Shown here in pieces: positions 1 to 64,000 of a stretch of DNA of 64,000 bases. A program made the position numbers and the translations under genes. The stretch is taken from positions 285,422 through 349,421 of the forward strand of contig CAZKBS010000001.1 in NCBI GenBank assembly GCA_964551435.1. Direction: 5' to 3'. Below the pieces are notes generated by a model that saw only the letters and a program-made list of their open reading frames with translations, made no database searches and was not told the origin of the DNA. Positions within the stretch are counted from its first letter, which is position 1; every line of letters starts with the position of its first letter. The stretch is from an uncultured Micavibrio sp. GTDB taxonomy: Bacteria > Pseudomonadota > Alphaproteobacteria > Micavibrionales > UBA2020.

Positions 1-140
1 AGCATCTGGAATTTTTCCTGCTCCACGACCTGCAGAAAACCGAGCCTGCCTGCCAGAACCGCAAAAATCGCCCCTTGCGCGGCGCCGACCAGCAGCGCGC
101 GGCGGGAAAACTCTTTGTAGCGTTCCATATCGCGGTTCAT
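1..140 (-). CDS. mrdA: penicillin-binding protein 2 (MrdA), N-terminal fragment running off the left edge
   Basis: Minus-strand translation from ATG 140 (or in-frame ATG 128) gives MNRDMERYKEFSRRALLVGAAQGAIFAVLAGRLGFLQVVEQEKFQML, a PBP2-style N-terminal membrane anchor. It lies directly downstream of mreB-mreC-mreD, the canonical order. Confidence 0.6.
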   Translation of the reverse strand, partial: MNRDMERYKEFSRRALLVGAAQGAIFAVLAGRLGFLQVVEQEKFQM

Positions 141-209
141 GGCCGTTATACTAACTTTGCGCGGAACACTTTGAAAGACAAACTAGGGAGAAAACGCGCG
201 GCTAGAAAT

Positions 210-755
210 CTATTTTCCGGCAAGCGAGGAGCGGGCGGCAACCCAGCGGCCAAAAGCCGACAACGCCGGAGCGGCCACAGGGAAAAGGGCGCAGGTCAGC
301 GCAACACTGACAACCTGCGGGCGCAGCGCAATGGCATGGCCGGTAAAAACGGAATACATCAGCCATTGCAGGGCGCCTGTACAAACCGCAACCAGCGACA
401 GCCCCGCCCAAACCACACGAAACGGCTGCCCGAGCAGGAATTTGCGCTGACGGAAGGTCATCCACTGTACAAGCACCAACGGCAATGCATTCAATCCGGG
501 GGGAAACCCGGCCAATAAATCCAGCGCGATGCCGAGACTGAAGGTCAGAAAATAAGTGAAAACACCGGGCCAGAGGATTGTCCAGTAAAACACCGCCATC
601 AAAACGAAGGCCGGCCTGACTTCGGAAAAATGCGGCCCCGGCAACGGAAAGGTACTAACCATCAGCAGCACGAAAATCACCAGCAGCATCAGACCTATGC
701 GTCCTGCCGCAGCAATAAGAATGCCTTTCCAGCTATCCTGAACCCGCAATGTCAT
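210..755 (-). CDS. mreD: rod shape-determining protein MreD
   Basis: 181-aa polytopic hydrophobic protein immediately downstream of mreC. Position and composition are typical of MreD. Confidence 0.8.
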   Translation of the reverse strand: MTLRVQDSWKGILIAAAGRIGLMLLVIFVLLMVSTFPLPGPHFSEVRPAFVLMAVFYWTILWPGVFTYFLTFSLGIALDLLAGFPPGLNALPLVLVQWMTFRQRKFLLGQPFRVVWAGLSLVAVCTGALQWLMYSVFTGHAIALRPQVVSVALTCALFPVAAPALSAFGRWVAARSSLAGK

Positions 756-777
756 GGAAAAAATCTACCTGCCTGTT

Positions 778-1683
778 TCAAGGCACGGGCGACGACAGCT
801 CACCGCTGATAAGCGCCGGATCGACGGTTGTATTAATGACCTGTACATAGGTCACTTTTTCAATCGCCGTCAGGGGGCGTACCAGAACGCCTTCGGGCCC
901 GATATCGACAATCGTGCCGATGGGAATATCAGGCGGCAGCTGGCCGCCATCACCGGAGGTGACGACACGCTGGCCGACACTAAGTCCACTGTCGATGGGC
1001 AGGCGTTCAAGACGCAGCAAATCGCTGTTGCGGCCGGCCAAAATGGCGCGGGTACGGGTGTTTTGCACCATCACAGGAATGCGTGAGTTAAGGTCGGTAA
1101 TCAGCAGTACGCGGGACGATTGCAGCCCAGCCTCGACAACGCGGCCGATGAGCCCGTGGCCGGACATGACGGCGTTGCCTTTGCCGACGTTATGGGTGCT
1201 GCCGACGGGCAGCAGCACGCTTTTTACAAACGCGCCGCCCGGGTCAGAAATAATCCGCGCGGTTACGAATTCGAGTGCGGGGTCTGCCTTGACGTTCAAA
1301 AGTTCGCGGAAGGATTGGTTTTCGGCCTGAAGTTTCAGCGCCGCTTCGTACCACTGCTGCAGCTTGGCGTTATCTTCGCGCAGGCGGATGTTTTCGGCTT
1401 TCATCTCGCGCATGGTACGGATGCCATCGAATGAATCGCCCGCAGTCGCAAACGGTTTGGATACGGCGGCCATAACCGGCGCCATGATATCTGTCACCGT
1501 CACGCGCAGGCGTTCGACGGGCAGACTGTCAATTTTGTAGAAGACCATCAGGGTAAGAGACAACAGCGCAAGGGCCGCCGGTGTCAGGCGGGTGGCCATG
1601 CTGCGTAGTGTCATGGCTTGGAAGGTATCTTTGCGGCTTCTCCGGGTCACCGGACACCATCTCCCTGAGGTAAAACGAGACAT
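778..1683 (-). CDS. mreC: rod shape-determining protein MreC
   Basis: N-terminal TM segment, then a coiled-coil segment (KAENIRLREDNAKLQQWYEAALKLQAENQSF), then a beta-rich C-terminal domain (GDGGQLPPDIPIGTIVDI). Start is ambiguous (ATG 1683 or 1614; ORF open to 1752). Confidence 0.85.
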   Translation of the reverse strand: MSRFTSGRWCPVTRRSRKDTFQAMTLRSMATRLTPAALALLSLTLMVFYKIDSLPVERLRVTVTDIMAPVMAAVSKPFATAGDSFDGIRTMREMKAENIRLREDNAKLQQWYEAALKLQAENQSFRELLNVKADPALEFVTARIISDPGGAFVKSVLLPVGSTHNVGKGNAVMSGHGLIGRVVEAGLQSSRVLLITDLNSRIPVMVQNTRTRAILAGRNSDLLRLERLPIDSGLSVGQRVVTSGDGGQLPPDIPIGTIVDIGPEGVLVRPLTAIEKVTYVQVINTTVDPALISGELSSPVP

Positions 1684-1884
1684 CGGGGCGTCTGGCAGCC
1701 CTTTTGGTCTCTTGGTATCCTCATTATAACAGCGATTTATTAATAAAGGCAAAAGGACTTTTGCCCAAACCCCTGAAAACTATGCGGATTAACGAGGTGC
1801 CCCCCGCGCAGCCACAAAACAGGTCTCGGCTGCCTACGCCTGTAGGCGGCATGAGTTCCGCACCTCCAAGGAGAGGGCGTCGAA

Positions 1885-2970
<1,086 letters not shown>

Positions 2971-3014
2971 TTAAACACAGGAATTGCGGCTTGAGCAGTA
3001 TGCCTTGCGGCAGA

Positions 3015-3152
3015 TTACTGCTTTGCCTTCATGCGCGGGTTTTCTTTGTTGATGACGTAGAGGCGCATTTTGCCTTTGCCATCACGGCGACGCACAACCT
3101 TGTTGTTTTTGTCGCGGCTTTTCAGCGATTTAAGAGAAGAAGTCTTTTTCAT
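3015..3152 (-). CDS. rpmJ: 50S ribosomal protein L36
   Basis: From the internal ATG at 3152: [45 protein letters not shown] (45 aa). It matches the non-zinc L36 pattern MK.R.SLKSLK.R......VRR.G..YVINK..PR.KA.Q, with a short DGKGKM insertion. Confidence 0.8.
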
Positions 3153-3514
3153 GATGCGAATCCAATCAAATCTCGAATGTGGTTGCCTTTCAATAAGGCA
3201 ACGCAACCTACTGATATTTTTAATTTTGGTCAACCATTATCTGACAAACAATCTGGCAAATTTCCCCGCTCATACGCAGGCGTGACACACAGGCGGGCGA
3301 TGCTTGATAGGCCAAAAGCCAGGCGGATCGATTCTCGGAAAATACGCCGTATAAAACATCGGAATTTCAGTGTACGATTTACTTGACAAATTATTGTAAT
3401 TTTATTGCTGTGATACATTGTTGCCGTGAATTAAAATGATGTTTTAACGGTTTCAAACATAATTTTAAATTTATGAAAAAATATTTGCTTTTTTGCACTG
3501 CCGCATGATACAAC

Positions 3515-3700
3515 CATCTTGCTTAGATGCAGGGAGCCGGGGGGTTTCTATCCGCACACAAAAACAAACAATAATAATCAAGTAGTCCCACCATAAGCAC
3601 AAAAAATCCGGCTCTGCATCACACCTTCCCTTGAGAAGGTTTCAAACTGAAAAAACAAAAATAACCCCGCCGCCGGTACCCGGAAGCGGGGTTTTTATTT
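3515..3700 (+). ncRNA. candidate small RNA (structured, terminator-bounded); family unknown
   Basis: No credible ORF. A long-range stem GATGCAG(G)GAGCCGG 3526-3540 pairs with CCGGCTCTGCATC 3608-3620 and encloses an A/C-rich loop. A hairpin CCTTC/GAAGG lies at 3624-3639 and a GC hairpin plus T-run at 3665-3696. A weak promoter is possible: TTGCTT 3485-3490, then TGaTACAAC ending at 3514. Confidence 0.25.
3663..3700. terminator. bidirectional Rho-independent terminator
   Basis: CCCCGC 3665-3670 pairs with GCGGGG 3686-3691, followed by TTTTT on the + strand and preceded by an A-rich run (a T-run on the minus strand). It sits 14 nt after the stop of the minus-strand EF-hand gene. Confidence 0.7.
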
Positions 3701-3713
3701 GTCCCGTTTTTTC

Positions 3714-3998
3714 CTAGCAGCGCTGTTGCGGCAGCTGCGCGAAAAATTCCGCGGGCGAAAGCCCGCCGCTGTCATCCGTGTCGGCCGTATCAAACAGAGC
3801 CCGTTCCTGTTCGGCGGAAATGCCGCCCAGCGTGCTTTGGGCGCTATATTCGCGAAGGGAAAGGACGCCATCGCCGTCTTTGTCGGCAGCAGCGAATTTT
3901 TCCGCCTTTTGTTCAGGCGTGCTGATGCAGGCGCCGGCGGCGCATGGGGCAACCGCCGACAACAGCATCACAGCAAGTACAAAACCCGCGCGCGTCAT
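3714..3998 (-). CDS. secreted EF-hand calcium-binding protein
   Basis: 94 aa with a signal peptide ([23 protein letters not shown]) and two EF-hand loops (DKDGDGVLSLRE, DTDDSGGLSPAE). Its ATG shares one nucleotide with the guaC stop (TGATG). Confidence 0.75.
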   Translation of the reverse strand: MTRAGFVLAVMLLSAVAPCAAGACISTPEQKAEKFAAADKDGDGVLSLREYSAQSTLGGISAEQERALFDTADTDDSGGLSPAEFFAQLPQQRC

Positions 3999-5020
3999 CA
4001 GCGGGAATTTTTGATGACAAAAGTCGCGCGTTTGGAAAACTCCTTCAGACGCGCGGCGCCGACATAGGTGCAGGCACTGCGCAAACCACCGAGGATTTCC
4101 TGCACGGTATGGGCAACGTCACCTTTGTAGTCGATGCGCACCACGCGGCCCTCGGACGCGCGGTGTTTTGCCATACCGCCCGCGTATTTGTTCATCGCGA
4201 CTTCGGACGACATGCCGTAGTACTCGACCTGATTGTCGTTCTTTGCCAGTTCTGCCAGCTGTTCTTCGCTGAGGGTTTCGGTATGGCCCGCGAACATGCC
4301 GCCGAGCATCACGAAATCCGCACCTGCGGCAAAAGCTTTGGACACATCGCCCGGCATTTTGCAGCCGCCATCCGCGCAGATAAAGCCCGACAGGCCATGC
4401 GCCGCATCGGCACATTCAATCACGGCGGAAACCTGCGGATAGCCAATCCCCGTCATGGCGCGCGTCATGCAGGCGCTGCCCGGGCCGATGCCCACCTTGA
4501 CGATATCAGCGCCGGCCAGAATAAGCGCTTCGGTCATATCGGGCGTGGCGACGTTGCCCGCCATGATGACCTTGCCCGGATGGTGTTCGCGCACGCGCTT
4601 GATGAAATCGAGGAAGTATTCAGTATAGCCATTGGCGACATCGAGGCAGATTTTGTTGATCGAATTGCTGCCCAGCGTATTCATGACGTTGTCGATTTTG
4701 GTGATATCGTCAATACCGAAAGTTACGAAAGAAAAAGCGCCGGAGATATTGGCGGCTTTGAGGTCATCCAGCGGGATATGCTTGTGAAGGGCGGTGAAAA
4801 TATCATGTTCCGCCAGTGCCGCCGCCATTTTGACGGTACCTACCGTATCCATGTTCGCCGCGATGATGGGCACGCCCGTCACGTCGATGCCGGCATGCGG
4901 CATTTTGAAGGTGCGGCGGACATCCACCTCGGCCCGCGATTTCAGGCGGGAGCGTTTGGGGCGGATCAGGACATCGTCAAAATCAAGTTTCGGTTCGGCT
5001 TCAATTCTCATGTAGGGCAC
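3998..5020 (-). CDS. guaC: GMP reductase
   Basis: 340 aa. The N-terminus ([13 protein letters not shown]) and the IMPDH/GMPR TIM-barrel motifs ([16 protein letters not shown]) are GuaC-like, and there is no CBS insert. Confidence 0.93.
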
Positions 5021-5320
5021 TCCGTTTCAGGGCACGCGAACAACCCGTGGGCTTTCGGGGCCGACGGGACAAGGTGAAACCGCAATGATGGGGGGTTTCG
5101 TCTATCCATAGGCCGTTTCAGCGCGTGAAACAAGCAGATTAAATCACTGTGCCGTGAATTGTTCACCTTGACATAACGGGGCCGTTTTTATATTTGTTTG
5201 TGTTTATATACGCAGCTTTTGCGCGATTCCCCCGAACACCGTTATTTCTCACCGCACAGTCAAATTCAATGGCTGCTGCGTGCGTGCGGCCTGTGTTGGC
5301 GTTTTACTGAGGTGCAGGTT

Positions 5321-6649
5321 TTATTTTCCGATGCAGAAATCGCGGAATATTTTATCAAGCAGCTCTTCGACATGCACGCGGCCAGTGATACGGCCAAGCG
5401 CGCGCAGCGCCATGCGCAAATCTTCCGCCGCCAGTTCCGGCAAGGCGGCGGATACCGCACGGGTCAGATGCTCGGAAGCTTCGGTCAGCGCCGCGCGGTG
5501 ACGCTCTCTGGTCAGCGCAGGCGCGCCGCTGCCTGCGCCCAAAAGCCCTGCGATGCGCGCTGTTAAAGCCTTGAGGAAATCTTCCATACCCTGTCCTGTT
5601 CGCACGGAGAGGGGAAAACCATCAAGCGGCAGCGCCACGCCGAGGTCCGCTTTCGAAAGGGCAACGATTGTCCTGTCGTCAATCAGCGCCGCTGTCGCGG
5701 CGTCGGGCGCGGATAATGTCGCATCGAAAAGGGCGATTTTCAAATCGGCTTCCTGCGCGCGGACATGGGCGCGCCGAATGCCTTCGGCTTCTATCTGCTG
5801 CGCTGTATCGCGCAGCCCCGCGGTGTCGGCCAGAATGGCAGGATAGCCGCCAAGATCCAGATGCACTTCAATCACATCGCGCGTTGTGCCTGCCTCGTCA
5901 GATACAATCGCCGCATCGCGGCGGGCGAGTGCATTCAGCAGCGAGGATTTACCCGCGTTCGGCGCGCCGATAATTGCGACCATGACGCCGCTGCGCAAAC
6001 GCTCCCCGCGGCGGTTGTCATCGAGATGCAGGGCAATTTCGGCGCGCAGTTTTTCGATTTGCGGCAAAAGCGTACCGGAAAGACCTTGGGGCAAATCATC
6101 TTCAGGGAATTCGATATCCGCTTCCTGATGCGCAAGAATACCCGAAAGACGCGCCGTCCATCCCTGATAAACCGCCGACAGATCGCCGCCCAGCTGCGAC
6201 AGGGCTTGCAGACGCTGCGCCTCTGTTTCCGCGTCAATTAAGTCGGCAATCGCCTCCGCTTCGGTCAGGTCAAGCTTGCCATTTTCAAAAGCGCGGCGGG
6301 TAAATTCACCCGGTGCCGCATGGTCAAAACCGTCCATACGGCCCAAGGCTGCCACGAGCGATTCAATAACCGAACGGCCGCCGTGCACGTGATATTCAAC
6401 GGTATCTTCGCCTGTAAAACTGGCCGGCCCCTTGAAGTAAATTACGAGGGCGCGGTCGATGGCTTTTTGCGACTGCGGTTCGCGGAGTGTCACGTAATAA
6501 GCATGACGCGGGCGTGGGTTTTGTTTGCCGCCGAGGGTTTGCAGCGATAACAGCGCCTGCGGGCCCGAAACACGAATGACCGCAACCCCCGCGCGCATAC
6601 TGCCGGAGGCCAAAGCAAAAATCGTTTTATGCGGGTTATTTTGCGTCAT
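5321..6649 (-). CDS. mnmE: tRNA modification GTPase MnmE (TrmE)
   Basis: 442 aa with a G-domain (GAPNAGKSSLLNAL, DTAGLR) and the diagnostic C-terminal CIGK. Confidence 0.95.
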   Translation of the reverse strand: MTQNNPHKTIFALASGSMRAGVAVIRVSGPQALLSLQTLGGKQNPRPRHAYYVTLREPQSQKAIDRALVIYFKGPASFTGEDTVEYHVHGGRSVIESLVAALGRMDGFDHAAPGEFTRRAFENGKLDLTEAEAIADLIDAETEAQRLQALSQLGGDLSAVYQGWTARLSGILAHQEADIEFPEDDLPQGLSGTLLPQIEKLRAEIALHLDDNRRGERLRSGVMVAIIGAPNAGKSSLLNALARRDAAIVSDEAGTTRDVIEVHLDLGGYPAILADTAGLRDTAQQIEAEGIRRAHVRAQEADLKIALFDATLSAPDAATAALIDDRTIVALSKADLGVALPLDGFPLSVRTGQGMEDFLKALTARIAGLLGAGSGAPALTRERHRAALTEASEHLTRAVSAALPELAAEDLRMALRALGRITGRVHVEELLDKIFRDFCIGK

Positions 6650-7051
6650 TTAGCAGCAGGCCGTGCCATCCGTACCGCAGCCCGCGGGCTTTTGTTCGGC
6701 GCGCAGTTCTTTCTGGTCATTGGTCAGACGCAGACACTCGACAATTTTGCCGCCTTTGATATGACTGTCGACGATTTCGTCAATGTCGTCTTTGGTGGAG
6801 TAGGTATACCAGACGCCTTCGGGATAGATAACCATGACCGCGCCCAGCTCGCAGCGGTCAAGACAGCCTGCCATATTCACGCGTGTATTTTCGATTTTCA
6901 GCTCGCTGATGCGCGCTTTCATGTAATTGCGCAGTTCGACGCCGCCTTTTTCCTTGCAGCAGCCGCGCGGATGACCCGCCGGACGCTCGTTACCGCAGCA
7001 AAAAATATGCCGCTCGAAATAGGGTTTTTGGGCATCGCTTGGGTTGTTCAT
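6650..7051 (-). CDS. thioredoxin-like [2Fe-2S] ferredoxin family protein
   Basis: 133 aa with Cys clusters ([30 protein letters not shown]) and a ...[11 protein letters not shown]... core typical of this fold, plus an extra C-terminal CGTDGTACC. Its stop abuts the mnmE start (TAAATG). Confidence 0.75.
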
Positions 7052-7104
7052 GGCGTAATCCTTTTACTTTCGCTAAGGTAGGGCAGGAAAACCAAGGCGA
7101 CAAG

Positions 7105-9192
7105 ATGAATCTCTCCGGCAAAAACCTTTTGGGCGACGAAACCAGCCCCTATTTGCGCCAGCACAAGGACAACCCCGTGCACTGGATGCCGTGGGGTGAT
7201 GCCGCCTTCGACCGTGCCCGCGCCGAAAACAAGCCGGTTTTGCTGTCGATTGGTTATGCCGCCTGTCACTGGTGCCACGTCATGGCGCATGAAAGTTTCC
7301 AAGACCCCGCCACCGCAGATGTCATGAACAGTCTTTATGTCTGCATCAAGGTGGACCGCGAGGAACTGCCCGATGTCGACAACCTCTATCAAACCGCGCT
7401 GGCGCTGATGGGGCAGCAAGGCGGCTGGCCGCTGACGGTTTTTCTGACGCCGCAAGGCGAGGCCTTCTGGGGCGGTACGTATTTTCCGCCGCATCCGCGC
7501 CATGGCTTGCCGTCATTTCGCGAAGTATTACGCGGGGTTGCCGATTCATGGCTGCGGGAGCCGGATAAAGTCACCCATAACAGCGCCAGCATCCGCCGTG
7601 CGCTGGGCGCACTTTATACCCAAGGCGCAGGGCCCTTGCCGCTGCCCGCACAGGCGGCGCAGATTGCCGAAAAGCTTTTGCAGCGGTTTGATCCGGTTGG
7701 CGGTGGGTTTGGCGATGCGGAGTCGCCGAAGTTTCCGTGTTTACCAGCCTTGTCGTTGCTCTGGGCCTGTCATATCCGTACAGGGCAGGACAAGTACAAA
7801 TCCGCCGTTGTGCAAGCGCTAACCGCGATGTGTCAGGGTGGGCTTTACGACCATATTGGCGGGGGATTTTTTCGCTATACCGTCGACAGCGGCTGGGAAA
7901 TTCCCCATTTCGAAAAAATGCTGGCCGATAACGCACTGTTTATCGATTTGCTGACAGAAGTTTTTCGCGAAACGCAAAACCCGCTGTTTGCCGCACGCAT
8001 TGAACAGACCATCGACTGGCTTGCGCGCGAAATGGCCGTCAGCGAAGGGGGCTATAGCGCTTTCGCCAGCAGCTTGGATGCCGACAGCGTGTCGGACACG
8101 GGCGCAGCGGCAGAGGGTGCATTTTACGTCTGGCGCGCGGGGGATGTCGATGAAGCGCTCGGTGCCGATGCCGGTGATTTCCGCGCGGCCTTTGATATTT
8201 CAAAATTCGGCAACTGGCCGGGGCAGCCCGGATACAGTATCCCGAACCGCCTGTCGCAGCCGGAATGGCAGGGAGGGCAAGAACAGCGGCTGCATGCCCT
8301 TTGCCGCAAGCTACGTTTTACCCGTGAAAGCCGCTCTAAACCGGCACGCGATGACAAGGTTATATGCGATGTCAACGCGATTTTGACGGCCGCTTTGTGC
8401 CGTGCCGCTTTTGTTTTTGCACGAACGGAATGGCAAGACATGGCACTGTCCTGTTTTGAATACCTGCGGCGGTATCTGCGCGATGAGAACGGCCATCTGG
8501 CACGCAGCCGCTGCGCGCGTAGAAACGGCGCGGCGGCGCGGCTGGATGATTATGCGCATTACGGATTGGCCGCACTGGCGCTTTACGAAGCAACCCACCG
8601 CGCCGATTTTTTATCCGATGCCGCCACCGCGGCCAAATCGGTGATAGACACCTTTGCCGCAAATGGCGGCGGGTACTACATGACGCCGCCGGACAGTCTG
8701 CTGCCGCTGCGGCCACTGCATGCGGATGACAACGCCCTGCCGTCGGGCAATGCGGTTGTGGTGAAGCTGTTTTCAAGACTTGGCACTGTGACGGGCGATA
8801 TGCGCTGGCACGACGCGGCGGAAAAATGCGCCGCCAGTTTTGCCGATACCGTGGCCAGCCATATTTTCCCGCATGCCGCCCTGATTGAGGCCGCATTCGA
8901 GATGCAAACCAGTCTGAGTATCGTTATCGCAGGCGGCAGTCAGGAGGCGCGCGCCGCCCTGCACGGCGTATTGCGCAGCTTGTCTGTACCCGCGCAGGTT
9001 CTGCGACTGGAAGATGGTTCGGATATCCCGCAAGGACACCCTGCTTACGGTAAAAAAGCGGACAACGTGGCCCTTGCATGGATATGCACGGCAGGCCGGT
9101 GCCTATCGCCTGTCGCATCCGCCCAGACGTTTCGGGAAATGCTGCGCGCGGAGCGTCAGGGCACGCAGCGTCCGCCCGCCAACGACGGTTAA
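7105..9192 (+). CDS. thioredoxin-domain protein, YyaL/DUF255 family (N-terminal thioredoxin-like domain plus alpha/alpha-toroid domain)
   Basis: [18 protein letters not shown]...[15 protein letters not shown] is the DUF255 signature. The likely start is ATG 7105 (the ORF is open from 7039). Confidence 0.85.
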
Positions 9193-9303
9193 GCTGGTTC
9201 GCCTTTAAACTCTTGCGATTTAACGCTTGCGCCGCTTGACGCTCCGCCCTAAACGGGTAGTCTGTAGGACAGCATAAATACCGCAAGCAAAAGGAAAATC
9301 ATC

Positions 9304-10005
9304 ATGGCAGAGACAATCACGGTAACGGCGCATGACGGCGGTTCTTTTTCGGCTTACGTCGCGCGCCCGCAAGGTGCCGGCCCGCATCCGGCCGTTGTGG
9401 TTATCCAGGAAATTTTTGGCGTGAACGCGGTGATGCGCGGCATTTGCGACAATCTGGCGAAGGAAGGTTATATCGCCATCTGCCCGGATCTTTTCTGGCG
9501 GCAGGAACCCGGTATCCAGCTCACCGACCGCAGCGAAGCGGAATGGAAGCGCGCATTTGAACTTTTTAACGGCTTTAACGTTGACCTTGGCGTTGAAGAT
9601 CTTAAGTCCACACTGGCCGCCGCACGTAGCATCAGCGGCAGCAATGGCAAGGCGGGCACCATCGGTTACTGCCTCGGCGGCAAGCTGGCGTTTTTGATGG
9701 CAACACGCTCGGATGCCGATGCGAATGTCAGCTATTATGGCGTCGGACTGGATGCCCTACTGGACGAAGCAGGCGGCATCACCAAGCCGCTGTTGATGCA
9801 TATCGCGGAAAAAGACAAATTCGTCCCGCCTGAAGCGCAAAAGAAAATTCTGGACGCGCTTTTGAACAAATCCGGCATCACGCTGCATGTGTATCAGGGC
9901 GTTGATCATGCCTTTGCGCGTGTCGGCGGCGAACATTACGACGCGGCCATGGCAGAAACTGCCAATGACCGCACGCGCCGGCACCTCAAGGCGCATCTTG
10001 CCTAA
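9304..10005 (+). CDS. dienelactone hydrolase family protein (carboxymethylenebutenolidase-like)
   Basis: 233 aa with VVVIQEIFGVN, the nucleophile motif GYCLGG and a C-terminal HAF; this is the typical DLH layout. Confidence 0.85.
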   Translation: MAETITVTAHDGGSFSAYVARPQGAGPHPAVVVIQEIFGVNAVMRGICDNLAKEGYIAICPDLFWRQEPGIQLTDRSEAEWKRAFELFNGFNVDLGVEDLKSTLAAARSISGSNGKAGTIGYCLGGKLAFLMATRSDADANVSYYGVGLDALLDEAGGITKPLLMHIAEKDKFVPPEAQKKILDALLNKSGITLHVYQGVDHAFARVGGEHYDAAMAETANDRTRRHLKAHLA

Positions 10006-10040
10006 CAGAACAGCCCCACCCAGACGCTGACGGTTTTTTC

Positions 10041-11666
10041 ATGTCCAGACTAGAACAGCTTCCCGCACAGCCCGCCGAAGAACATTTCCAAATCCCGCAA
10101 AAGGGGGCAAAGGATCTAGCGAATATGCTGGATGGGAACGGCGTAAAGGTCGATCAGGTCCGGCTTGCCAGACACGATACGCAGGTACATCTGGTGCATG
10201 CGCAAATGCGCGTCGAGCTGAAACCGGATATGACCGTCAGCCAGCGCAGCGGCAGCCAACCCAGCGGCAAAACTATGCCCACCAAAGAAGCAGTCATGCA
10301 GGACGCTGCCGCGCAGGCGAAAACATTGGTCAGCGACGATAACGTCCAGCGTGAAATCGGCGAATTCATCGATAAAAAACCCGGACGGTCTTTTGGCGAA
10401 AGGCCTTTTCGCTTCAAGCTTGCCGCCGCGCATCAGGAATATTCGGTTATCGACAAGTGCCTGAAGTGTAACGGCGCGACGACAAACCCCTGCGGCACCT
10501 GCAGTGCCAGCGGACAAGCACCCTGTACGGGCTGCGCAGGACAGGGTGCGACGCAATGCACTGTCTGCTATGGCACCGGCCAGCAACAGCGCGGCGATGG
10601 ATCGCGCGTACCTTGCGTAAAATGCAGCGGTAGCGGCCGCAGCGTTTGCATGACTTGTCAGGGCATGAAAAATCAGCGCTGCGTCGTTTGCAACGGCAAT
10701 GGCCGCACCGCGTGTACGGAATGTGATCGAAGTGGCCACTGGACATACGTTTACGATGCGCATTGGCATTGCGAAGCGCAGTTCGAGCTGGACAGAAAAC
10801 AAACCCTTCCCGAAGTTGTCGAGGTTGTCGAACATCTGGGCATCCAGAAAACCGCGACGGAGGGGCATGCCGAAATCCTGCGGCTGATATCGGAAGTCGA
10901 AGACGACAAGCTTATTCTTCCCTATATCGCGCTGCTGCCCGTGGCGCAGGTTGAGTTTTCAATTATCGGAAAAACACATCCCGCCGTTATTGCGGGCCTG
11001 CATGGACGAATCATCGAAATCGAACCGCTAATCGACACCCTGACTAAACCGGGGGTCAGCGCCATGGTGAAGCTGTCCAAGGGCCCCATGGCGGCGGCCG
11101 CGCTGGTTGCCAGCGCCTGCCGCTTTAAAATGATACGGCAAGTTCTGGCGGGTCTTGCGCACCATAGCAAAAGCCATGTGTACCAAAAGCTGCGCCGCGA
11201 ATATCAAATTCTGATTACCGAGAAATACGCCAAAGCAACCATCCGCTACGCGGACCTTGCGCTGCTGGCATTGGCAGAGGGGCCGCGCTGGAAAGGACTT
11301 ATCGTTGGCGTTGTAGCAGCGGGCGGCATTTTTGCCGGATATTTCATGAGTCCCGTGCGTGAAACTGTGCGCGGCATGATGGTGCAGCAGCGTCTGGAAC
11401 AGCATATTCTGGCTGCCGATTTCGCGCTGTGGCTGCTGGGCTGGGGCGTAGCGGTTCTGGTCATCAAAATCTTCGCCGCAAATGCGCTCAAAAAGATTTT
11501 GCCGCAGAATGTGCAGACCGACGACCGCGGCTTGCCGGCGGCGGGGAAACAGGGATGGGTTGCACTGGGTGTAACAGCGGCAGTATGGCTCGCCGTCGCG
11601 TTTTTCTCCTCGCCCAAGCCTGAATGGATTGTCAACATTCTTCAAAAAGCCGGAATTTCGCTGTGA
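10041..11666 (+). CDS. membrane protein with an eight-fold DnaJ-type CxxCxGxG cysteine-rich zinc-finger domain
   Basis: 541 aa. Residues 140-232 (nt 10458-10736) carry CLKCNGAT, CGTCSASG, CTGCAGQG, CTVCYGTG, CVKCSGSG, CMTCQGMK, CVVCNGNG and CTECDRSG. Three predicted C-terminal TM helices follow. I recognise no other family signature. Confidence 0.7.
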   Translation: MSRLEQLPAQPAEEHFQIPQKGAKDLANMLDGNGVKVDQVRLARHDTQVHLVHAQMRVELKPDMTVSQRSGSQPSGKTMPTKEAVMQDAAAQAKTLVSDDNVQREIGEFIDKKPGRSFGERPFRFKLAAAHQEYSVIDKCLKCNGATTNPCGTCSASGQAPCTGCAGQGATQCTVCYGTGQQQRGDGSRVPCVKCSGSGRSVCMTCQGMKNQRCVVCNGNGRTACTECDRSGHWTYVYDAHWHCEAQFELDRKQTLPEVVEVVEHLGIQKTATEGHAEILRLISEVEDDKLILPYIALLPVAQVEFSIIGKTHPAVIAGLHGRIIEIEPLIDTLTKPGVSAMVKLSKGPMAAAALVASACRFKMIRQVLAGLAHHSKSHVYQKLRREYQILITEKYAKATIRYADLALLALAEGPRWKGLIVGVVAAGGIFAGYFMSPVRETVRGMMVQQRLEQHILAADFALWLLGWGVAVLVIKIFAANALKKILPQNVQTDDRGLPAAGKQGWVALGVTAAVWLAVAFFSSPKPEWIVNILQKAGISL

Positions 11667-12982
11667 TAAAACATTTTGTGACCGCCGCCGCGCTGTGCAG
11701 CCTTGTTCTGGTGTCCGGCTGCACGGGCATTTCGCGCGGCATTGCTGAAGCCGTTCTTGACCGAAAAGTCGAAGACACGCGCCAGTGCCAGATGCAGGGG
11801 CCGAAATTTGGCGGACTGCAACAAAGCCTCGACAAACATGCCAGCGACGCAAACGGCACGACCAAGGTTCTGATGGTGCATGGTATCAGCCATCACACGG
11901 CAGGCTATTCCAACCGTTTCCGCGATAGGCTGGCGGCATCACTGGGGCTTGAAATTGTCGACCCGGAGGTGAAAACCATCCAGCTGTCCGCGCCGGATAT
12001 TATGCCCACGCAGGATGGCGCGCCGCCGGAGCTTGGCACACTGCGCATCACCCGTCACAGTAGCCGCAATGACAGGCGCAGCTTGCTGTTTTATGAACTG
12101 ACATGGTCGCCGATTACGGAGGAAGAGAAAAAACTCATCCTCTATGATACCGCCAATACCGAGGGGCTGGCACGCAGCGGCATCAACCACACCATGAAGG
12201 GGTTTTTGAACGCCACTGTCCCCGACCTGCTGATTTACATGGGTGATGGCCACGATAAAATCACCGCATCGGTGCGCGAATCCGTTTGCTGGATGTTTTC
12301 CAGTGACTGGTTCGGCCTGCCCGTAGGCGGCGGGCGCTATGCCTGCCATCAGTGGCAGGGCACGGCAATGGAGCAGGTCGCAAATGATGATTATTTCTTT
12401 ATCACGCACAGCCTCGGCAGTCGCATCACGCTGGACACCATCCAGTCTTTTGTAACGGATAGCAAAAGCGCGCTGCCCGGCAGCCGCCTTCAGAGCATTC
12501 GCGGGCTGGTGCGCGATAAAGATTTCACCGTTTTCATGCTGGCAAACCAGTTGCCGCTGCTTCAGCTGGGGCGTGAGGCGCCGGCCGTCACCGGAAAGTT
12601 CCGCGAATACTGCACCGCGAACGGGGAGCTGAAAGCACAGCGTATTTTGCACCGTTTAAATATCGTCGCCTTCAGCGACCCGAACGATATCCTGTCCTAT
12701 CCGGTGCAGGACGATTTCGCGCAGCAGCATATCGACAGCCGCATCTGCCCGCGCCTTGCCAATGTCAGTATCAACGTCGCCCAGCAGCGCGACATTTTCG
12801 GCGCCGCCAGTTTTGCCGACCCGCTGACCGCGCATAACGGATATCTGGAAGATCCGCGCGTGATTTCGTTGATTACAAACGGCACGGGCGATGGCGAAAA
12901 GACGGAACCCGCGGACGGCAAATGCAGCTGGCAGGAAATGCGGCGCACGCCAAAGCCTGAAAGTCCCGCTGCGCAGCCATAA
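11663..12982 (+). CDS. lipoprotein, putative alpha/beta-fold serine hydrolase
   Basis: The GTG at 11663 overlaps the upstream stop (GTGA) and gives MIKHFVTAAALCSLVLVSGC with a lipobox (LVSGC). The alternative start is ATG 11624. A nucleophile-elbow-like motif HSLGS lies at 12407-12421, with later SDPND and AHNGY as possible Asp and His. Confidence 0.65.
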   Translation: MIKHFVTAAALCSLVLVSGCTGISRGIAEAVLDRKVEDTRQCQMQGPKFGGLQQSLDKHASDANGTTKVLMVHGISHHTAGYSNRFRDRLAASLGLEIVDPEVKTIQLSAPDIMPTQDGAPPELGTLRITRHSSRNDRRSLLFYELTWSPITEEEKKLILYDTANTEGLARSGINHTMKGFLNATVPDLLIYMGDGHDKITASVRESVCWMFSSDWFGLPVGGGRYACHQWQGTAMEQVANDDYFFITHSLGSRITLDTIQSFVTDSKSALPGSRLQSIRGLVRDKDFTVFMLANQLPLLQLGREAPAVTGKFREYCTANGELKAQRILHRLNIVAFSDPNDILSYPVQDDFAQQHIDSRICPRLANVSINVAQQRDIFGAASFADPLTAHNGYLEDPRVISLITNGTGDGEKTEPADGKCSWQEMRRTPKPESPAAQP

Positions 12983-13016
12983 AAAAACGCCCCGCTTTGA
13001 ACGGGGCGTTTTTTTA
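12981..13016. terminator. bidirectional Rho-independent terminator
   Basis: AAAAAA-ACGCCCCG-ctttgaa-CGGGGCGT-TTTTTTT, located between the convergent lipoprotein gene (stop 12982) and rho (stop 13028). Confidence 0.8.
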
Positions 13017-13027
13017 TGCGGGTTCTT

Positions 13028-14485
13028 TTACTGGTTCATCAGTTTAAAGAACTCGTCATTGTTTTTGGTGTCTTTCATTTTATCAATCAGGAATTCGACA
13101 GCATCGACCGTGCCCATGGAGGACATGAGCTTACGCAGAATCCACATCTTGCTGAGCATGCCGTCTTCGACCAGAAGCTCTTCCTTGCGGGTACCGGATT
13201 TCTGGATGTCGATGGCGGGGAAAACGCGCTTGTCGGAAATTTTACGGTCGAGCACGATTTCGGCGTTACCCGTACCTTTGAATTCCTCGAAAATGACCTC
13301 GTCCATGCGCGAGCCAGTATCGATCAGCGCCGTCGCGATGATGGTCAGCGAGCCGCCCTGTTCGATGTTACGCGCCGCACCAAAGAAGCGCTTGGGACGT
13401 TGCAGGGCGTTGGCATCCACACCGCCCGTCAGAACTTTACCGGACGATGGCACAACCGTGTTGTACGCGCGGCCAAGGCGGGTGATGGAGTCGAGAAGAA
13501 TGACCACATCGCGCTTGTGTTCGACAAGGCGCTTGGCTTTTTCAAGCACCATCTCCGCCACCTGCACGTGACGTGCGGCAGGCTCGTCGAAGGTGGAAGA
13601 AATGACTTCGCCTTTCACGGAGCGCGCCATATCGGTCACTTCCTCGGGGCGTTCGTCAATCAGAAGAACGATCAGATAGGCGTTCGGATGGTTGGTTTCG
13701 ATGGAATTGGCGATGTTTTGCATCATCACCGTTTTACCGGTACGCGGCGGCGCCACAATCAGCGCACGCTGGCCGAAGCCAAGGGGCGATACCAGTTCGA
13801 TAACACGCTGCAGCTGCACCTGGACGGGGCCTTTGCCCTTGCGCGGCGCGCCGATGGTGCCGGCGGTCGGGTCGTCCAGTTCCAGCTTGATTTTGCGATC
13901 GGGATAAAGCGGGGTGAGGTTGTCGAAGTTGATGCGGTGACGGATCTGTTCGGGATGTTCGAAGTTGATCTGGTTCACGCGCAGAAGGGCAAAGTAGCGT
14001 TCGTTGTCTTTTGGGGCGCGGATTTCGCCTTCGACCGTATCGCCGGTACGCAGGCCAAAACGCTTGATCTGGCTGGGCGAGACGTAAATGTCATCGGGGC
14101 CCGGCAGGTAGTTTTCTTCGGGGCTACGCAGAAAGCCGAAGCCATCCTGCAAAACCTCGAGAACGCCCGAGCCGGAAATAGGAATATCCTGTTCGGCCAG
14201 TTGTTTCAGGATGGCAAACATCATTTCCTGTTTGCGCAGGGTGGAGGCGTTTTCGATACCCACTTCCTCGGCATAGGTCAAAAGCTCGGCGGGGGATTTG
14301 GCTTTCAGTTCCTGCAAATCCATCGGCTTGACGTTGGGGTCACGGCGGGCCATGGCTTCTTCTTCGGCCGCAAGCTCTTCGGGCGTCGGTTCATAGGGCT
14401 GGTTGCCGTGGCCGCCATGGCCATGATGATTGCCGTTTCCATTGCCGCCGTGGCGGGAGCCGGAATGACGTGAGCGTTTTACCAC
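13028..14485 (-). CDS. rho: transcription termination factor Rho (possible N-terminal extension)
   Basis: The canonical Rho sequence begins at [20 protein letters not shown] (ATG 14323), with a Walker A motif (PPRTGKT) and an RNA-binding domain. The frame stays open upstream. GTG 14485 has a GAAAGAG Shine-Dalgarno-like element, and ATG 14353 is a further alternative. Confidence 0.95.
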
Positions 14486-14668
14486 TGGGATACTCTTTCG
14501 TTGGTCTTGTCTGGTTGTTGGGTCGTTATCTGAAAGCCCGGGAAGTTTTTTTGGAGAGGGGGTGACAGAAAAGTTGTGCGGAAGGCACAAAAGTCACGCC
14601 GGAAAGTGTCCGATATGCATTTGGTGAATATCAAAAGGACGGAAATGCCTTTTTCGGCGGATATTTTA

Positions 14669-14697
14669 AGATTATCAAAATTCCATATGATTGTCAA
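14669..14697 (-). promoter_or_regulatory. sigma70-type promoter, probably for rho
   Basis: On the minus strand: TTGACA (14697-14692), a 17-nt spacer, then TAATCT (14674-14669). This implies a leader of roughly 175 nt before GTG 14485. Confidence 0.45.
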
Positions 14698-14786
14698 CAA
14701 GGGGTCTTTCCTCGTTATTTATTAACATAATGTTATGCTTTGGGCGTTATGATTGGGGCATTGGGTTTAAAAGAAAAGGGCCTATT

Positions 14787-15800
14787 ATGTTGAAAGCGAT
14801 ATTCGGATTTTCATCCAATACCGATTTTTACAATCCGGCGGGCAAGCCGGTGCATGATCTTTTGTCCACCAAAGAAAAAATCAAAGGCCGTGTTTTGCCT
14901 CTGCTCGGGCAGGTCTCTCTTTTTGCGCTGTCTGTCGGGATGTCTGCCATGGGCGCATCGCTTGAGGAAGCGGCGCTGAGCGTCGGCATTCTGGGCGGCC
15001 TTGCCGCCTATATGCGGCATAGCCAGCTTTCGAATTACAAAAAGAAACTCGATAACGAAAATCTTTATGATTTGTCGAGCCCGCAAGACGCTGCACGTTT
15101 TCACGAAAAGTATCCGGAACACAAAGGACTGCCCGCGCAGCTGCACCTGATTGCAGCCGAAGCGGGGCTTGATAAACCCCCTTTACTGCATGTGGGCGAA
15201 AATACGGATTATGCGGCTATCCTGGATCTTAATTTCGGCAAAAAGAAAAACTTGCTGATTGAAATAAACCCCAAAATTCTGAAAGAAGAATCTCCCGCGC
15301 TGGTTGCCCATTTGCTTGCGCATGAAATCGGGCATGGCCGGCTGGGACATACAAATAGCCTGCCTGCTGTCGTTTCAGGAACAGCGATAGGTGCACATAT
15401 CAGCGCCGGTGTGCAAATGGCTGTCAGCGGAAATTATCTTGGCGGTATTTTCTATACCGCCGCCGCGCTGACAGCGCACAAGATGGCCGGCGCAAAAAGC
15501 CAGCAATACAAAGAGCGGGAATGTGACAGGCACGCGTTGCTCGTATCCGGTGTCGGGCGTGAAGCGGCGGACTTCTTTGAAAAAGGCACAACGCAGCTCG
15601 AAAAGGGCGCCCCTTTGCCGCTACGGATAGCCTTTGGCGCCATTGATACCTATCAAAGTCTGATGGCGGCGCATCCAAGCCATGAAAAGCGTACTCAATA
15701 TTTCCGTGATTTCACCGATGCCAACCGCGCGTATTTGGAAAAGACCCGCATTAAAAACGGGCTGGCTCCATCAAAACCGCACCGCTTTAAAATGGTTTAA
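14787..15800 (+). CDS. M48-family (HtpX-like) zinc metallopeptidase, membrane-embedded
   Basis: HEIGH lies at 15321-15335 (LLAHEIGHGRLGH), flanked by hydrophobic segments, with downstream ERECDRHAL and AAHPSHEKR resembling M48 motifs. The likely start is ATG 14787. GC content is visibly lower than in the neighbouring genes. Confidence 0.75.
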   Translation: MLKAIFGFSSNTDFYNPAGKPVHDLLSTKEKIKGRVLPLLGQVSLFALSVGMSAMGASLEEAALSVGILGGLAAYMRHSQLSNYKKKLDNENLYDLSSPQDAARFHEKYPEHKGLPAQLHLIAAEAGLDKPPLLHVGENTDYAAILDLNFGKKKNLLIEINPKILKEESPALVAHLLAHEIGHGRLGHTNSLPAVVSGTAIGAHISAGVQMAVSGNYLGGIFYTAAALTAHKMAGAKSQQYKERECDRHALLVSGVGREAADFFEKGTTQLEKGAPLPLRIAFGAIDTYQSLMAAHPSHEKRTQYFRDFTDANRAYLEKTRIKNGLAPSKPHRFKMV

Positions 15801-16236
15801 CCACAGCCAGAATAACGATCGCCATCATCAAAAGCGTCGGTATTTCGTTTATTTTGCGATAAAATTTGTGTGATTTTTTGTTTTCATCACGCAGGAAAAC
15901 CTTTCGCGTATAGGCGAGATATCCATGAAAGCCGCTCATCGCCAGAACCAGCGTCAGCTTCGCATGCATCCAGCCCTGCCCTGTCATGATGCCCGCATTC
16001 GCGTGCAGCATCAGAAGCCCGAAAATCCACGCGGCAATCATTGCGGGGTTCATGATAATCTTGAGCAGTTTGCGCTCCATGATTTTCAGGGTTTCGGATA
16101 GCTCGGAGCCTTTTTCCGCTTCGGCATGATACACGTACAAACGCGGCAAATAGAAAATACCTGCCATCCACGATATCACCGCTATCAGGTGTAATGCTTT
16201 GAACCAGAGGTAATGCGTGGCAATAAAATCGTGCAT
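15787..16236 (-). CDS. hemJ: protoporphyrinogen IX oxidase HemJ
   Basis: 149 aa with YLWFKALHLIAVISWMAGIFYLPRLYVYHAE, the HemJ/UPF0093 signature. It lies directly downstream of hemH. Confidence 0.85.
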   Translation of the reverse strand: MHDFIATHYLWFKALHLIAVISWMAGIFYLPRLYVYHAEAEKGSELSETLKIMERKLLKIIMNPAMIAAWIFGLLMLHANAGIMTGQGWMHAKLTLVLAMSGFHGYLAYTRKVFLRDENKKSHKFYRKINEIPTLLMMAIVILAVVKPF

Positions 16237-16254
16237 GATGTTTCCGTTCCGGGG

Positions 16255-17295
16255 TTAAAGGGCGCAGCCGCAGCGCTTGAAGGTTTCGGGGCAAACACGC
16301 TGCCAGACCTTGCCCGCGAGTTTGTCTTCGACCAGCGCGGCGAGGCCGGCGATAAAATCGGGATGGACAAATACGGTCGGCACGCGCGCGAAATAGGGGA
16401 TACCTTTTTCATGGGCGTATTCGCGGTATTCTTCTTCGATTTCGACCAGCGTTTCGACATGTTCGTTCACAAAGGCATGCGGATAAACAATCACCCCGAC
16501 GCCATCGGCGGCGGCCTTGTCGAGCGCCTGTTCGGTCGAGGGGCCGATCCATTTCAGCGGGCCGACGCGGCTTTGATAGCAGACCTGCCAGTCGAGGTTT
16601 TCAACATTCATGGCCGCGGCAATTTTTTGCGCGGTCTGTTCGCACTGGAATTGATAGGGATCGCCGCCTGCAATCGTTTTTTCGGGCAGGCCATGGGCGG
16701 AAAACAGCACGCGTGTCTTTGGCGGCGCCTTCGCCAGTTCCGCGCGCACCAGCGCGGCGGAAGCATTGATAAAACCGGATTGATACGGATAGCAGCAGAT
16801 TTTTTGCGTCGGGATATCAAGCTCGGCTTTTTTCGCCTCGCGCTGCCAGTTTTGAATGGATGAAAAACTGGTTGTGGTCGAAAACTGCGGATACAGCGGC
16901 AGCAGGATAATCTGGTCGGGATTGAACGCTTTGACCTGACGCACAACGTCGGGCGACAGCGGATGCCAATAGCGCATGGTGACGAAAGTTTTCAGCTGCG
17001 GCCATTTTTGCTGAAGCAAGATCTCCAGCGCGCGCGCCTGCGCTTCGGTATTTTCAAGCAAGGGCGATTTTCCGCCCAGTGCGGCATAAGATGTTTTGGC
17101 CGCCCCGCGCCCGCGGCTGAAAGAAATCCATTTCGCCAGCATCCAGCGGATCGGCAGCGGTGCGCCGATGATATTCTTGTCCATGAAAAAATTGAACAGG
17201 AAGGGTTTGATATCCCCTTCTTTGAGCGGCCCGCCGAGGTTCATCACAACAACGGCGATTTTGGGGTTTTGGCTGGGGGTATAAGGGCTGGTCAT
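16255..17295 (-). CDS. hemH: ferrochelatase
   Basis: From ATG 17295: MTSPYTPSQNPKIAVVVMNLGGP..., then LPLYPQFSTTT and FSAHGLPE motifs. The upstream part of the ORF (to 17514) overlaps hemE and is not credible. Confidence 0.93.
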   Translation of the reverse strand: MTSPYTPSQNPKIAVVVMNLGGPLKEGDIKPFLFNFFMDKNIIGAPLPIRWMLAKWISFSRGRGAAKTSYAALGGKSPLLENTEAQARALEILLQQKWPQLKTFVTMRYWHPLSPDVVRQVKAFNPDQIILLPLYPQFSTTTSFSSIQNWQREAKKAELDIPTQKICCYPYQSGFINASAALVRAELAKAPPKTRVLFSAHGLPEKTIAGGDPYQFQCEQTAQKIAAAMNVENLDWQVCYQSRVGPLKWIGPSTEQALDKAAADGVGVIVYPHAFVNEHVETLVEIEEEYREYAHEKGIPYFARVPTVFVHPDFIAGLAALVEDKLAGKVWQRVCPETFKRCGCAL

Positions 17296-17315
17296 GGCGT
17301 TTTCCTTTTTGCCCC

Positions 17316-18374
17316 TTATGTAGCGCGCTGCCAGCTGCGGACAATCCCCACCAGCTCCGCCACATGTTCGGGTGGCGTTTCCTTGATAACGCCATGACCA
17401 AGATTGAAAACGAAAGGACGGCCTTCGGCAGCAGCCAGAATGTCGAGTGCAGCGCGGCGCATGGTATCGCCACCTGCCAGAAGTTTTTCGGGGTCCAGAT
17501 TGCCCTGCAGGCACACATGGCGCGGCATGGATGCAATATCCGCCTGCGGATCAAGACCAAGTGCGGCAATGCCCGTTTCAGCCGCATAGGCCGTGTAATG
17601 CGCGCCTGCTTGACGTGGAAAGCCTATAACGGGCACATCGGGCGCCGCCGCGTGAACCTGATCGATAACCCGCTTTGTCGGGGCAATCACCCAGTCTTGG
17701 AAATGGGCATCGGGCACAAGGCCTGCCCAGCTATCGAAAAGCTGTACGGTATCGGCGCCATGACGGATTTGCGATATCAGATAGCGTGCGGTGACATCGG
17801 AAAGCTTTAGCAAAAATTCCTGAAAGCCTCTGCTATCTGCCAAGGCCATTTCTTTCGCGCGCGCAAAACTGCCGCCACCGCGGCCATGCAGCATATAACA
17901 GGCAATCGTCCACGGCGCACCTGCAAAACCGATAAGGGTTTTATCGGCAGGCAATTCACGCTTGAGGATATCAATCGTTCGATAAACAGGCGCCAGTCTG
18001 GATTCAAAACCGGCTGTGTCCAGCCTGTCGATATCGGAAAGTTTTTCAAGCGGCGGGAGCTGCGGGCCTTCGCCTTCAATGAATGTCAAACCCTGACCGA
18101 GCGCATGCGGAATAACCAGAATATCTGAAAACAGTATAGCGGCATCAAAGTCGTAACGCCGCAGTGGCTGGAGGGTGATTTCTGCCGCCATAGAGGGGTT
18201 ATAGCAAAGATTAAGAAAAGACCCCGCCTCTGCCCGCAGAGCGCGGTATTCGGGCAGATAACGGCCTGCCTGACGCATCAGCCACAAGGGTACGCGGGGC
18301 GTGATACGGCCCTGCAGCGTTTCCAGCATGGGTTTTTCTATAACTGTTGATATCATGGCGGCCTTGCTTTGCAT
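17316..18374 (-). CDS. hemE: uroporphyrinogen decarboxylase
   Basis: PLWLMRQAGRYLPEYR and ILFSDILV motifs. The start is either ATG 18374 or ATG 18356. Confidence 0.93.
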   Translation of the reverse strand: MQSKAAMISTVIEKPMLETLQGRITPRVPLWLMRQAGRYLPEYRALRAEAGSFLNLCYNPSMAAEITLQPLRRYDFDAAILFSDILVIPHALGQGLTFIEGEGPQLPPLEKLSDIDRLDTAGFESRLAPVYRTIDILKRELPADKTLIGFAGAPWTIACYMLHGRGGGSFARAKEMALADSRGFQEFLLKLSDVTARYLISQIRHGADTVQLFDSWAGLVPDAHFQDWVIAPTKRVIDQVHAAAPDVPVIGFPRQAGAHYTAYAAETGIAALGLDPQADIASMPRHVCLQGNLDPEKLLAGGDTMRRAALDILAAAEGRPFVFNLGHGVIKETPPEHVAELVGIVRSWQRAT

Positions 18375-18884
18375 GGTTCTTTATAAGCCATGCCTTTCGC
18401 CCATCCAATATTAAAGAAAGTATATATAAGAGAATTGTAGGAGTCGTAGGCGCGTGGATGAGGGGGATAACTTCAAACAACACTATTTTTCCACAGAGCC
18501 TGTCATGCGCAATCGTCGGTTTTTTTGAAAACTTTGTGCAAAAGCCAATTAAAAACAATAAATTCAAGATGAAACGGGCTTGTGAATAACGGGGATAATT
18601 GATTATTCCGGTAAATAAACTTATCCCCGCTTTTCTATTCCGGAGTCCATGCGTGGATGGGCGGACTCATAATTCCGCAGCTTATCCCCCAAAGGCATCA
18701 CGGATCAGAAAGCCCCGCGTCTATGCACGCAGTTTTCCACACAGCTATACACAAACCATATTCCAAGCAGTCGATATCTGCATATCGCGCTCAATCTTGA
18801 GCGGTCGTTACGGCTTTTCTTCGTGCGCGAATGCCGATAGGATAAACGCTGAGCAAACGTCATCCTGAATTGGGGTAAGGGTAG
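18375..18884. other. candidate chromosomal replication origin (oriC), hemE-linked
   Basis: AT-rich 510-bp gap next to hemE. Three exact TTWTNCACA DnaA boxes: 18487-18495, 18733-18741 and 18581-18589 (reverse). Four TTATCCCC cores and two GCGTGGATG copies are also present. Origin-proximal markers (rho, mnmE, mnmG, rsmG, parAB, parS) flank it. Confidence 0.6.
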
Positions 18885-19505
18885 ATGAGCGAAGACTGGC
18901 AAAAAATAGATGTGGAGCGCACGGCGCGTATTCTGTCGGAAGTAAATCCGCATCTGGAACCTGTGCCGTTCAGCATGGAAAGCACTACTATCCGCAGCCA
19001 GCGGCTTTCGTTTTACCGTGACTATGAATTTCTGGAACTGACGGATCTTTCCGCTGTACCGGCGGTGCGCAAATATGCGATTTACAAGCCGGGCGATGTG
19101 AACGTCATCAACTGGACGAACCAGACGATATACGAAACCAACGAGAAAGCGCCGATCAATATCAATGCGCGTAACGTTGTCGAATACGTGAAGTTTTTCT
19201 TTGGCTACGTGCGCGGCCGTCATGGCCGTTTCATGATTATCGAGACAATTGACGATATCCGCTGGCAAGTTGAACCGCCGCTGCAGGGTCGCAAGGTCAT
19301 GCAGCAGATGCTGGAGCCCGTGACGCTGCTGAGCGAGGATGATGACGGGACATTCAATCTGGAAGCCTTCATGGTTTTCAAAGACTCGCTTTTCAAAACC
19401 CGCGTGCATGTGAAGCCTGACGGCCTTGTCAGCATGTCGGAGGAAGAATTGAAAATCGAAGGCATGCCTATTCTTCAGGACTCGGCGCTTCAGCACTATG
19501 CCTGA
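18885..19505 (+). CDS. hypothetical protein (206 aa), first gene right of the putative origin
   Basis: ATG preceded by GGGGTAAGGG. The amino-acid composition is balanced. There is no signal peptide and no motif I recognise. GC is lower than in the backbone. Confidence 0.6.
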   Translation: MSEDWQKIDVERTARILSEVNPHLEPVPFSMESTTIRSQRLSFYRDYEFLELTDLSAVPAVRKYAIYKPGDVNVINWTNQTIYETNEKAPININARNVVEYVKFFFGYVRGRHGRFMIIETIDDIRWQVEPPLQGRKVMQQMLEPVTLLSEDDDGTFNLEAFMVFKDSLFKTRVHVKPDGLVSMSEEELKIEGMPILQDSALQHYA

Positions 19506-19554
19506 GAAAACCCACGGATAGCACATCCTTTACGCCCATTTTGCGGTACCTGCC

Positions 19555-20616
19555 ATGCGCTGCCCTGCCCCATTTTTCGAACCGCCGCAGGCGCTGGAAC
19601 ATAAACCGTCTTTTGCGGATATACCCTTATCCCTGTGCAAAAAAATAGCCGATATCTGCGGCAGTCCGGTTATGGATGGCGCTATTTTGCATGGCAGCCT
19701 TTCGGCGACAGCGGGTTTTGTGCTGACGCTACAGAATGGTCAAAAAATATTTGCCAAGGGCAGCCACCCGCAAGAAATGTCGCACGGCACGCTCCATATC
19801 CGCAGCGAAGCCTATGCGTATCAGGTATTGCCCGCGCTTAAATCCGTCGCGCCGCGTTTTATCGGACTTGTCAGTGATGATAACGAAGACGGCTGGACGC
19901 TGGGTCTTTGGGATTATATCGCGCGCGATAAAGCAAACGCCCCCGATCTTGATATTGCAGATGTGATGCGAAAGCTCGTTAGCGTACACAAGAGCGAGAT
20001 ACCCGTGACGTTCACGACAAGTGCCGCAGCGCATAACTATTTGTCGCTTTTTCTGCGTGACGAAAAAAAATGGCAGCGTGTGCGCGGCGAGGCGAAAATA
20101 AAAGACAAGCTGTTGTCGGTTTTCGAAGATGAACAGGCGCACCTGTGGCTTGATCGGCAGCTGGATAGTTTATGTGCGATGCAAGCTGCAGTGCCGGCGT
20201 TTGATTTTCAAACCGGATTGATACACGGCGATTTGCGTCTGGATAATATTTTGGCAGCGCTGACGCATACATATATTGTCGATTGGCCGAACGCCTGCCG
20301 CGGGCCCGTCGTTTTTGATGTGCTGATGCTTTCGGTGCATCTGGAATCTTTGGGCTATGGGCGGGCAGAGGATTTTATTTCTTTATATGACGCCGCCGCA
20401 GGCACGGCTTTTGCACAAAAGAATAACCAAGAGCTGATGATCATGGCCGCCAGCATGGCCGGATTTTTTGCCGATCAGGTCTACAGGGCAGTGCCCGAAA
20501 AAATGCCGCGACTGCGCTGGATGCAAAAATCCTTATTTTTCGGGCTGTTAAGCCTGATGAGTCGTCATGGGCGAATCGAATCACCCCCGCGTATGTCAGG
20601 GCTTTTGCGTATTTGA
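19555..20616 (+). CDS. APH/choline-kinase-fold phosphotransferase (protein-kinase-like superfamily)
   Basis: Catalytic loop LIHGDLRLDNIL, metal-binding YIVDWPNA, and an N-lobe Lys in KIFAKG. It lies 49 nt downstream of the preceding ORF. Confidence 0.7.
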   Translation: MRCPAPFFEPPQALEHKPSFADIPLSLCKKIADICGSPVMDGAILHGSLSATAGFVLTLQNGQKIFAKGSHPQEMSHGTLHIRSEAYAYQVLPALKSVAPRFIGLVSDDNEDGWTLGLWDYIARDKANAPDLDIADVMRKLVSVHKSEIPVTFTTSAAAHNYLSLFLRDEKKWQRVRGEAKIKDKLLSVFEDEQAHLWLDRQLDSLCAMQAAVPAFDFQTGLIHGDLRLDNILAALTHTYIVDWPNACRGPVVFDVLMLSVHLESLGYGRAEDFISLYDAAAGTAFAQKNNQELMIMAASMAGFFADQVYRAVPEKMPRLRWMQKSLFFGLLSLMSRHGRIESPPRMSGLLRI

Positions 20617-20895
20617 CACGCGATTATTTGAACCATTGTTCATTGCAGCATGGCAAAAAATGCCGATTTAATTACATAACTATAATATTTTGCTGCTTTT
20701 TTGCCTGAAAACACCGGATGTTAACCACCGCTACCGCATGATGAAGGGGCTAGGGGAAAAGCTGCCTGCTTCGGATAACAAAGATCGGACTGAACAGGAT
20801 ACCGGCACCAGAGGACTACAAAGGTATCTAAGGCCACAAGGCTGACACGACCGCGAACTTTGACTTCGGCACAGGCAAGGGAAAAAGGTGTGTAA

Positions 20896-21933
20896 ATGGC
20901 AAACGACGTTGATAAAGACAGCGACTTCAAACTGCCCAAGCCAGACAAGCAGCGTTTTCGCAGTAGTGCGGGCCGCCTCCGCAATGGCAAACACCTGTCC
21001 CACCGCGCCAGCATGGACTGGCGTTTGGACCAGCGCACCGTTTGCGACAAGCCGGACATCGCCGCTACCATCGTCTCCGTTGAAGAGCTAAAAGAAATCC
21101 TGCTGCAAAGCCGCACCGCCGAGCAGTTGATGACGGGCGATGCCGCCGCAAATCTGCATATTGTTTATGATGCGCAAGTACCTGCATCGCAATTTTACCC
21201 GCCACGCGAAGGCCGCGGTGCCACGATCACCCTGAACCCGTTCCGCCCACGCGGCGATTTGCTGAACATGCTGGCGCGCGAACTGCGCCGCAGCTGGCAA
21301 CATTTCCACGGCGCGCTGGTCAACCCGATGGATTACGAGCCGGACGAAGCTATTCTGGTCAACCGCGCGCAGCAGGCCGATGTTTTGATGGTTTCCATCA
21401 AGGTGGCGTGGGAGCTGAAACTGGGCGGCAACAGCGAAGCCTGGGATTATCTGGTCGGATCGCCGATGTCGGATGTGAGCCGTACGTTCGAAATCAAGGC
21501 GCAAACCGATTTCCGCAGCCTGAACAATGGCGAAGCGGCGCGTGCGGCCTATGATAAATTCTTCGAAGACAGCCGCACCAAGATCCATGACAAGCGCATC
21601 ATTCACCAAATGCTGCTGGATGAAGCGGGCTACATGAAATCGCAAAAAGAGCGCAGCCGTGTATCCATGGATTTGTTCAAGCGTCTGGGCGAACTGCCGT
21701 CGGGCCGCAACTATCTGTCGATGAACGCAACACGCACGCCGATGGATACCTGCTATGCGACGGTTGAAGACCGCTCCAATGCGAATTTCCTGTGGTTCAT
21801 CAAGTTCGAACGCAGCTTTCAGGAAAAAGAGCGGCAGATGATCGAAGAGTCGGTCAAGCTGTCCGCCGAAGTTGTCGACTTCGCACGCTTTGCCAGCGCG
21901 GCGCGCCGCCCGGGCAATGCTGAGCAAGCCTGA
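20896..21933 (+). CDS. hypothetical protein, zincin-like-domain paralog family, degenerate motif (RELRR)
   Basis: 345 aa, colinear with ORFs 21945, 58571 and 59620. Shared blocks are ...LHIVYD..., LNMLARELRRSWQ (21277-21291 = RELRR), QADVLMVSIKVAWEL and AARAAYDKFF. Confidence 0.65.
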   Translation: MANDVDKDSDFKLPKPDKQRFRSSAGRLRNGKHLSHRASMDWRLDQRTVCDKPDIAATIVSVEELKEILLQSRTAEQLMTGDAAANLHIVYDAQVPASQFYPPREGRGATITLNPFRPRGDLLNMLARELRRSWQHFHGALVNPMDYEPDEAILVNRAQQADVLMVSIKVAWELKLGGNSEAWDYLVGSPMSDVSRTFEIKAQTDFRSLNNGEAARAAYDKFFEDSRTKIHDKRIIHQMLLDEAGYMKSQKERSRVSMDLFKRLGELPSGRNYLSMNATRTPMDTCYATVEDRSNANFLWFIKFERSFQEKERQMIEESVKLSAEVVDFARFASAARRPGNAEQA

Positions 21934-21944
21934 AAGGACGCGCG

Positions 21945-22853
21945 ATGACGGCGGATATACCACAGCCGCCACGCATCGTTTTTCCGCTGTCGTATTTCAC
22001 CCAGAATGATGTACTGGAAATAAAAATTCCAGCGACCGCGCAGCCGCAGGCAAAAATATTTGCCGATGCCATGCAGCGTGTGTGCGGTTTTCTTTTGCAA
22101 TCACCATCGGGCCGTGCGCTGATACGCGCGGCGCTTTTGCGTGGCGTTCATATCGGCCTTGATCCGCTTTTGGAGCCGCAAACAAGTTTTTATTATCCGC
22201 TGCAAAAACGTCTGGATCTGGGTTATCAACCCGCGGCGCTGCAAACATCGCAAAAGGGTATCAGTCTTTATCTGGCCGGTATGACGGGGGGGTTGCGCCG
22301 GATATGGCAGCAAAGCCGTGCGCTGGCGCCGGATACGGCGCTGCGGCCCGAAGATTTCTTGCGCTATTGCCGTACGTTCGAAGCGGATGTTTGCGCCGTC
22401 ACGCATCTTGTCGCGTGGGAGCTGCGCGCGGCAGGCCCGTGTTTTTTCTGGCGTCACCTGCTGGCAGGCGTGGATGGCGATGTCGCGACATCTTTTGCGC
22501 GTGCGGCAAGCGCGCACCCGCGCCACCAGTTCGACGGTACCGCGCTGCGTGCGGCGTTTCTGGAGTGGTTTCAGGTGGCTGAGAGGGTGGATGCCTGCGA
22601 CCATCTGGCGCTCGAGATGATGGATATGGCGCTTTTGGGTCTGCGCGGCAGCGCCGGCGAGATTGGCCGCGCCAAGCTGGATGGCAACCGCATGAACATG
22701 CTCGGCGCTTTGCCGCAGGGTGGGAATTATTTGACCGGTATGCGTTTCCGCGCGGCACCGATGCGGCGCGGGTGCGATCCGTTTAACCGGACGCATCTAA
22801 AGCATATCCAGCACGACATCACCTATCTATCTGAAAACCAAAACAGTTTTTGA
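21945..22853 (+). CDS. hypothetical protein, zincin-like-domain paralog family, degenerate motif (GGLRR)
   Basis: 302 aa, starting 11 nt after the previous stop. Blocks are SPSGRALIRAALLRGVHIGLD, MTGGLRRIWQQ (22287-22301), EADVCAVTHLVAWEL, ALRAAFLEWF and the shared LG.LP.G.NYL. Confidence 0.6.
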   Translation: MTADIPQPPRIVFPLSYFTQNDVLEIKIPATAQPQAKIFADAMQRVCGFLLQSPSGRALIRAALLRGVHIGLDPLLEPQTSFYYPLQKRLDLGYQPAALQTSQKGISLYLAGMTGGLRRIWQQSRALAPDTALRPEDFLRYCRTFEADVCAVTHLVAWELRAAGPCFFWRHLLAGVDGDVATSFARAASAHPRHQFDGTALRAAFLEWFQVAERVDACDHLALEMMDMALLGLRGSAGEIGRAKLDGNRMNMLGALPQGGNYLTGMRFRAAPMRRGCDPFNRTHLKHIQHDITYLSENQNSF

Positions 22854-22859
22854 TATTTT

Positions 22860-22902
22860 TTGACATATCGCCTGAATCGCCGTAGTGTTAACGCATCGTT
22901 AA
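22860..22902 (+). promoter_or_regulatory. sigma70-type promoter overlapped by a TTAA-N7-TTAA (CtrA-type) box
   Basis: TTGACA 22860-22865, a 17-nt spacer, then TAGTGT 22883-22888. TTAAcgcatcgTTAA lies at 22888-22902, which is also the inverted repeat TGTTAAC-N5-GTTAACA. This is 25 nt upstream of ATG 22927. Confidence 0.45.
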
Positions 22903-22926
22903 CAATTCAAATTTTTGGGGTTCGTC

Positions 22927-23112
22927 ATGGCGAATGAGAACACGTTTAAAGAGTCCAAGCTGAAATCTGCCTTTCAAGGCGTTGCCGGCGGACTTTATGC
23001 CGCGGTTGGCGAAGACCCGAACATGGGCATGCAAACGGCGGGTTATATTTATGACCGCGCGAAGCTGGCAAAAGATCAGGTTGTCCAGAGTTTCAAAACC
23101 AAATTTGCCTGA
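22927..23112 (+). CDS. small hypothetical protein (61 aa)
   Basis: MANENTFKESKLKSAFQGVAGGLYAAVGEDPNMGMQTAGYIYDRAKLAKDQVVQSFKTKFA. It has a GGGG Shine-Dalgarno-like element and its own strong promoter. No family recognised. Confidence 0.5.
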   Translation: MANENTFKESKLKSAFQGVAGGLYAAVGEDPNMGMQTAGYIYDRAKLAKDQVVQSFKTKFA

Positions 23113-23169
23113 TAATGTTTCCCCGCGAAGGCGGGCAGCAAAAAAGTTCTTTGTAAAGTTGAAGCCTGC

Positions 23170-23853
23170 TTACTGCATATCGAGTAAGTGGGCTTCGCCT
23201 CTTTTGGCGAGCCACTCACGCGTCATCAGCATGGCGTTTTCGCGGTCGCGACGGCTGAGGCGCGAATACACTGAATCGCGGTCGCGACGCGCGGCTTCTT
23301 TTTCCGGGCCATCAGGATAGCTAATCACCGCCAGCTGCAGCCACATCAGCGCTTTGATGCTGTCGTGTGCTGTGCCGTTACCGGTAAAGTTCATGACTCC
23401 GACGTGGTGCTGCGCAAGCGCGCGGCCTTGTTCAGCGCAGAGAATCAGCAAATCATAGGCTTTTTTGGGGTCTTTTTCGACGCCCTGCCCAAGGTTGTAC
23501 ATGATGCCGAGGATTTCTTTGGCGCCTGTATGGCCGCCGTTGGCGAGCAGTTCAAGGTGCGGCAGCGCACGTTCGTACTGGCCGTCTTTATAGAGCTTCA
23601 ACACAGCTTCGTATGTCAGCGCGACGGGTTTGCCGTCTTCGTCGGTTTCTTCTTCTTCGGCGACCTCGCCGTCTTTGTCTTCTTCTTTCAAAAGAAGACC
23701 TTTCCGGATGCTTTGATATTCGGATACGTCCGGCATGGTGTCGCTGCGCGTACCGATTTCAAAAACGGATTCCTGCGCCTGCGCAGGCAGCGATATTGCT
23801 GCCATGAGGGCGAGAGCGGAAACAGTCAGGAGCGGCATCAGAAGGCGGGTCAT
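23170..23853 (-). CDS. secreted Sel1-repeat (TPR-like) protein
   Basis: Start at ATG 23853 gives a signal peptide (MTRLLMPLLTVSALALMAAISLPAQA). An acidic tract (EEDKDGEVAEEEETDEDG) follows, then Sel1-type repeats (AKEILGIMYNLGQGVEKDPKKAYDLLILCAEQG..AQHHVGVM). Confidence 0.8.
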   Translation of the reverse strand: MTRLLMPLLTVSALALMAAISLPAQAQESVFEIGTRSDTMPDVSEYQSIRKGLLLKEEDKDGEVAEEEETDEDGKPVALTYEAVLKLYKDGQYERALPHLELLANGGHTGAKEILGIMYNLGQGVEKDPKKAYDLLILCAEQGRALAQHHVGVMNFTGNGTAHDSIKALMWLQLAVISYPDGPEKEAARRDRDSVYSRLSRRDRENAMLMTREWLAKRGEAHLLDMQ

Positions 23854-23925
23854 GACGGAAAAATCCTTGTTCAAATCGCTCTTACTATTATAAGGCCTTT
23901 TGCTCGAAAGGCAAAAGTCCCGCAA

Positions 23926-24873
23926 TCAGGCGGGTTTTTGCAAAACCAGCGCGCGCCAGTCGCCAAGTTCGATTTTATCAACCAGTTGAAGGCCAAGGGC
24001 GGTATGCGCCGCTGTCACGTCCGCTTCCTGACGGGCAAGAAGACCGGACAGCACCGCAAAACCCCCCGGCAGCAAAACGGCGTTCAGATCGCCCGCCATG
24101 TCAATCAAGGGCTGCGCAAGAATATTGGCGGCAATCAGGTCATAAGGGCCATGCGCGCGGGCCATGGGGGCGTCGTAGCCGTCGCCCGCCTGCATCGAAA
24201 TCAGGTCGGCGGCGCCGTTCATGGCGGCGTGGCGTTCGGTGACCACGATGGACTCCGGGTCAATGTCAACCGCGGTTGCGCGGATATCCGGCCAGATTTT
24301 GACCATGCCGATCGCGAGGATACCGCTGCCGCAGCCTATGTCGAGGCCGTTTTTGAAGGTATGCTTTTCGGAAAGACGATCGAGCGCCATCAGGCAGCCT
24401 TTGGTGGTTTTATGCTCCCCGCTGCCAAAGGCGGTGGCGGCATCGATGCAGAGCGGCACCAGTCCCGCGGGTTTTTCGCCGGTATAGTGCGAACCATAAA
24501 CAAAAAAGCGGCCCGCCGTGACGGGCGGGAAATTGTCATGCACATGTCGCAGCCAGTCCTTTTCGGGCAGTTTTTCGGCGCTGAGAGTCAAACCGGCAGT
24601 GATGTTTTCGAAGCCGCCCTCGCTTGCGGCGATGTCGACCTGCGCTTTAATCATACCAAGGTCAGGTTCGCGATAGGTGGTCAGCGAAATCGTCCAGCGG
24701 TCGCCGTCGGCGGCTTCTTCGTTGCGAAGGAATACGGAAAGACCAAGCTCTTCCAGCGCCGCGCCAATTTGTTCGGCGATTTGCCCCGAAACTTTTTGCC
24801 GGAAATCAAAACTGACCTTGTAGAGCAGGTGCGGAATGATGTTGTCGTAGTCGAAGAGCGGCTGGTTCGGCAT
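23926..24873 (-). CDS. prmA: ribosomal protein L11 methyltransferase
   Basis: PrmA layout with the SAM motif LDIGCGSGILAI and a C-terminal GGFAVLSGLL. Start ATG 24873 is preceded by AAGGAAA. Confidence 0.85.
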   Translation of the reverse strand: MPNQPLFDYDNIIPHLLYKVSFDFRQKVSGQIAEQIGAALEELGLSVFLRNEEAADGDRWTISLTTYREPDLGMIKAQVDIAASEGGFENITAGLTLSAEKLPEKDWLRHVHDNFPPVTAGRFFVYGSHYTGEKPAGLVPLCIDAATAFGSGEHKTTKGCLMALDRLSEKHTFKNGLDIGCGSGILAIGMVKIWPDIRATAVDIDPESIVVTERHAAMNGAADLISMQAGDGYDAPMARAHGPYDLIAANILAQPLIDMAGDLNAVLLPGGFAVLSGLLARQEADVTAAHTALGLQLVDKIELGDWRALVLQKPA

Positions 24874-24977
24874 GTGTTTTCCTTGGGAGGCGGTAGATGA
24901 TGTGGCAATCATTCTTGATATTGGGCGCTTTGTCCATCATATTATTCATACAATGTATCTGATTTAACGGGGTTTTT

Positions 24978-26120
24978 ATGCAGCACAACGTGGTTATCGC
25001 CGGATATCTCCGCACGCCGTTTCACTTTGCCGGCAAGGGCGATCTCGCCTCTGTCCGGCCCGATGACATGGCCGCTATTGCCGTGCGCGCGCTTGTGCAA
25101 AAAACCGGCGTGAACACGCGGGAGATTGAAGACCTTATCCTTGGCTGCGCCTTCCCCGAAGGCGAACAGGGTTTTAACATCGCACGTCTGGTGGCGAATA
25201 TCGCCGATCTGCCGCTGACGGTGGCGGGTACGACGGTCAATCGTTTCTGCGGGTCGTCCATGCAGGCCATTCACATGGCCGCGGGGGCGATACAGATGGG
25301 CGCGGGGCATGCGTTTATTTGCGGCGGCGTCGAAAGCATGTCGCGCATCCCCATGGGCGGTTTTAATCCGCTGCCCAATCCGGCTTTGGCTGAAACCTTT
25401 CCGCAGGCCTATATCGGCATGGGGGAGACGGCGGAAAATCTGGCGCGCAAATATTCCATCAGCCGCCAGCGTCAGGAAGCTTTCGCGCTGTCGTCGCAGC
25501 AAAAAGCCGCTGCCGCGCGCGCTGCCGGAAAACTGCAGGATGAAATTACCCCTGTCACTGCCGCAGATGGCAGCATCGTCAGCGAAGATGGCTGCATTCG
25601 CGGCGATACCACGCTGGAGGCGCTGGCAGGTCTGAAACCTGCGTTTGATGCGGAAGGCAGCGTGACGGCGGGCACATCGTCGCCACTGACGGACGGCGCC
25701 GTGGCAACGCTGGTCACCACTGAAGAATTCGCCAAGGTGAACGGGCTTCACATCATGGCGCGCGTGCGCAGCATCGCGGTATCGGGCTGCGCCCCGGAAA
25801 TCATGGGCATCGGCCCTGTCGATGCCTCGCGCAAGGCGCTGAAGCGTGCGGGCCTGAGCATCGAAGATATCGATATCATCGAGCTGAACGAAGCCTTTGC
25901 CGCGCAGGCATTGTCTGTGCTGCAGGAACTGGGCGCAGATGAGACAAAGGTCAATCTTGATGGCGGCGCGATTGCGCTCGGCCACCCGCTGGGTGCATCG
26001 GGCGGACGCATCACAGGCAAGGCCGCAAGCCTTTTGAAGCGCGAGGGTAAAAAACTCGCGCTGGCGACCATGTGCATCGGCGGCGGTCAAGGGATTGCGA
26101 CCATTCTGGAAGCGGTCTGA
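24978..26120 (+). CDS. 3-ketoacyl-CoA thiolase (acetyl-CoA acyltransferase)
   Basis: 380 aa with the thiolase active-site motifs NRFCGSSMQA, NEAFAAQ and GGAIALGHPLGASG, and the C-terminal CIGGGQG. Confidence 0.92.
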   Translation: MQHNVVIAGYLRTPFHFAGKGDLASVRPDDMAAIAVRALVQKTGVNTREIEDLILGCAFPEGEQGFNIARLVANIADLPLTVAGTTVNRFCGSSMQAIHMAAGAIQMGAGHAFICGGVESMSRIPMGGFNPLPNPALAETFPQAYIGMGETAENLARKYSISRQRQEAFALSSQQKAAAARAAGKLQDEITPVTAADGSIVSEDGCIRGDTTLEALAGLKPAFDAEGSVTAGTSSPLTDGAVATLVTTEEFAKVNGLHIMARVRSIAVSGCAPEIMGIGPVDASRKALKRAGLSIEDIDIIELNEAFAAQALSVLQELGADETKVNLDGGAIALGHPLGASGGRITGKAASLLKREGKKLALATMCIGGGQGIATILEAV

Positions 26121-26125
26121 TAGCG

Positions 26126-27139
26126 ATGGCCGATATTTCAAAACTGCCGAAGGTTGATTTGCACATTCACCTCGAAGGCTCCATCACGCCGGCGATGGTG
26201 CGTAAACTTGCGCATAAGAACGGGCTTGAAATACCGGAAGGGTTGTTCGACCCGAGCGGTGAACTTTTCCACTGGCCCGATGACGGCACGGCGGCGGGTG
26301 CGCTGAAAGGTTTCGTCGAAGCCTATGACAAGGCGACATCCGTCATGCGCGGGGCGGACGATTTTGAAGCCGTCACCTATGATTATTTTGTGCGCAGCGC
26401 GGCCGAGGGCTGTATTTACGCCGAGCCGATTATTTCCGCCGAACATGGCGCCATGGCGGGCCTGACGTACCCTGAAATGATGGCGGCGATTACCGCAGGC
26501 TATGAACGTGCCAAAGCGGAAACGGGCATCGAAGCGCGTTTCATTGCCACCTGCGTGCGGCATTACGGTCCCGCTGCCGCGATACATGTCGCGGAAATCA
26601 CGCGCGATAACCCGCATCCGCTGGTCACGGCCTTCGGCATGGCGGGGGATGAAAATGCGCATAGTGTAGCGGATTTCAAACCGGCCTATGATATTGCCGC
26701 GCTGCCTTACCGCAATGCGCATGCGGGCGAAGCCGCGGGCCCGGAAAGCATTCGCGCCGCGCGGGAGCTTTTGAACGTGCGCCGTTTCGGGCATATGGTG
26801 CGCGCGATTGAAGACGCCGCGCTGATGCAGGAGCAGCTGAAAATCAACGCCGTGCCGGAGGTTTGCGTCTCCAGCAACCTCTGCCTCAAAGTTTATCCGG
26901 ATTACGCATCACACCCGCTGCGCAGGTTTTTCGATGCGGGGCTGAAAGTCACGCTCGGTAGTGATGACCCGACATTCTTCGGCACATCTATCGGCCGTGA
27001 ATACCAGATTGCGCATGAACATTTCGGATTTACAGTAGCCGAGCTTTTGCAAATCAGCCGCAACGCGATTGAAGAAGCTTTCTGCGACAGCGAAACCCGC
27101 ACACGACTTCTGCGCCGGATTGACGGGTATTCGGTTTAG
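26126..27139 (+). CDS. adenosine/adenine deaminase family protein
   Basis: MADISKLPKVDLHIHLEGS..., followed by HAGE and SDDP metal and catalytic motifs. Confidence 0.88.
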   Translation: MADISKLPKVDLHIHLEGSITPAMVRKLAHKNGLEIPEGLFDPSGELFHWPDDGTAAGALKGFVEAYDKATSVMRGADDFEAVTYDYFVRSAAEGCIYAEPIISAEHGAMAGLTYPEMMAAITAGYERAKAETGIEARFIATCVRHYGPAAAIHVAEITRDNPHPLVTAFGMAGDENAHSVADFKPAYDIAALPYRNAHAGEAAGPESIRAARELLNVRRFGHMVRAIEDAALMQEQLKINAVPEVCVSSNLCLKVYPDYASHPLRRFFDAGLKVTLGSDDPTFFGTSIGREYQIAHEHFGFTVAELLQISRNAIEEAFCDSETRTRLLRRIDGYSV

Positions 27140-27163
27140 AGAACCCCAGCTTATTGCAAGAAA

Positions 27164-27589
27164 TCACATCCCGCGTTTATGCGCGGGCGTTTGCGGCGTG
27201 ATGGTTTTTTCGACCGCTTTCACGAGTGCGCCGCCGAGTGTGGAGTCGAGGGCGACGATGTCTGCGCCTGCGCCTTTGAATGCGCGCAGGGCGGCGAAGT
27301 GTTCGGGGCTGCGCAGGTTGATTTTAAGATCGGGTGCGGCGTCGGCAGCTTCGGGCGCACGGCTGCGCTGTGCGAATTCGGCCTCGCGGGATTTCAGGTT
27401 TTCGGCGGCGGCGTAAAAAGCGCTGAGCGCGGCGCCGGCGGCGGGGCGTGCGGTATCGTTCTGGCCATCGAGAATTTGGCGGTGCAGGCGCGCCACATCG
27501 GATGCGGCGGCAAAACTGCTGCCGAGCTTCCCGCCGAGGGCGGCGAGGGGGGATATCGTCTGCGGCTCTTTTTCCTGCATCTCTGCCAT
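27164..27589 (-). CDS. hypothetical protein (141 aa, Ala-rich)
   Basis: ORF with a plausible start. No motif recognised. Kept mainly for its coding-like composition and its position in an otherwise empty gap. Confidence 0.45.
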   Translation of the reverse strand: MAEMQEKEPQTISPLAALGGKLGSSFAAASDVARLHRQILDGQNDTARPAAGAALSAFYAAAENLKSREAEFAQRSRAPEAADAAPDLKINLRSPEHFAALRAFKGAGADIVALDSTLGGALVKAVEKTITPQTPAHKRGM

Positions 27590-27719
27590 GGTATAAGGCC
27601 CCTTCGGAAGGACTTGTCCTTTTTGCGGATTTCCGCTATCTATTTTCCTTAAAAGCCAAACCTTTTGTTCTTAAGCCCAGTATAGCGCATCTTTGCCGGT
27701 TTATGAGCAACCGTTTGGC

Positions 27720-27751
27720 TTACAATCTTGCCGATTTGCGAAAGATTGTAA
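27720..27751. repeat. perfect 10-bp inverted repeat TTACAATCTT-N12-AAGATTGTAA upstream of mnmG
   Basis: Arms at 27720-27729 and 27742-27751, located 13-22 nt upstream of the mnmG start candidates (27764 and 27773). Confidence 0.6.
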
Positions 27752-27763
27752 TAACCATGTCAA

Positions 27764-29650
27764 GTGATTGAAATGTCTAATAAATTCGATGTTATTGTAG
27801 TGGGTGGCGGCCATGCCGGCTGTGAAGCGGCGGCGGCATCCGCGCGTATGGGGGCAAAAACCCTGCTGCTCACGCATCGAATCGATACGATTGGCGCGAT
27901 GTCGTGCAATCCGGCCATTGGCGGCCTCGGCAAGGGGCATCTGGTGCGCGAAATTGACGCACTGGACGGTGTCATGGGCCGTGTGATTGACCAGGCGGGT
28001 ATCCAGTTTCGTATGCTGAACGCGAGTAAAGGCCCCGCCGTGCGCGGCCCCCGTGCGCAGGCGGACCGCAAACTTTACCGCAAAGCCATGCAGGCATTGC
28101 TGCTGGATTATCCGAACCTGACGGTTATCGGTGAAGGGGCGGAGGATATTCTGCGCGATGGCGCAGGTAATATCAGCGGCGTGATTTCTTCGGCAGGGAC
28201 GCAGTATGACTGCGCGGCGCTTGTTATAACGACAGGCACTTTCTTGCGCGGGGTTATTCACCGCGGCACGCATCAGCACGAAGCGGGCCGCATTGGCGAA
28301 AAGCCGTCGGTCGGACTTGCGCTTGCGCTTGAAAAATTGAACCTGCCGCTGGGACGTTTGAAAACCGGCACGCCCGCGCGTCTGGATGGCCGCACGATTA
28401 ATTGGAGCGTATGCGAAGAGCAGCCGGGGGATACACCGCCGCAGCCGTTTTCTTTTATGTCAAAAGGAATCACGGTACCGCAAATCAGCTGTTATATTAC
28501 ATATACCAACGAAATCACACATCAGGTCATCCGCGATAATCTGCATGTCGCGCCGATGTATTCAGGTCAGATTAAATCCTCCGGCCCACGTTACTGCCCG
28601 TCTATCGAAGATAAAATCGTGCGCTTCGCCGATAAAGAGCGTCACCAGATTTTCCTTGAGCCCGAGGGGCTCGATGACCACACGGTCTATCCGAACGGTA
28701 TTTCAACTTCGCTGCCCGCCGAAGTGCAGGAAGCACTGATCCGCACCATTCCGGGGCTCGAAAACGTGACGATTATCGAGCCCGGCTATGCGATTGAATA
28801 CGACTATGTCGATCCGCGCGCGCTCAAACGCACGCTGGAAGTTCATGCGGCACCCGGTCTGTTTTTGGCGGGGCAAATTAACGGCACCACAGGCTACGAA
28901 GAAGCGGGCGCGCAGGGTTTGATGGCCGGTATCAATGCCGCGCTGGTCGCGGCGGGCCGCCGTGAAGAATTCACCCTCGACCGTGCCGATGGCTATATCG
29001 GTGTGATGATTGACGACCTTGTGACCCAAGGCGTGACGGAGCCTTACCGTATGTTCACCAGCCGTGCGGAATATCGCCTGCTGCTGCGCGCGGATAACGC
29101 GGACCAGCGCCTGACGCCGCTGGGGCTGTCGATTGGCTGCGTCGGGCACGACCGCGAGGCGGCTTTCACTGAAAAGCAGCAAAAGCTCGAAGCCGCCCGT
29201 GCGCTTGTCCATAGCCTGCAAGCCCTGCCGATCGAGCTGGAGCGCCGCGGGTTCAAGGTCAATCAGGACGGCATCAAGCGCTCCGCCCATGACCTGATGC
29301 GCTATCCCGATATCAGTTTTGACAATCTGGCCGGTATCTGGCCGGAGCTGGCGGATATCGAGCATGATATCGCCGAACAAGTTGAAATCGATGCCCGCTA
29401 TGCCGGATACATCCAGCGGCAGGAGGCCGATATTCAGGCTTTCCGCCGTGATGAAAACCTCAAGCTGCCTAAAGACCTCGATTACAGCCGCGTCGGCAGC
29501 CTGTCGAATGAAATGCAGCTGAAGCTGCGCCAGCACGCGCCCGATACGCTGGGCGCGGCTTCGCGTATCCCGGGCGTGACGCCAGCGGCACTGGTGGCCC
29601 TGCTGCGTCATGTGAAACGCCGTGACCGCGAGGAGCGAGACGTTGCCTGA
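27764..29650 (+). CDS. mnmG: tRNA uridine 5-carboxymethylaminomethyl modification enzyme MnmG (GidA)
   Basis: [19 protein letters not shown] motif and the full-length GidA architecture. Start is GTG 27764 or ATG 27773. Confidence 0.97.
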
Positions 29651-30269
29651 AGAATCCCTCGATAAAGTATTCCTGCGCTATGGCTTCGGTGTTTCACGTG
29701 AAACACTGGAGGCGTTGGGCGTTTATGAATCCCTGCTGCTGAAATGGCAAAAGGCTATCAATCTGGTCGGCCCCTCGACGCTGGATGCGGTGGCGGAGCG
29801 CCATTTTTTCGACTCTGCCCAGCTGTTCCGCTTTATCCCCGATATCAATGTGCGTTTGGTCGATATGGGCTCCGGCGCAGGTTTTCCGGGGTTGGTGCTG
29901 TCGCTTCTGGGCGTCAAGGAAGTCCATTTGATTGAATCCGACGTGCGCAAGGCAACCTTCCTGCGCGAAGTTTCACGTGAAACAAAAGCGGTCGCCCATA
30001 TCCACGATACCCGTGTCGAAGATGTCAAAATCGACAAAATCGACGTTTTTACCGCCCGCGCCCTTGCGCCGCTTAAGGATCTGCTGTCTTTCATGCACCG
30101 CCTGTCTACCCCGGGGCATCCGTCGTATGGCCTGTTCATGAAGGGCATGCACTATCAGGAAGAGCTGGATAAAGCCGCCAAGCAGTGGTCTTTTGATGTC
30201 GAGATGTACCCCAGCATGACCGACTTGGCCAGCAAAGTTATTAAAATCAGTAACTTATCCAAAAAATAA
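29622..30269 (+). CDS. rsmG: 16S rRNA (guanine527-N7)-methyltransferase RsmG (GidB)
   Basis: [16 protein letters not shown] motif and a position right after mnmG. The start is ambiguous (GTG 29622 or TTG 29643, both overlapping the end of mnmG). Confidence 0.9.
29690..29705. promoter_or_regulatory. parS site 1 (TGTTTCACGTGAAACA)
   Basis: Perfect 16-bp palindrome matching the parS consensus, inside rsmG, where it reads as codons for V-S-R-E-T. Confidence 0.85.
29969..29984. promoter_or_regulatory. parS site 2 (AGTTTCACGTGAAACA)
   Basis: Carries the perfect 14-bp core GTTTCACGTGAAAC, inside rsmG, again read as V-S-R-E-T. Confidence 0.85.
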
Positions 30270-30284
30270 GGCATTTTCCGCGCC

Positions 30285-30300
30285 TGTTTCACGTGAAACA
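30285..30300. promoter_or_regulatory. parS site 3 (TGTTTCACGTGAAACA)
   Basis: Perfect 16-bp palindrome in the rsmG-parA spacer. Confidence 0.85.
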
Positions 30301-30311
30301 CGGGGTCAGCA

Positions 30312-30327
30312 GGTTTCACGTGAAACA
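30312..30327. promoter_or_regulatory. parS site 4 (GGTTTCACGTGAAACA)
   Basis: Perfect 14-bp core, 11 bp after site 3 and 46 bp upstream of the parA ATG at 30373. Confidence 0.85.
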
Positions 30328-30372
30328 TAATTTGCCTTGCCCGCAGCGGCAGATTCGCGCTATTTACTGGGC

Positions 30373-31281
30373 ATGACCCAGCCTTCAGACACATACGAAC
30401 AAACTGCGGCTTCTGCCGCTGACAAACCCGCGGACGGCGCTGCGGCCTCCCCCCGTTTGTCCGGCCCGCGCTATATTAGCATTTCGAACCAGAAAGGCGG
30501 CGTGGGCAAAACCACGACGGCTGTCAATCTGGCGACCGCCCTTGCCGCTGTTGGCAAACAGGTTTTGCTGGTTGATCTCGACCCGCAGGGCAATGCCTCG
30601 ACCGGTCTTGGTATTGACCGTGCTGACCGCGACCGTGGTTCTTACGAATTGCTGTTTAATGAAACCACGGCAGACGAAGCCGCCGCACCGACCAAGGTGC
30701 CGGGGCTTTATTGCATTCCGTCTTCCATGCACCTGTCGGGCGCGGAGATTGAGCTGATTGACGCGGATAACCGCGAATTTCGCCTGCGCGATGGCCTTGC
30801 CGCCGCCACGCGCCGCTATGACTATGTGATATTCGACTGCCCGCCCGCGCTCAACCTGCTGACGCTGAACGCGCTGGCCGCGTCCGATGGCGTGCTGGTG
30901 CCACTGCAATGCGAATTTTATGCGCTGGAGGGTCTCAGCCACCTTGTGAACACCATCGAGCGCGTGCGCGATGCTTTTAACGACAAGCTGGAGCTGCTGG
31001 GTATTGTCCTGACGATGTATGACAAACGAAATAATCTGTCAAATCAGGTTGCCGATAACGTGCGCGAATTTTTCGGTGACAAGGTTTACGACACCGTCAT
31101 CCCCCGTAACGTGCGTATATCTGAAGCGCCGTCATTCGGCCTGCCTGCGATTGTCTATGACATGGCGTGCAGCGGGTCGCAGGCGTATATCCATCTTGCG
31201 CGCGAAATGCTGAAACGTGAAAAAGCCCTTCGCGATGCTGCGCTGAAGGCCATGGCCGAAGCCCAAGGAGTCCCCGCATGA
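30373..31281 (+). CDS. parA: chromosome partitioning ATPase ParA
   Basis: Deviant Walker A motif NQKGGVGKTTTAVNLA, preceded by an N-terminal tail of about 35 aa. ATG 30373 is chosen (the ORF is open from 30337). Confidence 0.93.
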   Translation: MTQPSDTYEQTAASAADKPADGAAASPRLSGPRYISISNQKGGVGKTTTAVNLATALAAVGKQVLLVDLDPQGNASTGLGIDRADRDRGSYELLFNETTADEAAAPTKVPGLYCIPSSMHLSGAEIELIDADNREFRLRDGLAAATRRYDYVIFDCPPALNLLTLNALAASDGVLVPLQCEFYALEGLSHLVNTIERVRDAFNDKLELLGIVLTMYDKRNNLSNQVADNVREFFGDKVYDTVIPRNVRISEAPSFGLPAIVYDMACSGSQAYIHLAREMLKREKALRDAALKAMAEAQGVPA

Positions 31282-32309
31282 ATACCGATCCCAAAAAACG
31301 CGGTCTGGGCCGCGGCCTCGACGCTTTGTTCCGCGATGTGAAAAAAGAAGAAGCGACCTTGCAGCAGAAAAAAGCTGCCGCGCCTGCGCCCGCCGCGCCC
31401 GCCGCTGCGGCGACCCCAGCAGCTCCGGCCGCAGCGCCTGCCGTGAACACCGCGCCCGTGCTCCGCGCGGAGGAAATGCTGAAATCATCCGAAGTCAATG
31501 CGCCGCTGCAGCCGCCGCGCCGTTTGCCGGTTGATCGTCTCAAGCCCGGCAAATATCAGCCGCGCACGCATTTCGACGATGATGCGCTGGCGCAGCTGGC
31601 GGATTCCATCGGTGCGCATGGCGTATTGCAGCCGCTGCTGGTACGCCCGATTGAAGGCATGATGTATGAAATCATCGCCGGTGAACGCCGCTGGCGTGCC
31701 GCGCAAAAAGCGCGCGTGCATGACGTGCCTGTCGTCATCCGCGACCTGACCGACAAAGAAGCGATGGAAATCGCGCTGATTGAAAACCTGCAGCGCGAAG
31801 ATCTTTCCGCCATCGAGGAAGCCGAAGGCTACGAACGCCTGATGCAGGAATTCGGTCATACGCAGGACATGCTGTCACAGCAGCTGGGCAAAAGCCGCAG
31901 CCATGTTGCCAACACCATGCGTCTTTTGAAACTGCCTGCCAGCGTGCGCAAGATGGTGCAGACAGGCGCGCTTAGCGCCGGCCATGCCCGCAATCTTGTC
32001 GGCCACAAAGAGGCCGAGCAAATGGCCGCTGTGATCGTCAAGCGCGGCCTCAGCGTGCGCCAGACCGAAAAAATGGTGCAGCAGCTCGAAGCCGGCGACA
32101 AGAAAAAACCCGCTGCGCTGAAAACCAAAGGCTTCGCGCAAAAAGACGTGGATATTCTGGCGCTGGAGCAAAAAATGTCCACGCTGCTCGGCATGAAATT
32201 CGTGATTGATGGCGAAGGCAGTTCCGGCAAGCTGAGCATCGAATATAAAAACCTCGATCAGCTTGACGACATCATTGCCCGCCTGTCGCGCACGCCGCAG
32301 CGTCATTGA
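31278..32309 (+). CDS. parB: chromosome partitioning protein ParB
   Basis: 4-nt overlap with parA. Has the ParB box GERRWRAA and an HTH region. An Ala/Pro-rich low-complexity linker lies near the N-terminus. Confidence 0.93.
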
Positions 32310-32332
32310 TCTGCGTACCTATTCAAAACAAC

Positions 32333-32368
32333 GTCACCGTATTCTTCGGGGTACGGTGACATCCTTTT
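32333..32368 (+). terminator. putative terminator of the parAB operon
   Basis: GTCACCGTA 32333-32341 pairs with TACGGTGAC 32352-32360 and is followed by ATCCTTTT. Confidence 0.5.
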
Positions 32369-32389
32369 ACAGCGATAGAAAACAAAACC

Positions 32390-32743
32390 ATGACAACCTT
32401 GCCCGCCTGTCCGCAGTGTTCATCGTCTTACACGTACCTTGATCGTGGCCTCTATATCTGCCCCGAATGCGCGCATGAATGGGCCGAACAGCCGATCGCT
32501 GCGCCAGCCGCGGTCACAGAAAAAGTCGTGCGCGATGCAAACGGGGCGGTGCTCAAAGACGGCGATACCGTCAGCATCATCAAGGATCTGAAGGTCAAAG
32601 GCTCCTCAACCGCGGTCAAGGTCGGCACGAAAGTCAAAAACATCCGCCTTGTCGATGGCGATCATGACATCGACTGCAAAGTCCCCGGCATTGGCCCGAT
32701 GGGGCTCAAATCCGAATTCGTGAAAAAAGTCGCAGAGTCATAA
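32390..32743 (+). CDS. zinc-ribbon protein YjdM/PhnA family
   Basis: N-terminal CPQC...CPEC zinc ribbon, then the conserved C-terminal domain ([17 protein letters not shown]...[16 protein letters not shown]). Confidence 0.85.
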
Positions 32744-32791
32744 AGCTCGAAAAATATCTTAGGCGCGGACTGCAATCAATATCGCTGCTTC

Positions 32792-33108
32792 CTATTTGGT
32801 AGCCGAAGAATAAAGGACGTTCTTGCTACCGCGCACAGTACACATTTGTAGCACCTGCCGATTATTGTCTTGCAATAGAGCGCGGGTATAAAGGGTTTGT
32901 GTACTTGTCTCCCCCGTTACTTTCGCGCCGCGCTCTTCCAGCCTTGCTTCGGCGTGCGCTTTGCAGTCATCCAAGGTTTCAAACAACAGGCTTTCGTCAA
33001 CAACAAAACCGCCCGGAAGCTTTGTGCCTACAGGGATGAGATGGTTGCTCTCTGCCTCGCAGGCGGAAAGGCAAAAGGCTATCATGAGAACACCAAAATG
33101 TTTTTCAT
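32792..33108 (-). pseudogene. small lipoprotein gene with an apparent 1-nt frame break inside the signal peptide
   Basis: ATG 33108 opens MKNILVFS*, which stops at 33082. ATG 33085, in another frame, continues MIAFCLSACEAE.... A +1 insertion in the A5 or T4 run would restore MKKHFGVLMIAFCLSAC or MKNIFGVLMIAFCLSAC, both with an LSAC lipobox. Confidence 0.45.
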
Positions 33109-33128
33109 TCTTGCTTTTCTTCTAAAAA

Positions 33129-34172
33129 TTAAGCGCGGCGGCGCAGGGATCGCGCGCCGGTCTGCGCCAGCGACAAAATGGCGCGGCCGCAGATGATATT
33201 GGGGTCTGCGCCGGTTTGTTTGCATTTGGCTTCGACCGACATCAGCAGCGCCAGCGCCTGTTGCAGCTGTTCCATGCCCCAGCCGGTGACCTGCGCTTCG
33301 AACGCGGCTTTATGCTTCCAGAAGACCTCGGGGCGCAGTTTTTTCATGGCGACTTCGATATTTTCGCCGCGTTCAACGCGCGCGCGTGTGACGGACAGGC
33401 GCGTGAAATAGTTTTGCAGCGTGCGCAGCACGGTCACGGCGGGCACGCCTTCGGACAGCACGAAGCTCAGGATGCGGTCAGCCTCCGCATACATGCCGCT
33501 GGCGACGTGTTTCGACAGATCATCCAGCGACAGAGCCGCACTGGCGCCGACGCAGGCCATGACATCGTCGATGGTGATATTGCGGTTGCCGCCCATATAA
33601 GTAATGAGTTTCTGGATTTCGGAGCGCGCGACGCCGCGGTCACCCACTACATTCGCCGCCATATAGACCAGCGCATCGGAGGGCATATTGTATCCGGCGT
33701 CTTTCAGCCCGTCTTTCAGCACGCGGGCGATATCGCGTTCATCTTCGACATAGCAGGGCAGCGCGGCGGCGTTGGGGGCGGATTCAAACAACTGGCGCAG
33801 GCCGGAGCGGGGCGGTAATTCTCCCGCCGATACCAGCACAAGGTTATCGCCAGCGCGCAAGGCCTCCAGCGCCGCGCGGATGGCGTTCACGGCCTTGTCG
33901 TCGGCATCGCGTAGGCGCACCACACGGCGGCCGCCCAGCATCGAAATGGATTGTGCTTCATCGAGAAGCCGCGAGGGATTGTCGCCCAGATCATCCGCCG
34001 CAAATTCAACCACGCCAAACGGGTCGTTCGCATCCGGCACGACATGACGGGTCAGGAGGTTCATACGCTCGCGGATCAAACCTTCGTCGGGCCCGTAAAC
34101 CAGCACCGCCAGCATATCAGGTGGCGGGTTTTTGGCAAAACCGTCGATAGCCTTGAAGGCAAGCTTGACCAC
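33129..34172 (-). CDS. holA: DNA polymerase III subunit delta
   Basis: 347 aa at the conserved leuS-lptE-holA position, with HolA-like length and helical C-terminal domains. Confidence 0.85.
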   Translation of the reverse strand: MVKLAFKAIDGFAKNPPPDMLAVLVYGPDEGLIRERMNLLTRHVVPDANDPFGVVEFAADDLGDNPSRLLDEAQSISMLGGRRVVRLRDADDKAVNAIRAALEALRAGDNLVLVSAGELPPRSGLRQLFESAPNAAALPCYVEDERDIARVLKDGLKDAGYNMPSDALVYMAANVVGDRGVARSEIQKLITYMGGNRNITIDDVMACVGASAALSLDDLSKHVASGMYAEADRILSFVLSEGVPAVTVLRTLQNYFTRLSVTRARVERGENIEVAMKKLRPEVFWKHKAAFEAQVTGWGMEQLQQALALLMSVEAKCKQTGADPNIICGRAILSLAQTGARSLRRRA

Positions 34173-34184
34173 GCAGCCCCCTTT

Positions 34185-34712
34185 TTACGGTTTATTCTGG
34201 TTGTGGAAATGCAGGGCAAGCGCGGTCTGGACGCTATCGGCCAGCTCGTCGAGCAGGTGGTCGTTCAGGCTTTCCTTGGACGACAGGGTCGCGAATTGGT
34301 TATCCAGCAGGTTATAGCTGCCGAGGGCGCGCTGTTTGCGCTCCAGCACCACCGCGCCGGATTTACGGTCACGCAGACGCATGACGGTCGAAATTTCCAT
34401 TAGCGCGCGGGTATAGGTGGCGTCCTTGCGCACGGCCTGATTGGTCAGCGTTTTGTCGAGCGGCTCGAATTCCAGCACGAACGCCGCATCTGCAGGGCGC
34501 CCTGCCAGATACAGACGGTCGATCAGGGCATTGCGCAAATACTGGCCGTCGCGGTCGGGAATATTTGCAATTTCGACGTTGCTATAGGCGGCCGCGACGC
34601 TTTTTTGTGCCTCCGCCGACGGGCGGGCGTACATGGGTTCAAACCCGCAGCCCGCGGGCAGCAGCAAAAGCGATACCAGCGCCAGCGCGTGCGGTGTTTT
34701 ACCCGACCACAT
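34185..34712 (-). CDS. lptE: LPS-assembly lipoprotein LptE
   Basis: ATG 34712 overlaps the leuS stop by 14 nt. It has a lipoprotein signal ([14 protein letters not shown]) and the conserved position. The longer ORF (to 34976) lies inside leuS in another frame and is not credible. Confidence 0.75.
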
Positions 34713-37263
34713 TGATGATCCTGTTCGGCACGACGATGATTTTCTTGGGCGCTTTGCCCTCCAGCGCTTTTTGCACGGCGGGGTCTTCCATTGCGGCTTT
34801 TTCGGCGGCGCTTTGTTCGATGTCGCGCGGGAGCTGCACGGTTGCGCGCAGTTTGCCGTTGACCTGAATGGCGATGGTGACGGTGTCGTTGGCCAGCAGG
34901 GATTCGTCTGCCTGCGGCCAGTGTTCATCGACCACCAGCGTCGCATGACCCAGATGCGCCCACAGCTCTTCTGCAAGGTGCGGCATCATCGGGGCCATCA
35001 GCTTGATCATCGCCACGATACCTTCGCGGCGCACAGCGGCATCGCCGCCCTGCGTGGTGAAGTCTTCGAGCGCGTTCGAAAGCTCGCGCAGGCGCGCAAC
35101 CGATTTGTTGAAATGGAAACGGTCCAGATCCTGCGTCATTTCATGAATGGTTTTGTGGATTTTGCGGCGCATTGCATCGCTGTCGGCCTTGCCGGTGGCG
35201 GCGGGCGCGTCATCCTGCATCATAATCAGACGCCAGACGCGGTTGACGTATTTCCACGCGCCTTCGATACCGCTTTCCGTCCATTCCAGATCGCGCTCCG
35301 GCGGGCTGTCGGACAGAATGAACAAACGTGCGGCATCGGCGCCGTAGGTCTCCAGAATTTCCACGGGATCGACCGTGTTTTTCTTGGACTTCGACATTTT
35401 TTCGATGCGGCCGACAGTCACGGGGGACTGGTCGGCTTTTTTGTAAACGGCGTTACCGCTGAATTCGATTTCGGCGGGGTAAAGCCATTTGCCGTTCTGG
35501 TCTTTGTAGGTTTCATGCGTGACCATGCCCTGCGTGAACAGCGCGGTGAACGGCTCGTCAAAATTCAGATAGCCGCATTTTTTGAGGGCGCGGGTAAAGA
35601 ATCGCGCGTACAAAAGGTGCATGACCGCATGTTCGACGCCGCCGATATACTGGTCGACCGGCGCCCAATACGCGACTTTGTCTTTGTCAAAGCCGCGCTC
35701 TTCGTTTTTCGGGTCGCAATAGCGGAACTGGTACCACGAACTTTCAAAAAACGTATCGAAAGTATCGGTTTCACGCTCCGCTTTGCCGCCGCATTCGGGG
35801 CAGGTGGTGTGTTTCCAAGTCGGGTGATGGGCAATCGGGTTGCCGGGCTGGTCGAAGCTGACGTCTTCGGGCAGCGTGACGGGCAGGTCTTTTTCCGGCA
35901 CCGGCACAATGCCGCAGGACGGGCAATGCACGATAGGCACGGGGCAGCCCCAGTAACGCTGGCGGCTGATGCCCCAGTCGCGCAGGCGGTATTGCGTGGT
36001 GCCTTTGCCCTTGCCGAGTTTTTCCATGCGGGCGATCGCTTCGCGTTTGGCGTCTTCGGACGTCAGGCCGTTCAGGAAATCGGAATGGTACAGCCTGCCC
36101 GGGCCGGTATAAGGCTCGTCGTCAATCGCGAAGGATTTCGGATCTTCGCCATCGGGAATGACCACGGGGATGATATCGAGCGCATATTTGCGGGCGAATT
36201 CGAAATCGCGCTGGTCATGCGCGGGGCAGCCGAAAATCGCGCCGGTGCCGTAATCCATCAAAACGAAGTTGGCGATGAATACGCGCAGCTTTTTATCGGT
36301 CATGAAGGGGTGAATGACTTCAAGCCCTGTATCGAAACCGATTTTCTCCGCCGTTTCCAAAACCGCTTCGGACGTGCCAAGGCGGCGGCATTCGGCGATG
36401 AAATCGCGCACGCCCGCATGTTTGTCGGCCAGCGCCGCGGCAATCGGATGGTCCGGCGACAGCGCAACAAACGACGCGCCGAACAGCGTATCGGGGCGCG
36501 TGGTGAAAACTTCGATGTCTTTGGCTTTCGCATCCGCGCTGGTCGCGTTCGGGGCGATGTCAAAGCGGAAATTCAGACCCTGCGATTTGCCGATCCAGTT
36601 TTCCTGCATGATGCGGACTTTTTCCGGCCAGCCGGGCAGGGTATCAAGGCCCGACAGCAGCTCATCCGCGAAATCGGTGATTTTCAGGAACCACTGTTTC
36701 AGCTTGCGGCGCTCCACCGGTGCGCCCGAACGCCAGCCGCAACCATCCACCACCTGTTCGTTGGCCAAAACGGTGTTTTCGACCGGATCCCAGTTGACGA
36801 AGCTTTCTTTCTGGTACGCCAGCCCCGCCTTCAGGAAGTCGAGGAAGAATTTCTGTTCATGTCTGTAGTATTCCGGCGTGCAGGTCGCAACTTCGCGGCC
36901 CCAGTCGATGGCAAGGCCCATCATGTCCATCTGACCCTTCATGACCGAAATGTTCTGGTGCGTCCAGGCGGCGGGGTGGGTTTTGTTTTCAATCGCGGCG
37001 TTTTCCGCGGGCAGGCCAAAGGCGTCCCAGCCCATGGGGTTCAGGACGTTAAAGCCCTGCGCGCGTTTGAAACGGGCGACGACGTCCGACAGCGTATAGT
37101 TGCGCACATGCCCCATATGCAGGCGTCCCGACGGATAGGGGAACATCGCAAGGGTATAAAACTTGGGTTTGCCCGCATCTTCGGAAACGGTAAAGCTGCC
37201 GCGGTCACGCCAGACCTTTTGCCAATGCGCTTCGGCGCGCTTGATATTATATCTGTCTTGCAT
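34699..37263 (-). CDS. leuS: leucine--tRNA ligase
   Basis: 854 aa with the class I HIGH-like motif ([11 protein letters not shown]), the KMSKS motif and a CP1 editing domain. Confidence 0.98.
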
Positions 37264-37341
37264 AGGGATATGTCCTTCAGGTCGGAAACCTGCCGGCGTC
37301 GGCGCCTGTATGCCGCGCCGCGCGGCGGGCGGGTAAAAGGC

Positions 37342-37923
37342 TTAGTTCATACGGCCCATTTGCGCGACGCGCAGTTCGCGCGCGCGGGTCAGAATGGCGT
37401 TTTCGATGCCAAGGCCCATTTCGGGGGGCACCGCCGCATCGCGCCAGTTGCCGCCCTGTTTGGCCTGTTTGAACACGGCAACGCGCACGCCGTCAGAACG
37501 CAGCTGGCGGTCAAGAATGAACACGTTCAGCTTGAAGCGTTCGCCCGGCACATCGGGGTTTTCGTACCAGTCGGTCAGGATAACGCCGCCAAACGGGTCG
37601 GCGGATGCCAGCGGCATAAACGACACCGTATCCAGCGACGCGCGCCACAGGAAACTGTTGACGCCAATGCCTGCGCCGCCTTGCGACGGTTCGTCATCGC
37701 TGCCGAACAGTTTGTCGCCCAGCGATTTGCCTTCGCCGAAAATCGTTTCGCGCTTCTGGTCGCTATAGACGATTTTATCCGACCCTTTCGGACGGGTGGG
37801 GTAGCTGGCTTCGCGCTTGACGTTCTCGCCGCAGCCCGCCAAAAGCAAAAGCGCCGCCAGCACCGGCAAAAAGCGGCGCAGGAAAAAAACGGGGCGCGAA
37901 GTCGGGCGGGCGGTCTGTGTCAT
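37342..37923 (-). CDS. DUF3576-type lipoprotein
   Basis: LLLLAGC lipobox and the conserved core FLWRASLDTVSFMPLASADPFGGVILTDWY. Confidence 0.75.
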   Translation of the reverse strand: MTQTARPTSRPVFFLRRFLPVLAALLLLAGCGENVKREASYPTRPKGSDKIVYSDQKRETIFGEGKSLGDKLFGSDDEPSQGGAGIGVNSFLWRASLDTVSFMPLASADPFGGVILTDWYENPDVPGERFKLNVFILDRQLRSDGVRVAVFKQAKQGGNWRDAAVPPEMGLGIENAILTRARELRVAQMGRMN

Positions 37924-37949
37924 ATCGGTTGTCCTGTTTGCTTATATGC

Positions 37950-38138
37950 TTATATATAGAGAGAATTAAATACCACGAACCCACCCGCGCGTACAATAAG
38001 AAGGCAGACGGCAATAAGCGTCGCCCGCAAGCGCGCAAACCCCGCAGCGTCAATCACAGCCACAAGGTCGGCGCGGCTGGAGTCGCCCTTTAAAACGCGC
38101 GGCGGCGCGGCCTGTTCCGCGCTTTGCAGGCGGGCCAT
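37950..38138 (-). CDS. possible small membrane protein (62 aa)
   Basis: The ORF ends 27 nt upstream of the DUF3576 gene on the same strand. It has GC3-rich codons and a C-terminal hydrophobic segment. No homology recognised. Confidence 0.25.
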   Translation of the reverse strand: MARLQSAEQAAPPRVLKGDSSRADLVAVIDAAGFARLRATLIAVCLLIVRAGGFVVFNSLYI

Positions 38139-38428
38139 GCGCGGCTAACGGCAATATGAAAAACAGGGCAAAAGAGGGGTAAAACCCCGCCGAATCCGCG
38201 GAATTCCACAAAAAAAGCAGCATCATTTTACCTAAAGCGCGAAACCGTGATGTTGCGCGGATGTCACACAGACCCCCGTATGTGGGTTTCCGGCCTTTGT
38301 TCAGGTTGACCGTGCGCCGTGCCCTCGGATATTTCTTTTGTAACGGTGAAGAAGACATTCATTGTCTTCATCTCACTCAAGTCAAAAACGCTCACGAAAT
38401 TCTTCGGGGCACTTTGGAGGAAAACACA

Positions 38429-39484
38429 ATGAAAAAGGTACTTCTCGCAGGTACGGCTCTCGTGGCAGCAGCGCTCGTCGCTTCGCCCGCTCAAGCCGAA
38501 CTGAAACTTGGCCTCGGCGGCCATTTCAAAGGCTACGGCGTCTACGTTGATGAAGATGCTGAAGTTGCTGATCAGCGCGATTTCGAATTCCGCAAAAACA
38601 CCGAAGTTCACTTCACCGGCGAAACCACGCTGGACAACGGCCTGACCGTTGGCGTTCATGTTGAGCAAGAAGTCGAGAACGACAACAACAACAACGAATC
38701 CTACGCATACTTCTCCGGCGGCTGGGGTCGCGTTAACTTCGGTAACGAAGATGGCGCCGCTTACCTGCTGCAAGTTGCTGCTCCCTCTGCTGACAGCAAC
38801 GTTGACGGTCTGCGTTCCTACATCAGCGGTTTCCAGTCTGACGTTGATCTGGACTACGATCTCGCTCACTTCGGCAACAGCCCCTCGGACAACCGCAACG
38901 GTTCTTCCCCGGCTGACCGCATCACCTACCTGACGCCGAAATTCAACGGCTTCCAGGCTGGTGTTTCTTATGCACCCGATGCAACTCTTGAAAACGGTAT
39001 TGCCAACATGGGCAACGCTGGTTTCGAAGATGCTTGGGAAATCGCTGCACGCTGGGATGGCCAGTTTGAAGGCGTAGGCATCAGCATTGGCGCGGGCTAC
39101 AGCACCGTTGACCAAGTTGGTGGCGGCGCTGAGCCGGAAGGCTGGAACGTTGGTATCAACCTCGCTTGGAACGCGTTCTCCTTCGGTGCAGTATATCTCG
39201 ATGAAGAAGATGCTGACTATGCAACGCCTGGCCTCGACACCAAAACCTGGGTTGTTGGCGCAGCTTGAGACAACGGTCCCTGGCACGTTGGTGCATCCTA
39301 CCTCGCTCGTGAAGACGACAACGCTGGTACGGATCTCGACAGCTACAAAGCGACCCTCGGTGGCGGCTACACCTTCGGCCCGGGCATGACCTTCCGTGGC
39401 GCACTCGCTTGGGGCGAAGCTCCGATCGGTGCTGCTGAAGAAGAGTTCACCCAAGTTACGCTGGGTACCGACATCAGCTTCTAA
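38429..39484 (+). pseudogene. alphaproteobacterial general porin interrupted by an in-frame TGA (39266-39268)
   Basis: GGAGG Shine-Dalgarno element plus ATG 38429, with signal peptide MKKVLLAGTALVAAALVASPAQA. After the TGA the same frame continues DNGPWHVGASYLA...QVTLGTDISF* with the classic C-terminal Phe. The terminator follows only this second segment. Confidence 0.7.
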
Positions 39485-39529
39485 TGTTGTGCAGGTGTAA
39501 ACCTGCCTTCATCGGAACTTGATAAAGAG

Positions 39530-39561
39530 GGGCGGCCCCATAAAGGCCGCCCTTTCTTTTT
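39530..39561 (+). terminator. Rho-independent terminator after the porin gene
   Basis: GGGCGGCC 39530-39537 pairs with GGCCGCCC 39545-39552, followed by TTTCTTTTT. A smaller hairpin GCAGGT/ACCTGC lies at 39491-39506. Confidence 0.75.
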
Positions 39562-39612
39562 GTTTGTTGCCTTTTAATTTTTTGCGCGCCTTTCCTTTTA
39601 TCTGTTTCGCGT

Positions 39613-39634
39613 CCCGCCCCTGTGGCGGGTTTTT
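39613..39634 (+). terminator. second tandem Rho-independent terminator
   Basis: CCCGCC 39613-39618 pairs with GGCGGG 39624-39629, followed by TTTTT. Confidence 0.6.
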
Positions 39635-39753
39635 GGTTTTTGCGGGCTTGGGTTTTGCGCTCGCCTCTTTTCCCCGCTGCTGTTTCTGGCGGTTGCCAGC
39701 CCCGCCGCTTTCGGGCAGTCTTGAAAACACATGGCGCGAAAGGTGGTCTCCTG

Positions 39754-39987
39754 ATGATTCTGCTGGGATTGATTTTTATTGTGGTGGTGGCGCTGGCCGT
39801 GGTCGCGGCGGCGCGTCCGTGGGCGGGGTCAAAAATGGATATTTGCACCGCCGATAACCCGATGCCCGCCGGCGGTACCGAATCCCGCTGGTATCATCCC
39901 GATACCGATAAAATCGCCGATGACGGTTTGCATGTACAGCTGCGCTGCCGTCATTGCGGGCTTGAGATCGACCACGTCCCCGATTGA
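39754..39987 (+). CDS. small single-pass membrane protein (77 aa)
   Basis: MILLGLIFIVVVALAVVAAA TM segment, then a short domain with C...CRHC. The start is preceded by GAAAGGTGG. Confidence 0.4.
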   Translation: MILLGLIFIVVVALAVVAAARPWAGSKMDICTADNPMPAGGTESRWYHPDTDKIADDGLHVQLRCRHCGLEIDHVPD

Positions 39988-40052
39988 CGGAATCTGCTTG
40001 AAATCCCGCCCCTGCGGACTAGATTGGCGGGGAGATAAAACAGGAGAGGGAT

Positions 40053-40811
40053 TTGCATAAACAATCTGGATACAAATACCAAAACCCCGCCGCCGTTGCG
40101 ATGGCGGCCTTCATGTCGTTCTTTGCCGAAGGCGCTTCGGCCAACAGCAATTCCGCCGTTGGCGGTGCGACGGTCGATGCGGGCAAAACCGCGATTGAAT
40201 GGCGCCTTGCGATGTCCGAAGACGACGATAACGCCGGACAAGACCAGCGCGTACGTACGCGCGTACATATAGATCACGCTTTTTCAGACCTTTACGCAGC
40301 CCGTCTGGTTTACAGCATGGATAGACGCAAGGGCGACAACCTTGAATTCGACGGCCTCAGCCTCCAAAATCGGTTTCATCTTCTGAAAAAAGAAGACTAT
40401 GGTTTTGATGGCGGCATCCGCCTGAACTATACCTTTGCCGATGGCGACAAAAAACCCGACGTGCTGTCGCTGCGCTTTTACCAGCAAATCCCCTACAAGG
40501 CATGGGAAGTCCGTTTCAACCAGATCATCGAAACCGAAATCGGCGAAGACCGCGATGGCGGCATGCTGGCGGAATGGCGCTCGCAGGTGACTTATGCGGT
40601 CAATGACAATCTGCGCGTGGGCCTTGATGCCTTTCATGACTTCGGCAATCTGGATGAACAATCCGGCTACAGCGATCAGGAACACGCCGTCGGCCCCGTG
40701 GTCAAGGCGAAGCTGGGCGGCGGCTACAGCCTCGAAGCGGCGTACCGCGTCGGTATCTCCGATGCCTCTGCCGACCAGTCGGGCACCTTTATCCTGACCA
40801 AAAGCTGGTAA
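40053..40811 (+). CDS. putative outer-membrane beta-barrel protein
   Basis: TTG start with a strong AGGAGAGGG Shine-Dalgarno element. The signal-like N-terminus ends in ASA. Alternating amphipathic strands run through the protein, and the C-terminus is aromatic (...FILTKSW). Confidence 0.65.
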   Translation: MHKQSGYKYQNPAAVAMAAFMSFFAEGASANSNSAVGGATVDAGKTAIEWRLAMSEDDDNAGQDQRVRTRVHIDHAFSDLYAARLVYSMDRRKGDNLEFDGLSLQNRFHLLKKEDYGFDGGIRLNYTFADGDKKPDVLSLRFYQQIPYKAWEVRFNQIIETEIGEDRDGGMLAEWRSQVTYAVNDNLRVGLDAFHDFGNLDEQSGYSDQEHAVGPVVKAKLGGGYSLEAAYRVGISDASADQSGTFILTKSW

Positions 40812-40908
40812 ACCCGCCGCGCCTTCTGCGGCTCTGCAGGGTGTTCTGGCGTTTTGACTTTCACGCGGCGGCGTCCCTATAATGGCGGACGTTTCAGCGG
40901 GGGGCTTC

Positions 40909-41604
40909 ATGCATCTTAAGTATATTTCCATCACCGGCGCCGATGATGCCGTCGATCCGTCGCATCTGGTGGCGCTGTCGCGCGAATTTCCGGCGGCGGA
41001 ATGGGCGATTTTGCTGCTGCCGCCGCGCGCGGGCACGCCACGTTTTCCCAAACTTGACTGGATAAAATCCTTCGCGCAAAAAGCGGCCGGCTGCCATACC
41101 GCCATGCATTTGTGCGGCGAGGCGCTGCTGGGTTTCGTCGCGGGCGAGGCCTCCATTCTGGATGCCATGCAGGGCTTTTCGCGTATCCAGCTGAATTTGA
41201 AATTCGGTGATGTGGAGGGCAAGTACGATGCGGGCGCCCTTCTCAAACGCGTGGCCGACAACCCGCGCTGGCAATTCATCATTCAATACGCCAAGGACAA
41301 ACAGGGGCTGCTGCCGCTGCTCAAGGATATTCCCAATCATGCCGTGCTGTTCGACGAATCCGCCGGACGCGGCATTTCCCCCGATACGTGGGATGCGCCG
41401 CTGGCGGGGCATTTCTGCGGGTATGCGGGCGGGCTGCGCCCCGACAACGTCGCGCAAAATCTGGATGTGATTGCGAAGGTCGCGGCCGGACATGAAACGT
41501 GGATTGATATGGAAACCGGCGTGCGCACCGACGATGTTTTCGACCTCGGCAAAGTCCGCCGCGTGCTTGAAATCGCCAGCCCTTACGCCAAAAAAGCGGC
41601 CTGA
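40909..41604 (+). CDS. TIM-barrel protein resembling phosphoribosylanthranilate isomerase (TrpF-like)
   Basis: LKYISITGADD near the N-terminus, FDESAGRG, and GGLRPDNV resembling the TrpF phosphate-binding motifs. Start is ATG 40909 or 40882. The assignment is tentative. Confidence 0.5.
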   Translation: MHLKYISITGADDAVDPSHLVALSREFPAAEWAILLLPPRAGTPRFPKLDWIKSFAQKAAGCHTAMHLCGEALLGFVAGEASILDAMQGFSRIQLNLKFGDVEGKYDAGALLKRVADNPRWQFIIQYAKDKQGLLPLLKDIPNHAVLFDESAGRGISPDTWDAPLAGHFCGYAGGLRPDNVAQNLDVIAKVAAGHETWIDMETGVRTDDVFDLGKVRRVLEIASPYAKKAA

Positions 41605-41774
41605 TGCGTGCCCGCCTTGGCGGCGGGCGCGGCAAAGTGGTTGATTTAAATGCCCCGCGTGGTTAAATCATCCTCGTATTGTGCGCTGCGATACGGCGGA
41701 TTGTTCCGCGCGCGGCTGCGCGTATCCCGAATGGCTTTCGGCCTTTCACCCTCTTTGCAAAAGGAATGATGTTC

Positions 41775-42968
41775 ATGTCTCAAGCACAGGATCCCGTCGT
41801 CATCGTTGGCATGGCCCGCACGCCCATCGGCGCGTTTCAGGGTGATTTTTCGGCGCTCAGCGCCTCCGACCTCGGCAAAATCGCGGTCGAAGCTGCCGTC
41901 AGCCGCGCCGGTCTGAAGCCTGCGGACATCGAAGAAGTTCTCATGGGCTGCGTTTTGCAGGCCGGTCAAGGTCAGGCTCCCGCCCGTCAGGCCGCGCGCA
42001 AGGCGGGTCTGCCCGACAGCGTGCCGGCGACCACCATCAATAAAATGTGCGGCTCCGGCATGAAAGCGGCGATGCTGGCGCATGACAACCTGCTCGCCGG
42101 TGCGGCCAGTATCATGGTTGCGGGCGGCATGGAAAGCATGACCAACGCACCCTACCTGCTCGACAAGGCGCGCGGCGGTCTGCGCATGGGGCATGGCAAG
42201 GTCATGGACCACATGTTCCTCGATGGTCTCGAAGATGCCTACGACAAGGGCCAGCTGATGGGTGTGTTCGCCGACGAAACGGCGCGCAACTGCCAGATCA
42301 CCCGCGAAGATCAGGATAACTTCGCGCTGCTGTCGCTGACGCGCGCGCAGGAAGCGACCAAGGGCGGCGCCTTTGCTTCCGAAATCGTGCCTGTGGTCAT
42401 GAAATCCAAAACCGGCGATGTCACCGTGACCGAAGACGAAAGCCCCAAGCGCGCGAAGCCGGAGAAAATTCCGTCCCTCAAGCCCGCATTCGGCGCGGAT
42501 GGTACGGTGACGGCGGCAACCTCCAGTTCTATTTCCGACGGCGCGGCGGCACTGGTGATGATGCGCAAATCCGAAGCGGACAAACGCGGTCTTAAAATCA
42601 TCGCCACCATCCGCGGTCATGCCAGCCATGCGCAAAAACCGTCCGAATTCACCATCGCCCCCATCGGCGCGATGCAAAAACTGTTCGACAAAACGGGCTG
42701 GAGCGCCAAGGACGTCGATCTGTTTGAAATCAACGAAGCCTTCGCCGTGGTGACCCTCGCCGCGATGAAGGAAATGGGCCTGCCCGCCGACAAGGTCAAC
42801 GTGAACGGCGGCGCCTGCGCCCTCGGCCACCCCATCGGCGCCACGGGCGCGCGCATCATGGTGACGCTGCTGGCGGCCATGGAAAAACGCGGCGCGAAAC
42901 GCGGCGTTGCGGCGCTGTGCATCGGCGGCGGTGAAGGCACGGCGATTGCACTGGAGCGCGCGGCCTGA
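41775..42968 (+). CDS. acetyl-CoA C-acetyltransferase (biosynthetic-type thiolase)
   Basis: VVIVGMARTPIG, NKMCGSGMKA, NEAFA, GGACALGHPIGATG and CIGGGEG motifs. The ATG cluster at 41766-41775 lies behind AAAGGAA. Confidence 0.93.
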   Translation: MSQAQDPVVIVGMARTPIGAFQGDFSALSASDLGKIAVEAAVSRAGLKPADIEEVLMGCVLQAGQGQAPARQAARKAGLPDSVPATTINKMCGSGMKAAMLAHDNLLAGAASIMVAGGMESMTNAPYLLDKARGGLRMGHGKVMDHMFLDGLEDAYDKGQLMGVFADETARNCQITREDQDNFALLSLTRAQEATKGGAFASEIVPVVMKSKTGDVTVTEDESPKRAKPEKIPSLKPAFGADGTVTAATSSSISDGAAALVMMRKSEADKRGLKIIATIRGHASHAQKPSEFTIAPIGAMQKLFDKTGWSAKDVDLFEINEAFAVVTLAAMKEMGLPADKVNVNGGACALGHPIGATGARIMVTLLAAMEKRGAKRGVAALCIGGGEGTAIALERAA

Positions 42969-42994
42969 TCCAAAAGGCGCGCTGATATCCCTCC

Positions 42995-45028
42995 GTGACA
43001 CGTCAACCATCCAAAAAGAAAAAAGGGCTGCGGGCACCGCCCCGCAGCTCTTCTTCTTCCCGCAGCAGCCCGCGGCGCAAGCGTGGCGGCGGCGGTTTTT
43101 CGTGGTGGCGTTTGTTTTTCACCCTCGGTCTGTTCGGCTTTGCGGGGTTTATGCTGGTGCTGGCATGGTTCGCCTATGACCTGCCCGACACGCGGGAGGT
43201 TCAGCCCGTCGACCACCGCCCCAGCATCACCGTGCTCGCGCATGACGGCACCATGATTGCCCGCTACGGCGGGCTGACAGGCGATATCGTCCGGGTGCGC
43301 GACTTGCCGCCCTATGTCGCAGGCGCCGTCATGGCCATCGAAGACCGCCGTTTTTACAGCCATTTCGGCGTCGACCCCTTCGGCCTTGCGCGCGCGATGT
43401 GGGTGAATGTCCGTGCGGGGCGCTTCGCGCAGGGCGGCTCCACCATCACCCAGCAGCTGGCGAAAAACCTTTTCCTCACGCCCGACAAAACCATCCGCCG
43501 CAAGGTGCAGGAGGCGATGCTCGCCCTCGTCATCGAATGGCGGCATGACAAGGATGAAATTCTTTCGGCTTACCTGAACCGCGTTTATTACGGCTCCGGC
43601 GCTTATGGCATCGACAGTGCCGCGCGCACCTATTTCGGCAAGAAGGCGAAAGATTTGACGCTGTGGGAAAGCGCCGTGCTGGCAGGGCTTTTGAAAGCGC
43701 CGTCGCGCTATTCGCCTGCGACCAATCCCAAACTGGCGCGTGACCGCGCCCGCGTTGTCGTGAATGCCATGGCCGAAGCCGGATTTATCGGCAAGCAGCA
43801 GCGCGATCAGGAAATCAAAAACGGCAAAATCGAACTGGCCGGCAGCCGCGAGGCAGGCGATCTCAACCGCTACTACGCCGACTGGATCATCAACCAGATC
43901 GACAGCTTTGTCGCCAATAACGACCGCGATATCGTGGTGCGCACGACGCTGGACGTGAATTTGCAAAAATTGGCCGAACAGAAGGTCGACGCCTATATCG
44001 CCAGCCTGAAGCCGGAAGACAAAGGCATGCAAACCGCCGTCGTCACCCTCGCCAAAGACGGCGCAGTGCTGGCGATGATTGGCGGCACCGATTATACCGA
44101 AAGCCAGTTCAACCGCGCGACACAGGCTTTCCGCCAGCCGGGATCTTCTTTCAAGCCGTTTGTTTTTCTGGCGGCGCTGGAAGCCGGCTATGAACCCGAT
44201 ACGCTGGTAGAAGACGCCCCCATAACAACCGGCAAATACCGCCCTAAAAACCATGATGGCAAATACTACGGCATGGTGACGATGACGGATGCGCTGGCGC
44301 TGTCGCTCAACACCGCGACTATCCGTATTCTGGAACAGGTAGGCGTATCCAAACTGATTGACGTCGCGCGCCGTCTGGGCTTCACCCAGCGCGTCGCGCC
44401 TGAGCTGGCCTCTGGCCTTGGTGCAAGCGAGGCGACGCTGATTGAAATGACCAATGCCTATGCGGTCATCGCCAACGGCGGCTATGCCATCTGGCCCTAC
44501 TCCGTACTGTCGGTCGAAGATACGGCGGGGAATATTCTTTACCGCCACACCCCTGTCAGCCCGGCGCGGTTGTTTGCAACGCGTGATATCAACAGTCTCG
44601 ATTCCATGCTGGTGCAGGTCGTTGCACGCGGCACGGGACAGGCGGCGCAGTTGAGCCACGGACACGTCGCGGGAAAAACCGGCACCTCGCAGAATTATCG
44701 CGATGCGTGGTTTGTTGGCTATACCGACCGTCTGGTCACAGGCGTCTGGATGGGCAATGACAACAACACGGCCATGCAGCGCGTATCGGGCGGCGGTGCG
44801 CCCGCGCGTCTGTGGCGCGCCTATATGGAAGACGCGATTGGTCAAAGCGTGCCGGTGTTTTCGCCGGAACTGCAGCGCAGCGGCCCGTCATCGCAGGGCG
44901 GTGACAGTTTTTCGGAGATGCTGGGGCGTCTTTTCGGCGGCGGCAGCGCCCCGACACCATCGGGCGCGGGCGGCGCCCTGCGCGACCGCTTCAAGGGCGA
45001 CAACTCCGCGCCCAGCTATAATAGATAA
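42995..45028 (+). CDS. class A penicillin-binding protein (transglycosylase/transpeptidase, PBP1A family)
   Basis: Glycosyltransferase motifs (EDRRFYSHFGVD, GGSTITQQLAKN) and transpeptidase motifs (SSFKP, KTGT). A basic Ser/Arg-rich N-terminal tail is followed by a TM segment. Confidence 0.92.
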   Translation: MTRQPSKKKKGLRAPPRSSSSSRSSPRRKRGGGGFSWWRLFFTLGLFGFAGFMLVLAWFAYDLPDTREVQPVDHRPSITVLAHDGTMIARYGGLTGDIVRVRDLPPYVAGAVMAIEDRRFYSHFGVDPFGLARAMWVNVRAGRFAQGGSTITQQLAKNLFLTPDKTIRRKVQEAMLALVIEWRHDKDEILSAYLNRVYYGSGAYGIDSAARTYFGKKAKDLTLWESAVLAGLLKAPSRYSPATNPKLARDRARVVVNAMAEAGFIGKQQRDQEIKNGKIELAGSREAGDLNRYYADWIINQIDSFVANNDRDIVVRTTLDVNLQKLAEQKVDAYIASLKPEDKGMQTAVVTLAKDGAVLAMIGGTDYTESQFNRATQAFRQPGSSFKPFVFLAALEAGYEPDTLVEDAPITTGKYRPKNHDGKYYGMVTMTDALALSLNTATIRILEQVGVSKLIDVARRLGFTQRVAPELASGLGASEATLIEMTNAYAVIANGGYAIWPYSVLSVEDTAGNILYRHTPVSPARLFATRDINSLDSMLVQVVARGTGQAAQLSHGHVAGKTGTSQNYRDAWFVGYTDRLVTGVWMGNDNNTAMQRVSGGGAPARLWRAYMEDAIGQSVPVFSPELQRSGPSSQGGDSFSEMLGRLFGGGSAPTPSGAGGALRDRFKGDNSAPSYNR

Positions 45029-45032
45029 AATT

Positions 45033-45428
45033 TCAGGTCGATATGCGCTTGCGTCTGTTTGCAGGCGCATGGCCAATCATCGGTTTGCGCCATAGTCCCA
45101 GCAGTTCGCAGTAGTTCTCGCGGCTGACGGGGGCGGCCCAGTGCGGCATGCGCGCACCGGTTTCCATGGCTTCTATGAATGCGCCCGGGAAAGAGTCGCG
45201 CTCTGCGCGCAGCCCTTGTTCGACGAGTGTTTTAGCCACAACCTCGGGCGCATGACCTGACAGCGCTGCCGTTTTTTCAATCGCCATATAGATACGATGA
45301 TTATCGTCGCGGCCCCTCAGCGTGCTGAACTGGTGCAGGAATGTTTTGCAAAAATGCAGCTCCAGCGCCGAGGCCTTTTCGGGAACGGCGGGCAGGCTAT
45401 AGGGGCGCGGGTGTAACGGGAATGTCAT
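45033..45428 (-). CDS. hypothetical protein (131 aa)
   Basis: ORF convergent with the PBP gene. No motif recognised. Confidence 0.45.
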   Translation of the reverse strand: MTFPLHPRPYSLPAVPEKASALELHFCKTFLHQFSTLRGRDDNHRIYMAIEKTAALSGHAPEVVAKTLVEQGLRAERDSFPGAFIEAMETGARMPHWAAPVSRENYCELLGLWRKPMIGHAPANRRKRIST

Positions 45429-45517
45429 GCGGCGATCCTTTTTGCGAAAGCAAAGACCTGTCTCACTGATTCCAGCATGCGCCGGAATAGGCTAATAAAT
45501 GGTTAAATATCAGCTGT

Positions 45518-46018
45518 TTAAGAATCTGCGCCGTCGTTTGTGGCGTCTATGTCATATCCATCCGCGCTGCCGCTGGCGGGGCGCGGAATATGGGCGCGGG
45601 CGATGGCGTCCACACGTTCGTTTTCGACGTGTCCGGCATGGCCCTTGACCCAGACCCATTTGACGTCATGGTTTTGCAAAAGCGCATCGATACGCTCCCA
45701 CAGGTCGCGGTTTTTGACTTCTTTTTTATCCGCCGTGCGCCAGCCGTTACGTTTCCAGTTGTGCATGTATTTGGTGACGCCTTCCATTACATACTTGCTG
45801 TCGGTGTGCAGCGTCACGCGGCAGGCGCTGTTGAGTGCCGAAAGGCCTTCGATAACCGCCATCATTTCCATGCGGTTGTTGGTGGTGTTTTCTTCGCCAC
45901 CGCCCAGTTCCTTTTCATGCGTGCCGTAACGCAGCAGCGCGCCCCAGCCGCCGGGGCCGGGGTTGCCGCTGCACGCGCCATCGGTAAACAGGTCGATATG
46001 CTTCCCTTTACCCGTCAT
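45518..46018 (-). CDS. rnhA: ribonuclease HI
   Basis: [24 protein letters not shown] and [15 protein letters not shown] motifs. It overlaps thrB by 4 nt. Confidence 0.95.
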
Positions 46019-46992
46019 GGCGAAAATCCATAGTCGGCGGCGCTGTGCGCGGATTGATGAAACCGCAGGATACGTACATGTTCCATCGGGTCTTTGGGCG
46101 TCACGACAGCGTCTTTAGCGGGGTTGAACCAGTCATACATGCGCGTGGCGACGATGCGCAGCGCCGCGGCACGGCCCAAAAACGGCAAGGCCTTGATTTC
46201 TTCCGCCGACAGCGGCCGCACGGTGTGGTAGGCCGCCAGCAGCGCCGCGGATTTCGCACGGTCGAGCATCCCAGTCTTGTCAAAACACCATGGGTTCAGC
46301 GTCAGCATCAAATCATAGGCAAAGGTTTCGGTGCAGGCGAAATAAAAATCAATCACACCGCTGAGCGCGCCGTCTTTAAAAAACACGTTATCGGGGAAAA
46401 GATCGGCATGCACCGCGCCTTGCGGCAAATGCCGCGGCCAGTTTTTTTCAATGTCGTAAAGCGCGCTTGATAGCTGGCCGGACAATCCGGTTTCCAGTGT
46501 ATCTGCTTCGCGCATGCAGGCGCTTATCAGGCTGCGCCATGCGGCGGGGCCCATGCCGTTTTTGCGTTTCGGACTGAAATCTTTCGCCGCCAGATGCATG
46601 CGTGCCAGCGTTTCGCCGACTGCGACAGCATGCGCGGGGGTAATCTCGTGCGGCCAGGCCCCGTCAAGAAACGTGGTGATGATGGCAGGCTTGCCCGCCA
46701 GTGTAAAAATTTCCGCGCCGCTGCGGCTTTTTTCGGCGGCGGGGCAATCAATGCCACGCGTGCGCAGATGCCGCATGTAGCCGAGATAAAACGGCAGTTC
46801 CTCCTCATTCACGCGCTTTTCGAATAGCGTCAGGATATAACGCCGTGCCGTGCCGTTTTTGTTTGTGAACAGATGGTAGTTGCTGTTTTCAACGCCATCG
46901 GAAATGCCTTCGAACCCTGTAAGGGTGCCGATGTCAAAAGCGTCCAGCGCTTTTTGCAATTCCTGTTTGGTGATGCGGGTATAAACAGCCAT
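46015..46992 (-). CDS. thrB: homoserine kinase, type II (APH-fold ThrB)
   Basis: [24 protein letters not shown]...[12 protein letters not shown]-terminus, and [12 protein letters not shown] plus GVIDFYFAC catalytic motifs. Confidence 0.88.
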
Positions 46993-47017
46993 GCACGGCA
47001 GATTAATGCCCGCAAAA

Positions 47018-47050
47018 GCGAAAGGGAATCATTTTCTGATTCCCTTTCGT
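47018..47050. terminator. strong hairpin terminator (bidirectional) downstream of ORF 47080-47613
   Basis: GCGAAAGGGAATC 47018-47030 pairs with GATTCCCTTTCG(t) 47038-47050. TTTTG follows on the minus strand. Confidence 0.6.
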
Positions 47051-47079
47051 GTTTTCGCTGTGTGCGGGATACCTGATGG

Positions 47080-47613
47080 TCAGGGGCGCCAGTGCATGCC
47101 GAATTCGCGTATCGGCGCGGGCGGCGCCATGCCGCCGCTTTGTGCGGGCTGGAAGGGATAAACGGCTTCCTTGCCGTCCAGCACGGTTACGCGGCCATCC
47201 TCGCCGATGCGGCCGGGGATATACTGGCGGCTGCGTTTTTCGACCACTTCGAACTGGCCGTCTTCGCCCGTGAAGTTGATCACGATGCGTTTGTCATGCG
47301 GGTTGCTGGATTGCACTTCGACGGCGGGGCGCGTCGGCGTGCCTTCAATCACAAAAGGAGACGCGCTGTTGATTTTTTCGATTTCATACATCAGCTCGGC
47401 AATCGCGAGCTTGCGGGTATAGGGGTCGGGGTTGAACGGCTGGTCACCGGCATCCAGCACGGCGGTGCGGACAGCCGCGGCCCATGCGTCGAAACCTTCG
47501 GTGTTTTCGGGGGATGTTTTCGAATCCTTCGCGCGGAACGTCAACATATAGCCAAGGCCGCCATCAATGTGCGGGCTTTTGACGTCAATCGCCAGACAAT
47601 AGGTCTTCGCCAT
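47080..47613 (-). CDS. hypothetical protein (177 aa)
   Basis: Balanced composition, its own terminator, and no signal peptide. No motif recognised. Confidence 0.55.
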   Translation of the reverse strand: MAKTYCLAIDVKSPHIDGGLGYMLTFRAKDSKTSPENTEGFDAWAAAVRTAVLDAGDQPFNPDPYTRKLAIAELMYEIEKINSASPFVIEGTPTRPAVEVQSSNPHDKRIVINFTGEDGQFEVVEKRSRQYIPGRIGEDGRVTVLDGKEAVYPFQPAQSGGMAPPAPIREFGMHWRP

Positions 47614-47849
47614 AACAGTCCTTTCGTTATTCTGTGTCGATACCCTCTATCAGCACACGTTTTTTGTAAACGTACAAACGAATAGGCAGTCAGTGTCTGC
47701 AATGCTTCCTTTGAAATCGAAAATAACTATAGGGATGGGGGTCTCAAAATCAAGGCGAAATTTTTGCCGCCCGATTTCAATGTTTTAACTGGTGCTATGC
47801 GATGCTGCGATGCGCAAGTGCCGGGCGCGCCGGCACGGATGTTCCGTAA

Positions 47850-48827
47850 TCACGTCGCAAGGACACGCGGAATTTTGAACTGGATGTTTTCTTCGGCGAC
47901 AACGGCGGTTTGCACGGTGACGCTGAAACGCGCGCGCGCAGCGTCAATCACCCCTTGCACCAAAACTTCGGGCGCGCTGGCGCCGGCGGTCAGCCCCAGC
48001 GTGCGGATATCGCCCAGCGCTTTCCAGTCGATATCTTCCGCCTTGTCGGCCAGAACCGCATGCTTGGCGCCATAGGCGCGCGCAACCTCGACAAGGCGGT
48101 TGGAATTCGATGAATTGCGCGAACCAATGACAATCACCGCATCCGCGCGCGGCGCGATATCCTTGACCGCCAGCTGGCGGTTGGTGGTTGCGTAGCAAAT
48201 ATCCTCTTTTTTAGGCGGCGCGATATCCGGATAGCGCATTTGCAGCGCCGCCACGATATCCGCCGTATCATCGACCGATAGCGTGGTTTGCGTGACGTAG
48301 GATAATTTGACGTCGCTGCCGAAACTGAGTTTTTCAACATCCGCGGCGCTTTCAATCAGCGTGACGGCGCCATCGGGCAGCTGCCCCATGGTGCCGACGA
48401 CTTCGGGGTGTCCGGCGTGGCCGATCAGAATAATATGGCAGCCGTTGCGGTGATGAAGCTCCGCCTCGCGGTGCACCTTGCTGACGAGCGGGCAAGTGGC
48501 ATCGACATAAATCATGTTCCGCCTTGCGGCTTCATCCGGCACGCGTTTGGGCACGCCATGCGCGGAGAAAATGACGGGGGCGCCTTCCGGCACCTCGTCG
48601 AGTTCCTTGACGAAAACGGCACCTTTGGCGCGCAGATCGTCCAATACATGTTTGTTGTGTACGATTTCATGGCGCACATAAACTGGCGCGCCGAATTTTT
48701 GCAGCGATTTTTCGACGATTTCAATCGCCCGCTCGACGCCTGCACAAAAACCGCGCGGCTGTGCCAGCAGGATCGTCAGGGCCGGTTTTTGCGAACTGTC
48801 GGGCTTATGGGGCGCATTTGCTGTCAT
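47850..48827 (-). CDS. ispH: 4-hydroxy-3-methylbut-2-enyl diphosphate reductase
   Basis: From ATG 48827: ...[22 protein letters not shown], then SAHGV and TCPLVSKVH motifs. The 5-prime 259 codons of the listed ORF are an artefact overlapping a plus-strand lipoprotein gene. Confidence 0.95.
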
Positions 48828-48932
48828 GCCCGAAATATAGGCGCGCCGGGGCGGCCTGTCGAGTCTGCATCCGGCTTGCCGCGCGGCGGCGGGAAGGTTA
48901 TGCTGGCGCAGCTGAATAAACGGAGGCCAGAG

Positions 48933-49562
48933 ATGACTTTTTCGCTGCAGCGCCCGCAACGCATATTTGCCGTCCCTCGTGCGCGGTTTGCCGCCTTTTT
49001 GCTGGCGGGGCTTTTGCTGCTGGCAGGCTGCGCCGGAAAGCCGCCCGCGGCGCTGCCGCCCTGTCCTGACACCGGTCTGGTGCTGGGTGCATCGCAGCTT
49101 TACGATTTCAAGGCCGGCGCCGAAAAAACCGAGCCTAACCGCATTATCGCCGCGCGCATCGATAATTACCGCGGTGCCTGCCGTTATGACGGCGCGCAGA
49201 TGGATTTTGATCTGGAGCTGGATTTTTCCGCATGGCGCGGCGCACAAGGCACAACGCTCGAGCGCGGCCAGTTTCCATATTTTATAGCTGTTCTGGATGC
49301 CGAGGAGAGTGTCTTGCAGCGTCAGGCCTTTTCCACTACCGTCGCCTTCGATAAAACGGGGGCTGGCCTTAAAACCGAAAAGCACCGCCTGCGGTTGCCG
49401 CTGGCGGAGCCCAAAGAGGCCGCCGGATACAAGGTCGTCATCGGCTTTCAACTGACGCCGGAGCAACTGGCCTATAACCGCGGCGACGAAAAACCCGCGC
49501 CCGCGCCGGCAAAGGCGCCCAAAGCGCAAAAGCAAAAAAATAATCGTCTCCGAAATGACTGA
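48933..49562 (+). CDS. lipoprotein of unknown function with a Lys/Ala/Pro-rich C-terminal tail
   Basis: CGGAGG Shine-Dalgarno element plus ATG 48933, signal peptide with a lipobox ([12 protein letters not shown]), and a C-terminal tail [17 protein letters not shown]. Confidence 0.65.
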
Positions 49563-49609
49563 ACGCCGCCGCGCGGCATGAACCGACACTTCACACAAGG
49601 ACAACGCAC

Positions 49610-50224
49610 ATGACTTTTGATACCGCGGCCTTCTGGCAATCCGAATTCGCCGAACATGCGGCCTGCTTCGAGGCCACGCACAAAAAACTCGCGCCCGCTT
49701 TCACCGCGCTTTTGGATGCTGCGGCAAAAACCATCGAAAACGGCGGCAAAATCCTGTTCTTCGGCAATGGCGGCTCCGCGGCGGATGCGCAGCATCTCGC
49801 GACTGAATTGACGGTGCGCTACAAAAAAGATCGTGCCCCCATCGCGGCGATTGCGCTGACGACCGATACCTCTGCGCTGTCGGCGATTGGGAATGATTTC
49901 GGATTTGAATTTCTTTTCTCGCGCCAGGTCGAAGCGCTTGGCCGCAAGGGCGACCTTGCCATCGGCATTTCCACGTCCGGCAACAGCGGCAACGTTATCA
50001 AAGCGCTTGAAAGCTGCCGCGCCATTGGCATCACCACCGTCGGTTTTACAGGCGAGACGGGCGGCAAGATGCCGCCGCTCTGCGATATCCTTTTGAACGT
50101 GCCTTGTAAAACCACGGCGCGCATTCAGGAAATGCATATCATGCTGGGTCAGATGCTGTGCGGCGGCCTCGAAATGAAACTTGGTCTGGTGCCCGTCGAA
50201 ACGGCGCAAAAACTGGCTGTATAA
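49610..50224 (+). CDS. gmhA: SIS-domain phosphoheptose isomerase (GmhA/DiaA family)
   Basis: [20 protein letters not shown] and [11 protein letters not shown] motifs. Confidence 0.85.
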
Positions 50225-50237
50225 AGCGGGGGGTGCG

Positions 50238-50483
50238 ATGTCCAAAGACAAAGAACTCGATAAACTCAGTTTCGAAGACGCGCTGGGCGAGCTGGAAAAA
50301 ATCGTGCGCCAGCTGGAATCCGGCACGGGCGATTTGAAAACGTCGATCGATTCATATGAACGCGGCATGACGCTGAAAAACTTCTGCGAGGCGAAGCTCA
50401 AGGAAGCACAGGGGCGTATCGAGAAAATCACGCTTGCCGCCGACGGTACGGCCAAAGCCGAAGCGTTTTCTCTTTCCGAATAA
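50238..50483 (+). CDS. xseB: exodeoxyribonuclease VII small subunit
   Basis: From ATG 50238: ...LSFEDALGELEKIVRQLESG..L..S...YERGM.L...C, the XseB signature. Confidence 0.88.
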   Translation: MSKDKELDKLSFEDALGELEKIVRQLESGTGDLKTSIDSYERGMTLKNFCEAKLKEAQGRIEKITLAADGTAKAEAFSLSE

Positions 50484-50509
50484 ATCTGCTGGCGGTGGCT
50501 TTGCGTCGC

Positions 50510-50941
50510 TTAGGAATGGCGGCGCGTGAAGACATGCACGCTGGCGTGCAATATGCGCGGGCTGCCTGCATCGCGCAGTATTTTCGCAACATCGTCGTGT
50601 CCGGCGCTTTCGGCCCAGTCGGCGGGGCTTTTGCCCATCAAACAGCAATTCGCTGAAACACCTTTTTCAAGCAGCAGGCGGACGGTTTCTGTATCGCCCT
50701 GACGCGCGGCGATGCAAAGGCCCATCGCGGGCACCATGTCGTTGGTCGGGATGTGATAGGTCTGCATCATGCCCGCGGCTTTGTGGCCGTCGCGTTTTTC
50801 AACGGCGCTTAGAAACTGGTGATTGATATCGACGGTGGAAAGCGCCGCTGCGCATTCCTTGTCTTCTCCGAGGCGGTTGAATTCATCGACGATGGGTTTG
50901 AGCATAGGAACCCCGCTGGCGCACGGCTTTTCAATTTTCAT
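50510..50941 (-). CDS. ankyrin-repeat protein (144 aa)
   Basis: From ATG 50941. Ankyrin-type repeats: GLCIAARQGDTETVRLLLEKGVSAN and KSPADWAESAGHDDVAKILRDAG. GC is lower than in the flanks. Confidence 0.7.
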   Translation of the reverse strand: MKIEKPCASGVPMLKPIVDEFNRLGEDKECAAALSTVDINHQFLSAVEKRDGHKAAGMMQTYHIPTNDMVPAMGLCIAARQGDTETVRLLLEKGVSANCCLMGKSPADWAESAGHDDVAKILRDAGSPRILHASVHVFTRRHS

Positions 50942-51080
50942 ATTGTTACCAGATTCCTTTATTGGCGTCAATAATATGAATAATACTGCTTTGTCACGAA
51001 TCGAAAAAAGATGACTTTTTTCTGTGGCTTGCGGTATAAAAAGAAACCCTTTTAACACTCTGCTCAGGAAACCTAAAGAC

Positions 51081-51989
51081 ATGGCGCCATCCCTTAGAGA
51101 GGCCTCCCCCAAGCTGAAAGACGCGATGGAGGATTGCCGCGAGAAGATGCAAAAAACCATCTCGAGTCTCCTGCCGCAGACCGACCTTGCCGAAGCCCCG
51201 CTGTTCGAAGCGATGCGCTATGCCGCACTGAATGGCGGTAAACGCCTGCGCCCGTTCATGGTGCTTGAAGGCGCGCGCGTGTTCGGCGTCGATCAGGGCC
51301 GCGCGCGCCGCGTCGCTGCAGCCGCCGAATTCGTGCATTGTTATTCGCTTGTCCACGACGACCTGCCGGCGATGGACAATTCCGATACCCGCCGCGGCAA
51401 ACCCGCGCTGCACAAAGCTTTTGACGAAGCGACCGCCATTCTGGCCGGTGACGCACTTTTGACGCTGGCCTTTGAAATTCTCGCTGATCCTGAAACGCAC
51501 GAAGATCCGCGCGTGCGTGTTGAACTGATTGCCCTGCTTGCAGGCGCGATCGGCATGCACGGTATGGTCGGCGGCCAGATGCTTGACCTTATCGGTGAAA
51601 AGCAGGAATTCGACGTCGGCACTATCAGCCGGCTGCAGCGCTTGAAAACCGGCAAGCTGATTGCGTTCTGCTGCGAAGCTGGCGCCATTCTTGGCAAAGC
51701 CAATCCGGCGCACCGCCAGTCGCTGCGCAACTATGCGCATGATCTCGGCCTTGCGTTTCAGGTGACGGACGACCTCCTTGACCTCGAAGGCAAGGCGGAA
51801 GAGCTGGGCAAACCCGTCGGACAGGATGCGAAAAAAGCGACCTTCGTATCGACCATGGGTGTCGAACAGGCGCGCGCCCGTGCGCAAATGCTGGTTGACC
51901 AGTCGGTTTCGCATCTGCGCGTGTTTGACGGCGGCCGTGTCGACCTGCTCAAAGACCTCGCCTATTACGTGCTGGAACGCCGCGTTTAA
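51081..51989 (+). CDS. ispA: (2E,6E)-farnesyl diphosphate synthase / polyprenyl synthetase
   Basis: First and second Asp-rich motifs (LVHDDLPAMDNSDTRRG, FQVTDDLLD). Start ATG 51081. Confidence 0.92.
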   Translation: MAPSLREASPKLKDAMEDCREKMQKTISSLLPQTDLAEAPLFEAMRYAALNGGKRLRPFMVLEGARVFGVDQGRARRVAAAAEFVHCYSLVHDDLPAMDNSDTRRGKPALHKAFDEATAILAGDALLTLAFEILADPETHEDPRVRVELIALLAGAIGMHGMVGGQMLDLIGEKQEFDVGTISRLQRLKTGKLIAFCCEAGAILGKANPAHRQSLRNYAHDLGLAFQVTDDLLDLEGKAEELGKPVGQDAKKATFVSTMGVEQARARAQMLVDQSVSHLRVFDGGRVDLLKDLAYYVLERRV

Positions 51990-52063
51990 TTTACACCGGA
52001 CAGCTTTACAAACCAGCCCTGCTTGCCTACCTTAATAACGGGTTTTGCAACAGGGGGTTTCCT

Positions 52064-52723
52064 ATGCGCTTTTTTGCCGTTTTGACGACTGCTTTCTCTC
52101 TTTTCACCGCCGTGCCCGCCATGGCGGAAATGGCCATTGCCACCACGCCGCAGGCCGCGGTTGAAGCGCCAGCAGCGGCGGATGACGCCTTCGCCTGGCA
52201 TGAACGCAGCATCGGTAATATTGATGCGCCCGTGACGATTGTTGAATATGCGTCGCTGACCTGCGGGCATTGCGCGGCTTTTCATGAACTCGTGCTGCCG
52301 CATGTCAAAGCCGAACTGATCGATACCGGCAAGGCGCGTCTTGTTTATCGCGACTTCCCGCTGAACGGCGGCGCGGTCAAGGCGGCGAAGCTGGCGCGCT
52401 GCATGCCGGAGCAAAGATATTTCCCCTTCGTCGCCAGCCTGTTCAAGACACAGCAAACATGGGCGCAAAGCGAAGATCTTGATGCAGCTTTGCTCAAGCT
52501 CTCTGCCCTCGCCGGGCTGGAGGAGCAGAAAGCGCGTGACTGCCTCGCCAACCGCCCACTTGAAGATAAAATCCTTCAGGTCATGCAAGAAGGCCAGATG
52601 AAATACCGCGTCAACTCGACGCCGTCTTTCGTATTTTATGGCGACAAGGGCGAACAGCTGCAGGAATACAAACCCTTCACCGACCTGATGCAAAAACACT
52701 TCAAGGATGCGCATAAACACTAA
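52064..52723 (+). CDS. DsbA-family periplasmic thiol:disulfide oxidoreductase
   Basis: Signal peptide (AVPAMA) and the CGHC active site in EYASLTCGHCAAFH. Confidence 0.85.
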   Translation: MRFFAVLTTAFSLFTAVPAMAEMAIATTPQAAVEAPAAADDAFAWHERSIGNIDAPVTIVEYASLTCGHCAAFHELVLPHVKAELIDTGKARLVYRDFPLNGGAVKAAKLARCMPEQRYFPFVASLFKTQQTWAQSEDLDAALLKLSALAGLEEQKARDCLANRPLEDKILQVMQEGQMKYRVNSTPSFVFYGDKGEQLQEYKPFTDLMQKHFKDAHKH

Positions 52724-52739
52724 GCGCGTCTTTTTCCTT

Positions 52740-54413
52740 TCAGGCGCTGCGCAGATCGGCGAAAAACTTTTCGGCCCGCAGCTTCAGGCTTTCCGATTCC
52801 CGTGATAATTCACGCGCGGCGGCCAGTACTTGCCCCGCCGCGCTATCGGTGCGCAGTACGCCGGCGCTGACCTGCATAATATTTTCCGCCGCGCCGTCCG
52901 CGCCACCGGCCGCATGCGCAACGCTGCGGGCGATTTCGGCGGTGGCGATATTTTGCTCCTCCACGGCTGCGGAAATATTGCTGGCGGCGGCGTTAATCGC
53001 GCCGATGGTGCCCAATATGCCGCGAATGGCCTGTGCGGTTTCCTGCGCGCTATGCTGGATGCCGCTGATTTGCGCGGCGATGTCGCCCGCCTGGGTTGCG
53101 GTTTGACCGGCCAGCGATTTGACTTCGGCGGCGACAACGGCAAAACCACGTCCGGCGTCACCGGCACGTGCCGCTTCGATGGCGGCATTGAGAGCAAGTA
53201 AATTGGTTTGCTCCGCGATATCGGTAATCACCTTCACAATGTCGCCGATCTTCTGGGCGGATTCTTCTAAAACCCTGACGGTGCCGTCGGTTTCCTGCGC
53301 CTGTTTGACGGCGGATGCCGTGATGCCTGTCGCCGTCGTGACCTGACGTGATATCTCGGCAAGGGAGGTGTTAATTTCCTCCGTCGCGGCGGATGCGGCG
53401 GCGATGTTGCCAGATGCGCCGCGGGCCGCGCTTTCCGCCATCTGCGCCTGCCGTCCGGTTTCACGCGCGGCGCTGTTCATTTCAGCAGCCGTGCTTTCAA
53501 GTTCGGTTGCCGCCGCCGCCACGGTCTTCAACATGCCTGAAAAAGAAAGATCAAAACCAGCCAGCAGTTTTTCAAGCGTTTCGCTGCGGCGGGCTTTTTC
53601 TTGCGCCAGCCGCCGCGCCTCCAGACTGTTGCGGCGGAAAATATCCAGCGCTGCGGCCATGCGGCCGATTTCGTCGCGGCGGCTTTGTTCGGGAATGGCG
53701 ATGTCCAGCTGGCCGGAAGACATATCGCTCATGATGCGTGTCAATTCCTGTACGGGCCGCGAAATGCTGCGGGCAATCGCGATGCATCCGGCAATACCTA
53801 CCGCCAGCAGCACAATCTGCGCTGCGAAAACGGAATGGCGCATGGAAACAAGCGCTGCAGACGCCGCATCGCCTGCATTGTCTAGCGCGGCCAGTTGCTG
53901 TGATTCAAGGGACTCTGCCGCGCGGCGGTAATGATGTATCGCGGCTTCGTCTTCTCCGTGATAGAGGTCGAGAGCCGCCCGCCGCGCCGTGGGCGTATCC
54001 CCGCTTGTATGTAATATATTGTAATTTCGCGTAAGCGTGCGCCACTGCGCGGCGATTTCCGCATGTGCGCGCCGCATCGGGCCTTCGGGCGTGACGGCCA
54101 GCAGATTTTTTTCAAGCGCAGCGTATTCTTCGAAAATGTTTTCGGCTTGTTCGTTGGCGGAGATTTTGTCGGCGATTTGTTCTGCCAGCAAGTTATGGGC
54201 TTTGATGGCGTATAAACGCTCCGCCAGCGCGCTCATATCGGCCAGCGCGTGGATGGCGATATACTGGCGGCTTTTAAGGTCGTCGGAAATCAGCTCCAGC
54301 CGGTGGGCGTGATGGGCGACCATCCCCGTCATCACGGCGGCCAGAATCACAATCAGTCCGAAAACCGATACGACCCGTGCCGTCACCGGCATATCCTGCA
54401 AAAATCGGCCCAT
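52740..54413 (-). CDS. methyl-accepting chemotaxis protein
   Basis: Two TM segments flank a helical sensor domain, followed by a HAMP domain and the highly conserved signalling hairpin ([37 protein letters not shown]). Confidence 0.92.
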
Positions 54414-54633
54414 GATCCCCCCATGTGCTGTCCATATGCAATCCTAAGCTGTATTCGGTTAATAATCGTTGAAATAAATACACTTCAGGTTGTAATCATG
54501 CGCGGGTATGCAGCCCATATTCAAACCAGCCGCCAAATCTGGCGTATCCGGAAAATAAAGATTTCTTCGCCCGCGCTGCGGGTTTATAACAAATCACTTT
54601 CGCTAAAAAAATAGCGACCAGAAAGACAAAAAC

Positions 54634-56550
54634 ATGACCAAGACCCCGCTTCTCGATACCGTTCATCTGCCTGCCGATTTGCGCAAGCTGGATAAAAAAC
54701 AGCTCCCCCAGCTGGCGGATGAACTGCGCGCCGAAACCATCGATGCCGTGTCGGTGACGGGCGGGCATCTGGGCGCGGGGCTGGGCGTGGTCGAGCTGAC
54801 CACAGCCATTCACTACATCTTCAACACGCCCGACGACCGCCTTATCTGGGATGTCGGGCATCAGGCCTATCCGCATAAGATTCTGACCGGTCGCCGCGAC
54901 CGTATCCGTACCCTGCGTCAGGGCGGCGGGCTTTCGGGCTTCACCAAGCGCAGCGAAAGCGAATATGACCCTTTTGGCGCCGCGCATAGCTCGACATCCA
55001 TTTCCGCAGGGCTTGGCATGGCTGTTGCCAGCAACCTCGATGGCCGCGACAACCGTGTGATCTGCGTGATTGGCGATGGCTCCATGAGCGCGGGCATGGC
55101 CTACGAAGCCATGAACAACGCCGGCAGCATGAAAAGCAAACTGGTGGTCATTCTCAACGACAACGACATGTCGATTGCGCCGCCCGTTGGCGCCATGAGC
55201 GCCTATCTCTCGCGGCTGATTTCATCCAAGCCTTATCTGGGTATGCGCGAGCTTGGTAAGAAAATCACCGGCAAATTGCCGGGCCCGCTGAAACGCGCCG
55301 CCGCCCGCGCCGAAGAATACGCGCGCGGCATGGTCACCGGCGGCACGCTGTTTGAAGAGCTGGGATTCTATTACGTCGGCCCCATCGACGGGCATAATTT
55401 CGACCATCTGCTGCCCGTGCTGGAAAACGTGCGGGATTCGATTTACGAAGGCCCCATTCTGGTGCATGTCGTGACGCAAAAAGGCCGCGGCTATGCACCC
55501 GCCGAAAACGCGGCGGATAAAATGCACGGCGTTGCCAAATTTGATGTGCTGACAGGTGCGCAGGCGAAATCGCAAACAAATGCGCCGTCTTACACGCGCG
55601 TTTTTGCCGATAGTCTTATCGACGCTGCGCGTAAGGACGATAAAATCGTCGCCATCACCGCCGCCATGCCGTCGGGCACAGGGCTTGATTTGTTCGCCAA
55701 GGAATTTCCGGCACGCACGTTTGACGTGGGCATTGCCGAACAGCATGCGGTCACTTTCGCCGCGGGTCTTGCGACCGAGGGCTACAAGCCGTTTTGCGCG
55801 ATTTACTCGACGTTCTTGCAGCGCGGCTACGACCAGCTGGTACATGACGTCGCCCTGCAAAACCTGCCGGTGCGCTTTGCGCTGGACCGCGCCGGTTTGG
55901 TCGGTGCCGACGGCGCGACGCATGCGGGTGCGTTTGACACCGCCTATCTGGCCTGCCTGCCCAATATGGTCTTGATGGCCGCGGGTGACGAAGCCGATTT
56001 GAAACACATGGTTGCCACCATGGCGGCGTATGACAGCGGGCCGATTGCCCTGCGTTATCCGCGCGGCGAAGGCATTGGCGTTGAACTGCCGTCCGAAGGC
56101 GACATTCTTCCTATCGGCCGCGGCCGTGTCCTGCGTGAGGGAACCACGATTGCGCTGCTCAGCTATGGCACGCGTCTTGGGGAATGTCTCAAGGCCGCCG
56201 ATCAGCTGGCGGCGATGGGGCTTTCCGCGACGGTTGCGGATGCGCGTTTCGCCAAGCCGCTCGACCGTGAACTGATTTTGCGCCTTGCCGCCACACACGA
56301 TGTTTTGCTGACGGTCGAAGAAGGCAGCGTCGGCGGGTTCGGCGCTATGGTGCTGCATTTGCTTTCCGCCGAAGGCATCCTCGACAAGGGGCTGAAAATC
56401 CGCACCCTTGTGCTGCCGGATACCTATATCGATCACGATACGCCGGCCAAGCAATACGACTTGGCAGGGCTGAATGCGCCGCAGATTGCCGCGCAGGCGC
56501 TGGCGGCGCTGGGCAAAGAGGCGGATATCAGCCTTGTCAAACCGGCCTGA
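54634..56550 (+). CDS. dxs: 1-deoxy-D-xylulose-5-phosphate synthase
   Basis: 638 aa with a Dxs N-terminus ([14 protein letters not shown]), the TPP motif [15 protein letters not shown] and a transketolase-like C-terminus. Confidence 0.98.
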
Positions 56551-56578
56551 CCAAAATACAGACGCGGAAAAGCCGTCT

Positions 56579-57766
56579 TTGGCGCGCGCGCTGGAATGTT
56601 TTTGCGTGTCGCTGCTGCTGGGCCTGACGTCTTTCGGCGGGCCGGTTGCGCATATTGGCTATTTCGAAAAAAACTATGTCCAGCGGCGCGCCTGGGTTTC
56701 CGCCGCGCAATTCGCGCAGCTGACGGCGCTGTGTCAGCTTTTGCCCGGCCCTGCCAGCAGCCAGATGAATTTTTTGATCGGCTGGATGCGTGGCGGTGCG
56801 GCCGGTGCCTGTTTGTCCTTTCTCGGCTTTACGCTGCCATCCGTTCTGCTGATGCTGGCCGTGGCTGTTTTTGCCCATCAGCTGACCGGATTTGCCGCTG
56901 TTGTCACCACGATGAAACTGGTGGCTGCCGTGATTGTGGCGCAGGCCGTATGGTCGATGGCGCGGCGGCTGTGCCCCGATGCGCGCAGGCGTATCGTTGC
57001 CGCGCTTTCTACCGCCGCTTGCGCGCTTGCGGGCGGTATTTATGTGCAGATAGCCGTCATGGCGCTCGGCGCGGCGGCGGGCAGCTGGCGGGCAAAAGCC
57101 GCGGCTGATGCAGCCTCGGCAGATACCACCTTGCCTTGCCTGATATCCGGCGCGTCTGCGTGGCGGGCATTGCGGGTTTTTGTGCTGTTGCTGGTTGCGC
57201 TGCCCGTCCTTGCCTTTTTCCTTGGTACGGGGCAGAGCGATGCGATATCCCCTGCGGCGATGGCGGATGTGTTTTACCGCAGCGGCGCACTGGTTTTTGG
57301 CGGCGGGCATGTGGTTTTGCCGCTGCTACACGACGCGCTGCCGTCCCTGCGGCAGGATATCATGATGTACTACGGCTTTGCGCAGGGTTTGCCGGGCCCG
57401 CTGTTTGCGATTGCGCCGGCGCTGGGCTATGCCCTGCTGCCGTCATCGCCGCTGATGGGCGCGGCGCTTGCCGTGACTTTCATTTTTCTACCCGGATTTC
57501 TGGTGGCGATGGCGGGGTATTATTTCTGGCAACGCCTTTTGGCCATGCCGCGATTGATGGCGGTGCTGTCGGGACTTTCGGCGGCGGTGGTGGGTATCCT
57601 GGCGGGGACGCTGATAGACCCTGTGCTGACGGGCACCATTCACCATGTGCAGGATGTCGTTTTTATTGCGGCTTGCTTCGCGCTGGTTCAGTGGAAAAAC
57701 ATTCCCGCGCCAGCGGTCATCCCAATCTGCGCGGTTTATGTCTGGGCCGGAGGTATGATTGCATGA
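56579..57766 (+). CDS. chrA: chromate transporter ChrA family
   Basis: LGLTSFGGPVAHIGYF...CQLLPGPASSQ, with a second repeat VFGGGHVVLPLL. The start is uncertain (TTG 56579, or ATG 56474 inside dxs). Confidence 0.85.
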   Translation: MARALECFCVSLLLGLTSFGGPVAHIGYFEKNYVQRRAWVSAAQFAQLTALCQLLPGPASSQMNFLIGWMRGGAAGACLSFLGFTLPSVLLMLAVAVFAHQLTGFAAVVTTMKLVAAVIVAQAVWSMARRLCPDARRRIVAALSTAACALAGGIYVQIAVMALGAAAGSWRAKAAADAASADTTLPCLISGASAWRALRVFVLLLVALPVLAFFLGTGQSDAISPAAMADVFYRSGALVFGGGHVVLPLLHDALPSLRQDIMMYYGFAQGLPGPLFAIAPALGYALLPSSPLMGAALAVTFIFLPGFLVAMAGYYFWQRLLAMPRLMAVLSGLSAAVVGILAGTLIDPVLTGTIHHVQDVVFIAACFALVQWKNIPAPAVIPICAVYVWAGGMIA

Positions 57767-58497
57767 CGCGCCAGCGGCTGGATCAGGCACTGGTTGAACG
57801 CGGCCTTGCCCCCAGCCGTGCGCGGGCGCAGGCCATGATACGTGCGGGTCATGTGATGGTTAGCGGCAAAGTGCAAACCAAACCGGCCGCAGAGGTCGCG
57901 GCGGCAGAAGATATCAGCATCAGCGGCGATGTGCACCCGTGGGTATCGCGCGGCGGTATCAAACTCGCCCATGCGCTCGATGTTTTCGCGCTGGATGTCG
58001 CGGGGGTGGTGTGTCTGGATCTTGGCGCCTCCACCGGCGGGTTTTGCGATGTGCTGCTGTCGCGTGGCGCGGCAAAAATTTATGCCGTGGATGTTGGACA
58101 GGGGCAGCTGCATGAAAAACTGCGGGGCGATACGCGCATTATCAATCTTGAATCCACCCACGCCAAAGACCTGACGCGCGCGCTGGTGCCCGATGCGCCC
58201 GATATACTGGTCGCGGATGTCAGTTTTATCAGCCTGACCAAGGTGCTGCCGTTTGTGCTGCCGCTGCTGTCGGCGTCCGCGCGGGCGGTGCTGCTGGTCA
58301 AGCCGCAGTTCGAATCATCCCCCGCCGATATCGGCAAAGGCGGCATTGTGCGGGACGAAGCTGTGCAGGCCGCCGCCGTGACCAGCGTGAGCGATTTCCT
58401 GCGCGCGGCGGGCTGGCGGGTCAGCCCTGCCATCGACAGCCCCGTCACCGGCGGCGACGGTAACCGCGAATATTTAATTTATGCATATAAATCATAG
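57763..58497 (+). CDS. tlyA: TlyA-family rRNA (cytidine-2'-O)-methyltransferase
   Basis: ATGA overlap with the chrA stop. S4 domain (RLDQALVERGLAPSRARAQAMIRAGHVMVSG), SAM motif LDLGASTGGF, and a C-terminal GNREYLI. Confidence 0.9.
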   Translation: MTRQRLDQALVERGLAPSRARAQAMIRAGHVMVSGKVQTKPAAEVAAAEDISISGDVHPWVSRGGIKLAHALDVFALDVAGVVCLDLGASTGGFCDVLLSRGAAKIYAVDVGQGQLHEKLRGDTRIINLESTHAKDLTRALVPDAPDILVADVSFISLTKVLPFVLPLLSASARAVLLVKPQFESSPADIGKGGIVRDEAVQAAAVTSVSDFLRAAGWRVSPAIDSPVTGGDGNREYLIYAYKS

Positions 58498-58570
58498 ACA
58501 TAGATAATTTTTTGACATAAAACACAAGGACGTTTACCGTTTTTCATGCTCCCCGTGTTAGGCTAAAGCC

Positions 58571-59623
58571 ATGGCAGATAACGATTCACCTTCGGATTCG
58601 GACAAAATGGCCGCTCTGCGCAAGGCCGTGCTGGCTGAGGTGCGCCTGACGCCGCTGGGCCGCGCCCTGCTCCGCGAACTGGGCCGTTTGCGGGTGAAGA
58701 TCGTTTTTACGCCCGATGTGCCGGGCGGCGAAGACGGCAACAAACTTTTCGGTCTGTTCGATCCGCGCATCAATACATTGTTTGTCGATGCAAACGCGCC
58801 GCGCGCGGCGCAGCTCCATTTCTTCGCGCATGAAGCGCGCCACGCCCTGCAAATGGAGCAGGGCCGCAAGCTCACGGATGCGGGCAAAAACACATCTGTC
58901 GATTATTTCTCCCCCGCTGCGCAGCTATATCTGATGCGTCTGCGCGAACTGGACGCCGATACCTTCGCCGTCTATTTCGTCGCGCAGCATGACATGCACA
59001 CGCGCAGCAATCATTTCGCGCATATGGCCAAACGTGGTATTCTGTTTGGCAGAGACCCCTATGACCGCGCCACTCTCTATGAGGCGTTCCAGAAAAAATG
59101 GGAAGAGCTCGGCAAGCCGCGCGACCTGACGGCCCCCACGCGCGCCGCGGCCGATGCGTTTTTACAAAACACCGCGCTTTTAAATACCTATAATAACTTC
59201 GCCCTGCATGTGTGGGAAAATACGCTGCTGCAGGGTCTGAAGGATAATGCGCAAAAACCCGAAAGCAGTTTTGCGCGCGGCTTTCGCGCGATTATACGCG
59301 GCGCGCAAAACGCACAGACGGCGAAGAAAACAAAAACCGCCGGTGTGCGCGATATTTTTGCGCAGCATGCGGCAGCCTACAAAAAGATTTTGCCGCGCAG
59401 CCGTGTGCCGGATTATACGGGCGGCCAAAGCGCAGCAGCCTTTACCCGTCATGTATGCGACAAGCCCAAAGACGCCAATCCGTGGCATACCACGAATTTC
59501 CGCTATGAACGCGCGATGGACAGCTTTAGCCGCGCTATCGCCCATTACGCCGCGTTGCCGGAGGCTGCGAACAGCAATGCGCCGCCCCCCGCCGCACACA
59601 AAAAACGGGGGCCGCGCGCATGA
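58571..59623 (+). CDS. hypothetical protein, zincin-like-domain paralog family, intact HExxH (HEARH)
   Basis: 350 aa with TPLGRALLRELGRLRVKIVFTPD...TLFVDAN...LHFFAHEARHALQ (HEARH = 58829-58843), ELDADTF and AAADAFLQ. The C-terminus is basic (HKKRGPRA). Confidence 0.65.
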   Translation: MADNDSPSDSDKMAALRKAVLAEVRLTPLGRALLRELGRLRVKIVFTPDVPGGEDGNKLFGLFDPRINTLFVDANAPRAAQLHFFAHEARHALQMEQGRKLTDAGKNTSVDYFSPAAQLYLMRLRELDADTFAVYFVAQHDMHTRSNHFAHMAKRGILFGRDPYDRATLYEAFQKKWEELGKPRDLTAPTRAAADAFLQNTALLNTYNNFALHVWENTLLQGLKDNAQKPESSFARGFRAIIRGAQNAQTAKKTKTAGVRDIFAQHAAAYKKILPRSRVPDYTGGQSAAAFTRHVCDKPKDANPWHTTNFRYERAMDSFSRAIAHYAALPEAANSNAPPPAAHKKRGPRA

Positions 59624-60744
59624 GCAGCCCTGTGAACACATCGGTTTCCCTGCGCGCGCGTTTGCGTGAAACAATTGTGCAATTTTGTCATGAACGCCTG
59701 CACGGCCGTGACAGCGACCGCCGTCAGCAGGCGATGGATATGCTCTATACGACGCCGGAGGGCAAAGCGCTTCTGGATACCGCCGCGCAATATAATGTGC
59801 CGATCCGCTTTATGCGGGCGGGCAAGCTGGGCGCGCTTGGCTCCCTTTCCAAAAACCCCGAAGACGCCACCGTCGGTGTGTCGGTTGCCAATACCGGCAA
59901 TTTGCCGCAGATGGTGCTGACGCTGTATCATGAACTTCGGCATCTCAAACAACAGGAAGAACAGGGCGATATTAAAAACGGCGTGTTTATGGGGCTCAAG
60001 AATACACGGCGCTCCCATATGCTTTCGCTGATGCAGGAGGCCGACGCGTTTACGAGCGAGGCCATGTTCGCCCTCGATAGAAACGCGGCCGGCGATAAAA
60101 CGTATTTAAACAGCGTGATGAACCCCAGACACGACCTCGCCCGCGTGACCGCGCAGTATATCAAAACAGCGCCTGTGGCCTATGAGCAGGACAGGGATGC
60201 TTTCCGCCGCGGGCTTTTCACGCATATCATGCTTGAAGGTCTGGCGGGGTATTCTGCTTCTTATTTCCTCGGATATGCTACCGCCTTCCGCAAGGCCGCG
60301 ACTAAGGACGAATTCACAGCGCTGGTGGGCGATTTGCGTGAACTGTGCAAACCTGATAATACCGGCGAACTGGCGTCAGCTTACGGGACGTCTTATGTCG
60401 AAAAAATGTCGATGACGGCGCTCGCCCGCGTTTTCTTCAAAACCTTGCCGATAGCCGAACAGCAGGCGCTGGAGCTGGTCGATAAAAGCGTGCGCAGTAT
60501 CGGCAAAATGACCGAAGAGCAATATCAGAAAACCCGCGAAGCCGCGACAGCCGCGCTGATTTCCGTTTATCAGACCGACCCGCGCGATCTTGCATATTCA
60601 AACGAAGCCGATACACTGCGCCGCGCGTTATCCGCCGCGGCTGCGGACAGCGCGCCGGATCTGCGCGCAGCCTTTGCCAAGGTCGCCGCGCGTAAAATGC
60701 AGCCGCCTGCGGGGTTTGCGCCGCGCGCGCCGCGTCCGCTCTAG
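59620..60744 (+). CDS. hypothetical protein, zincin-like-domain paralog family, intact HExxH (HELRH)
   Basis: ATGA overlap with the previous gene. 374 aa with TPEGKALLDTAAQYNVPIRF...VGVSVANTG...LTLYHELRHLKQQ (HELRH = 59929-59943), QEADAFTSEAMF and DRDAFRRGLF. Confidence 0.65.
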   Translation: MSSPVNTSVSLRARLRETIVQFCHERLHGRDSDRRQQAMDMLYTTPEGKALLDTAAQYNVPIRFMRAGKLGALGSLSKNPEDATVGVSVANTGNLPQMVLTLYHELRHLKQQEEQGDIKNGVFMGLKNTRRSHMLSLMQEADAFTSEAMFALDRNAAGDKTYLNSVMNPRHDLARVTAQYIKTAPVAYEQDRDAFRRGLFTHIMLEGLAGYSASYFLGYATAFRKAATKDEFTALVGDLRELCKPDNTGELASAYGTSYVEKMSMTALARVFFKTLPIAEQQALELVDKSVRSIGKMTEEQYQKTREAATAALISVYQTDPRDLAYSNEADTLRRALSAAAADSAPDLRAAFAKVAARKMQPPAGFAPRAPRPL

Positions 60745-60761
60745 GCGTTCTTTAAAGACTG

Positions 60762-62003
60762 TTATGCCGTTTCTTTGAAAAGTTCGCGGCCGATGAGCAT
60801 GCGGCGGATTTCAGACGTTCCCGCGCCGATTTCATACAGCTTGGCATCGCGGAGCAAACGGCCCGTCGGATAGTCGTTGATATATCCGTTACCGCCGAGG
60901 CATTGAATGGCCTCCAGCGCCATCCAGGTTGCTTTTTCAGCGGCGTACAAAATGGCGCCTGCAGCGTCCTTGCGCGTGATTTCCTTGCGGTCACAGGCCT
61001 TGCCGACGGCATACACATAGGCGCGCGCGGTATTCAGCGCGACGTACATATCGGCGATTTTGCCCTGCATCAGCTGGAATTCACCGATGCTCTGGCCGAA
61101 CTGTTTGCGCTCGTGCACATAGGGCAGCACAATATCCATGCAGGCCTGCATGATGCCGATAGGGCCTGCGGCCAGCACGGCGCGTTCGTAATCAAGGCCG
61201 CTCATCAGGACATTCACGCCCTTGCCTGTCATGCCGAGGATGTTTTCTTCGGGTACTTCGCAATCTTCGAAAACCAGCTCGCAGGTGTTCGAGCCGCGCA
61301 TGCCCAGTTTGTCCAGTTTTTGTGCGGTCGAAAATCCTTTGAATGTTTTTTCGATGATAAAGGCGGTCATGCCCTTGGCGCCGGCGGCGGGGTCGGTCTT
61401 GGCATAGACGACCAGCGTGTCGGCATCGGGGCCGTTGGTGATCCACATTTTGTTGCCGTTCAGGATATAGCGGTCGCCCTTTTTCTCCGCGCGCAGTTTC
61501 ATCGAAACAACGTCGGATCCCGCGCCCGGCTCGCTCATCGCCAGTGCGCCGATTTTGCGGCCCGCGCAAAGGTCGGGCAGGTATTTCTTTTTCTGCTCGA
61601 TGCTGCCGTTCAGGCGGATCTGATTCACGCAGAGGTTCGAAAACGCGCCATACGAAAGCCCGATAGAGGCCGAAGCGCGCGAGATTTCTTCCATCGCAAT
61701 AATATGTTCGCAATAGCCAAGGCCGGAGCCCCCGTATTCCTCCTCGACCGTGATACCTAGAAGGCCAAGCTTGCCGAATTCCGGCCACAGGCCATTTGGA
61801 AATTCGTTGCTGCGGTCGACCGCGGCGGCGATGGGGGCGATATTGTCCTGCGCGAAGGCGCGCACGGTTTCGCGGATCATGTCGGCATTCTCGCCCATAT
61901 CGAACTTCAGCGACGGATAATCGAGTGCCTTGGGCACATAGCTTTCGACATGAAGGGTATCGGCGGTATGGGCGTCAACAGAAGACATGCTTTGCGCTTT
62001 CAT
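60762..62003 (-). CDS. ivd: isovaleryl-CoA dehydrogenase
   Basis: Acyl-CoA dehydrogenase fold with IVD-like motifs ([53 protein letters not shown]; [12 protein letters not shown]). Start is ATG 62003 or 61988. Confidence 0.93.
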
Positions 62004-62114
62004 CGTTTGAAACTCCGGTTGTGGTCGGCCACAGCATAGCGAAAACGGCACGCTTTGGCGACCCTGCAAAGCCGGATGCGGCGCAGCATAAAAGCCTGTG
62101 TATTATGACATAAA

Positions 62115-62642
62115 TCAGTTCGGACGGCGGATATTGGCGCGTATAGGGCAGCAGGTGATGGTGATGCTGCGGGGCAGCCCTTGGGTGATGGTATCGATCT
62201 CCTGCCGCAGCTGCGCTTTTTGCGCATCATGCCGCGCGGCTTCAGCTGCGCCCTGTACAGGCACAATCTGCATCGCAAGGCTGTCATAGCCCAGTTGCAC
62301 GGCCAGCTCACGCACACTCTGCCCCTGATTGTTGGTCAGATCCGGATTGGCGCCGCGTTTCAGCAGCAGCGATACGCATTCGACCGCGCACCAGCCGACG
62401 GCCACGTGCAGCGCCGTCCAGCCGCTGTCGTCGCGCGCATTGACAATGTCGGGCAGCAGGGTGATATGGCTTTCCAGTGCCGTGCGCAGCGCCTCCGCAT
62501 CACCGCAGCTGCAGGCTTCGAGCACTTCGGTGCAGGCGCTGGCCAGCTCGCTCTTGCGCATGCCGCCGACACCCTTGACGGCGGCCTTGGGGGCGCGGCG
62601 GGGGCTGAATGATTCGCGGGCGTGCGGGGTTAATTGCGGCAT
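62115..62642 (-). CDS. ankyrin-repeat protein (175 aa)
   Basis: DDSGWTALHVAVGWCAVECVSLLLKRGANPDLTNNQGQSVRELAVQLGYDSLA forms ankyrin repeats. The C-terminus is basic (RANIRRPN). Confidence 0.7.
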   Translation of the reverse strand: MPQLTPHARESFSPRRAPKAAVKGVGGMRKSELASACTEVLEACSCGDAEALRTALESHITLLPDIVNARDDSGWTALHVAVGWCAVECVSLLLKRGANPDLTNNQGQSVRELAVQLGYDSLAMQIVPVQGAAEAARHDAQKAQLRQEIDTITQGLPRSITITCCPIRANIRRPN

Positions 62643-62753
62643 GGCGATAATACGGCTTCTTTCAAGAACCCCATAAGCCTAGCACCGGCCCGTATTATGT
62701 CCAGAAAATTTTGTGGCGGCGCGCAAAAACGTCCATTTCACCGGCGGATTCGT

Positions 62754-64000
62754 TTACAGCAGAAAAACCGTGGCCAGCCCCAGAAAGGCCAAAAACCCGA
62801 TAACATCCGTCATCATGGTGAGGAAGATTCCCGCCGCCGGCGCAGGGTCGATATTCATACGCGTGAGCGTGACGGGCACGAAGGCGCCGAAAAATCCGGC
62901 GACCAGCAGATTGATCACAAGGGCGGAGGCAATCACCAGCCCCAGTTTCAAATCATGAAACCACCACCACACCGCCGTGCCCAGCAGCAGCGCGAAAAAC
63001 GCGCCGTTCAGCATGCCGACCAGACATTCCTTGCCAATCACGCGCCAGGCGTTGGCGGCGGACAGTTCTTTGGTCGCGAGCGCGCGCACCGCAACCGTCA
63101 GCGTTTGCGTGCCCGCGTTACCGCCCATCGAGGCGACAATCGGCATCAAAATAGCCAGCGCGACGATTTTTTCAATCGATCCTTCGAACAGGCTGATGAC
63201 ACTGGCCGCGATAAAGGCGGTGAACAGGTTGACAATCAGCCATTTCGAGCGTGACCGCGCCGTCGCAAACGTCGAGCTGTAAATGTCTGAATCGCTCACA
63301 CCGCCCATGCTCAGCAGGTCTTCTTCTGCCTCCGCGTCGATAACGTCAACGACGTCGTCAACGGTGATGACGCCGACAAGGCGGCCCACATCGTCCACAA
63401 CCGGCGCGGACAAAAGGTCTTTGCGCCGGAAAATCTGCGCCACCTGTTCCTGGTCCATGGTGATGGGAACTTTGACATGGTTTTCATCGACGATGGATTC
63501 CATTTTCACGCTGCGCTGCGTGCATAGAACATCGCTGAGCGTGACGGAGCCGATATATTTGTGCATCGGGTCAACAATGAAAATGTCATAGAATTTATCG
63601 GGCAGCGATTCAGACGCCGCGCGCAGGTAATCTGCGGTCTTGCCCACCGTCCAGAACTGCGGGATGGCGACAAATTCGCGCTGCATCAGACGGCCTGCGG
63701 ATTCTTCGGGGAAGTTCAGGCCTTCCTCGACCACGGCGCGCACGCGGCGCGACAGGTGGCGCATAATTTCGCTGCGGCGCGTTTCGTCCAGCTCGTCAAT
63801 CAGGTGGATGGCGTCGTCCGATTCCAGCTCGTTCACAATTGCGGCAATGTGCGGCCCGGACATATTGGCCAGAAGCTCGTTGAGGATTTCGTAGCTGAGG
63901 TACGAAAAAACCTCCGGCACCAGATCGTCTTCGAGGATATCGACAAGCCGATGGCGCAGCGGGCCGACCTTGGTCAGCAGCTCTGCCGCGTCAGGCGGCG
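62754..64000 (-). CDS. mgtE: magnesium transporter MgtE (5-prime end beyond the right edge)
   Basis: CBS pair plus a C-terminal 5-TM MgtE domain (MGGNAGTQTLTV...). The frame stays open through position 64000 upstream of the listed GTG at 63920. Confidence 0.9.
   Translation of the reverse strand, partial: PPDAAELLTKVGPLRHRLVDILEDDLVPEVFSYLSYEILNELLANMSGPHIAAIVNELESDDAIHLIDELDETRRSEIMRHLSRRVRAVVEEGLNFPEESAGRLMQREFVAIPQFWTVGKTADYLRAASESLPDKFYDIFIVDPMHKYIGSVTLSDVLCTQRSVKMESIVDENHVKVPITMDQEQVAQIFRRKDLLSAPVVDDVGRLVGVITVDDVVDVIDAEAEEDLLSMGGVSDSDIYSSTFATARSRSKWLIVNLFTAFIAASVISLFEGSIEKIVALAILMPIVASMGGNAGTQTLTVAVRALATKELSAANAWRVIGKECLVGMLNGAFFALLLGTAVWWWFHDLKLGLVIASALVINLLVAGFFGAFVPVTLTRMNIDPAPAAGIFLTMMTDVIGFLAFLGLATVFLL

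Follow-up and report, generated by a model that had tools for sequence, protein, structure and literature searches.

The DnaJ-type cysteine-rich (CR) domain is known from textbooks as a two-zinc module of Hsp40 co-chaperones, in which motif 1 pairs with motif 4 and motif 2 with motif 3 in a nested scheme. CR domains that stand without a J domain are familiar chiefly from plastids, among them that of EMB2737, a component of the Ycf2-FtsHi complex. The plastid J-less zinc-finger proteins, including BSD2/ZnJ2 (PF25436), LQY1, OR, CYO1, FIP, and PSA2, are small and plastid-targeted, carry two to four motifs, and generally have any transmembrane (TM) anchor placed before the CR domain. Several of them are membrane-anchored and serve as holdases or assembly factors, with ZnJ2/BSD2 providing the precedent for chaperone-type action by J-less CR proteins (PMC5818400). 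The bacterial protein Anti-TRAP (PF15777; 2BX9, 3LCZ) is also J-less and uses the DnaJ-type CxxCxGxG zinc knuckle, but it comprises 53 aa with a single zinc site, forms a soluble oligomer that binds TRAP, and lacks a membrane part.

The protein described here is encoded in a window of 64,000 nucleotides from an uncultured Micavibrio sp., the window being the whole stretch of DNA that was analysed (Table 1). It is a conserved, uncharacterised inner-membrane protein of Micavibrio-like alphaproteobacteria, new in its architecture, for which we infer a function. The initial annotation had proposed a plus-strand ORF of 541 aa that carries eight DnaJ-type motifs between unique flanking regions and ends in three TM helices; the ORF and its translation agree with this call, and hydropathy together with the AlphaFold2 (AF2) model places three helices where they were expected. 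The flanking domains matched no Pfam, NCBIfam, or PADLOC model, and Foldseek found no similar fold for them in PDB or BFVD.

Table 1. Positions of the predicted features of the gene and of its neighbours in the window
Feature	Position (nt)	Strand	Basis
Whole gene, encoding a 541-aa protein from an uncharacterised family of alphaproteobacterial membrane proteins	10041..11666	+	ORF and translation
N-terminal part of predicted cytoplasmic core, aa 1-139	10041..10457	+	AF2 secondary structure, conservation
Ascending arm of zinc rod, CxxC motifs 1-4, aa 140-180	10458..10580	+	Invariant Cys, spacing 11-11-11
Hairpin tip loop, aa 181-191, QQQRGDGSRVP, with D/N-G turn	10581..10613	+	Motif 4-to-5 spacing, alignment
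Descending arm of zinc rod, CxxC motifs 5-8, aa 192-232	10614..10736	+	Invariant Cys, natural variants, Foldseek
Second part of predicted cytoplasmic core, aa 233-335	10737..11045	+	AF2, conservation
Helical juxtamembrane domain, aa 336-415	11046..11285	+	AF2 helices 336-411, alignment
TM helix 1, aa 419-437	11295..11351	+	Hydropathy peak 1.80, AF2 helix 413-435
TM helix 2, aa 461-479	11421..11477	+	Hydropathy peak 2.17
TM helix 3, aa 505-523	11553..11609	+	Hydropathy peak 1.84, AF2 helix 503-522
Short, predicted periplasmic C-terminal tail, aa 524-541, and stop codon	11610..11666	+	Low K+R count
Upstream dienelactone-hydrolase (DLH) gene	9304..10005	+	Pfam DLH E 5e-49
DUF255 (Thioredox_DsbH) gene, first gene of probable operon	7039..9192	+	Pfam E 8.7e-71
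Bidirectional terminator, 17-bp stem	12978..13018	.	Terminator scan

Relationship to the DnaJ module is detectable at the level of both sequence and structure. In profile comparison, the DnaJ CR domain was matched with E 1.5e-6 (1EXK) and 3e-6 (6JZB), BSD2 was also recovered, and Anti-TRAP gave weak matches (E 0.005-0.12). Alignment with E. coli DnaJ by hhalign scored 96.7% (E 4.6e-10) over DnaJ residues 139-191 only, superposing the tip of the target rod on DnaJ motifs 2-3 and its loop on the 2-3 loop. Of 39 family members, 10 are matched by the Pfam model BSD2_CRD and 10 by DnaJ_CXXCXGXG, and a Foldseek search with the rod model returned nothing except CR domains (7ZHS at 3.4e-4, 6EKB, 1EXK, 1NLT, and 8XKU_R), belonging to DnaJ (including DnaJA2), BSD2, and EMB2737. 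Profile, hhalign, and Foldseek results thus sustain the double-length DnaJ-type domain that had been read from the sequence, and the reported lack of a J domain is upheld by hhalign and by the absence of any DnaJ (PF00226) match in the target or the 39 members. A DnaJ CTD-like core is not supported, since no sequence alignment extends past the CR domain into the beta-sandwich substrate-binding domains CTD I/II or the dimerisation motif and Foldseek with the whole model gave no Hsp40 match.

The comparison with type I Hsp40 CR domains (PF00684; 1EXK, 1NLT, 6JZB, 7ZHS) concerns one module. Common to both are the CxxC(xGxG) knuckle, with detectable homology, a hairpin set between two beta-strands of a larger domain, and nested Cys pairing, which in the target is predicted. 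The target differs in having eight motifs and four predicted Zn sites, where DnaJ has four motifs and binds two Zn, and in a strict 11-residue period, a frequently degenerate xGxG part, and a membrane anchor, while lacking the J domain, the G/F region, and CTD I/II; of the parts that define a type I Hsp40, it possesses the CR domain alone, with its metal sites predicted. With the BSD2/ZnJ2 type it shares a CR domain without a J domain, but it is not a small plastid-targeted protein of four (or two) motifs: it is bacterial, and its doubled CR domain lies inside a 230-aa core, after which come a helical domain and the three TM helices. An ORF of the Halobiforma lacisalsi plasmid pHLAJ5I (L045 2593-3627, 344 aa) contains about nine CxxC knuckles and shows rod similarity (tblastn E 1e-7). 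Long CR-type rods thus exist outside this family as well, although that protein is archaeal and soluble, lacks a TM region, differs in its flanking sequence, and is encoded between SNF2 and DUF1156 genes. Huge uncultured phages, too, encode Cys-rich rods of this type.

The eight motifs, CLKCNGAT, CGTCSASG, CTGCAGQG, CTVCYGTG, CVKCSGSG, CMTCQGMK, CVVCNGNG, and CTECDRSG, occupy aa 140-232 (nt 10458-10736), exactly as first listed. Their earlier description as back-to-back is not strictly correct, because the motif starts are spaced 11, 11, 11, 19, 11, 11, and 11 residues apart, with a longer loop separating motif 4 from motif 5. Just four of the eight fit CxxCxGxG in full. The cysteines themselves are strongly conserved: all 16 are invariant in 22 close homologs and in the 39 members, which reach down to about 20% identity, and their positions are 94-99% conserved among 174 family members, well above chance expectation. 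The spacing 11-11-11-X-11-11-11 is exact in 160 of 161 eight-motif members, the motif 4-to-5 distance is 18 or 19 in 146 of 160, and the D/N-G turn is the sole conserved element of the tip loop.

Natural variants clarify how the motifs are paired. Six-motif (3+3) proteins show the spacing 11-11-19-11-11, one of them with an 8-residue tip; two-motif (1+1) proteins retain a single 11 spacing; and two full-length proteins have no motif at all. These variants imply that the hairpin is symmetric, that its Cys pairs are nested, and that it has 4, 3, 1, or 0 predicted zinc sites, and the AF2 model shows 3-residue strands recurring every 11 residues as a ladder between the long strands 123-139 and 233-250. 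On this computation, the rod is a core beta-hairpin prolonged by eight DnaJ-CR-type CxxC knuckles, four up, a turn, and four down, and its length has been modular over evolution, with 4, 3, 1, or 0 rungs. Spacing, indel pattern, and secondary structure together predict the pairing 1-8, 2-7, 3-6, and 4-5, which would create four Zn(Cys)4 rungs.

The regions previously treated as a separate N-terminal part and middle domain probably make up a single beta-rich core, according to the prediction, with the rod as an insertion. In the AF2 model of the 541-aa protein (pLDDT 87.4), whose pTM of only 0.60 leaves the domain arrangement uncertain, the first part contains a long beta-hairpin (aa 40-70), two helices, and strand 123-139 entering the rod, while the second contains the return strand 233-250, two helices, and long strands at 290-327. 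A G-N-G motif (aa 32-34, nt 10134-10142) is near-invariant, with G32, N33, and G34 conserved at 94-99%, and in the second part G319 is conserved at 100% and P300 at 91%. Outside the rod, the juxtamembrane domain is the most conserved region, holding a PG..AL.KLSKGPMA motif at a mean information of 1.83 bits. TM helix 1 carries a conserved G419-xxx-G423 and is preceded by the conserved R416, and P527 and W529 are conserved in the C-terminal tail. D460, 91% conserved, was considered as a mid-membrane ion site and rejected, as it lies at the periplasmic end of TM helix 2, just before the helix.

No N-terminal signal peptide was found, and across 174 sequences the mean K+R count is 4.7 before TM helix 1 and 5.1 in loop 2, versus 1.5 in loop 1 and 1.4 in the C-terminal tail. 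The computed topology has a cytoplasmic N terminus, about 415 cytoplasmic residues, very small periplasmic loops, and a periplasmic C terminus. Whether the zinc-finger block faces the cytoplasm or the periplasm had been left as a question; it is predicted to be cytoplasmic because of the positive-inside rule and because some members carry presumably periplasmic, peptidoglycan-binding-like extensions. These PG_binding_1-like extensions follow TM helix 3 in Azospirillum and in P0162/P0196, and in a Pfam scan of the longest family members weak PG_binding_1 was the sole fusion-type match.

An exhaustive profile search, with clusters built at 50% identity, recovered 299 cluster representatives at E<=1e-30, nearly all of 500-600 aa, and 31 clusters are close to the target; a word-indexed search repeated with a family alignment added no further homologs. 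With the target as seed, the hallmark of the family is the collinear succession of G-N-G, 4+4 CxxC motifs of period 11, G319, the juxtamembrane helices, three TM helices, and a C-terminal P-x-W. Exactly eight motifs are kept in 159 of 181 proteins across very deep divergence, although identity elsewhere in the protein falls to about 20%. Methylorubrum and Azospirillum contain cultured members, which align at 99.5-99.6% by hhalign; the M. extorquens AM1 gene is located on a megaplasmid (NC_012811.1, about 635-637 kb) and that of A. brasilense Sp7 on p1 (NZ_CP012915.1, about 572.6-574.7 kb). All named members, including ten distant ones, are called hypothetical; the profile search yielded no well-characterised family that claims the ORF, and databases and literature offered no characterised bacterial counterpart, consistent with the initial annotation. 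Neither outcome that was to overturn that annotation, unconserved Cys motifs in homologs or membership of a well-characterised family, was seen.

In most lineages the gene is single-copy, looks vertically inherited, and lies between mnmE and rho-hemJ-hemH-hemE, a housekeeping locus that is itself conserved. The DUF255 and DLH genes lie upstream on the same strand, as first reported, although the gap between DLH and the target is 35 nt rather than 36, and DLH and the target are probably co-transcribed. The terminator downstream closes the probable transcription unit of DUF255, DLH, target, and lipoprotein, and it also serves rho, which is convergent. DLH adjoins the target in 23 of 29 GTDB species loci and also in L035 and L040, and it recurs in three deep clades. 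As a functional partner it was nevertheless downgraded: these genomes keep the whole mnmE-rho-hem neighbourhood and their DLH proteins remain 52-62% identical, so the adjacency looks like retained synteny. In L035, identities are 62% for DLH, 55% for mnmE, 85% for rho, and 27% for the target. DUF255 is syntenic in the close clade, but L029, L035, L040, and every distant context lack it beside the target; the DUF255/DLH linkage looks largely like synteny retained among fairly close relatives. The downstream lipoprotein, whose co-occurrence had been suggested as a check, was rejected as a conserved partner, as no relative below 74% identity has it. A Cys-rich 133-aa gene adjoins the target, the locus is near the probable origin region, and a FecR-domain gene occurs 3' of the target in one sub-clade only. 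The pattern of a zinc-binding anti-sigma factor (HxxxCxxC with an ECF sigma gene) was not found: the target and the 39 members gave no anti-sigma Pfam match, and no sigma-factor gene was present among the window neighbours or Pfam-annotated related loci.

The role we favour, tentatively and with less than even confidence, is that of a membrane-tethered, J-independent scaffold whose zinc-rod arm binds or positions a cytoplasmic partner. The rod would project from the core as a rigid, zinc-stapled arm, and the tethered scaffold would use it to capture or position, at the inner membrane and without Hsp70 coupling, a partner such as a polyanion or an intermediate of folding or assembly. In this it may be analogous in function to the plastid J-less DnaJ-like zinc-finger assembly factors. 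Anchoring to the envelope would fall to the TM bundle together with the small conserved face on the periplasmic side. No informative fusion links the family to a process. Against the arm, a generic holdase would typically offer a hydrophobic surface, whereas that of the rod is polar and basic, and the rod-less and one-rung natural variants imply a core function independent of the rod. A bolder and rather doubtful extension is that the family constitutes a new class of envelope-anchored cytoplasmic rulers, zinc-stapled beta-hairpins whose length would vary in Zn(Cys)4 quanta (0, 1, 3, 4) and which would hold a polyanion or protein partner at a set distance from the inner membrane, with the TM bundle, joined in some lineages by a peptidoglycan-binding domain, fastening the assembly to the cell wall.

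The chemistry of the rod bears on two further explanations. Its net charge averages +8.5, ranging from 0 to +18, with acidic residues almost absent; R, K, Q, N, and H are abundant at the variable repeat positions, and position 9 favours R, K, F, W, or Y. Such a basic rod could bind DNA, RNA, or anionic inner-leaflet lipids and organise the polyanion at the membrane, linked to peptidoglycan in the two lineages with C-terminal extensions, and the position near the probable origin lends this some weak support. This polyanion-binding explanation is rather unlikely, however, given that no recognised nucleic-acid-binding motif or fold was matched, the rod surface is poorly conserved, its charge falls to 0 in some members, and rod-less variants occur. 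Alternatively, the rod may be ligand-free, setting a distance or a steric exclusion while the real activity resides in the TM bundle and in the core, whose fold matches no known one. Its modular rungs agree with this, as does its conservation, which is confined to structural residues (Cys, Gly, the hydrophobic residue at repeat position 10, and the tip turn): other rod positions average 1.15 bits, versus 1.5-1.8 bits elsewhere, and the family-specific conserved motifs, carried by the core and the juxtamembrane domain, all lie outside the rod. The retention of the full eight-motif rod in most proteins suggests selection on it, and a charge that is consistently positive points to a surface for interaction, so a purely passive spacer is unlikely.

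Oxidation-sensitive Cys elements are exemplified by Hsp33 and RsrA, and the sixteen invariant Cys in predicted Zn(Cys)4-type sites might act likewise, with oxidation freeing zinc and unfolding the rod as a signal or activating step, possibly together with the DUF255 thioredoxin-domain protein of the same probable operon. The presence of the adjacent Cys-rich gene also speaks for this. Thiol and redox activities are reported for the DnaJ and ZnJ2 CR domains (PMC5818400; PMC4428491). A redox or zinc switch is nonetheless quite improbable, as DUF255 does not accompany the gene beyond the close clade, neither a sigma factor nor a regulator partner lies nearby, and the strict period-11 geometry and modular rung number favour a structural role. 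An anti-phage or toxin effector, such as a membrane-disrupting abortive-infection protein with a zinc-finger sensor, was rejected as highly improbable despite the rods of the Halobiforma plasmid protein and of huge phages and the megaplasmid homolog, since a PADLOC-DB search of the target gave no match at E<=1, the context is a housekeeping one with no defence island, and the Halobiforma protein has the rod alone in common.

In this protein, which persists across about 300 clusters and whose other domains match nothing known, the two-zinc DnaJ module appears at double length, as a predicted four-zinc ladder anchored in the inner membrane of a bacterium. The natural series of four, three, one, and zero rungs is a ready-made experiment on the contribution of the zinc-finger domain. 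With homologs in the culturable and genetically tractable Methylorubrum extorquens AM1 and Azospirillum brasilense, the function can be tested directly. If the ruler reading is true, this would be the first DnaJ-type zinc-finger fold serving as a length-tunable structural element instead of a chaperone module. Should the protein prove to be a membrane-tethered holdase or positioning arm, the range of uses known for this fold in bacteria would grow, and the plastid assembly factors would gain a bacterial comparator.

Computational analysis identifies the target as a cytoplasm-facing, membrane-anchored protein carrying a modular, basic, predicted four-zinc hairpin rod with the fold of the DnaJ cysteine-rich (CR) domain. 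Exactly the eight CxxC motifs proposed in the initial annotation are encoded at nucleotides 10458-10736 (aa 140-232), not back-to-back as described there but with starts spaced 11, 11, 11, 19, 11, 11 and 11 residues apart, giving two sets of four with a longer loop between them. The further proposal of a doubled DnaJ CR domain is borne out by profile, hhalign and rod-model comparisons, all of which matched CR domains. The target alone did not match Pfam DnaJ_CXXCXGXG, giving only a sub-threshold GRXCR1-2_C match; of 39 family members, 10 match BSD2_CRD and 10 match DnaJ_CXXCXGXG. The family profile matched the solved DnaJ domain 1EXK (E 1.5e-6) and S. pneumoniae DnaJ 6JZB (E 3e-6), as well as EMB2737, DNAJA3, anti-TRAP and BSD2. 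E. coli DnaJ was aligned by hhalign (96.7% probability, E 4.6e-10) over its residues 139-191 only, with the rod tip (motifs 4-5) on DnaJ motifs 2-3. When the rod was modelled alone (aa 120-255; AF2, pLDDT 87.8), its top 13 PDB matches were without exception CR-containing structures, including DnaJA2 7ZHS, BSD2 6EKB/8ILM, DnaJ 1EXK, Ydj1 1NLT, 6JZB and EMB2737 8XKU_R. As claimed, no J domain is detectable in the target or the 39 members (Pfam, hhalign), nor is a G/F region or Hsp40 C-terminal domain (Pfam, hhalign, fold comparison); lacking both the J and C-terminal domains, the target is not a DnaJ. Plastid DnaJ-like zinc-finger proteins share with it the principle of a CR domain without a J domain, but differ in motif number, size, flanking domains, membrane topology and host.

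From its motif arrangement, the rod is predicted to be a hairpin with nested pairing (1-8, 2-7, 3-6, 4-5), each pair forming a putative Zn(Cys)4 rung. Eight motifs occur in 159 of 181 family proteins, and of 161 members with that number, 160 are spaced exactly 11-11-11-X-11-11-11 (146 of them with X = 18 or 19). Six-motif variants read 11-11-19-11-11 (3 + tip + 3), with a short tip of 8 residues in P0070, and two-motif variants have one 11 spacing, while P0076 and P0181 are full-length with zero motifs and directly joined flanking strands. Motif loss always takes one from each arm, the pattern that a nested-pairing hairpin predicts; DnaJ motifs are likewise nested (1-4, 2-3). AF2 places 3-residue strands every 11 residues between two long strands. 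Within the repeat, only the two Cys, Gly 6 and Gly 8 (69% each), a hydrophobic position 10 and the D/N-G turn at the tip are conserved, and the other rod positions are the protein's least conserved (1.15 bits vs 1.5-1.8 elsewhere). The rod is consistently basic, with a mean net charge of +8.5 (range 0 to +18; target +6).

The 31 clusters recovered by a word-indexed search come from alphaproteobacterial MAGs; all measure 538-546 aa, and their identity is 39-100%. When 1.84 billion representatives were searched exhaustively with a profile, 299 proteins passed E<=1e-30 and 1110 passed E<=1e-10; full-length collinear matches of ~500-600 aa make up most of the top 150. A GTDB scan located family members in 29 species, of which several carry the label Micavibrio. 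Cultured Methylorubrum extorquens AM1 (545 aa, megaplasmid) and Azospirillum brasilense Sp7 (720 aa, plasmid p1) each carry a distant member whose entire architecture aligns with the family profile (hhalign 99.5-99.6%, E 1e-22 to 1e-24). An alignment of 22 sequences shows no variation at any of the 16 motif Cys, and these, together with G32 and G319, form the only invariant columns among 39 members down to 20% identity. The initial annotation had allowed that the motifs might be unconserved or the family well characterised. Neither is the case: the Cys are 94-99% conserved across 174 members, the database matches are uncharacterised, with named members called 'hypothetical' or 'zinc finger-like domain-containing protein' throughout, and no counterpart was found in the literature.

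Rod-like sequences were also observed elsewhere. Flanked by an SNF2-related gene on one side and a DUF1156 gene on the other, an unannotated soluble archaeal ORF of 344 aa on Halobiforma lacisalsi plasmid pHLAJ5I (NZ_CP019286.1, locus L045, 2593-3627) carries about nine CxxC knuckles resembling those of the rod (tblastn E 1e-7). Long DnaJ-type rods are therefore found in a second architecture as well, one that may be related to defence. Two huge uncultured phages, LR756502.1 (642 kb) and LR745206.1 (635 kb), have 5 and 3 weakly rod-like places (E 8e-5, 2e-4) in unannotated records, probably multi-CxxC zinc-finger proteins.

In the full-length AF2 model, which is confident (pLDDT 87.4, pTM 0.60), the N-terminal and middle regions described as flanking the rod are present. 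Helices alternate with long beta-strands (40-70, 123-139, 233-250, 290-327), and because the rod emerges between strands 123-139 and 233-250, the two regions are read as one core rather than as separate domains. The uniqueness claimed for the N-terminal region held, since neither the core nor the helical domain after it matched Pfam, NCBIfam, PADLOC, PDB sequences or PDB/BFVD folds. Residues conserved specifically in this family are G-N-G 32-34, G71, G76, P300, G319, R416, G419xxxG423, R440, D460 and W529. The three C-terminal TM helices anticipated earlier lie at aa 419-437, 461-479 and 505-523 (hydropathy peaks and AlphaFold2 helices). Mean K+R counts across 174 sequences (4.7 before TM1, 1.5 in loop 1, 5.1 in loop 2, 1.4 in the C-tail) and the absence of a signal peptide predict an N-in/C-out topology with rod and core in the cytoplasm, a location consistent with Zn(Cys)4 sites. 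Beyond TM3, the Azospirillum protein, as well as P0162 and its cluster-mate P0196, continue into a weakly matching PG_binding_1-like domain (E 5e-4 to 9e-3, sub-threshold). This extension must be periplasmic, giving independent topology support from two lineages.

Features of the window and of the target protein
Feature	Coordinates	Strand	Remarks
mreC	778-1752	-	left window edge
mreB	1885-2925	-	left window edge
Cys-rich ORF	6650-7051	-	133 aa; between mnmE and DUF255
DUF255/Thioredox_DsbH gene	7039-9192		upstream of target
Dienelactone hydrolase (DLH) gene	9304-10005		upstream of target
Target ORF	10041-11666	+	541 aa; translation
Helical domain of target	aa 336-411		after core (AF2); family's strongest motif, PG..AL.KLSKGPMA
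Lipoprotein ORF	11624-12982	+	452 aa; overlaps target end by 43 nt; lipoprotein-type signal …LVLVSGC
Hairpin	12978-13018		perfect 17-bp stem, T-runs on both strands (terminator scan)
M48-like peptidase	14691-15800		
hemE	17316-18374	-	
Candidate chromosomal origin	18375-18800		intergenic, upstream of hemE
DUF6782 protein	20896-21933		clear match (E 1.8e-28); ~9 kb downstream of target

The DUF255 and DLH genes lie upstream as annotated, though the DLH-target gap measures 35 nt rather than 36. The hairpin is likely a bidirectional terminator between the convergent lipoprotein gene and rho (ends 13028); as the scan found no convincing terminator ahead of it, DUF255, DLH, target and lipoprotein gene probably form a single transcription unit. 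The target directly follows DLH in 23 of 29 GTDB species loci, in the order guaB-like, mnmE, small Cys-rich gene, DUF255, DLH, target, variable genes, rho, hemJ, hemH, hemE. Even P0064, P0075, P0100 and P0088 (23-27% identity) have kept mnmE, rho and hemJHE as neighbours, and in two of the four DLH lies directly upstream. Compared with the window proteins, those of loci L035 and L040 are 52-62% (DLH), 52-59% (mnmE), 57-66% (hemJ) and 81-85% (rho) identical, against 24-27% for the target, which is thus diverging far more quickly than the genes in synteny with it despite an invariant Cys skeleton; DLH adjacency most plausibly reflects retained synteny. Further contexts comprise an MFS transporter, a cytosine/purine-type permease, the target and a FecR-domain gene (six loci), the his operon end, and accessory regions of secondary replicons. 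The lipoprotein, without Pfam, NCBIfam or PADLOC matches, shows no conserved pairing: it is confined to the five closest species loci (target identity >=74%), its position elsewhere being taken by ankyrin-repeat or other genes. The Cys-rich ORF (no Pfam match at E<=0.001) is 59-84% identical in relatives and 64-65% in distant L035 and L036, and is replaced by a DUF6489 gene in other lineages.

Besides the two window genes tabulated, a gene overlapping the 3' end of that for the distant member P0162 (L036, 10163-11098) weakly matches DUF6782, a putative metallopeptidase; a recurrent peptidase association of the family is possible. The intergenic region upstream of hemE holds three DnaA-box-like 9-mers (TTTTCCACA at 18487 and 18733, TTATTCACA at 18581), and its GC falls locally to about 0.505; the window-wide count of such boxes, 10 against an expected 6.9, does not exceed chance. 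Because alphaproteobacterial oriC usually adjoins hemE, the region is a candidate origin. mreC and mreB are ordinary housekeeping context.

Zinc binding and holdase activity are documented for J-less CR proteins, BSD2/ZnJ2 among them (PMC5818400). By analogy, the rod may, tentatively, be a rigid arm projecting from the core, through which the membrane-tethered core would capture a partner, or hold it in position, independently of Hsp70. A classical holdase for hydrophobic clients is weakened by the polar, basic, poorly conserved rod surface and by the rod-less variants, features that keep two other readings alive: a tether for polyanions, which is unlikely, and a passive ruler, which is rather more doubtful. 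A redox or zinc switch built on the rod is improbable, and a defence effector is scarcely credible, PADLOC having found no defence-island signs around the target.

The CR fold itself has been described before; the novelty lies in its doubling to give a modular, predicted four-rung rod and in the overall architecture, in a family that is widespread and uncharacterised.

Follow-up and report, generated by a model that had tools for sequence, protein, structure and literature searches.

A probable hemE-linked chromosomal origin of replication in an uncultured Micavibrio-related alphaproteobacterium

The locus lies within a 64-kb stretch of DNA, hereafter the window, and is an intergenic gap between two divergent genes. 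To the left is hemE (uroporphyrinogen decarboxylase, 17316–18374, minus strand; TIGR01464, E = 9e-109) and to the right is p206 (18885–19505, plus strand), a conserved, lineage-specific gene; neither p206 nor any of its 393 homologues gave a match in Pfam or NCBIfam. The gap measures 510 bp (18375–18884) with the longest-ORF hemE start at 18374 and 528 bp if hemE starts at 18356, as in the public gene call. The whole hemE–p206 intergenic region (18357–18884) is the candidate oriC, and the DnaA boxes of the window cluster nowhere else. An earlier reading made from the sequence alone had described a gene-free, AT-rich gap of 510 bp upstream of hemE, and this was found to be real, with a GC content of 0.445 compared with 0.573 for the window. 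It had also described genes diverging from the gap, which holds; one M48-like gene on the plus strand is located between hemJ and rho. Rfam and tRNA scans over the whole window found nothing, and the gap is thus explained by no known RNA.

A boundary formed directly by hemE and an AT content above average are both characteristic of Cori-class origins. The other boundary gene of that class, COG1806/DUF299 (yqfL), does not flank the gap, its place being taken by p206; this separates the gap from both Caulobacter Cori and the Azospirillum oriC. The boundary gene opposite hemE varies among accepted origins, with COG1253 in Wolbachia as an example (PMC1914354).

Approximately eleven DnaA boxes were located in the gap, arranged as two opposed arrays, one mostly on the minus strand (18453–18598) and one mostly on the plus strand (18621–18753). 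Three matches to TTWTNCACA had been noted from the sequence, at 18487–18495, 18581–18589 (minus strand) and 18733–18741, and all three are present; a fourth, TTTTGCACA (18535–18543, minus strand), had been overlooked. The four TTATCCCC cores of the same reading, at 18463–18470 and 18591–18598 on the minus strand and at 18621–18628 and 18682–18689 on the plus strand, were recovered, as was the duplication of GCGTGGATG at 18452–18460 and 18651–18659 (two of the four copies in the window). The array directed toward hemE ends in a tandem pair on the minus strand, TTATCCCCC (18462–18470) and TCATCCACG (18453–18461), the latter sitting within the GCGTGGATG repeat and the pair pointing toward the candidate DNA unwinding element (DUE). 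This pair is repeated at a distance of 128 bp (direct repeat D1) by a second minus-strand pair, TTATCCCCG (18590–18598) and TTATTCACA (18581–18589), and between the two pairs lie the boxes TTTTCCACA (18487–18495, plus strand, one mismatch) and TTTTGCACA. The opposed array consists of the W-box-like TTATCCCCG (18621–18629), TTATCCCCC (18682–18690), TTTTCCACA (18733–18741) and a degenerate box, CTATACACA (18745–18753), all on the plus strand. None of the gap boxes is a perfect TTATCCACA. They are of two kinds, near-consensus boxes (TTATTCACA and TTTTCCACA) and a TTATCCCC class, which carries an A-to-C change as in the weak W-box of Caulobacter. The Caulobacter W-box, TCCCCA, is bound weakly by DnaA and provides a precedent for the TTATCCCC class (PMC4285127).

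The concentration of these boxes was compared with the remainder of the window. Four of the eight TTWTNCACA matches of the 64 kb fall inside the gap, as do four of the five matches to TTATCCCC, for which 0.9 would be expected over the whole window; together these give eight exact pattern matches in 528 bp, a cluster above background as expected of an oriC. Ten 9-mers of the gap are within two mismatches of TTATCCACA (1.6 expected), and a scan of the 64 kb placed all of the densest windows of such 9-mers at the gap. A second cluster was found neither in the window nor in 9.8 kb of adjoining sequence from a 97%-identical genome. AT-rich DNA favours near-matches to TTATCCACA, and the cluster could in principle be a chance product of an AT-rich promoter region with no specific function. 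The probability of this is negligible: in 5000 shuffles of the gap that preserved dinucleotides the counts observed were never attained (means 0.04 and 0.03), neither TTWTNCACA nor TTATCCCC was found in the 12 other intergenic regions of at least 150 bp in the window, including those that are equally AT-rich, and the positions of the boxes are kept across genomes that are only ∼50–60% identical at third codon positions. The shuffles and the comparative data already refute the chance explanation.

The main support for reading the gap as an origin comes from a sequence comparison with 80 hemE loci; positional conservation was followed in 29 syntenic relatives, and 30 syntenic intergenic regions were used for counting 8-mers. 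Of the TTATCC[AC]CN matches in the 80 loci, 180 fall in the 700-bp stretches upstream of hemE (56 kb in total) and 12 in the remaining 896 kb. Unbiased 8-mer counting ranked TTATCCCC first (22 of 30 regions) and TTATCCAC joint second (20 of 30). The box columns are kept in close relatives, and TTATCCCC and TTATCCAC interchange at one and the same column; the proposal that the TTATCCCC cores are DnaA boxes was therefore borne out. The core of the Caulobacter W-box is thus the commonest box variant in p206-linked, Micavibrio-like loci, and TTATCCCC recurs in Azospirillum as a minority variant. Intergenic identity was 0.70, 0.63 and 0.64, against 0.47–0.62 at flanking third codon positions, and conservation above neutral, as in the Cori class, was found in three of four comparisons (L001, L003 and L004).

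The first tandem pair (18453–18470) is kept in the five aligned loci L001–L005, with TTATCCAC in L001 and L002, TTATCCCC in L003 and L004 and a weaker TATATCCCC in L005. The second pair is also kept in all five, reading TTATCCACA CTTTTCACA in L005, and a central tandem, TTATCCCCG TTATCCACA, is found ∼217–246 nt from hemE in many relatives. In the box at 18487–18495 the CTGTGGAAAA core is kept in L001 and L002 and CTGTG is invariant in all six aligned sequences, while the box at 18621–18629 is invariant throughout the six genomes. At the column of 18682–18690, L003 has GTGGATAA and L005 has GTGGAAAA, with C and A exchanged at position 7 of the box. Conservation of 18733–18741 is partial, and the column of the degenerate box at 18745–18753 is occupied by a perfect TGTGGATAA in L005 and by TGTGGACA in L003 and L004. 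In 29 loci p206 and hemE diverge from an AT-rich gap, and p206, a protein of 202–206 aa, is more highly conserved than hemE and is never found apart from the candidate origin in the 29 genomes.

Two AT-rich stretches had been proposed as possible unwinding elements, and both are real by nearest-neighbour energy. The block adjoining hemE (18405–18434) is the primary DUE candidate; the 30-mer 18407–18436 ties for the least stable of the 64-kb window, at a distance of 17 bp to the tandem boxes, where the AT-rich element of an oriC is expected. This block is almost invariant in L001–L005, and most of the 29 relatives have an AT-rich block in the corresponding position. The second block (18546–18575), a secondary DUE candidate that ranks among the least stable 0.2% of the window, is a direct repeat of the first (D2, a 22-nt repeat at 18410–18431 and 18548–18569).

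Between the first AT-rich block and the tandem boxes lie a DnaA-trio-like stretch, 5′-TTG TAG GAG TCG TAG-3′ (18435–18449, plus strand), and a GC cluster, GCG (18450–18452), read from the sequence. The minus strand of the trio-like stretch reads CTA CGA CTC CTA CAA and holds a GANTC site (18441–18445). The orientation of the boxes relative to the trios was taken from the B. subtilis sequence, besides the published description (PMC7561715). A DnaA unwinding module has been defined (PMC8287927, PMC7561715), and the layout at the hemE-proximal end follows the definition in the order of its elements; the GC cluster, which precedes the DnaA-trios in the literature (PMC7561715), corresponds to 18450–18452. 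Under the published search rule, three or more DnaA-trios (3′-NAN-5′) must lie no further than 16 bp from a DnaA box. The stretch in the window has the right layout but is imperfect, with two of five trios exact and, in the register given by the boxes, never three NAN trios in a row. An element CCTAC..(G)ACTCC.AC is common to the relatives, and perfect CTA repeats are present in some (L059, L064 and L067). The order of tandem boxes, GC cluster, CTA-periodic (3-nt) stretch and AT-rich block is kept beside hemE across the clade, and the same layout, including the tandem boxes, is found in Azospirillum (L036).

The gap also holds conserved sequences that are not DnaA boxes. The repeat TATTCCGG occurs at 18604–18611 (repeats D9 and I1), in the 22-nt centre of an inverted repeat of boxes (18584–18598 and 18621–18635), and again at 18636–18643, as located by repeat search and alignment. 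CCGGAAT is invariant in six genomes and TCCGGAAT is present in 12 of the 30 intergenic regions, where 0.4 would be expected. An inverted pair of GANTC sites, GAGTCC-N14-GGACTC (18643–18668), flanks a weak box, CCATCCACG (18651–18659); both sites are invariant in L001–L005, and a GAGTC...GACTC pair is situated ∼290–335 nt from hemE in many relatives. The gap contains three GANTC sites in all, 5.7 per kb compared with 1.4 per kb in the window; the corresponding values across relatives are 8.7 and 1.4 per kb, and over the 80 loci GANTC is enriched 6–7 fold upstream of hemE. Several such sites are a trait of Cori-class origins, and Caulobacter Cori has five (PMC6393856). The conservation of the GANTC sites suggests that CcrM-type methylation may mark the origin. 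It is conceivable, although unlikely, that the duplicated unit of AT-rich DNA and tandem boxes gives the origin of this clade two alternative unwinding sites and that p206, in the place of DUF299 as boundary gene, is a protein specific to the lineage that binds the origin or controls initiation, its targets perhaps being TATTCCGG or GAGTCC-N14-GGACTC.

The absence of the CtrA site TTAA-N7-TTAA from the gap, reported from the sequence-only reading, was borne out by a motif scan; three were found in 30 related intergenic regions, which is about chance. The IHF consensus WATCAANNNNTTR was likewise absent from the gap and occurred twice in the 30 related regions, again at chance level. The gap consequently differs from the Cori class in two sites, CtrA and IHF. 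CtrA sites in origins have not been seen outside Caulobacter, and perhaps Rickettsia (PMC4468827), and since they are largely Caulobacter-restricted their absence is no obstacle to reading the gap as an origin. Caulobacter-style repression by CtrA would not be expected, as the gap has neither a CtrA nor an IHF consensus site.

The genes around the gap are those found near origins. The markers listed from the sequence were all located, rho (13028–14485, minus strand) and mnmE (5321–6649, minus strand) on the left and mnmG (27764–29650), rsmG (29622–30269), parA (30337–31281), parB (31278–32309) and parS on the right. Four parS sites (at 29690, 29969, 30285 and 30312; 29690–30327) occupy the 3′ part of rsmG and the rsmG–parA spacer; two are perfect TGTTTCACGTGAAACA sites and two have one mismatch. 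They lie 11 kb from the gap, and the start of parA is 11.5 kb from it. The reported absence of dnaA from the window was also upheld: the ORFs scanned, which were part of all ORFs, gave no DnaA family match, and no DnaA signature motif was found in six frames of the window. Extension to the left by 9.8 kb, using the 97%-identical genome reached through the MreD of the window, placed dnaN-recF-gyrB 5–10 kb beyond the left window end.

Strand composition was assessed for evidence of a switch at the gap. Raw GC skew in the window was +0.017 to the left and +0.015 to the right of the gap, with no switch at the gap, and the cumulative minimum was at 4.5 kb. In a gene-level regression on GC3 and four-fold-site skew in the window alone, a model with no switch was preferred over a switch at 18.5 kb, and bootstrap support for the gap-switch model was 0.04–0.16. 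With the 9.8 kb added on the left the two models tied (0.44), and the best-fit switch was 15–25 kb left of the gap (window coordinates −6 to +3.5 kb); the fit was based on ∼25 genes with large gene-to-gene scatter. GC3 skew had the expected polarity on the right arm (−0.04 for plus-strand and −0.19 for minus-strand genes), while the expected reversal was not seen on the left arm (−0.06 and −0.085, respectively). The pooled raw skew of 19 relatives steps at the intergenic region, a step that is confounded with the divergent gene direction. The GC skew over 74 kb is compatible both with a switch at the gap and with its absence. The KOPS-like motif GGGNAGGG occurs five times in all, and the copies at 19563 and 23483 have the wrong orientation for an origin at the gap. 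The polarity of GGGNAGGG does not change across the accepted Azospirillum origin, which makes it a poor guide at this scale, and with five sites it was dropped.

The position of the best-fit switch and of the cumulative minimum would accord with an origin 15–25 kb left of the gap, either in the AT-rich non-coding stretch 3234–3713, the most AT-rich of the window (GC 0.41), or in the dnaN-recF-gyrB region, as dnaN is ∼4.7 kb past the left window end. Such a location is very unlikely. The stretch 3234–3713 contains neither TTWTNCACA nor TTATCCCC and only one 9-mer within two mismatches of the consensus, and was rejected as an alternative origin as the boxes are absent; the 9.8-kb extension has no box with one mismatch or fewer and no TTATCC[AC]C. 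The skew fit relies on the same ∼25 scattered genes, and in the interval concerned the KOPS-like motif points the opposite way. As the two signals conflict in the same interval, both are probably noise at this scale.

An alternative is that the gap is a DnaA-binding regulatory locus, either a DnaA-controlled divergent hemE/p206 promoter or a datA- or DARS-like titrating or reactivating site, with the true oriC elsewhere. The lack of a local skew switch at the gap would fit this, the promoters of both flanking genes must sit in the gap, and with dnaA not nearby another box cluster next to dnaA is conceivable. However, a simple sigma-70 scan of the gap found no promoter-like site, and eleven boxes in opposed arrays together with a conserved module have the architecture of an origin rather than of an operator. 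Moreover, the orthologous region of Azospirillum is a published oriC, alphaproteobacterial origins are hemE-linked as a rule, and parS is 11 kb away. A purely regulatory locus is therefore considered unlikely.

Against known origins, the hemE–p206 region is most readily placed among those of alphaproteobacteria. Cori of Caulobacter adjoins hemE, and so do the origins predicted for Rickettsia, Wolbachia, Ehrlichia and Anaplasma (PMC1914354; PMC6393856); the hemE linkage on which the original proposal drew matches these published cases. Like Caulobacter crescentus Cori, the gap lies directly upstream of hemE, is several hundred bp long and has its AT-rich element on the hemE side; it shares with Cori several GANTC (CcrM) sites, a class of box with a TCCCC core (W-box TCCCCA), the lack of any box identical to the perfect E. 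coli box, and a parS/parAB cluster ∼10 kb off (PMC6393856; PMC4285127; PMC1914354). Unlike Cori, it has no TTAA-N7-TTAA CtrA sites or IHF consensus, and its boxes retain the full TTATCC 5′ half, compared with the G-box TGATCCACA and the bare 6-mer W-boxes of Caulobacter; a further difference is that dnaA is not near the gap.

In Azospirillum, yqfL and hemE enclose oriC; parAB lies at a distance of 12.4 kb and parS at 10–12 kb, comparable to the 11 kb here, and according to the same source this oriC is listed in DoriC (bioRxiv 10.64898/2026.09.14.751567). In the 13-kb Azospirillum loci, all TTATCC[AC]C lie within 1 kb upstream of hemE. The Azospirillum oriC resembles the gap in its position upstream of hemE, in a tandem TTATCCACA GCCATCCAC followed by a 3-nt periodic pyrimidine stretch and then an AT-rich block, and in strong enrichment of GANTC. 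It differs in having one to three consensus-like boxes, compared with eight here, on a much higher GC background, and its boxes are mostly TTATCCAC and not TTATCCCC.

Similarities extend beyond the alphaproteobacteria. In element order and orientation the gap resembles the basal unwinding system known from the origins of Bacillus subtilis and Helicobacter pylori: a pair of adjoining boxes is followed by a GC cluster of 3 nt, a stretch with CTA repeats on the strand of the boxes (3′-GAT-5′ on the other strand) and AT-rich DNA; as in B. subtilis, the box closest to the trios is the weaker one. The difference from both is that the trios of the window fall short of the rule of three consecutive NAN. 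In the E. coli oriC, strong and weak DnaA boxes form two oppositely oriented arrays and a DUE lies at one end; the gap is alike in this. Unlike E. coli, it has no GATC cluster or SeqA logic, holding one GATC, no IHF or Fis consensus was found in it, and the flanking genes are others.

Taken together, the box cluster, unique in the window, its positional conservation, the module, the GANTC enrichment and the neighbourhood support the original proposal of a chromosomal origin next to hemE, and the hemE–p206 intergenic region is likely to be the DnaA-dependent oriC of this uncultured Micavibrio-related alphaproteobacterium. It probably belongs to the already known hemE-linked alphaproteobacterial class and would be the expected kind of origin. 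Initiation may be envisaged as follows. DnaA-ATP would take the better boxes first and then the weaker ones cooperatively, along a hemE-directed array that ends in the abutting boxes (18453–18470), the GC cluster, the trio-like stretch (18435–18449) and the AT-rich DNA (18405–18434). At this end the DnaA filament would grow onto single-stranded DNA and open the duplex, after which the helicase would be loaded and forks would depart both ways. The duplicated unit of AT-rich DNA plus tandem boxes (18546–18598) may offer a second site for unwinding, or an auxiliary one.

This would provide an annotated origin for an uncultured Micavibrio-related lineage, with a box map, a likely unwinding site, methylation sites and parS, which could be used to orient replichores, to estimate growth rates from metagenome coverage and to construct replicating vectors. 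The retention of the module at hemE-linked origins from Micavibrio-like bacteria to Azospirillum suggests, from sequence comparison, that alphaproteobacteria share the basal unwinding logic of Bacillus and Helicobacter.

The intergenic region between hemE and a divergent gene encoding a 206-aa protein (p206) had been flagged from the sequence alone as a candidate chromosomal origin of replication (oriC). This non-coding gap (18375-18884) has hemE (17316-18374, minus strand; TIGR01464, E = 9e-109) on one side and p206 (18885-19505, plus strand) on the other; on a contig with 100% identity, a public gene call puts the hemE start at 18356, giving a gap of 528 bp. The GC content of the gap is 0.445, compared with 0.573 for the window. 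Every motif listed in the sequence-only reading was recovered at its reported position and an additional match to TTWTNCACA, the fourth in the gap, was located at 18535-18543 on the minus strand. Four of the eight TTWTNCACA matches in the window fall within the gap, as do four of five matches to TTATCCCC and two of four to GCGTGGATG, and the motif counts of the gap were reached in none of 5000 dinucleotide-preserving shuffles of it. The other intergenic regions of at least 150 bp in the window (n = 12), some equally AT-rich, contained zero such boxes. When 9-mers with up to two mismatches from TTATCCACA were counted in sliding 510-bp windows, the top ranks were all at the gap. The CtrA and IHF consensus sequences were absent from the gap and at chance level among relatives, and no Rfam or tRNA match was obtained anywhere in the window.

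For comparison, 80 loci from species-representative genomes were retrieved with the hemE protein; the closest were from uncultured alphaproteobacteria labelled Rhodospirillaceae or Micavibrio (hemE identity 66-82%), followed by Azospirillum and others (50-58%). A p206 homologue diverges from hemE over an AT-rich gap in 29 loci, the gap measuring 316-581 bp in 28 of these and 1067 bp in the other (L067). Synteny holds in loci L001-L005, and BLAST alignments cross the intergenic region in L001-L004. An unbiased count of 8-mers over 30 syntenic intergenic regions placed TTATCCCC first (46 copies in 22 regions, 0.4 regions expected), with TTATCCAC and the overlapping TATCCCCG joint second (40 copies in 20 of the 30 regions). 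Across all 80 loci, the 700-bp segments upstream of hemE (56 kb together) contained 180 copies of TTATCC[AC]CN and the other 896 kb contained 12, an enrichment of roughly 240-fold. Box columns are conserved in the alignment of the window with L001-L005; several contain GGGGATAA in one genome and GTGGATAA in another, and where the window has the degenerate box CTATACACA, L005 has a perfect TGTGGATAA. Because the boxes share conserved columns and GGGGATAA and GTGGATAA exchange there, TTATCCCC is, as judged from the alignment, a true DnaA-box variant in this clade. The weak Caulobacter W-box, TCCCCA, is defined by the same A-to-C change at position 7 (PMC4285127). Intergenic identity to L001, L003 and L004 was 70%, 63% and 64%, which exceeds that of the third codon positions of the flanking genes (47-62%) and therefore shows the non-coding DNA to be constrained.

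The boxes are mostly on the minus strand from 18453 to 18598 and mostly on the plus strand from 18621 to 18753, arranged about an inverted repeat (18584-18598/18621-18635). The minus strand at the hemE-proximal end reads TTATCCCCC TCATCCACG CGC CTA CGA CTC CTA CAA TTC TCT TATATATAC TTTCTTTAATATT; its elements in order are a pair of abutting boxes, a GC cluster, CTA-rich sequence of 3-nt period and an AT-rich block. No 30-mer of the 64 kb is less stable than 18407-18436, which ties for this rank. This order agrees with that of the published basal unwinding module, in which a single or tandem DnaA box is followed, after a spacer of up to 16 bp, by trios and then by the unwinding element, the trios having the consensus 3'-GAT-5' with a GC cluster ahead (PMC8287927; PMC7561715); the C. 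difficile sequence is 5'-CACCTACTACTATTACTACTATGA-3' (PMC7561715). The same layout was found beside hemE in nearly all 29 relatives, with clean CTA repeats in L059 (ACTACTACTAC), in L064 and in L067 (CTACTATCTACTA), and an Azospirillum locus (L036) has the same arrangement, TTATCCACA GCCATCCAC CTC ATC CTC TTC CTT ... TTTAAAAAATATAG. As the window's own trios are imperfect, its sequence is only suggestive of a trio-like unwinding module. A second copy of the unit at 18546-18598 consists of a 22-nt AT-rich repeat followed by tandem boxes, TTATCCCCG TTATTCACA. Two conserved elements are not DnaA boxes: TATTCCGG, present in two copies 32 bp apart (18604-18611 and 18636-18643), and a palindromic inverted GANTC pair, GAGTCC-N14-GGACTC (18643-18668). 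Neither varies among the six aligned genomes, and the GANTC pair is present again in more distant genomes.

Left of the gap, the minus strand encodes hemE, hemH, hemJ and rho (13028-14485), and farther away mnmE (5321-6649), rpmJ, mreB and mreC; a block of plus-strand genes occupies 7-13 kb, and a further plus-strand gene, M48-like, separates hemJ from rho. Adjacent plus-strand genes at 10125-12982 (513 and 439 aa, no Pfam match) are kept in the closest relatives, the BLAST alignments of L001, L003 and L004 spanning both. Right of the gap, p206 is followed on the plus strand by an APH-family kinase, two DUF6782 genes, a thiolase and adenosine deaminase, then by mnmG (27764-29650), rsmG, parA (30337-31281; start 11.5 kb from the gap) and parB. 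DUF6782 genes (putative metallopeptidases) form tandem pairs at 20896-22853, close to the origin, and at 58571-60744. Four parS sites, two perfect copies of TGTTTCACGTGAAACA and two with one mismatch, lie within 640 bp (29690-30327), two in the 3' portion of the rsmG gene and the others in the 67 bp separating rsmG from parA; the sole TTATCCCC outside the gap (29833-29840) falls between parS sites. Elsewhere, two ankyrin-repeat proteins are encoded (50510-51160 and 62115-62642), and a 584-aa minus-strand ORF (47850-49604) matches the LytB/IspH domain at residues 278-555 only, so that either it has a long N-terminal extension or its real start is farther in.

In alphaproteobacteria rho, mnmE, mnmG, rsmG, parA and parB usually form one co-directional cluster. 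Here rho and mnmE are on the left arm (minus strand, 5321-14485) and mnmG-rsmG-parA-parB on the right (plus strand, 27764-32309), at roughly similar distances from the gap (4-13 and 9-13 kb respectively), and their separation resembles the outcome of an ancient inversion spanning the origin. dnaA had been noted as lying outside the window, and none was found in it among the ORFs scanned for the DnaA family or, by its signature motif, in any of the six frames; on a same-species 2.09-Mb contig (97.1% identity over 10.7 kb), mrdA, rodA, dnaN, recF and gyrB lie up to 10 kb past the window's left end.

A cumulative GC-skew minimum at the gap on the complete replicon had been suggested as a check, and over the window the minimum fell at 4.5 kb, away from the gap, raw skew being +0.017 to the left of the gap and +0.015 to the right. 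A regression separating the coding-strand effect from the replication effect favoured no switch over a switch at 18.5 kb for the window alone (bootstrap support for the gap 0.04-0.16); with nine genes of a 9.8-kb extension the two models were equal (0.44) and the best-fitting switch lay between -6 and +3.5 kb. GC3 skew had the expected polarity on the right arm (plus genes -0.04, minus genes -0.19) and no polarity in the left 28 kb (-0.06 versus -0.085). Five KOPS-like sites, in opposite orientation, suggest a switch between 23 and 37 kb. In Azospirillum (L036, L039, L015, L008 and others) the KOPS-like motif GGGNAGGG keeps to one strand to the left and right of the published oriC, with a few conserved sites per genome (pooled counts over locus positions 1-13000, 159 versus 15 left and 122 versus 16 right); either the polarity of KOPS cannot be relied on so close (a few kb) to an origin, or the Azospirillum switch is not exactly at hemE. 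In 19 relatives raw skew is about -0.05 before the intergenic region and +0.03 after it, a step confounded by the genes diverging there. Over 74 kb, skew places the origin no more finely than some tens of kb and speaks neither for nor against the gap. Near the best-fitting GC3-skew switch is a 480-bp non-coding stretch (3234-3713), the most AT-rich in the window (GC 0.41, locally 0.37), flanked by rpmJ (minus strand, about 3024-3161) and a gene for a 94-aa product whose EF-hand matches are faint; it has a bidirectional terminator-like hairpin at about 3665-3695 and neither DnaA boxes nor an Rfam match.

The Caulobacter crescentus origin (Cori) is flanked by hemE and a DUF299/COG1806 gene, and the predicted origins of Rickettsia, Wolbachia, Ehrlichia and Anaplasma likewise border on hemE (PMC1914354). 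Cori has five GANTC sites (PMC6393856), and over all 80 loci GANTC is likewise denser upstream of hemE than elsewhere, by 6-7 fold. Unlike Cori, the gap has no CtrA or IHF sites and is bordered by p206 in place of DUF299; the lack of CtrA sites agrees with the statement that these are not seen in origins beyond Caulobacter and possibly Rickettsia (PMC4468827). A preprint assigns the Azospirillum oriC, for which it cites an exact DoriC match, to the yqfL-hemE interval, where it has six DnaA boxes; parAB is 12.4 kb off and parS about 10-12 kb off (bioRxiv 10.64898/2026.09.14.751567). Every TTATCC[AC]C in the fetched Azospirillum loci was within 1 kb upstream of hemE, so that in both position and architecture the gap corresponds to this published origin.

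The sequence directly shows the boxes and how they are conserved, the layout of the module and the unstable duplex, and the gap is very probably oriC. From this architecture DnaA would be expected to bind, unwind and fire replication at the gap. DnaA would occupy boxes in two opposed arrays, some of them stronger (TTATTCACA, TTTTCCACA) and others weaker (TTATCCCC). From the tandem boxes that end the hemE-facing array it would be guided to the trio-like stretch, opening the AT-rich DNA of 18405-18434. Methylation of the conserved GANTC sites may mark replication state.

p206 had no Pfam, NCBIfam or PDB sequence match, and its 393 homologues (about 202 aa) likewise lack Pfam domains, and none has a name. 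Its conservation exceeds that of hemE, at 93% identity to L001 (hemE 81%) and about 80% in cases where hemE has about 55%. AlphaFold gave a confident model (pLDDT 81, pTM 0.79), and a Foldseek search of PDB with it gave no match (best E = 0.07, TM below 0.2). p206 is always divergent from hemE across the candidate origin (29 genomes), the position taken by DUF299/yqfL in Caulobacter and Azospirillum. The gap very probably represents a new member of the known hemE-linked class of alphaproteobacterial origins; if any one feature of it merits more study, it is its constant pairing with p206.

Follow-up and report, generated by a model that had tools for sequence, protein, structure and literature searches.

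Two histidine-less DUF6782 proteins encoded in a conserved three-gene module beside a probable alphaproteobacterial chromosomal origin

Two adjacent genes, W1 and W2, in a 64,000-nt stretch of the genome of an uncultured Micavibrio sp. (contig CAZKBS010000001.1; hereafter, the window) encode proteins of a zincin-like family in which the metal-binding histidines are missing, which raises the question of whether they are decaying enzymes, retained pseudoenzymes or proteins with another chemistry, and with which partner they would act. The initial annotation, made from the sequence alone, had described them as a tandem pair of paralogues, related to each other and to a second pair in the window, W3 and W4. 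Both ORFs are present, 11 nt apart, exactly where it had placed them (Table 1).

Table 1. Features of the window discussed in the text
Feature	Position	Strand	Basis or remark
Spacer between hemE and u206, probable chromosomal origin (oriC)	18375..18884	.	510 bp, DnaA boxes, hemE context
u206, first of the three genes in the conserved trio, encoding an uncharacterised protein of 206 aa	18885..19505	+	synteny
APH-family kinase-like gene between u206 and W1	19555..20616	+	Pfam APH, E-value 1.6e-13
W1, His-less DUF6782 protein (W1-type, R-E-L-R-R)	20896..21933	+	PF20573 match
RELRR, at the HExxH columns	21277..21291	+	W1 residues 128-132
QQAD, aligned with the E-A-D block of the family	21370..21381	+	W1; Q160 in place of the putative third zinc ligand
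DRSNANFLWFIKFERSF, C-terminal signature particular to W1-type proteins, start of a long helix	21769..21819	+	
W2, His-less and Glu-less DUF6782 protein (W2-type)	21945..22853	+	PF20573 match
GGLRR, at the HExxH columns	22287..22301	+	W2 residues 115-119
Sel1-repeat protein with hydrophobic, signal-peptide-like N-terminus	23170..23925	-	Pfam Sel1, E-value 2.5e-11
W3, DUF6782 paralogue	58571..59623	+	PF20573 match; HEARH at 58829-58843
W4, DUF6782 paralogue	59620..60744	+	PF20573 match; HELRH at 59929-59943, QEAD at 60034-60045

All four proteins matched one Pfam family, PF20573/DUF6782 (DUF6782 family putative metallopeptidase in NCBI), above its gathering threshold of 27 bits (W1, 99.9 bits, E-value 1.8e-28; W2, 69.5 bits, 3.4e-19; W3, 46.7 bits, 3.2e-12; W4, 48.6 bits, 8.3e-13). 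W1 and W2 shared 29% identity over 224 residues in BLASTP (E-value 2e-17), and the pairwise comparisons of W1 with W3, W2 with W4, and W3 with W4 revealed no significant similarity. A profile built from W1 orthologues aligned over 238 columns with a profile of HExxH-bearing members including W3 and W4 (probability 99.9%, E-value 6e-35), such that RELRR fell on HELRH and QQAD on EADA, and W1 also matched the HExxH domains of two multidomain relatives, P0169 and P0187, in BLAST. The homology between the W1/W2 and W3/W4 pairs thus rests on the profiles and on these BLAST matches rather than on direct pairwise alignment, and in this form the proposal of four zincin-like paralogues holds. W1 and W2 represent two subfamilies of PF20573/DUF6782 that diverged long ago. 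The four proteins and the Pfam family have their blocks in one order (S/TPxGxALL, sheet, xxLRxxWQ helix, R..(E)AD helix); two further blocks that had been listed as shared, RAA(Y/F)xxWF and GxNYL, are both contained in the consensus of the HExxH members, but their columns are gapped in most HExxH representatives and the blocks are weak or absent in W3 and W4 themselves.

The likeness to DUF4157 (PF13699, found on contractile-injection-system cargo) that had been suggested for these proteins was not borne out, as DUF4157 matched none of W1 to W4 in Pfam at an E-value of up to 10 and none of eight multidomain relatives at up to 0.001; DUF4157 was rejected as their family in favour of PF20573/DUF6782, with which it has in common only a general short HExxH zincin-like domain. 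Genes of contractile injection systems were not seen in any locus examined. Neither W1 nor W2 matched Peptidase_M91 or Peptidase_M78 in Pfam, and the scores of W4 against Peptidase_M91 (15.6 bits, cut-off 25) and of W3 against Peptidase_M78 (13.6 bits, cut-off 22) were below threshold. NCBIfam, PADLOC and PHROGs generated no hits for the DUF6782 proteins, a sequence search for solved structures of W1 orthologues found none, and a literature search found no paper naming DUF6782 or PF20573. Relatives of W1 and W4 were absent from the plasmid collection, so that there is no sign of mobility.

W3 (HEARH) and W4 (HELRH) carry the HExxH motif, whereas the aligned columns of W1 and W2 read RELRR and GGLRR, at precisely the annotated positions; as had been noticed, both histidines are absent from both proteins, and the motif glutamate is absent from W2 as well. 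The only invariant columns in 39 HExxH members were H104, E105, H108 and E140 (W4 numbering), and the downstream glutamate, invariant or 88% conserved among HExxH members depending on the sample, is probably the third zinc ligand. Histidine occupied the first zinc-ligand column in none of 305 W1-type proteins and the second in 7 of the 305, and the third-ligand position in W1-type proteins is variable but never Glu, with the neighbouring A and D retained. W2 keeps Glu at the third-ligand position (FEAD). Because both HExxH histidines are replaced (Arg/Arg in W1, Gly/Arg in W2), and the downstream glutamate is replaced in W1 as well, the two proteins are predicted to be no longer able to bind zinc.

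The replacement follows a pattern. Among the 305 W1-type proteins, position 1 of the motif is R in 75% and Q in 15%, position 2 is E in 92%, the middle R is kept in 98% and position 5 is R in 88%, and the two His-replacing positions are R, K or Q in more than 90%. W2 orthologues preserve [GA][GAS]LR[RK]xW[QHL]. HExxH was present in only 49 of 150 family representatives, His-less forms making up about two thirds of the sample. The C-terminal signature DRSNANFLWFIKFERSF, located outside the Pfam domain match of W1 (residues 62-274), is invariant in W1 orthologues and in distant W1-type proteins; it was found in 66 of the 150 representatives, and HExxH in none of these 66. The loss of histidines is therefore upheld, and the decay that this wording implied is not, since R-E-L-R-R is conserved and His-less forms predominate in the sample; R-E-L-R-R is a specific conserved motif and not a product of random drift or decay.

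The dN/dS ratios were 0.07-0.13 for W1 and 0.11-0.17 for W2, and hundreds of W1 homologues were found at 60-91% identity. W1 and W2 are real genes under strong purifying selection, which disposes of the concern that these plus-strand ORFs might be non-coding. They combine homology to an enzyme family, loss of the ligands, purifying selection and conservation in more than 300 proteins, and are best classified as retained pseudoenzymes (pseudo-metallopeptidases), with lack of activity predicted. The earlier proposal of a retained pseudoenzyme pair near the origin agrees with these ratios and with the conserved synteny beside the probable origin described below.

The motif glutamate of W1-type proteins could nevertheless serve residual or new chemistry. 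In an alternative that we consider unlikely, W1-type proteins would still be enzymes in which this glutamate, flanked by two or three arginines, carries out metal-independent chemistry, with paired guanidinium groups making up for the +2 charge that went with the zinc. The reaction, hydrolytic or of another kind, would act on a substrate that is anionic or phosphorylated, and W2 would be a non-catalytic partner. The residue frequencies above and the specificity of the replacement are consistent with such chemistry, as are the kinase gene adjoining W1 and the non-protease chemistry that HExxH scaffolds are reported to support (PMC12636437), but whole W1-type lineages (27 of 66 representatives, with KAARL, QSVRQ, GSLRQ and other motifs) have lost the glutamate and/or the arginines, and the gene trio described below is still kept in loci L036 and L037, whose lineage has the degenerate KAARL motif. 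When distant W1-type proteins are aligned, the invariant residues are found outside this motif, in NRxQxAD, in the DFR block and in the FLWFIKFE signature at the C-terminus, and W2 has no motif glutamate at all, which also argues against this alternative.

The AF2 model of W1 (pLDDT 79.6 overall, > 90 in core residues 60-200) contains three strands followed by a helix at residues 119-137 and a second helix at residues 149-176. This modelled order of sheet, motif helix and second long helix is compatible with a minimal gluzincin core. No PDB entry reached a significant E-value in Foldseek with this model; the best matches by probability, all with non-significant E-values, were SPRTN (0.97) and a mini-zincin (3e11; 0.85), with MATCAP, MMP-11, PprI and CapP also among them. 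The minimal zincins and gluzincins (Peptidase_M91 NleD-like, M78 ImmA/IrrE, SprT/SPRTN, and Acel_2062, PDB 3e11) are built on a short core in which a small sheet is combined with the HExxH helix and with another helix that bears the third ligand. W1/W2-type proteins differ from them in lacking the metal ligands and any significant match, and in additional C-terminal regions (DFR..NNG, WF and GxNYL in W1/W2-type, FLWFIKFE in W1-type). A further conserved segment of W1 lies at the N-terminus (residues 27-50).

W3 and W4 are located 36 kb from W1 and W2, with the start of W4 overlapping the stop codon of W3 by 4 nt, in a tandem conserved between tlyA and ivd. Where dxs and ivd were 89% and 96% identical, respectively, W3 was 44% and W4 60% identical; the dN/dS of W3 was 0.12-0.15, and dN of W3/W4 exceeded that of the neighbouring genes about 10-fold. 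The pair W3/W4 forms a branch of PF20573/DUF6782 of its own, which evolves faster and is presumably catalytic. The initial annotation had suggested that W1/W2 regulate, inhibit or bind W3/W4. In this model, W1/W2 would be dead paralogues that regulate, inhibit, immunise against or scaffold W3/W4, like the MPN-/MPN+ or alpha/beta-MPP pairs, and it gains some plausibility from four intact genes of the same family in one genome and from the well-documented partnerships of dead and active paralogues among metallopeptidases (PMC11266112). It found no support here, and we regard it as quite improbable: the pairs are not linked in the genome, W1/W2 being always tied to u206 instead; the housekeeping-like rate of W1 and the rapid change of W3/W4 are unlike those of a co-evolving regulator and target; and each pair already holds two paralogues of its own.

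The order hemE, DnaA-box-rich spacer, u206, W1-type gene and W2-type gene was found in loci L001-L025 and in four further lineages, with a single exception among the related loci of sufficient coverage. W2 orthologues come after W1 wherever the downstream region is covered, apart from L014, which has W1 without W2. Thus, u206, W1-type and W2-type genes constitute a fixed three-gene module (the trio) downstream of hemE and the spacer across Micavibrio-like Alphaproteobacteria. The APH-family gene (dN/dS 0.25) is present in L001-L025 and missing from the distant loci L031 and L035-L038, and is an insertion between u206 and W1 in the clade of the window. The Sel1-repeat gene is also syntenic in L001-L025, and Sel1 and ankyrin genes adjoin the two DUF6782 pairs. 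A scan of 18300-23300 for consensus promoters and terminators yielded nothing above chance, and Rfam detected no RNA family in the whole window.

Where hemE and prmA were about 54% and 56% identical, u206 was about 81%, W1 about 66% and W2 about 48% identical; W1 and u206 are as conserved as housekeeping genes. Homologues of u206 occur in L031, where u206 is 44% and W1 37% identical, and in L035-L038. All 393 homologues of u206 are named hypothetical, and its dN/dS was 0.03-0.08. The protein is acidic (pI 5.0), and its AF2 model is confident (pLDDT 88, pTM 0.84), with no match in the PDB by Foldseek. No Pfam, NCBIfam or PADLOC hit and only chance-level PHROG matches were obtained for u206; 53 homologues scanned singly against Pfam generated scattered chance matches, and the search for solved structures by sequence returned chance-level matches to MccB only.

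Three of the ten near-consensus DnaA boxes of the window (TTATCCACA, at most one mismatch) lie inside the spacer between hemE and u206, in which several GGGGATAA and TTATCCCC words are also visible. Alphaproteobacterial origins are classically bounded by hemE, and in Caulobacter and Rickettsia the origin is situated between this gene and COG1806 (PMC1914354). In L035 and L038, from two distant lineages, hemE is followed by the trio and then by the genes for Kinase-PPPase (COG1806), maf, aroE, coaE, dnaQ and secB; the run from COG1806 to dnaQ is the classical alphaproteobacterial origin neighbourhood. The GC skew within the window was uninformative and did not locate an origin, and from its boxes and gene context the spacer is the probable chromosomal origin.

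Micavibrio is an epibiotic predator and belongs to the group with the trio. W1/W2, and perhaps u206, might accordingly be imagined as exported factors that serve predation or host interaction and that are binding modules descended from metalloproteases of the effector type, and in addition to the Micavibrio-like organism and the Sel1 and ankyrin neighbours, relatives of the family lend this idea some colour: the HExxH member P0175 passes the thresholds of both Peptidase_M91 (Effector protein) and Peptidase_M78, and giant relatives of 2563 and 2804 aa, in which two DUF6782 domains accompany Sel1 repeats, are reminiscent of secreted multidomain toxins. We nonetheless hold it to be very unlikely, as no signal peptide or transmembrane segment was found in u206, W1 or W2, and effectors, which tend to diversify, seldom show conservation at the level of housekeeping genes or fixed synteny near the origin. 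An effector description would suit W3/W4 better.

Two DUF6782 domains were found in one chain in eight sampled relatives, and in most of these each domain was closest to its own chain partner, which indicates repeated independent duplications. The idea that W3 and W4 are the counterparts of the first and second domains, respectively, of the fused proteins was rejected, as the fused domains are usually each other's closest relatives.

The best reading, which we consider somewhat probable, is that W1 and W2 form a non-catalytic pseudo-zincin heterodimer acting with u206. As pseudo-metallopeptidases they would act by binding instead of cleavage, and W1 would probably pair with W2, in parallel with the chains of two domains that evolved several times among relatives with HExxH. 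The peptide-binding cleft of zincins is probably kept, with a cationic R-E-x-R-R patch in the former place of the metal, and W1/W2 probably act with the acidic, extremely conserved u206 in a core cytoplasmic process. In the clade of the window, an APH-type kinase would have been recruited, and may supply or modify an anionic (phosphorylated) ligand. The heterodimer and the binding of u206 are suggested by gene order and by fusions of paralogues, not by fusions of W1, W2 or u206 themselves. It is more speculative, and in our estimation doubtful, that the trio is a lineage-defining origin-proximal machine in which a zincin with paired arginines for zinc, and the glutamate, forms either a metal-free catalytic centre or a receptor of phosphorylated or acidic ligands that, with u206, might couple to replication or predatory cell-cycle control.

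To our knowledge, bacterial pseudo-metallopeptidases have barely been described. The known pseudo-metallopeptidases, such as ADAM pseudoproteases, FtsHi and the alpha-MPP/bc1 core proteins, have substituted ligands, are under selection and are often partners in hetero-oligomers, sometimes in core machines (PMC11266112). W1 and W2 are likewise homologues of zinc peptidases with substituted ligands, kept under selection. They differ in that the described cases are almost all eukaryotic and these are two bacterial His-less subfamilies with conserved Arg-for-His, and in that W1 and W2 appear to be paired with each other and u206, not with an active paralogue. The name of PF20573/DUF6782 assumes a metallopeptidase, and W1 and W2 are members without the HExxH histidines; the term putative metallopeptidase is almost certainly wrong for the W1/W2-type proteins, which number in the hundreds and make up about two thirds of the family sample. 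The replacement of His by Arg offers a clean testable case of a metal site turned into a binding site, possibly a metal-free active site, and the trio constitutes an unstudied module at the hemE/origin boundary, which is the best-conserved landmark on the chromosomes of Alphaproteobacteria.

In the relative P0169 (2563 aa), a single chain combines an APH domain with Sel1 repeats and a pair of DUF6782 domains, and its APH and Sel1 domains belong to the gene families that neighbour W1/W2 in the window. As the Sel1 neighbour looks exported and W1/W2 look cytoplasmic, a link between them based on P0169 may not apply here. P0187 likewise joins Sel1 repeats to two DUF6782 domains.

Both tandem gene pairs of the initial annotation, W1 and W2, which lack the histidines of a zincin-type motif, and W3 and W4, which carry HExxH, were present, with the intergenic gap and motif coordinates exactly as claimed there. 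The alternative that the plus-strand ORFs are non-coding does not hold for W1 and W2, which are coding genes as judged from substitution rates and homologues: dN/dS against three relatives was 0.07-0.13 for W1 and 0.11-0.17 for W2, and 546 homologues were obtained for W1, the best 120 at 60-91% identity. No comparable coding support was found for the long antisense ORFs at 21088-21972 and 22101-22796 (minus strand).

Genes and motifs of the two DUF6782 pairs and their neighbours (window positions)
Feature	Position	Strand	Description
u206	18885-19505	+	206-aa ORF
APH-type kinase	19555-20616	+	between u206 and W1
W1	20896-21933	+	ORF, 345 aa
RELRR (W1)	21277-21291	+	motif
W2	21945-22853	+	ORF, 302 aa; 11 nt after W1
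GGLRR (W2)	22287-22301	+	motif
Small ORF	22915-23112	+	65 aa; downstream of CtrA-box-like palindrome
Sel1-repeat protein	23170-23925		near W1/W2
W3	58571-59623	+	ORF, 350 aa
HEARH (W3)	58829-58843	+	motif
W4	59620-60744	+	ORF, 374 aa; start overlaps W3 stop by 4 nt
HELRH (W4)	59929-59943	+	motif
Ankyrin-repeat protein	62115-62642	-	Pfam Ank, E 6e-9; near W3/W4

One Pfam family, PF20573 (DUF6782, 'putative metallopeptidase family'), matched all four proteins above its gathering threshold, and we assign them to it on sequence grounds. The DUF4157 identity suggested earlier was ruled out, as the four proteins generated zero Pfam matches to it even at E<=10. Their proposed paralogy was evident in pairwise alignment for W1 and W2 (29% identity, E 2e-17) but not for W1/W3, W2/W4 or W3/W4, which showed no significant similarity; it was recovered through Pfam and by aligning a profile of 81 W1 orthologues with a profile of 39 HExxH members including W3 and W4 (probability 99.9%, E 6e-35, 238 columns), in which RELRR and HELRH, and QQAD and EADA, occupied the same columns. 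The sole invariant columns of the 39 HExxH members were the two His, the HExxH Glu and a Glu 32 residues past the second His (E140 in W4, within the R..EADA helix), a pattern that matches a putative gluzincin-type site. A profile built from the four window proteins matched 661 representatives (50% clustering) out of 1.84 billion at E<=0.001, so that this is a small family, and in the literature library searched neither DUF6782 nor PF20573 occurred in any paper. Certain members, such as the relative P0175, also exceeded the Peptidase_M91 ('Effector protein') and M78 thresholds.

Both histidines are indeed gone in W1 and W2, and the alignments indicate a replacement motif conserved in its own right rather than simple decay. 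R-E-(L/I/V)-R-(R, rarely H) was found in 120/120 closest W1 homologues, and [GA][GAS]LR[RK]xW[QHL] was kept in W2 orthologues. Among 305 W1-type proteins, defined by the C-terminal signature N..FLWFIKFE, position 1 was R (75%), Q (15%) or K (4%), followed by E in 92%, the middle R in 98% and R at position 5 in 88%, while the position of the third-ligand Glu was variable and Glu in 0. HExxH occurred in 0/66 W1-type representatives; the 150 best family representatives comprised 49 with HExxH, 41 with RExxR and a remainder of other His-less variants. The middle Arg and WQ were common to the whole family, HExxH members included. Because the ligand positions are replaced and the replacement is conserved, W1 and W2 are predicted to be incapable of binding zinc in the manner presumed for their relatives. 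Metal-free catalysis by the conserved Glu/Arg constellation is unlikely; some W1-type lineages lack the motif Glu and arginines too (e.g., KAARL, GSLRQ), and the invariant residues of distant W1-type proteins lie outside the motif (NRxQxAD, DFR, WF, GxNYL, RxNANFLWFxxFE), which argues that the replaced metal site is not universally required for the W1/W2 role.

The AlphaFold2 model of W1 (pLDDT 79.6 overall, >90 in the core, residues 60-200) contained three short strands followed by the motif helix (119-137) and a long second helix (149-176). The best Foldseek probabilities were for SPRTN (0.97) and mini-zincin 3e11 (0.85), then MATCAP, MMP-11, PprI and CapP, with no E-value <0.2, making the model weakly consistent with a zincin fold. 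Residues 27-50 (window 20974-21045) were near-invariant in orthologues (RLRxGK..HLSHRASLDWRLDQ.RVC), and despite this residues 36-49 had pLDDT <50; the segment may fold only upon binding a partner or W1's own cleft.

Gene context points to u206, an uncharacterised 206-aa protein, rather than W3/W4 as the probable partner of W1/W2. The order hemE(-), a ~500-bp spacer, u206, APH-type kinase, W1, W2, small ORF, Sel1(-), prmA(-) and thiolase was fixed in 25 related loci from MAGs labelled Micavibrio, 'Rhodospirillaceae' or 'Alphaproteobacteria'; two loci were labelled Bdellovibrionales because NCBI taxonomy places Micavibrio there. At a depth of about 54% identity for hemE and about 56% for prmA, identity was about 81% for u206, 66% for W1, 48% for W2 and 40% for the kinase. 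Four more distant lineages carried hemE(-), a ~200-aa u206 homologue, W1-type and W2-type genes, with the kinase absent; at locus L031, identities were 37% for W1, 44% for u206 and 47% for hemE. Only one of the loci examined departed from the W1-W2 tandem: on a short MAG contig (L014, 1376-2714), W1 is followed by a cytidylate-kinase-like (cmk-like) gene with no W2, which could reflect a rearrangement or misassembly.

Searches of Pfam, NCBIfam, PADLOC and PHROGs assigned the u206 product to no family, and its confident AF2 model (pLDDT 88, pTM 0.84) had no Foldseek match in PDB. Its dN/dS was 0.03-0.08, and it was better conserved than hemE or prmA; u206 could be of greater interest than W1 and W2 themselves. 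It carries a conserved FFF.YVRGRHGRF motif. The kinase gene and W1 are separated by a 279-nt non-coding gap (20617-20895, AT-rich at about 20650-20700), which gave no Rfam match and in which a consensus promoter was not detected on the + strand; W1-W2 may be transcribed apart from u206 and the kinase.

In two of the four distant lineages, the trio of u206, W1-type and W2-type genes was followed by Kinase-PPPase (COG1806/DUF299), maf, aroE, coaE, dnaQ and secB. As the origin of Caulobacter and Rickettsia lies between hemE and COG1806 (PMC1914354), the trio fills exactly that interval. Three of the window's 10 near-consensus DnaA boxes fell within the 510-bp hemE-u206 spacer. The origin-proximal location claimed initially for W1/W2 is thus well supported by synteny and DnaA boxes, and the trio is predicted to adjoin the replication origin. 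The palindrome TTAACGCATCGTTAA (22888-22902, +), located after the W2 stop and ahead of the small ORF, fits the CtrA-box pattern TTAA-N7-TTAA; the 64-kb window has no other match, where chance would predict 0.38. The small ORF was 72-91% conserved in the seven closest relatives, and two loci further away gave weaker, partial matches (43-50%).

Eight sampled relatives carried two DUF6782 domains in one polypeptide, with HExxH in both domains, and 7/8 had EADA in both. In most, each domain was closest to its own partner domain, indicating repeated independent duplications. These relatives and the two tandem pairs in the window suggest that the DUF6782 fold acts in dimeric or pseudo-dimeric form. 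In the relative P0169 (2563 aa), Sel1 repeats and an APH kinase domain are fused to two DUF6782 domains, and the W1/W2 neighbours encode the same APH and Sel1 families; by Rosetta-stone reasoning this hints at cooperation among kinase, Sel1 and DUF6782 pairs. Ankyrin and Sel1 repeats are eukaryote-like families frequent in host- or prey-associated bacteria. The window Sel1 protein has a signal-like N-terminus, whereas W1 and W2 do not, and that these two are exported predation factors is improbable.

W1 and W2 belong to a zincin-like family yet are zinc-ligand-less; both are strongly constrained, and together with u206 they form a fixed trio at the hemE/origin boundary. This module anatomy is solid and rather striking. 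We lean slightly towards W1 and W2 being binding proteins (pseudo-peptidases), probably forming a heterodimer, in which the peptide-binding cleft would be preserved and an Arg-rich pocket would stand where the metal was bound. Together with the acidic u206 they would serve a core function in the cytoplasm, and the APH kinase would be a later addition in the window's clade. Pseudo-metallopeptidases are a known kind, but those described are almost all eukaryotic and usually partnered with an active paralogue (PMC11266112), whereas W1 and W2 are bacterial and paired with each other and with u206. New features are the existence in bacteria of two His-less subfamilies whose Arg-for-His motif is conserved, the fact that these pair with one another and with a protein without a PDB fold match, and their placement at the replication-origin boundary throughout a whole lineage.

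Five metagenomic loci kept the W3-W4 tandem between tlyA and ivd, but its sequence diverges fast, with identities of 44% for W3 and 60% for W4 at a depth of 89% for dxs and 96% for ivd. Their dN was about ten times that of flanking genes, with dN/dS still 0.08-0.15. As they retain both His and the Glu of the motif as well as the acidic residue downstream, W3 and W4 are plausible active peptidases. The initial proposal that W1/W2 regulate, inhibit or bind W3/W4, like a variant in which they give immunity to them, is unlikely, no specific link between the pairs having been found apart from family membership. Against L027 (6001-7122), W4 had dS 0.83, much above its neighbours dxs, tlyA, W3 and ivd (0.21-0.35, same genome pair), which suggests recombination or allele exchange at W4. 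A 2.56-Mb metagenomic contig (Ga0226835_1000001) showed 95-100% protein identity to the window from dxs through mgtE and presumably represents the near-complete genome of a conspecific organism.

Follow-up and report, generated by a model that had tools for sequence, protein, structure and literature searches.

A conserved tandem pair of putative DUF6782 metallopeptidases between tlyA and ivd at an alphaproteobacterial core-genome locus

Two overlapping genes downstream of tlyA

We examined a window of 64,000 nucleotides from an uncultured Micavibrio sp. and focused on two adjacent forward-strand genes, here termed A and B (Table 1). The two reading frames overlap by ATGA, as the first-pass annotation had it: the junction reads gcgcgcATGAgc, in which the start of B shares these letters with the stop of A, an arrangement that implies translational coupling. 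Both genes carry intact HExxH motifs, each followed by an acidic block whose glutamate lies 35 residues past H91 in A (E126) and 32 residues past H108 in B (E140). An hhalign comparison detects homology between A and B (E 7.7e-6) only in the N-terminal part, over about 136 columns, and the C-terminal halves are accordingly divergent, again in agreement with the earlier reading; A and B are paralogs that diverged anciently within their family.

Neither protein has a signal peptide or a transmembrane segment, the Kyte-Doolittle mean over 19 residues peaking at 0.71 in A and 0.97 in B. Both end in basic, proline-rich tails, which proved to be real and conserved: the net charge of the last 25 residues ranges from +1 to +7 in all 15 aligned A-type sequences and from +2 to +6 in all 17 of B type. 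Together with the high isoelectric points, these tails could act as an export signal, a nucleic-acid anchor or a membrane anchor.

Table 1 Features of the A/B pair, its paralogs and neighbouring genes in the window
Feature	Positions	Strand	Description
APH-type kinase-like gene beside C/D	19555-20616	+	PF01636, 51.4 bits; neighbourhood conserved in L014
Paralog C	20896-21933	+	RExxR-type DUF6782, ARELRR; ligand Glu replaced by Gln; pseudo-enzyme branch
Paralog D	21945-22853	+	DUF6782; TGGLRR in place of HExxH
Sel1-repeat protein beside C/D	23170-23925	-	PF08238, 44.1 bits; conserved in L014
tlyA (S4 + FtsJ rRNA methyltransferase)	57763-58497	+	Upstream co-directional neighbour of A; probable operon partner
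Gene A	58571-59623	+	ORF, 350 aa, pI 9.85; DUF6782 protein, HExxH type
HEARH (H87-E88-x-x-H91) of A	58829-58843	+	Predicted zinc-binding and catalytic motif; helix 78-103 (AF2), followed by Q94
E126-L-D128-A-D130 of A	58946-58960	+	In the next long helix, 115-144; E126 predicted third zinc ligand
C-terminal tail of A, residues 326-350	59546-59620	+	Disordered, basic, Pro-rich; pLDDT <50 at 341-350
ATGA start/stop overlap of A and B	59620-59623	+	Read from the sequence
Gene B	59620-60744	+	ORF, 374 aa, pI 9.13; DUF6782 protein, HExxH type
HELRH (H104-E105-x-x-H108) of B	59929-59943	+	Helix 95-115 (AF2), followed by Q111
E140-A-D142-A of B	60037-60048	+	Helix 129-156; E140 predicted third zinc ligand
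C-terminal tail of B, residues 350-374	60667-60741	+	Disordered, basic, Pro-rich; pLDDT <50 at 360-374

All four paralogs in the window belong to DUF6782

Profile searches assigned A and B, together with the two paralogs C and D located elsewhere in the window, to the Pfam family PF20573 (DUF6782), with scores of 46.7 (A), 48.6 (B), 99.9 (C) and 69.5 bits (D) against a curated gathering threshold of 27 bits, and nothing in the four proteins argues against membership. The proposed four-member family is thus genuine, including the supposed dead pair at 20.9-22.9 kb, which belongs to the same family and lacks HExxH. Since all four pass the threshold, the family is already catalogued, and the first-pass description of an "undescribed module" does not hold. 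No NCBIfam model matched any of the four.

PF20573 bears the name "putative metallopeptidase family", and NCBI lists relatives under the name "DUF6782 family putative metallopeptidase". The family comprises about 1,360 cluster representatives (E <= 0.001). Literature searches for DUF6782 and PF20573 returned no paper, and we found no experiment on any member. What is already known is therefore a label for an alphaproteobacterial family without an assigned function; to this our analysis adds the split between a branch with HExxH plus Glu and an RExxR branch, the conserved pairing of A and B, and a tie to Sel1 repeats and APH-type kinase domains.

A conserved zincin-like active site under purifying selection

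No variation was seen in the HExxH motifs or in the downstream Glu and Asp across the 15 sequences of A type and the 17 of B type, counting the copies in the window. These sets reach down to 38% identity for the 14 orthologs of A and span 50-97% identity for B. Over a far wider range, six positions (H87, E88, H91, Q94, E126 and D128 in A numbering) are invariant in 63 diverse HExxH-type members that share 14-34% identity; the Gln is likewise constant in the ortholog sets of A and B. Such conservation, in orthologs and distant members alike, indicates that the motifs in A and B are not chance matches. The earlier suggestion that the acidic block could supply a third ligand gained support as well: the position is Glu in 71 of 71 HExxH domains, and is occupied by Q, A, T, I, H and other residues in RExxR domains. 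The downstream Glu covaries with HExxH, as expected of a third zinc ligand, its predicted role.

Confident AlphaFold2 (AF2) models were obtained for A (pLDDT 88.5, pTM 0.88) and B (pLDDT 82.8, pTM 0.82). Both show the same predicted topology, in which three strands (A 43-47, 61-64 and 69-73; B 62-66, 74-77 and 86-91) directly precede the HExxH helix, which is followed by the helix bearing the Glu. As in gluzincins (clan MA), HExxH thus lies on an alpha-helix in both models, and a sheet precedes this active-site helix as in the zincin fold; the profile match to IrrE described below spans these strands. A and B are genuine genes under purifying selection at a housekeeping level, with dN/dS values against the relative in L001 of 0.12 (A) and 0.083 (B), compared with 0.119 for tlyA. 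Each of the two proteins is probably an active zinc metallopeptidase.

A fixed position in the core genome

The pair had been described as lying outside any operon context, a view contradicted by its surroundings. Gene A follows tlyA by 73 bp in the window and by 36 bp in L004, co-directionally with dxs-chrA-tlyA, in an arrangement that is conserved. In all 13 related loci, A stands directly 5' of B, after dxs(-chrA-tlyA) and before ivd, and B starts at the end of A or just beyond it. In L013, at about 30% identity, the order is B-A-B at the same dxs/ivd site. The neighbours of the pair are tlyA, chrA, dxs, ivd and a gene for an ankyrin protein.

No secretion, mobile-element or defence genes were present in the five contexts inspected; PADLOC gave no match and PHROGs only noise (E >0.1). 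None of 72,556 plasmids searched by tblastn yielded a homolog of A or B, Rfam matched nothing in the entire window, and a scan for promoters and terminators near the pair found nothing exceeding shuffle expectation. A foreign origin of the pair was considered and rejected, given a local GC content (0.58-0.60) near the window average (0.573) and the deep synteny.

Two-domain DUF6782 proteins are present in other genomes. They were considered as fusions of A and B, which they are not cleanly; they look like independent duplications and back the idea that two modules work together only loosely.

Distant homology to regulatory proteases

A trimmed catalytic-core profile of the family, searched against solved structures, matched IrrE (3dte, E 3.7e-5) and PprI (8slm, 1.6e-4), followed by MJ1213 chains and BepA. 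Only this trimmed profile was effective, as the full-length family profile had no match among PDB sequences. Foldseek searches of the PDB with both full-length models likewise yielded nothing below E 0.5, the best match being PprI (E 0.54). By sequence profile, IrrE/PprI and ImmA (MEROPS M78, PF06114) are thus the closest solved proteins, the match covering the strand-strand-HExxH helix element. These proteins coordinate zinc through HExxH and a downstream Glu, are cytoplasmic, have no signal peptide and cleave one specific repressor. The family-level profile matches IrrE, yet the PF06114 threshold (22 bits) is reached by neither protein (A 13.6 bits, E 0.058; B no match), which points to distant homology to M78 rather than membership. 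The C-terminal helical domains differ from those of M78, the similarity of the whole models in Foldseek is not significant, and to our knowledge a tandem paralogous pair is not a trait of M78. No repressor of the helix-turn-helix (HTH) ImmR/DdrO type is adjacent or fused to A or B, and no HTH family occurs in the syntenic loci inspected, so no substrate candidate is visible.

Other Pfam matches among 63 family members were weak: 15 matched Peptidase_M91 (best 1.9e-7), 14 matched M78 (best 8.7e-7) and seven matched eCIS_core. The M91 family (PF14891) contains NleD/HopH1-type type III effectors, with which DUF6782 has a minimal HExxH zincin core in common. A small sheet and an HExxH helix are also found in the MJ1213 chains (4qhf/4qhj/4qhi) and proabylysin (4jiu), at E values of 0.03-1.4 that are not significant, and in eCIS_core/DUF4157, whose matches are not significant either. 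DUF4157, too, carries an HExxHxxQ signature. Compared with these minimal zincin chains, DUF6782 proteins are three times longer and have their own C-terminal domain.

A pseudo-enzyme branch and giant fusion proteins

The RExxR branch represented by C is widespread in DUF6782; half of the family is without the HExxH site and is still strongly conserved. In the window, C and D are flanked by an APH-type kinase-like gene and a Sel1-repeat gene. Giant proteins, P0151 among them, join in one chain these components that separate genes encode here: P0151 combines three Sel1 repeats, two DUF6782 domains and an APH-type kinase domain; a second giant, P0177, fuses Sel1 repeats to DUF6782. A possible replication origin near hemE and the C/D pair was considered, and no GC-skew signal was seen there.

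A putative pair of site-specific cytoplasmic proteases

The evidence tips, with somewhat better than even confidence, towards A and B being a co-expressed pair of cytoplasmic, site-specific zinc proteases of the gluzincin type that likely act jointly. In each protein, zinc would be held by both HExxH histidines and by the Glu 32-35 residues downstream in the next helix, with the Glu of HExxH serving as the general base. The three-stranded sheet preceding the active-site helix may dock the substrate, and each protein would contribute its own helical C-terminal domain and disordered basic tail. A and B would be made together through translational coupling, probably from the distal part of a dxs-chrA-tlyA transcript, and would probably function jointly, perhaps as a hetero-oligomer. 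They would cleave a protein inside the cell at specific sites and to a limited extent, neither degrading proteins in bulk nor acting as toxins. Site-specific intracellular proteolysis is suggested by the lack of an export signal, the core-genome position, the housekeeping-like evolution and the identity of the nearest solved relatives, IrrE and PprI, which are cytoplasmic and cut one specific regulator.

Alternative explanations

The first-pass annotation had proposed metalloprotease effectors or toxins with inactive paralogs. Its metallopeptidase half is supported by the core signature; its effector half is not. In this reading, which we regard as unlikely, A and B would be secreted or injected against prey or host, their tails would be read by a dedicated export system, and the RExxR paralogs would be decoys or neutralisers. 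Weak family matches to Peptidase_M91 (the NleD effector family), eCIS_core and Tox-MPTase2/4 fit this reading, as do the fusion of DUF6782 to Sel1 repeats in both giants (with the kinase domain in P0151), the conserved disordered basic tails, the ankyrin and Sel1 proteins encoded in the window, and a relative assigned to Micavibrio sp., a genus of bacterial predators. P0151 even passes PF14891 (27.4 bits; threshold 25). The window pair, in contrast, misses that threshold (B 15.6 bits, E 0.021; A no match), and neither the window nor the flanks of related loci showed type III system genes or an effector-style context. A type IV substrate would combine a positively charged C-terminal signal with a type IV secretion system in the genome; the conserved tails of A and B are basic, the window and the related loci inspected showed no type IV secretion genes, and there is no plasmid homolog. 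More broadly, the proteins lack a signal peptide, and their neighbours in the contexts examined include no genes of secretion systems, phages, plasmids or defence. Unlike M91 effectors and arms-race effectors in general, A and B are core-genome genes under strong purifying selection, fixed in position from 92% to about 30% identity, with B conserved at 50-97% and dN/dS as low as that of tlyA. As for predation, M. aeruginosavorus was reported to be without type III and type IV secretion (PMC3189940). The dxs region of that species shares no synteny with the window, which makes the link to predation loose and left no orthologs assignable in the expression table of strain ARL-13.

Distinctly less probable is that A and B are proteases or hydrolases associated with nucleic acids, in the manner of SprT/Wss1-type DNA-protein-crosslink proteases or the ssDNA-binding PprI, with the tails tethering them to DNA or RNA. 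The basic isoelectric points and the conserved basic, disordered tails would suit such a role. SprT-like was matched by two of the 63 family members (best E 3e-4), the top Foldseek match of A is PprI bound to ssDNA, and neighbouring genes include the rRNA methyltransferase tlyA and, in L016, ccrM and RNase HII. These similarities are nonetheless all weak and confined to the shared minimal zincin core; the Foldseek match is not significant (E 0.54, TM 0.18-0.25), and the Pfam scan showed no recognisable DNA- or RNA-binding domain in A or B.

At a similarly low level of probability, DUF6782 might constitute an unrecognised alphaproteobacterial proteolytic signalling module, in which A and B would be the proteases, C and D pseudo-proteases, the APH-type kinase a partner and the Sel1 protein an adaptor; the substitution of Arg for His in RExxR would perhaps create an anion or phosphate site that reads the kinase product.

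Least probable is that the HExxH site binds metal without a peptidase function, as a metal-dependent scaffold or a hydrolase of a non-protein substrate: the literature reports no peptidase activity for any DUF6782 member, and the loss of the site in half of the family with conservation retained implies a scaffold function independent of catalysis, but the general-base Glu and the third-ligand Glu are invariant wherever both histidines are present, which is typical of catalytic zincins and not of structural sites, and the relatives closest to the family among solved structures are genuine peptidases.

Implications for the DUF6782 family

Returning to the favoured reading of a cytoplasmic protease pair, its yield for annotation is modest: A and B are DUF6782 putative metallopeptidases at a conserved core locus, and a toxin label is unwarranted on present evidence. 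DUF6782 lies between regulatory proteases such as IrrE/ImmA and effector proteases such as NleD, and the recurring tandem arrangement points to a two-module mechanism. The clean split between HExxH plus Glu and RExxR amounts to a natural experiment in pseudo-protease evolution. Should A and B prove active, they would offer a first handle on an uncharacterised family of about 1,360 cluster representatives.

A tandem gene pair of a catalogued family

As the first-pass annotation had it, the window contains two plus-strand open reading frames, A and B, joined by an ATGA overlap in which the TGA of A is overlapped by the ATG of B (...gcgcgcATGAgc...), and the HEARH and HELRH motifs are correctly placed. 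An acidic block begins at E126 in A and at E140 in B, 35 and 32 residues past the second His, respectively. Both proteins are basic (pI 9.85 and 9.13), and, again as annotated, neither carries a signal-peptide-like N-terminus or a hydrophobic segment (top 19-residue Kyte-Doolittle means of 0.71 for A and 0.97 for B).

The four-member family had been presented as the best candidate for an undescribed module, but it corresponds to Pfam PF20573, “Putative metallopeptidase family (DUF6782)”. The curated threshold of 27 bits was passed by A (46.7), B (48.6), and their window paralogs C (99.9) and D (69.5), and some relatives are already named “DUF6782 family putative metallopeptidase” by NCBI; the family is therefore catalogued. 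We found no literature mention of DUF6782 or PF20573, and no NCBIfam model for DUF6782. A profile search against 1.84 billion cluster representatives recovered 1358 members at E <= 0.001 and 492 at E <= 1e-10. The pair thus belongs to a known but uncharacterised family.

Coordinates of the A/B pair and of other features
Feature	Sequence	Position	Strand	Description
Gene A	window	58571-59623	+	350 aa, ORF
Gene B	window	59620-60744	+	374 aa, ORF
HEARH	window	58829-58843	+	A residues 87-91
HELRH	window	59929-59943	+	B residues 104-108
Ankyrin-repeat protein	window	62115-62642	-	175 aa, beside ivd in all syntenic loci
C/D cluster	window; L014	18885-23925; 5028-10233		conserved; 206-aa gene, APH-type kinase-like gene, RExxR/GGxxR DUF6782 pair, Sel1-repeat protein (minus strand), then prmA
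First gene of C/D cluster	window			206 aa, no Pfam match
APH-type kinase-like gene	window	19555-20616		in C/D cluster
C	window	20896-21933		DUF6782
D	window	21945-22853		DUF6782
Tandem DUF6782 genes	L013	3807-7124		three HExxH-type, B-like/A-like/B-like, directly between dxs and ivd
L016 cluster	L016	6787-11771		ccrM-like methyltransferase, 707-aa and 370-aa DUF6782, 136-aa unknown
Extra gene between B and ivd	L001; L004	12176-12787; 12200-12763	-	187-203 aa, no Pfam match
ORF	window	34633-37959	+	1108 aa, no Pfam family
ORF	window	42617-44845	-	741 aa, no Pfam family
ORF	window	10041-11666	+	541 aa, no Pfam family
ORF	window	38264-39454	-	395 aa, no Pfam family

Constraint and pairing

A and B are real genes under constraint. 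We aligned each window copy with its relatives (14 for A, 39-92% identity; 17 for B, 50-97%), and the HExxH motif was invariant in both alignments, together with the acidic positions (H87, E88, H91, E126, D128, and D130 in A; H104, E105, H108, E140, and D142 in B). Against L001, the closest syntenic relative, dN/dS was 0.12 for A and 0.083 for B, and 0.119 for the housekeeping neighbour tlyA. GC content around the pair (0.58-0.60) is near the window mean of 0.573.

In the same comparison (window 58571-60744 against L001 10001-12174), dS reached 0.82 for B as against 0.35 for A and 0.21 for tlyA, so that B exceeds either by more than twofold. The jump is a possible sign of a recombination breakpoint at the A/B junction.

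Homology between A and B is limited to about 136 N-terminal columns (hhalign E 7.7e-6), with dissimilar C-terminal domains. A immediately precedes B at each of the 13 related loci, where B starts at or just past the end of A. The much more distant L013 (~30% identity) has three such genes side by side at this site, ordered B-like, A-like, B-like, so the split is old and the partnership has been retained. The L013 site has neither chrA nor tlyA; its three genes all keep HExxH and E-x-D-A, and their tails are basic and Pro-rich in two and weakly basic in the A-like copy. Two DUF6782 domains also occur within single polypeptides (P0164, P0208, P0167, P0155, and the giants P0151 and P0177). HMM scoring suggests that these arose by independent duplication rather than by fusion of A and B, and they show no more than that combining two modules recurs as a solution.

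The probable zinc site and the relation to known peptidases

We aligned domains from the best 150 representatives and the four window proteins to the family HMM. A Glu occupied the downstream ExD position in 71/71 HExxH domains, whereas in the 40 RExxR domains this position held Q, A, T, I, H, S, or others, although the two classes are also clades, which makes the counts non-independent. Both classes retained the Asp two positions later in all aligned domains. If the Glu served a gluzincin as its third metal ligand, such a pattern would be expected, with the constraint on the Glu gone after replacement of both His. Across 63 HExxH-type sequences of 14-34% identity, the invariant columns were exactly H87, E88, H91, Q94, E126, and D128. 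The AlphaFold2 models are confident (A, pLDDT 88.5 and pTM 0.88; B, 82.8 and 0.82) and share one order: three beta-strands, a long HExxH helix, a second long helix bearing the Glu, a C-terminal domain made up entirely of helices, and a disordered tail. The zinc-ligand geometry of both sites is inferred. The earlier view of two intact, conserved, probably catalytic zinc metalloproteases with inactive paralogs close by is upheld.

A profile of the catalytic core alone (alignment A7, 44 sequences) matched IrrE (3dte, E 3.7e-5) and PprI (8slm, E 1.6e-4) over the strands and the HExxH helix, followed by weaker matches to MJ1213 chains (E 0.03), BepA, and other zincins. In a Pfam scan of 63 family members, Peptidase_M91 was matched by 15 (best 1.9e-7) and Peptidase_M78 by 14 (best 8.7e-7), along with DUF3920 (12), eCIS_core (7), SprT-like (2), Tox-MPTase2 (1), and Tox-MPTase4 (1). 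The window proteins fell below threshold for both M78 (13.6 vs 22 bits) and M91 (15.6 vs 25 bits), and A and B belong to neither family. Foldseek searches of the full models against the PDB returned nothing significant (best for A, PprI at E 0.54; no match for B). Given these distant profile matches, sub-threshold scores, and insignificant structural matches, DUF6782 is a family of its own, close to M78 and M91 among the minimal zincins.

Genomic context

Every close relative shares the order xseB-ispA-...-dxs-chrA-tlyA-A-B; past B, the opposite strand carries ivd, an ankyrin protein, and mgtE. Previously described as outside any obvious operon context, the pair trails tlyA on the same strand by 73 bp (36 bp in L004), and with this conserved order it is most simply the tail of a dxs-chrA-tlyA operon, not an orphan. 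A promoter and terminator scan found nothing exceeding shuffle expectation.

At other DUF6782 loci, too, the setting is one of housekeeping genes. In the window and L014 the order is hemE, an unknown gene of 202-206 aa, an APH-type kinase gene, the C/D pair, Sel1, and prmA; in L015 the DUF6782 gene lies between grpE and rho; and giant P0151 sits between putA and ATP synthase genes. Between RNase HII and the suf operon in L016, from an alphaproteobacterium encoding PFOR, lie a ccrM-like gene, one for a protein in which the DUF6782 domain occurs as two near-duplicates, and one for a single-domain protein. No secretion-system, phage, plasmid, or defence genes occurred in any context inspected; PADLOC and plasmid searches gave no matches, and PHROG only noise (E above 0.1).

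The extra gene between B and ivd is missing from the window (60745-60761) and L006. L001 has a second ankyrin gene upstream near xseB, and ankyrin genes here are unusual for a free-living bacterium. Four large window ORFs with coding-like GC3 have no Pfam family at E <= 1e-5.

Possible functions of the pair

We lean towards A and B being a translationally coupled pair of cytoplasmic gluzincins that act, like IrrE/ImmA, by limited proteolysis: they would be made together through the coupling and would cleave one specific cellular protein in the cytoplasm. No HTH partner gene lies near the pair, and we therefore name no substrate. The secreted effector or toxin proposed at first pass seems unlikely. 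Its only positive support comes from the distant likeness to effector-type zincins, the giant Sel1/DUF6782 fusions (with APH too in P0151), and the conserved basic disordered tails, and against it the pair is fixed in the core genome, is constrained at housekeeping level, and carries no export signals. Micavibrio aeruginosavorus ARL-13 was reported to lack type III and type IV secretion (PMC3189940); its dxs region is not syntenic with the window, so we draw no conclusion on lifestyle from it. That A and B are nucleic-acid-tethered proteases is improbable, and that their HExxH forms a non-peptidase metal site slightly more so.

The RExxR branch

Beyond the presumed cytoplasmic protease pair, the RExxR branch of DUF6782 forms a large group whose conservation is very high (ARELRRHWQHRQGAL and DRSNANFLWFIKFERSF are examples). 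Five of its members (P0133, P0137, P0139, P0141, and P0147; ~450 aa) share an additional stretch at the N-terminus that is strongly conserved, CRVAYTLNNxQPVxxTIIGxQPLFYMD, as well as a DRSNANFLWFIKFERSFRETE block at the C-terminus; for an enzyme presumed to be dead, such conservation is high. In the window lineage, RExxR DUF6782 has an APH-type kinase gene and one for a Sel1 protein as neighbours; giant P0151 (2563 aa) fuses Sel1, two active-type DUF6782 domains, and APH. Because the same domain types adjoin RExxR genes and are fused with active domains, there is a slim hint of a larger functional module comprising active DUF6782, the RExxR branch, an APH-type kinase, and Sel1. This RExxR/APH/Sel1 pattern, which lies beyond the coordinates of A and B, is the most interesting thread to emerge.
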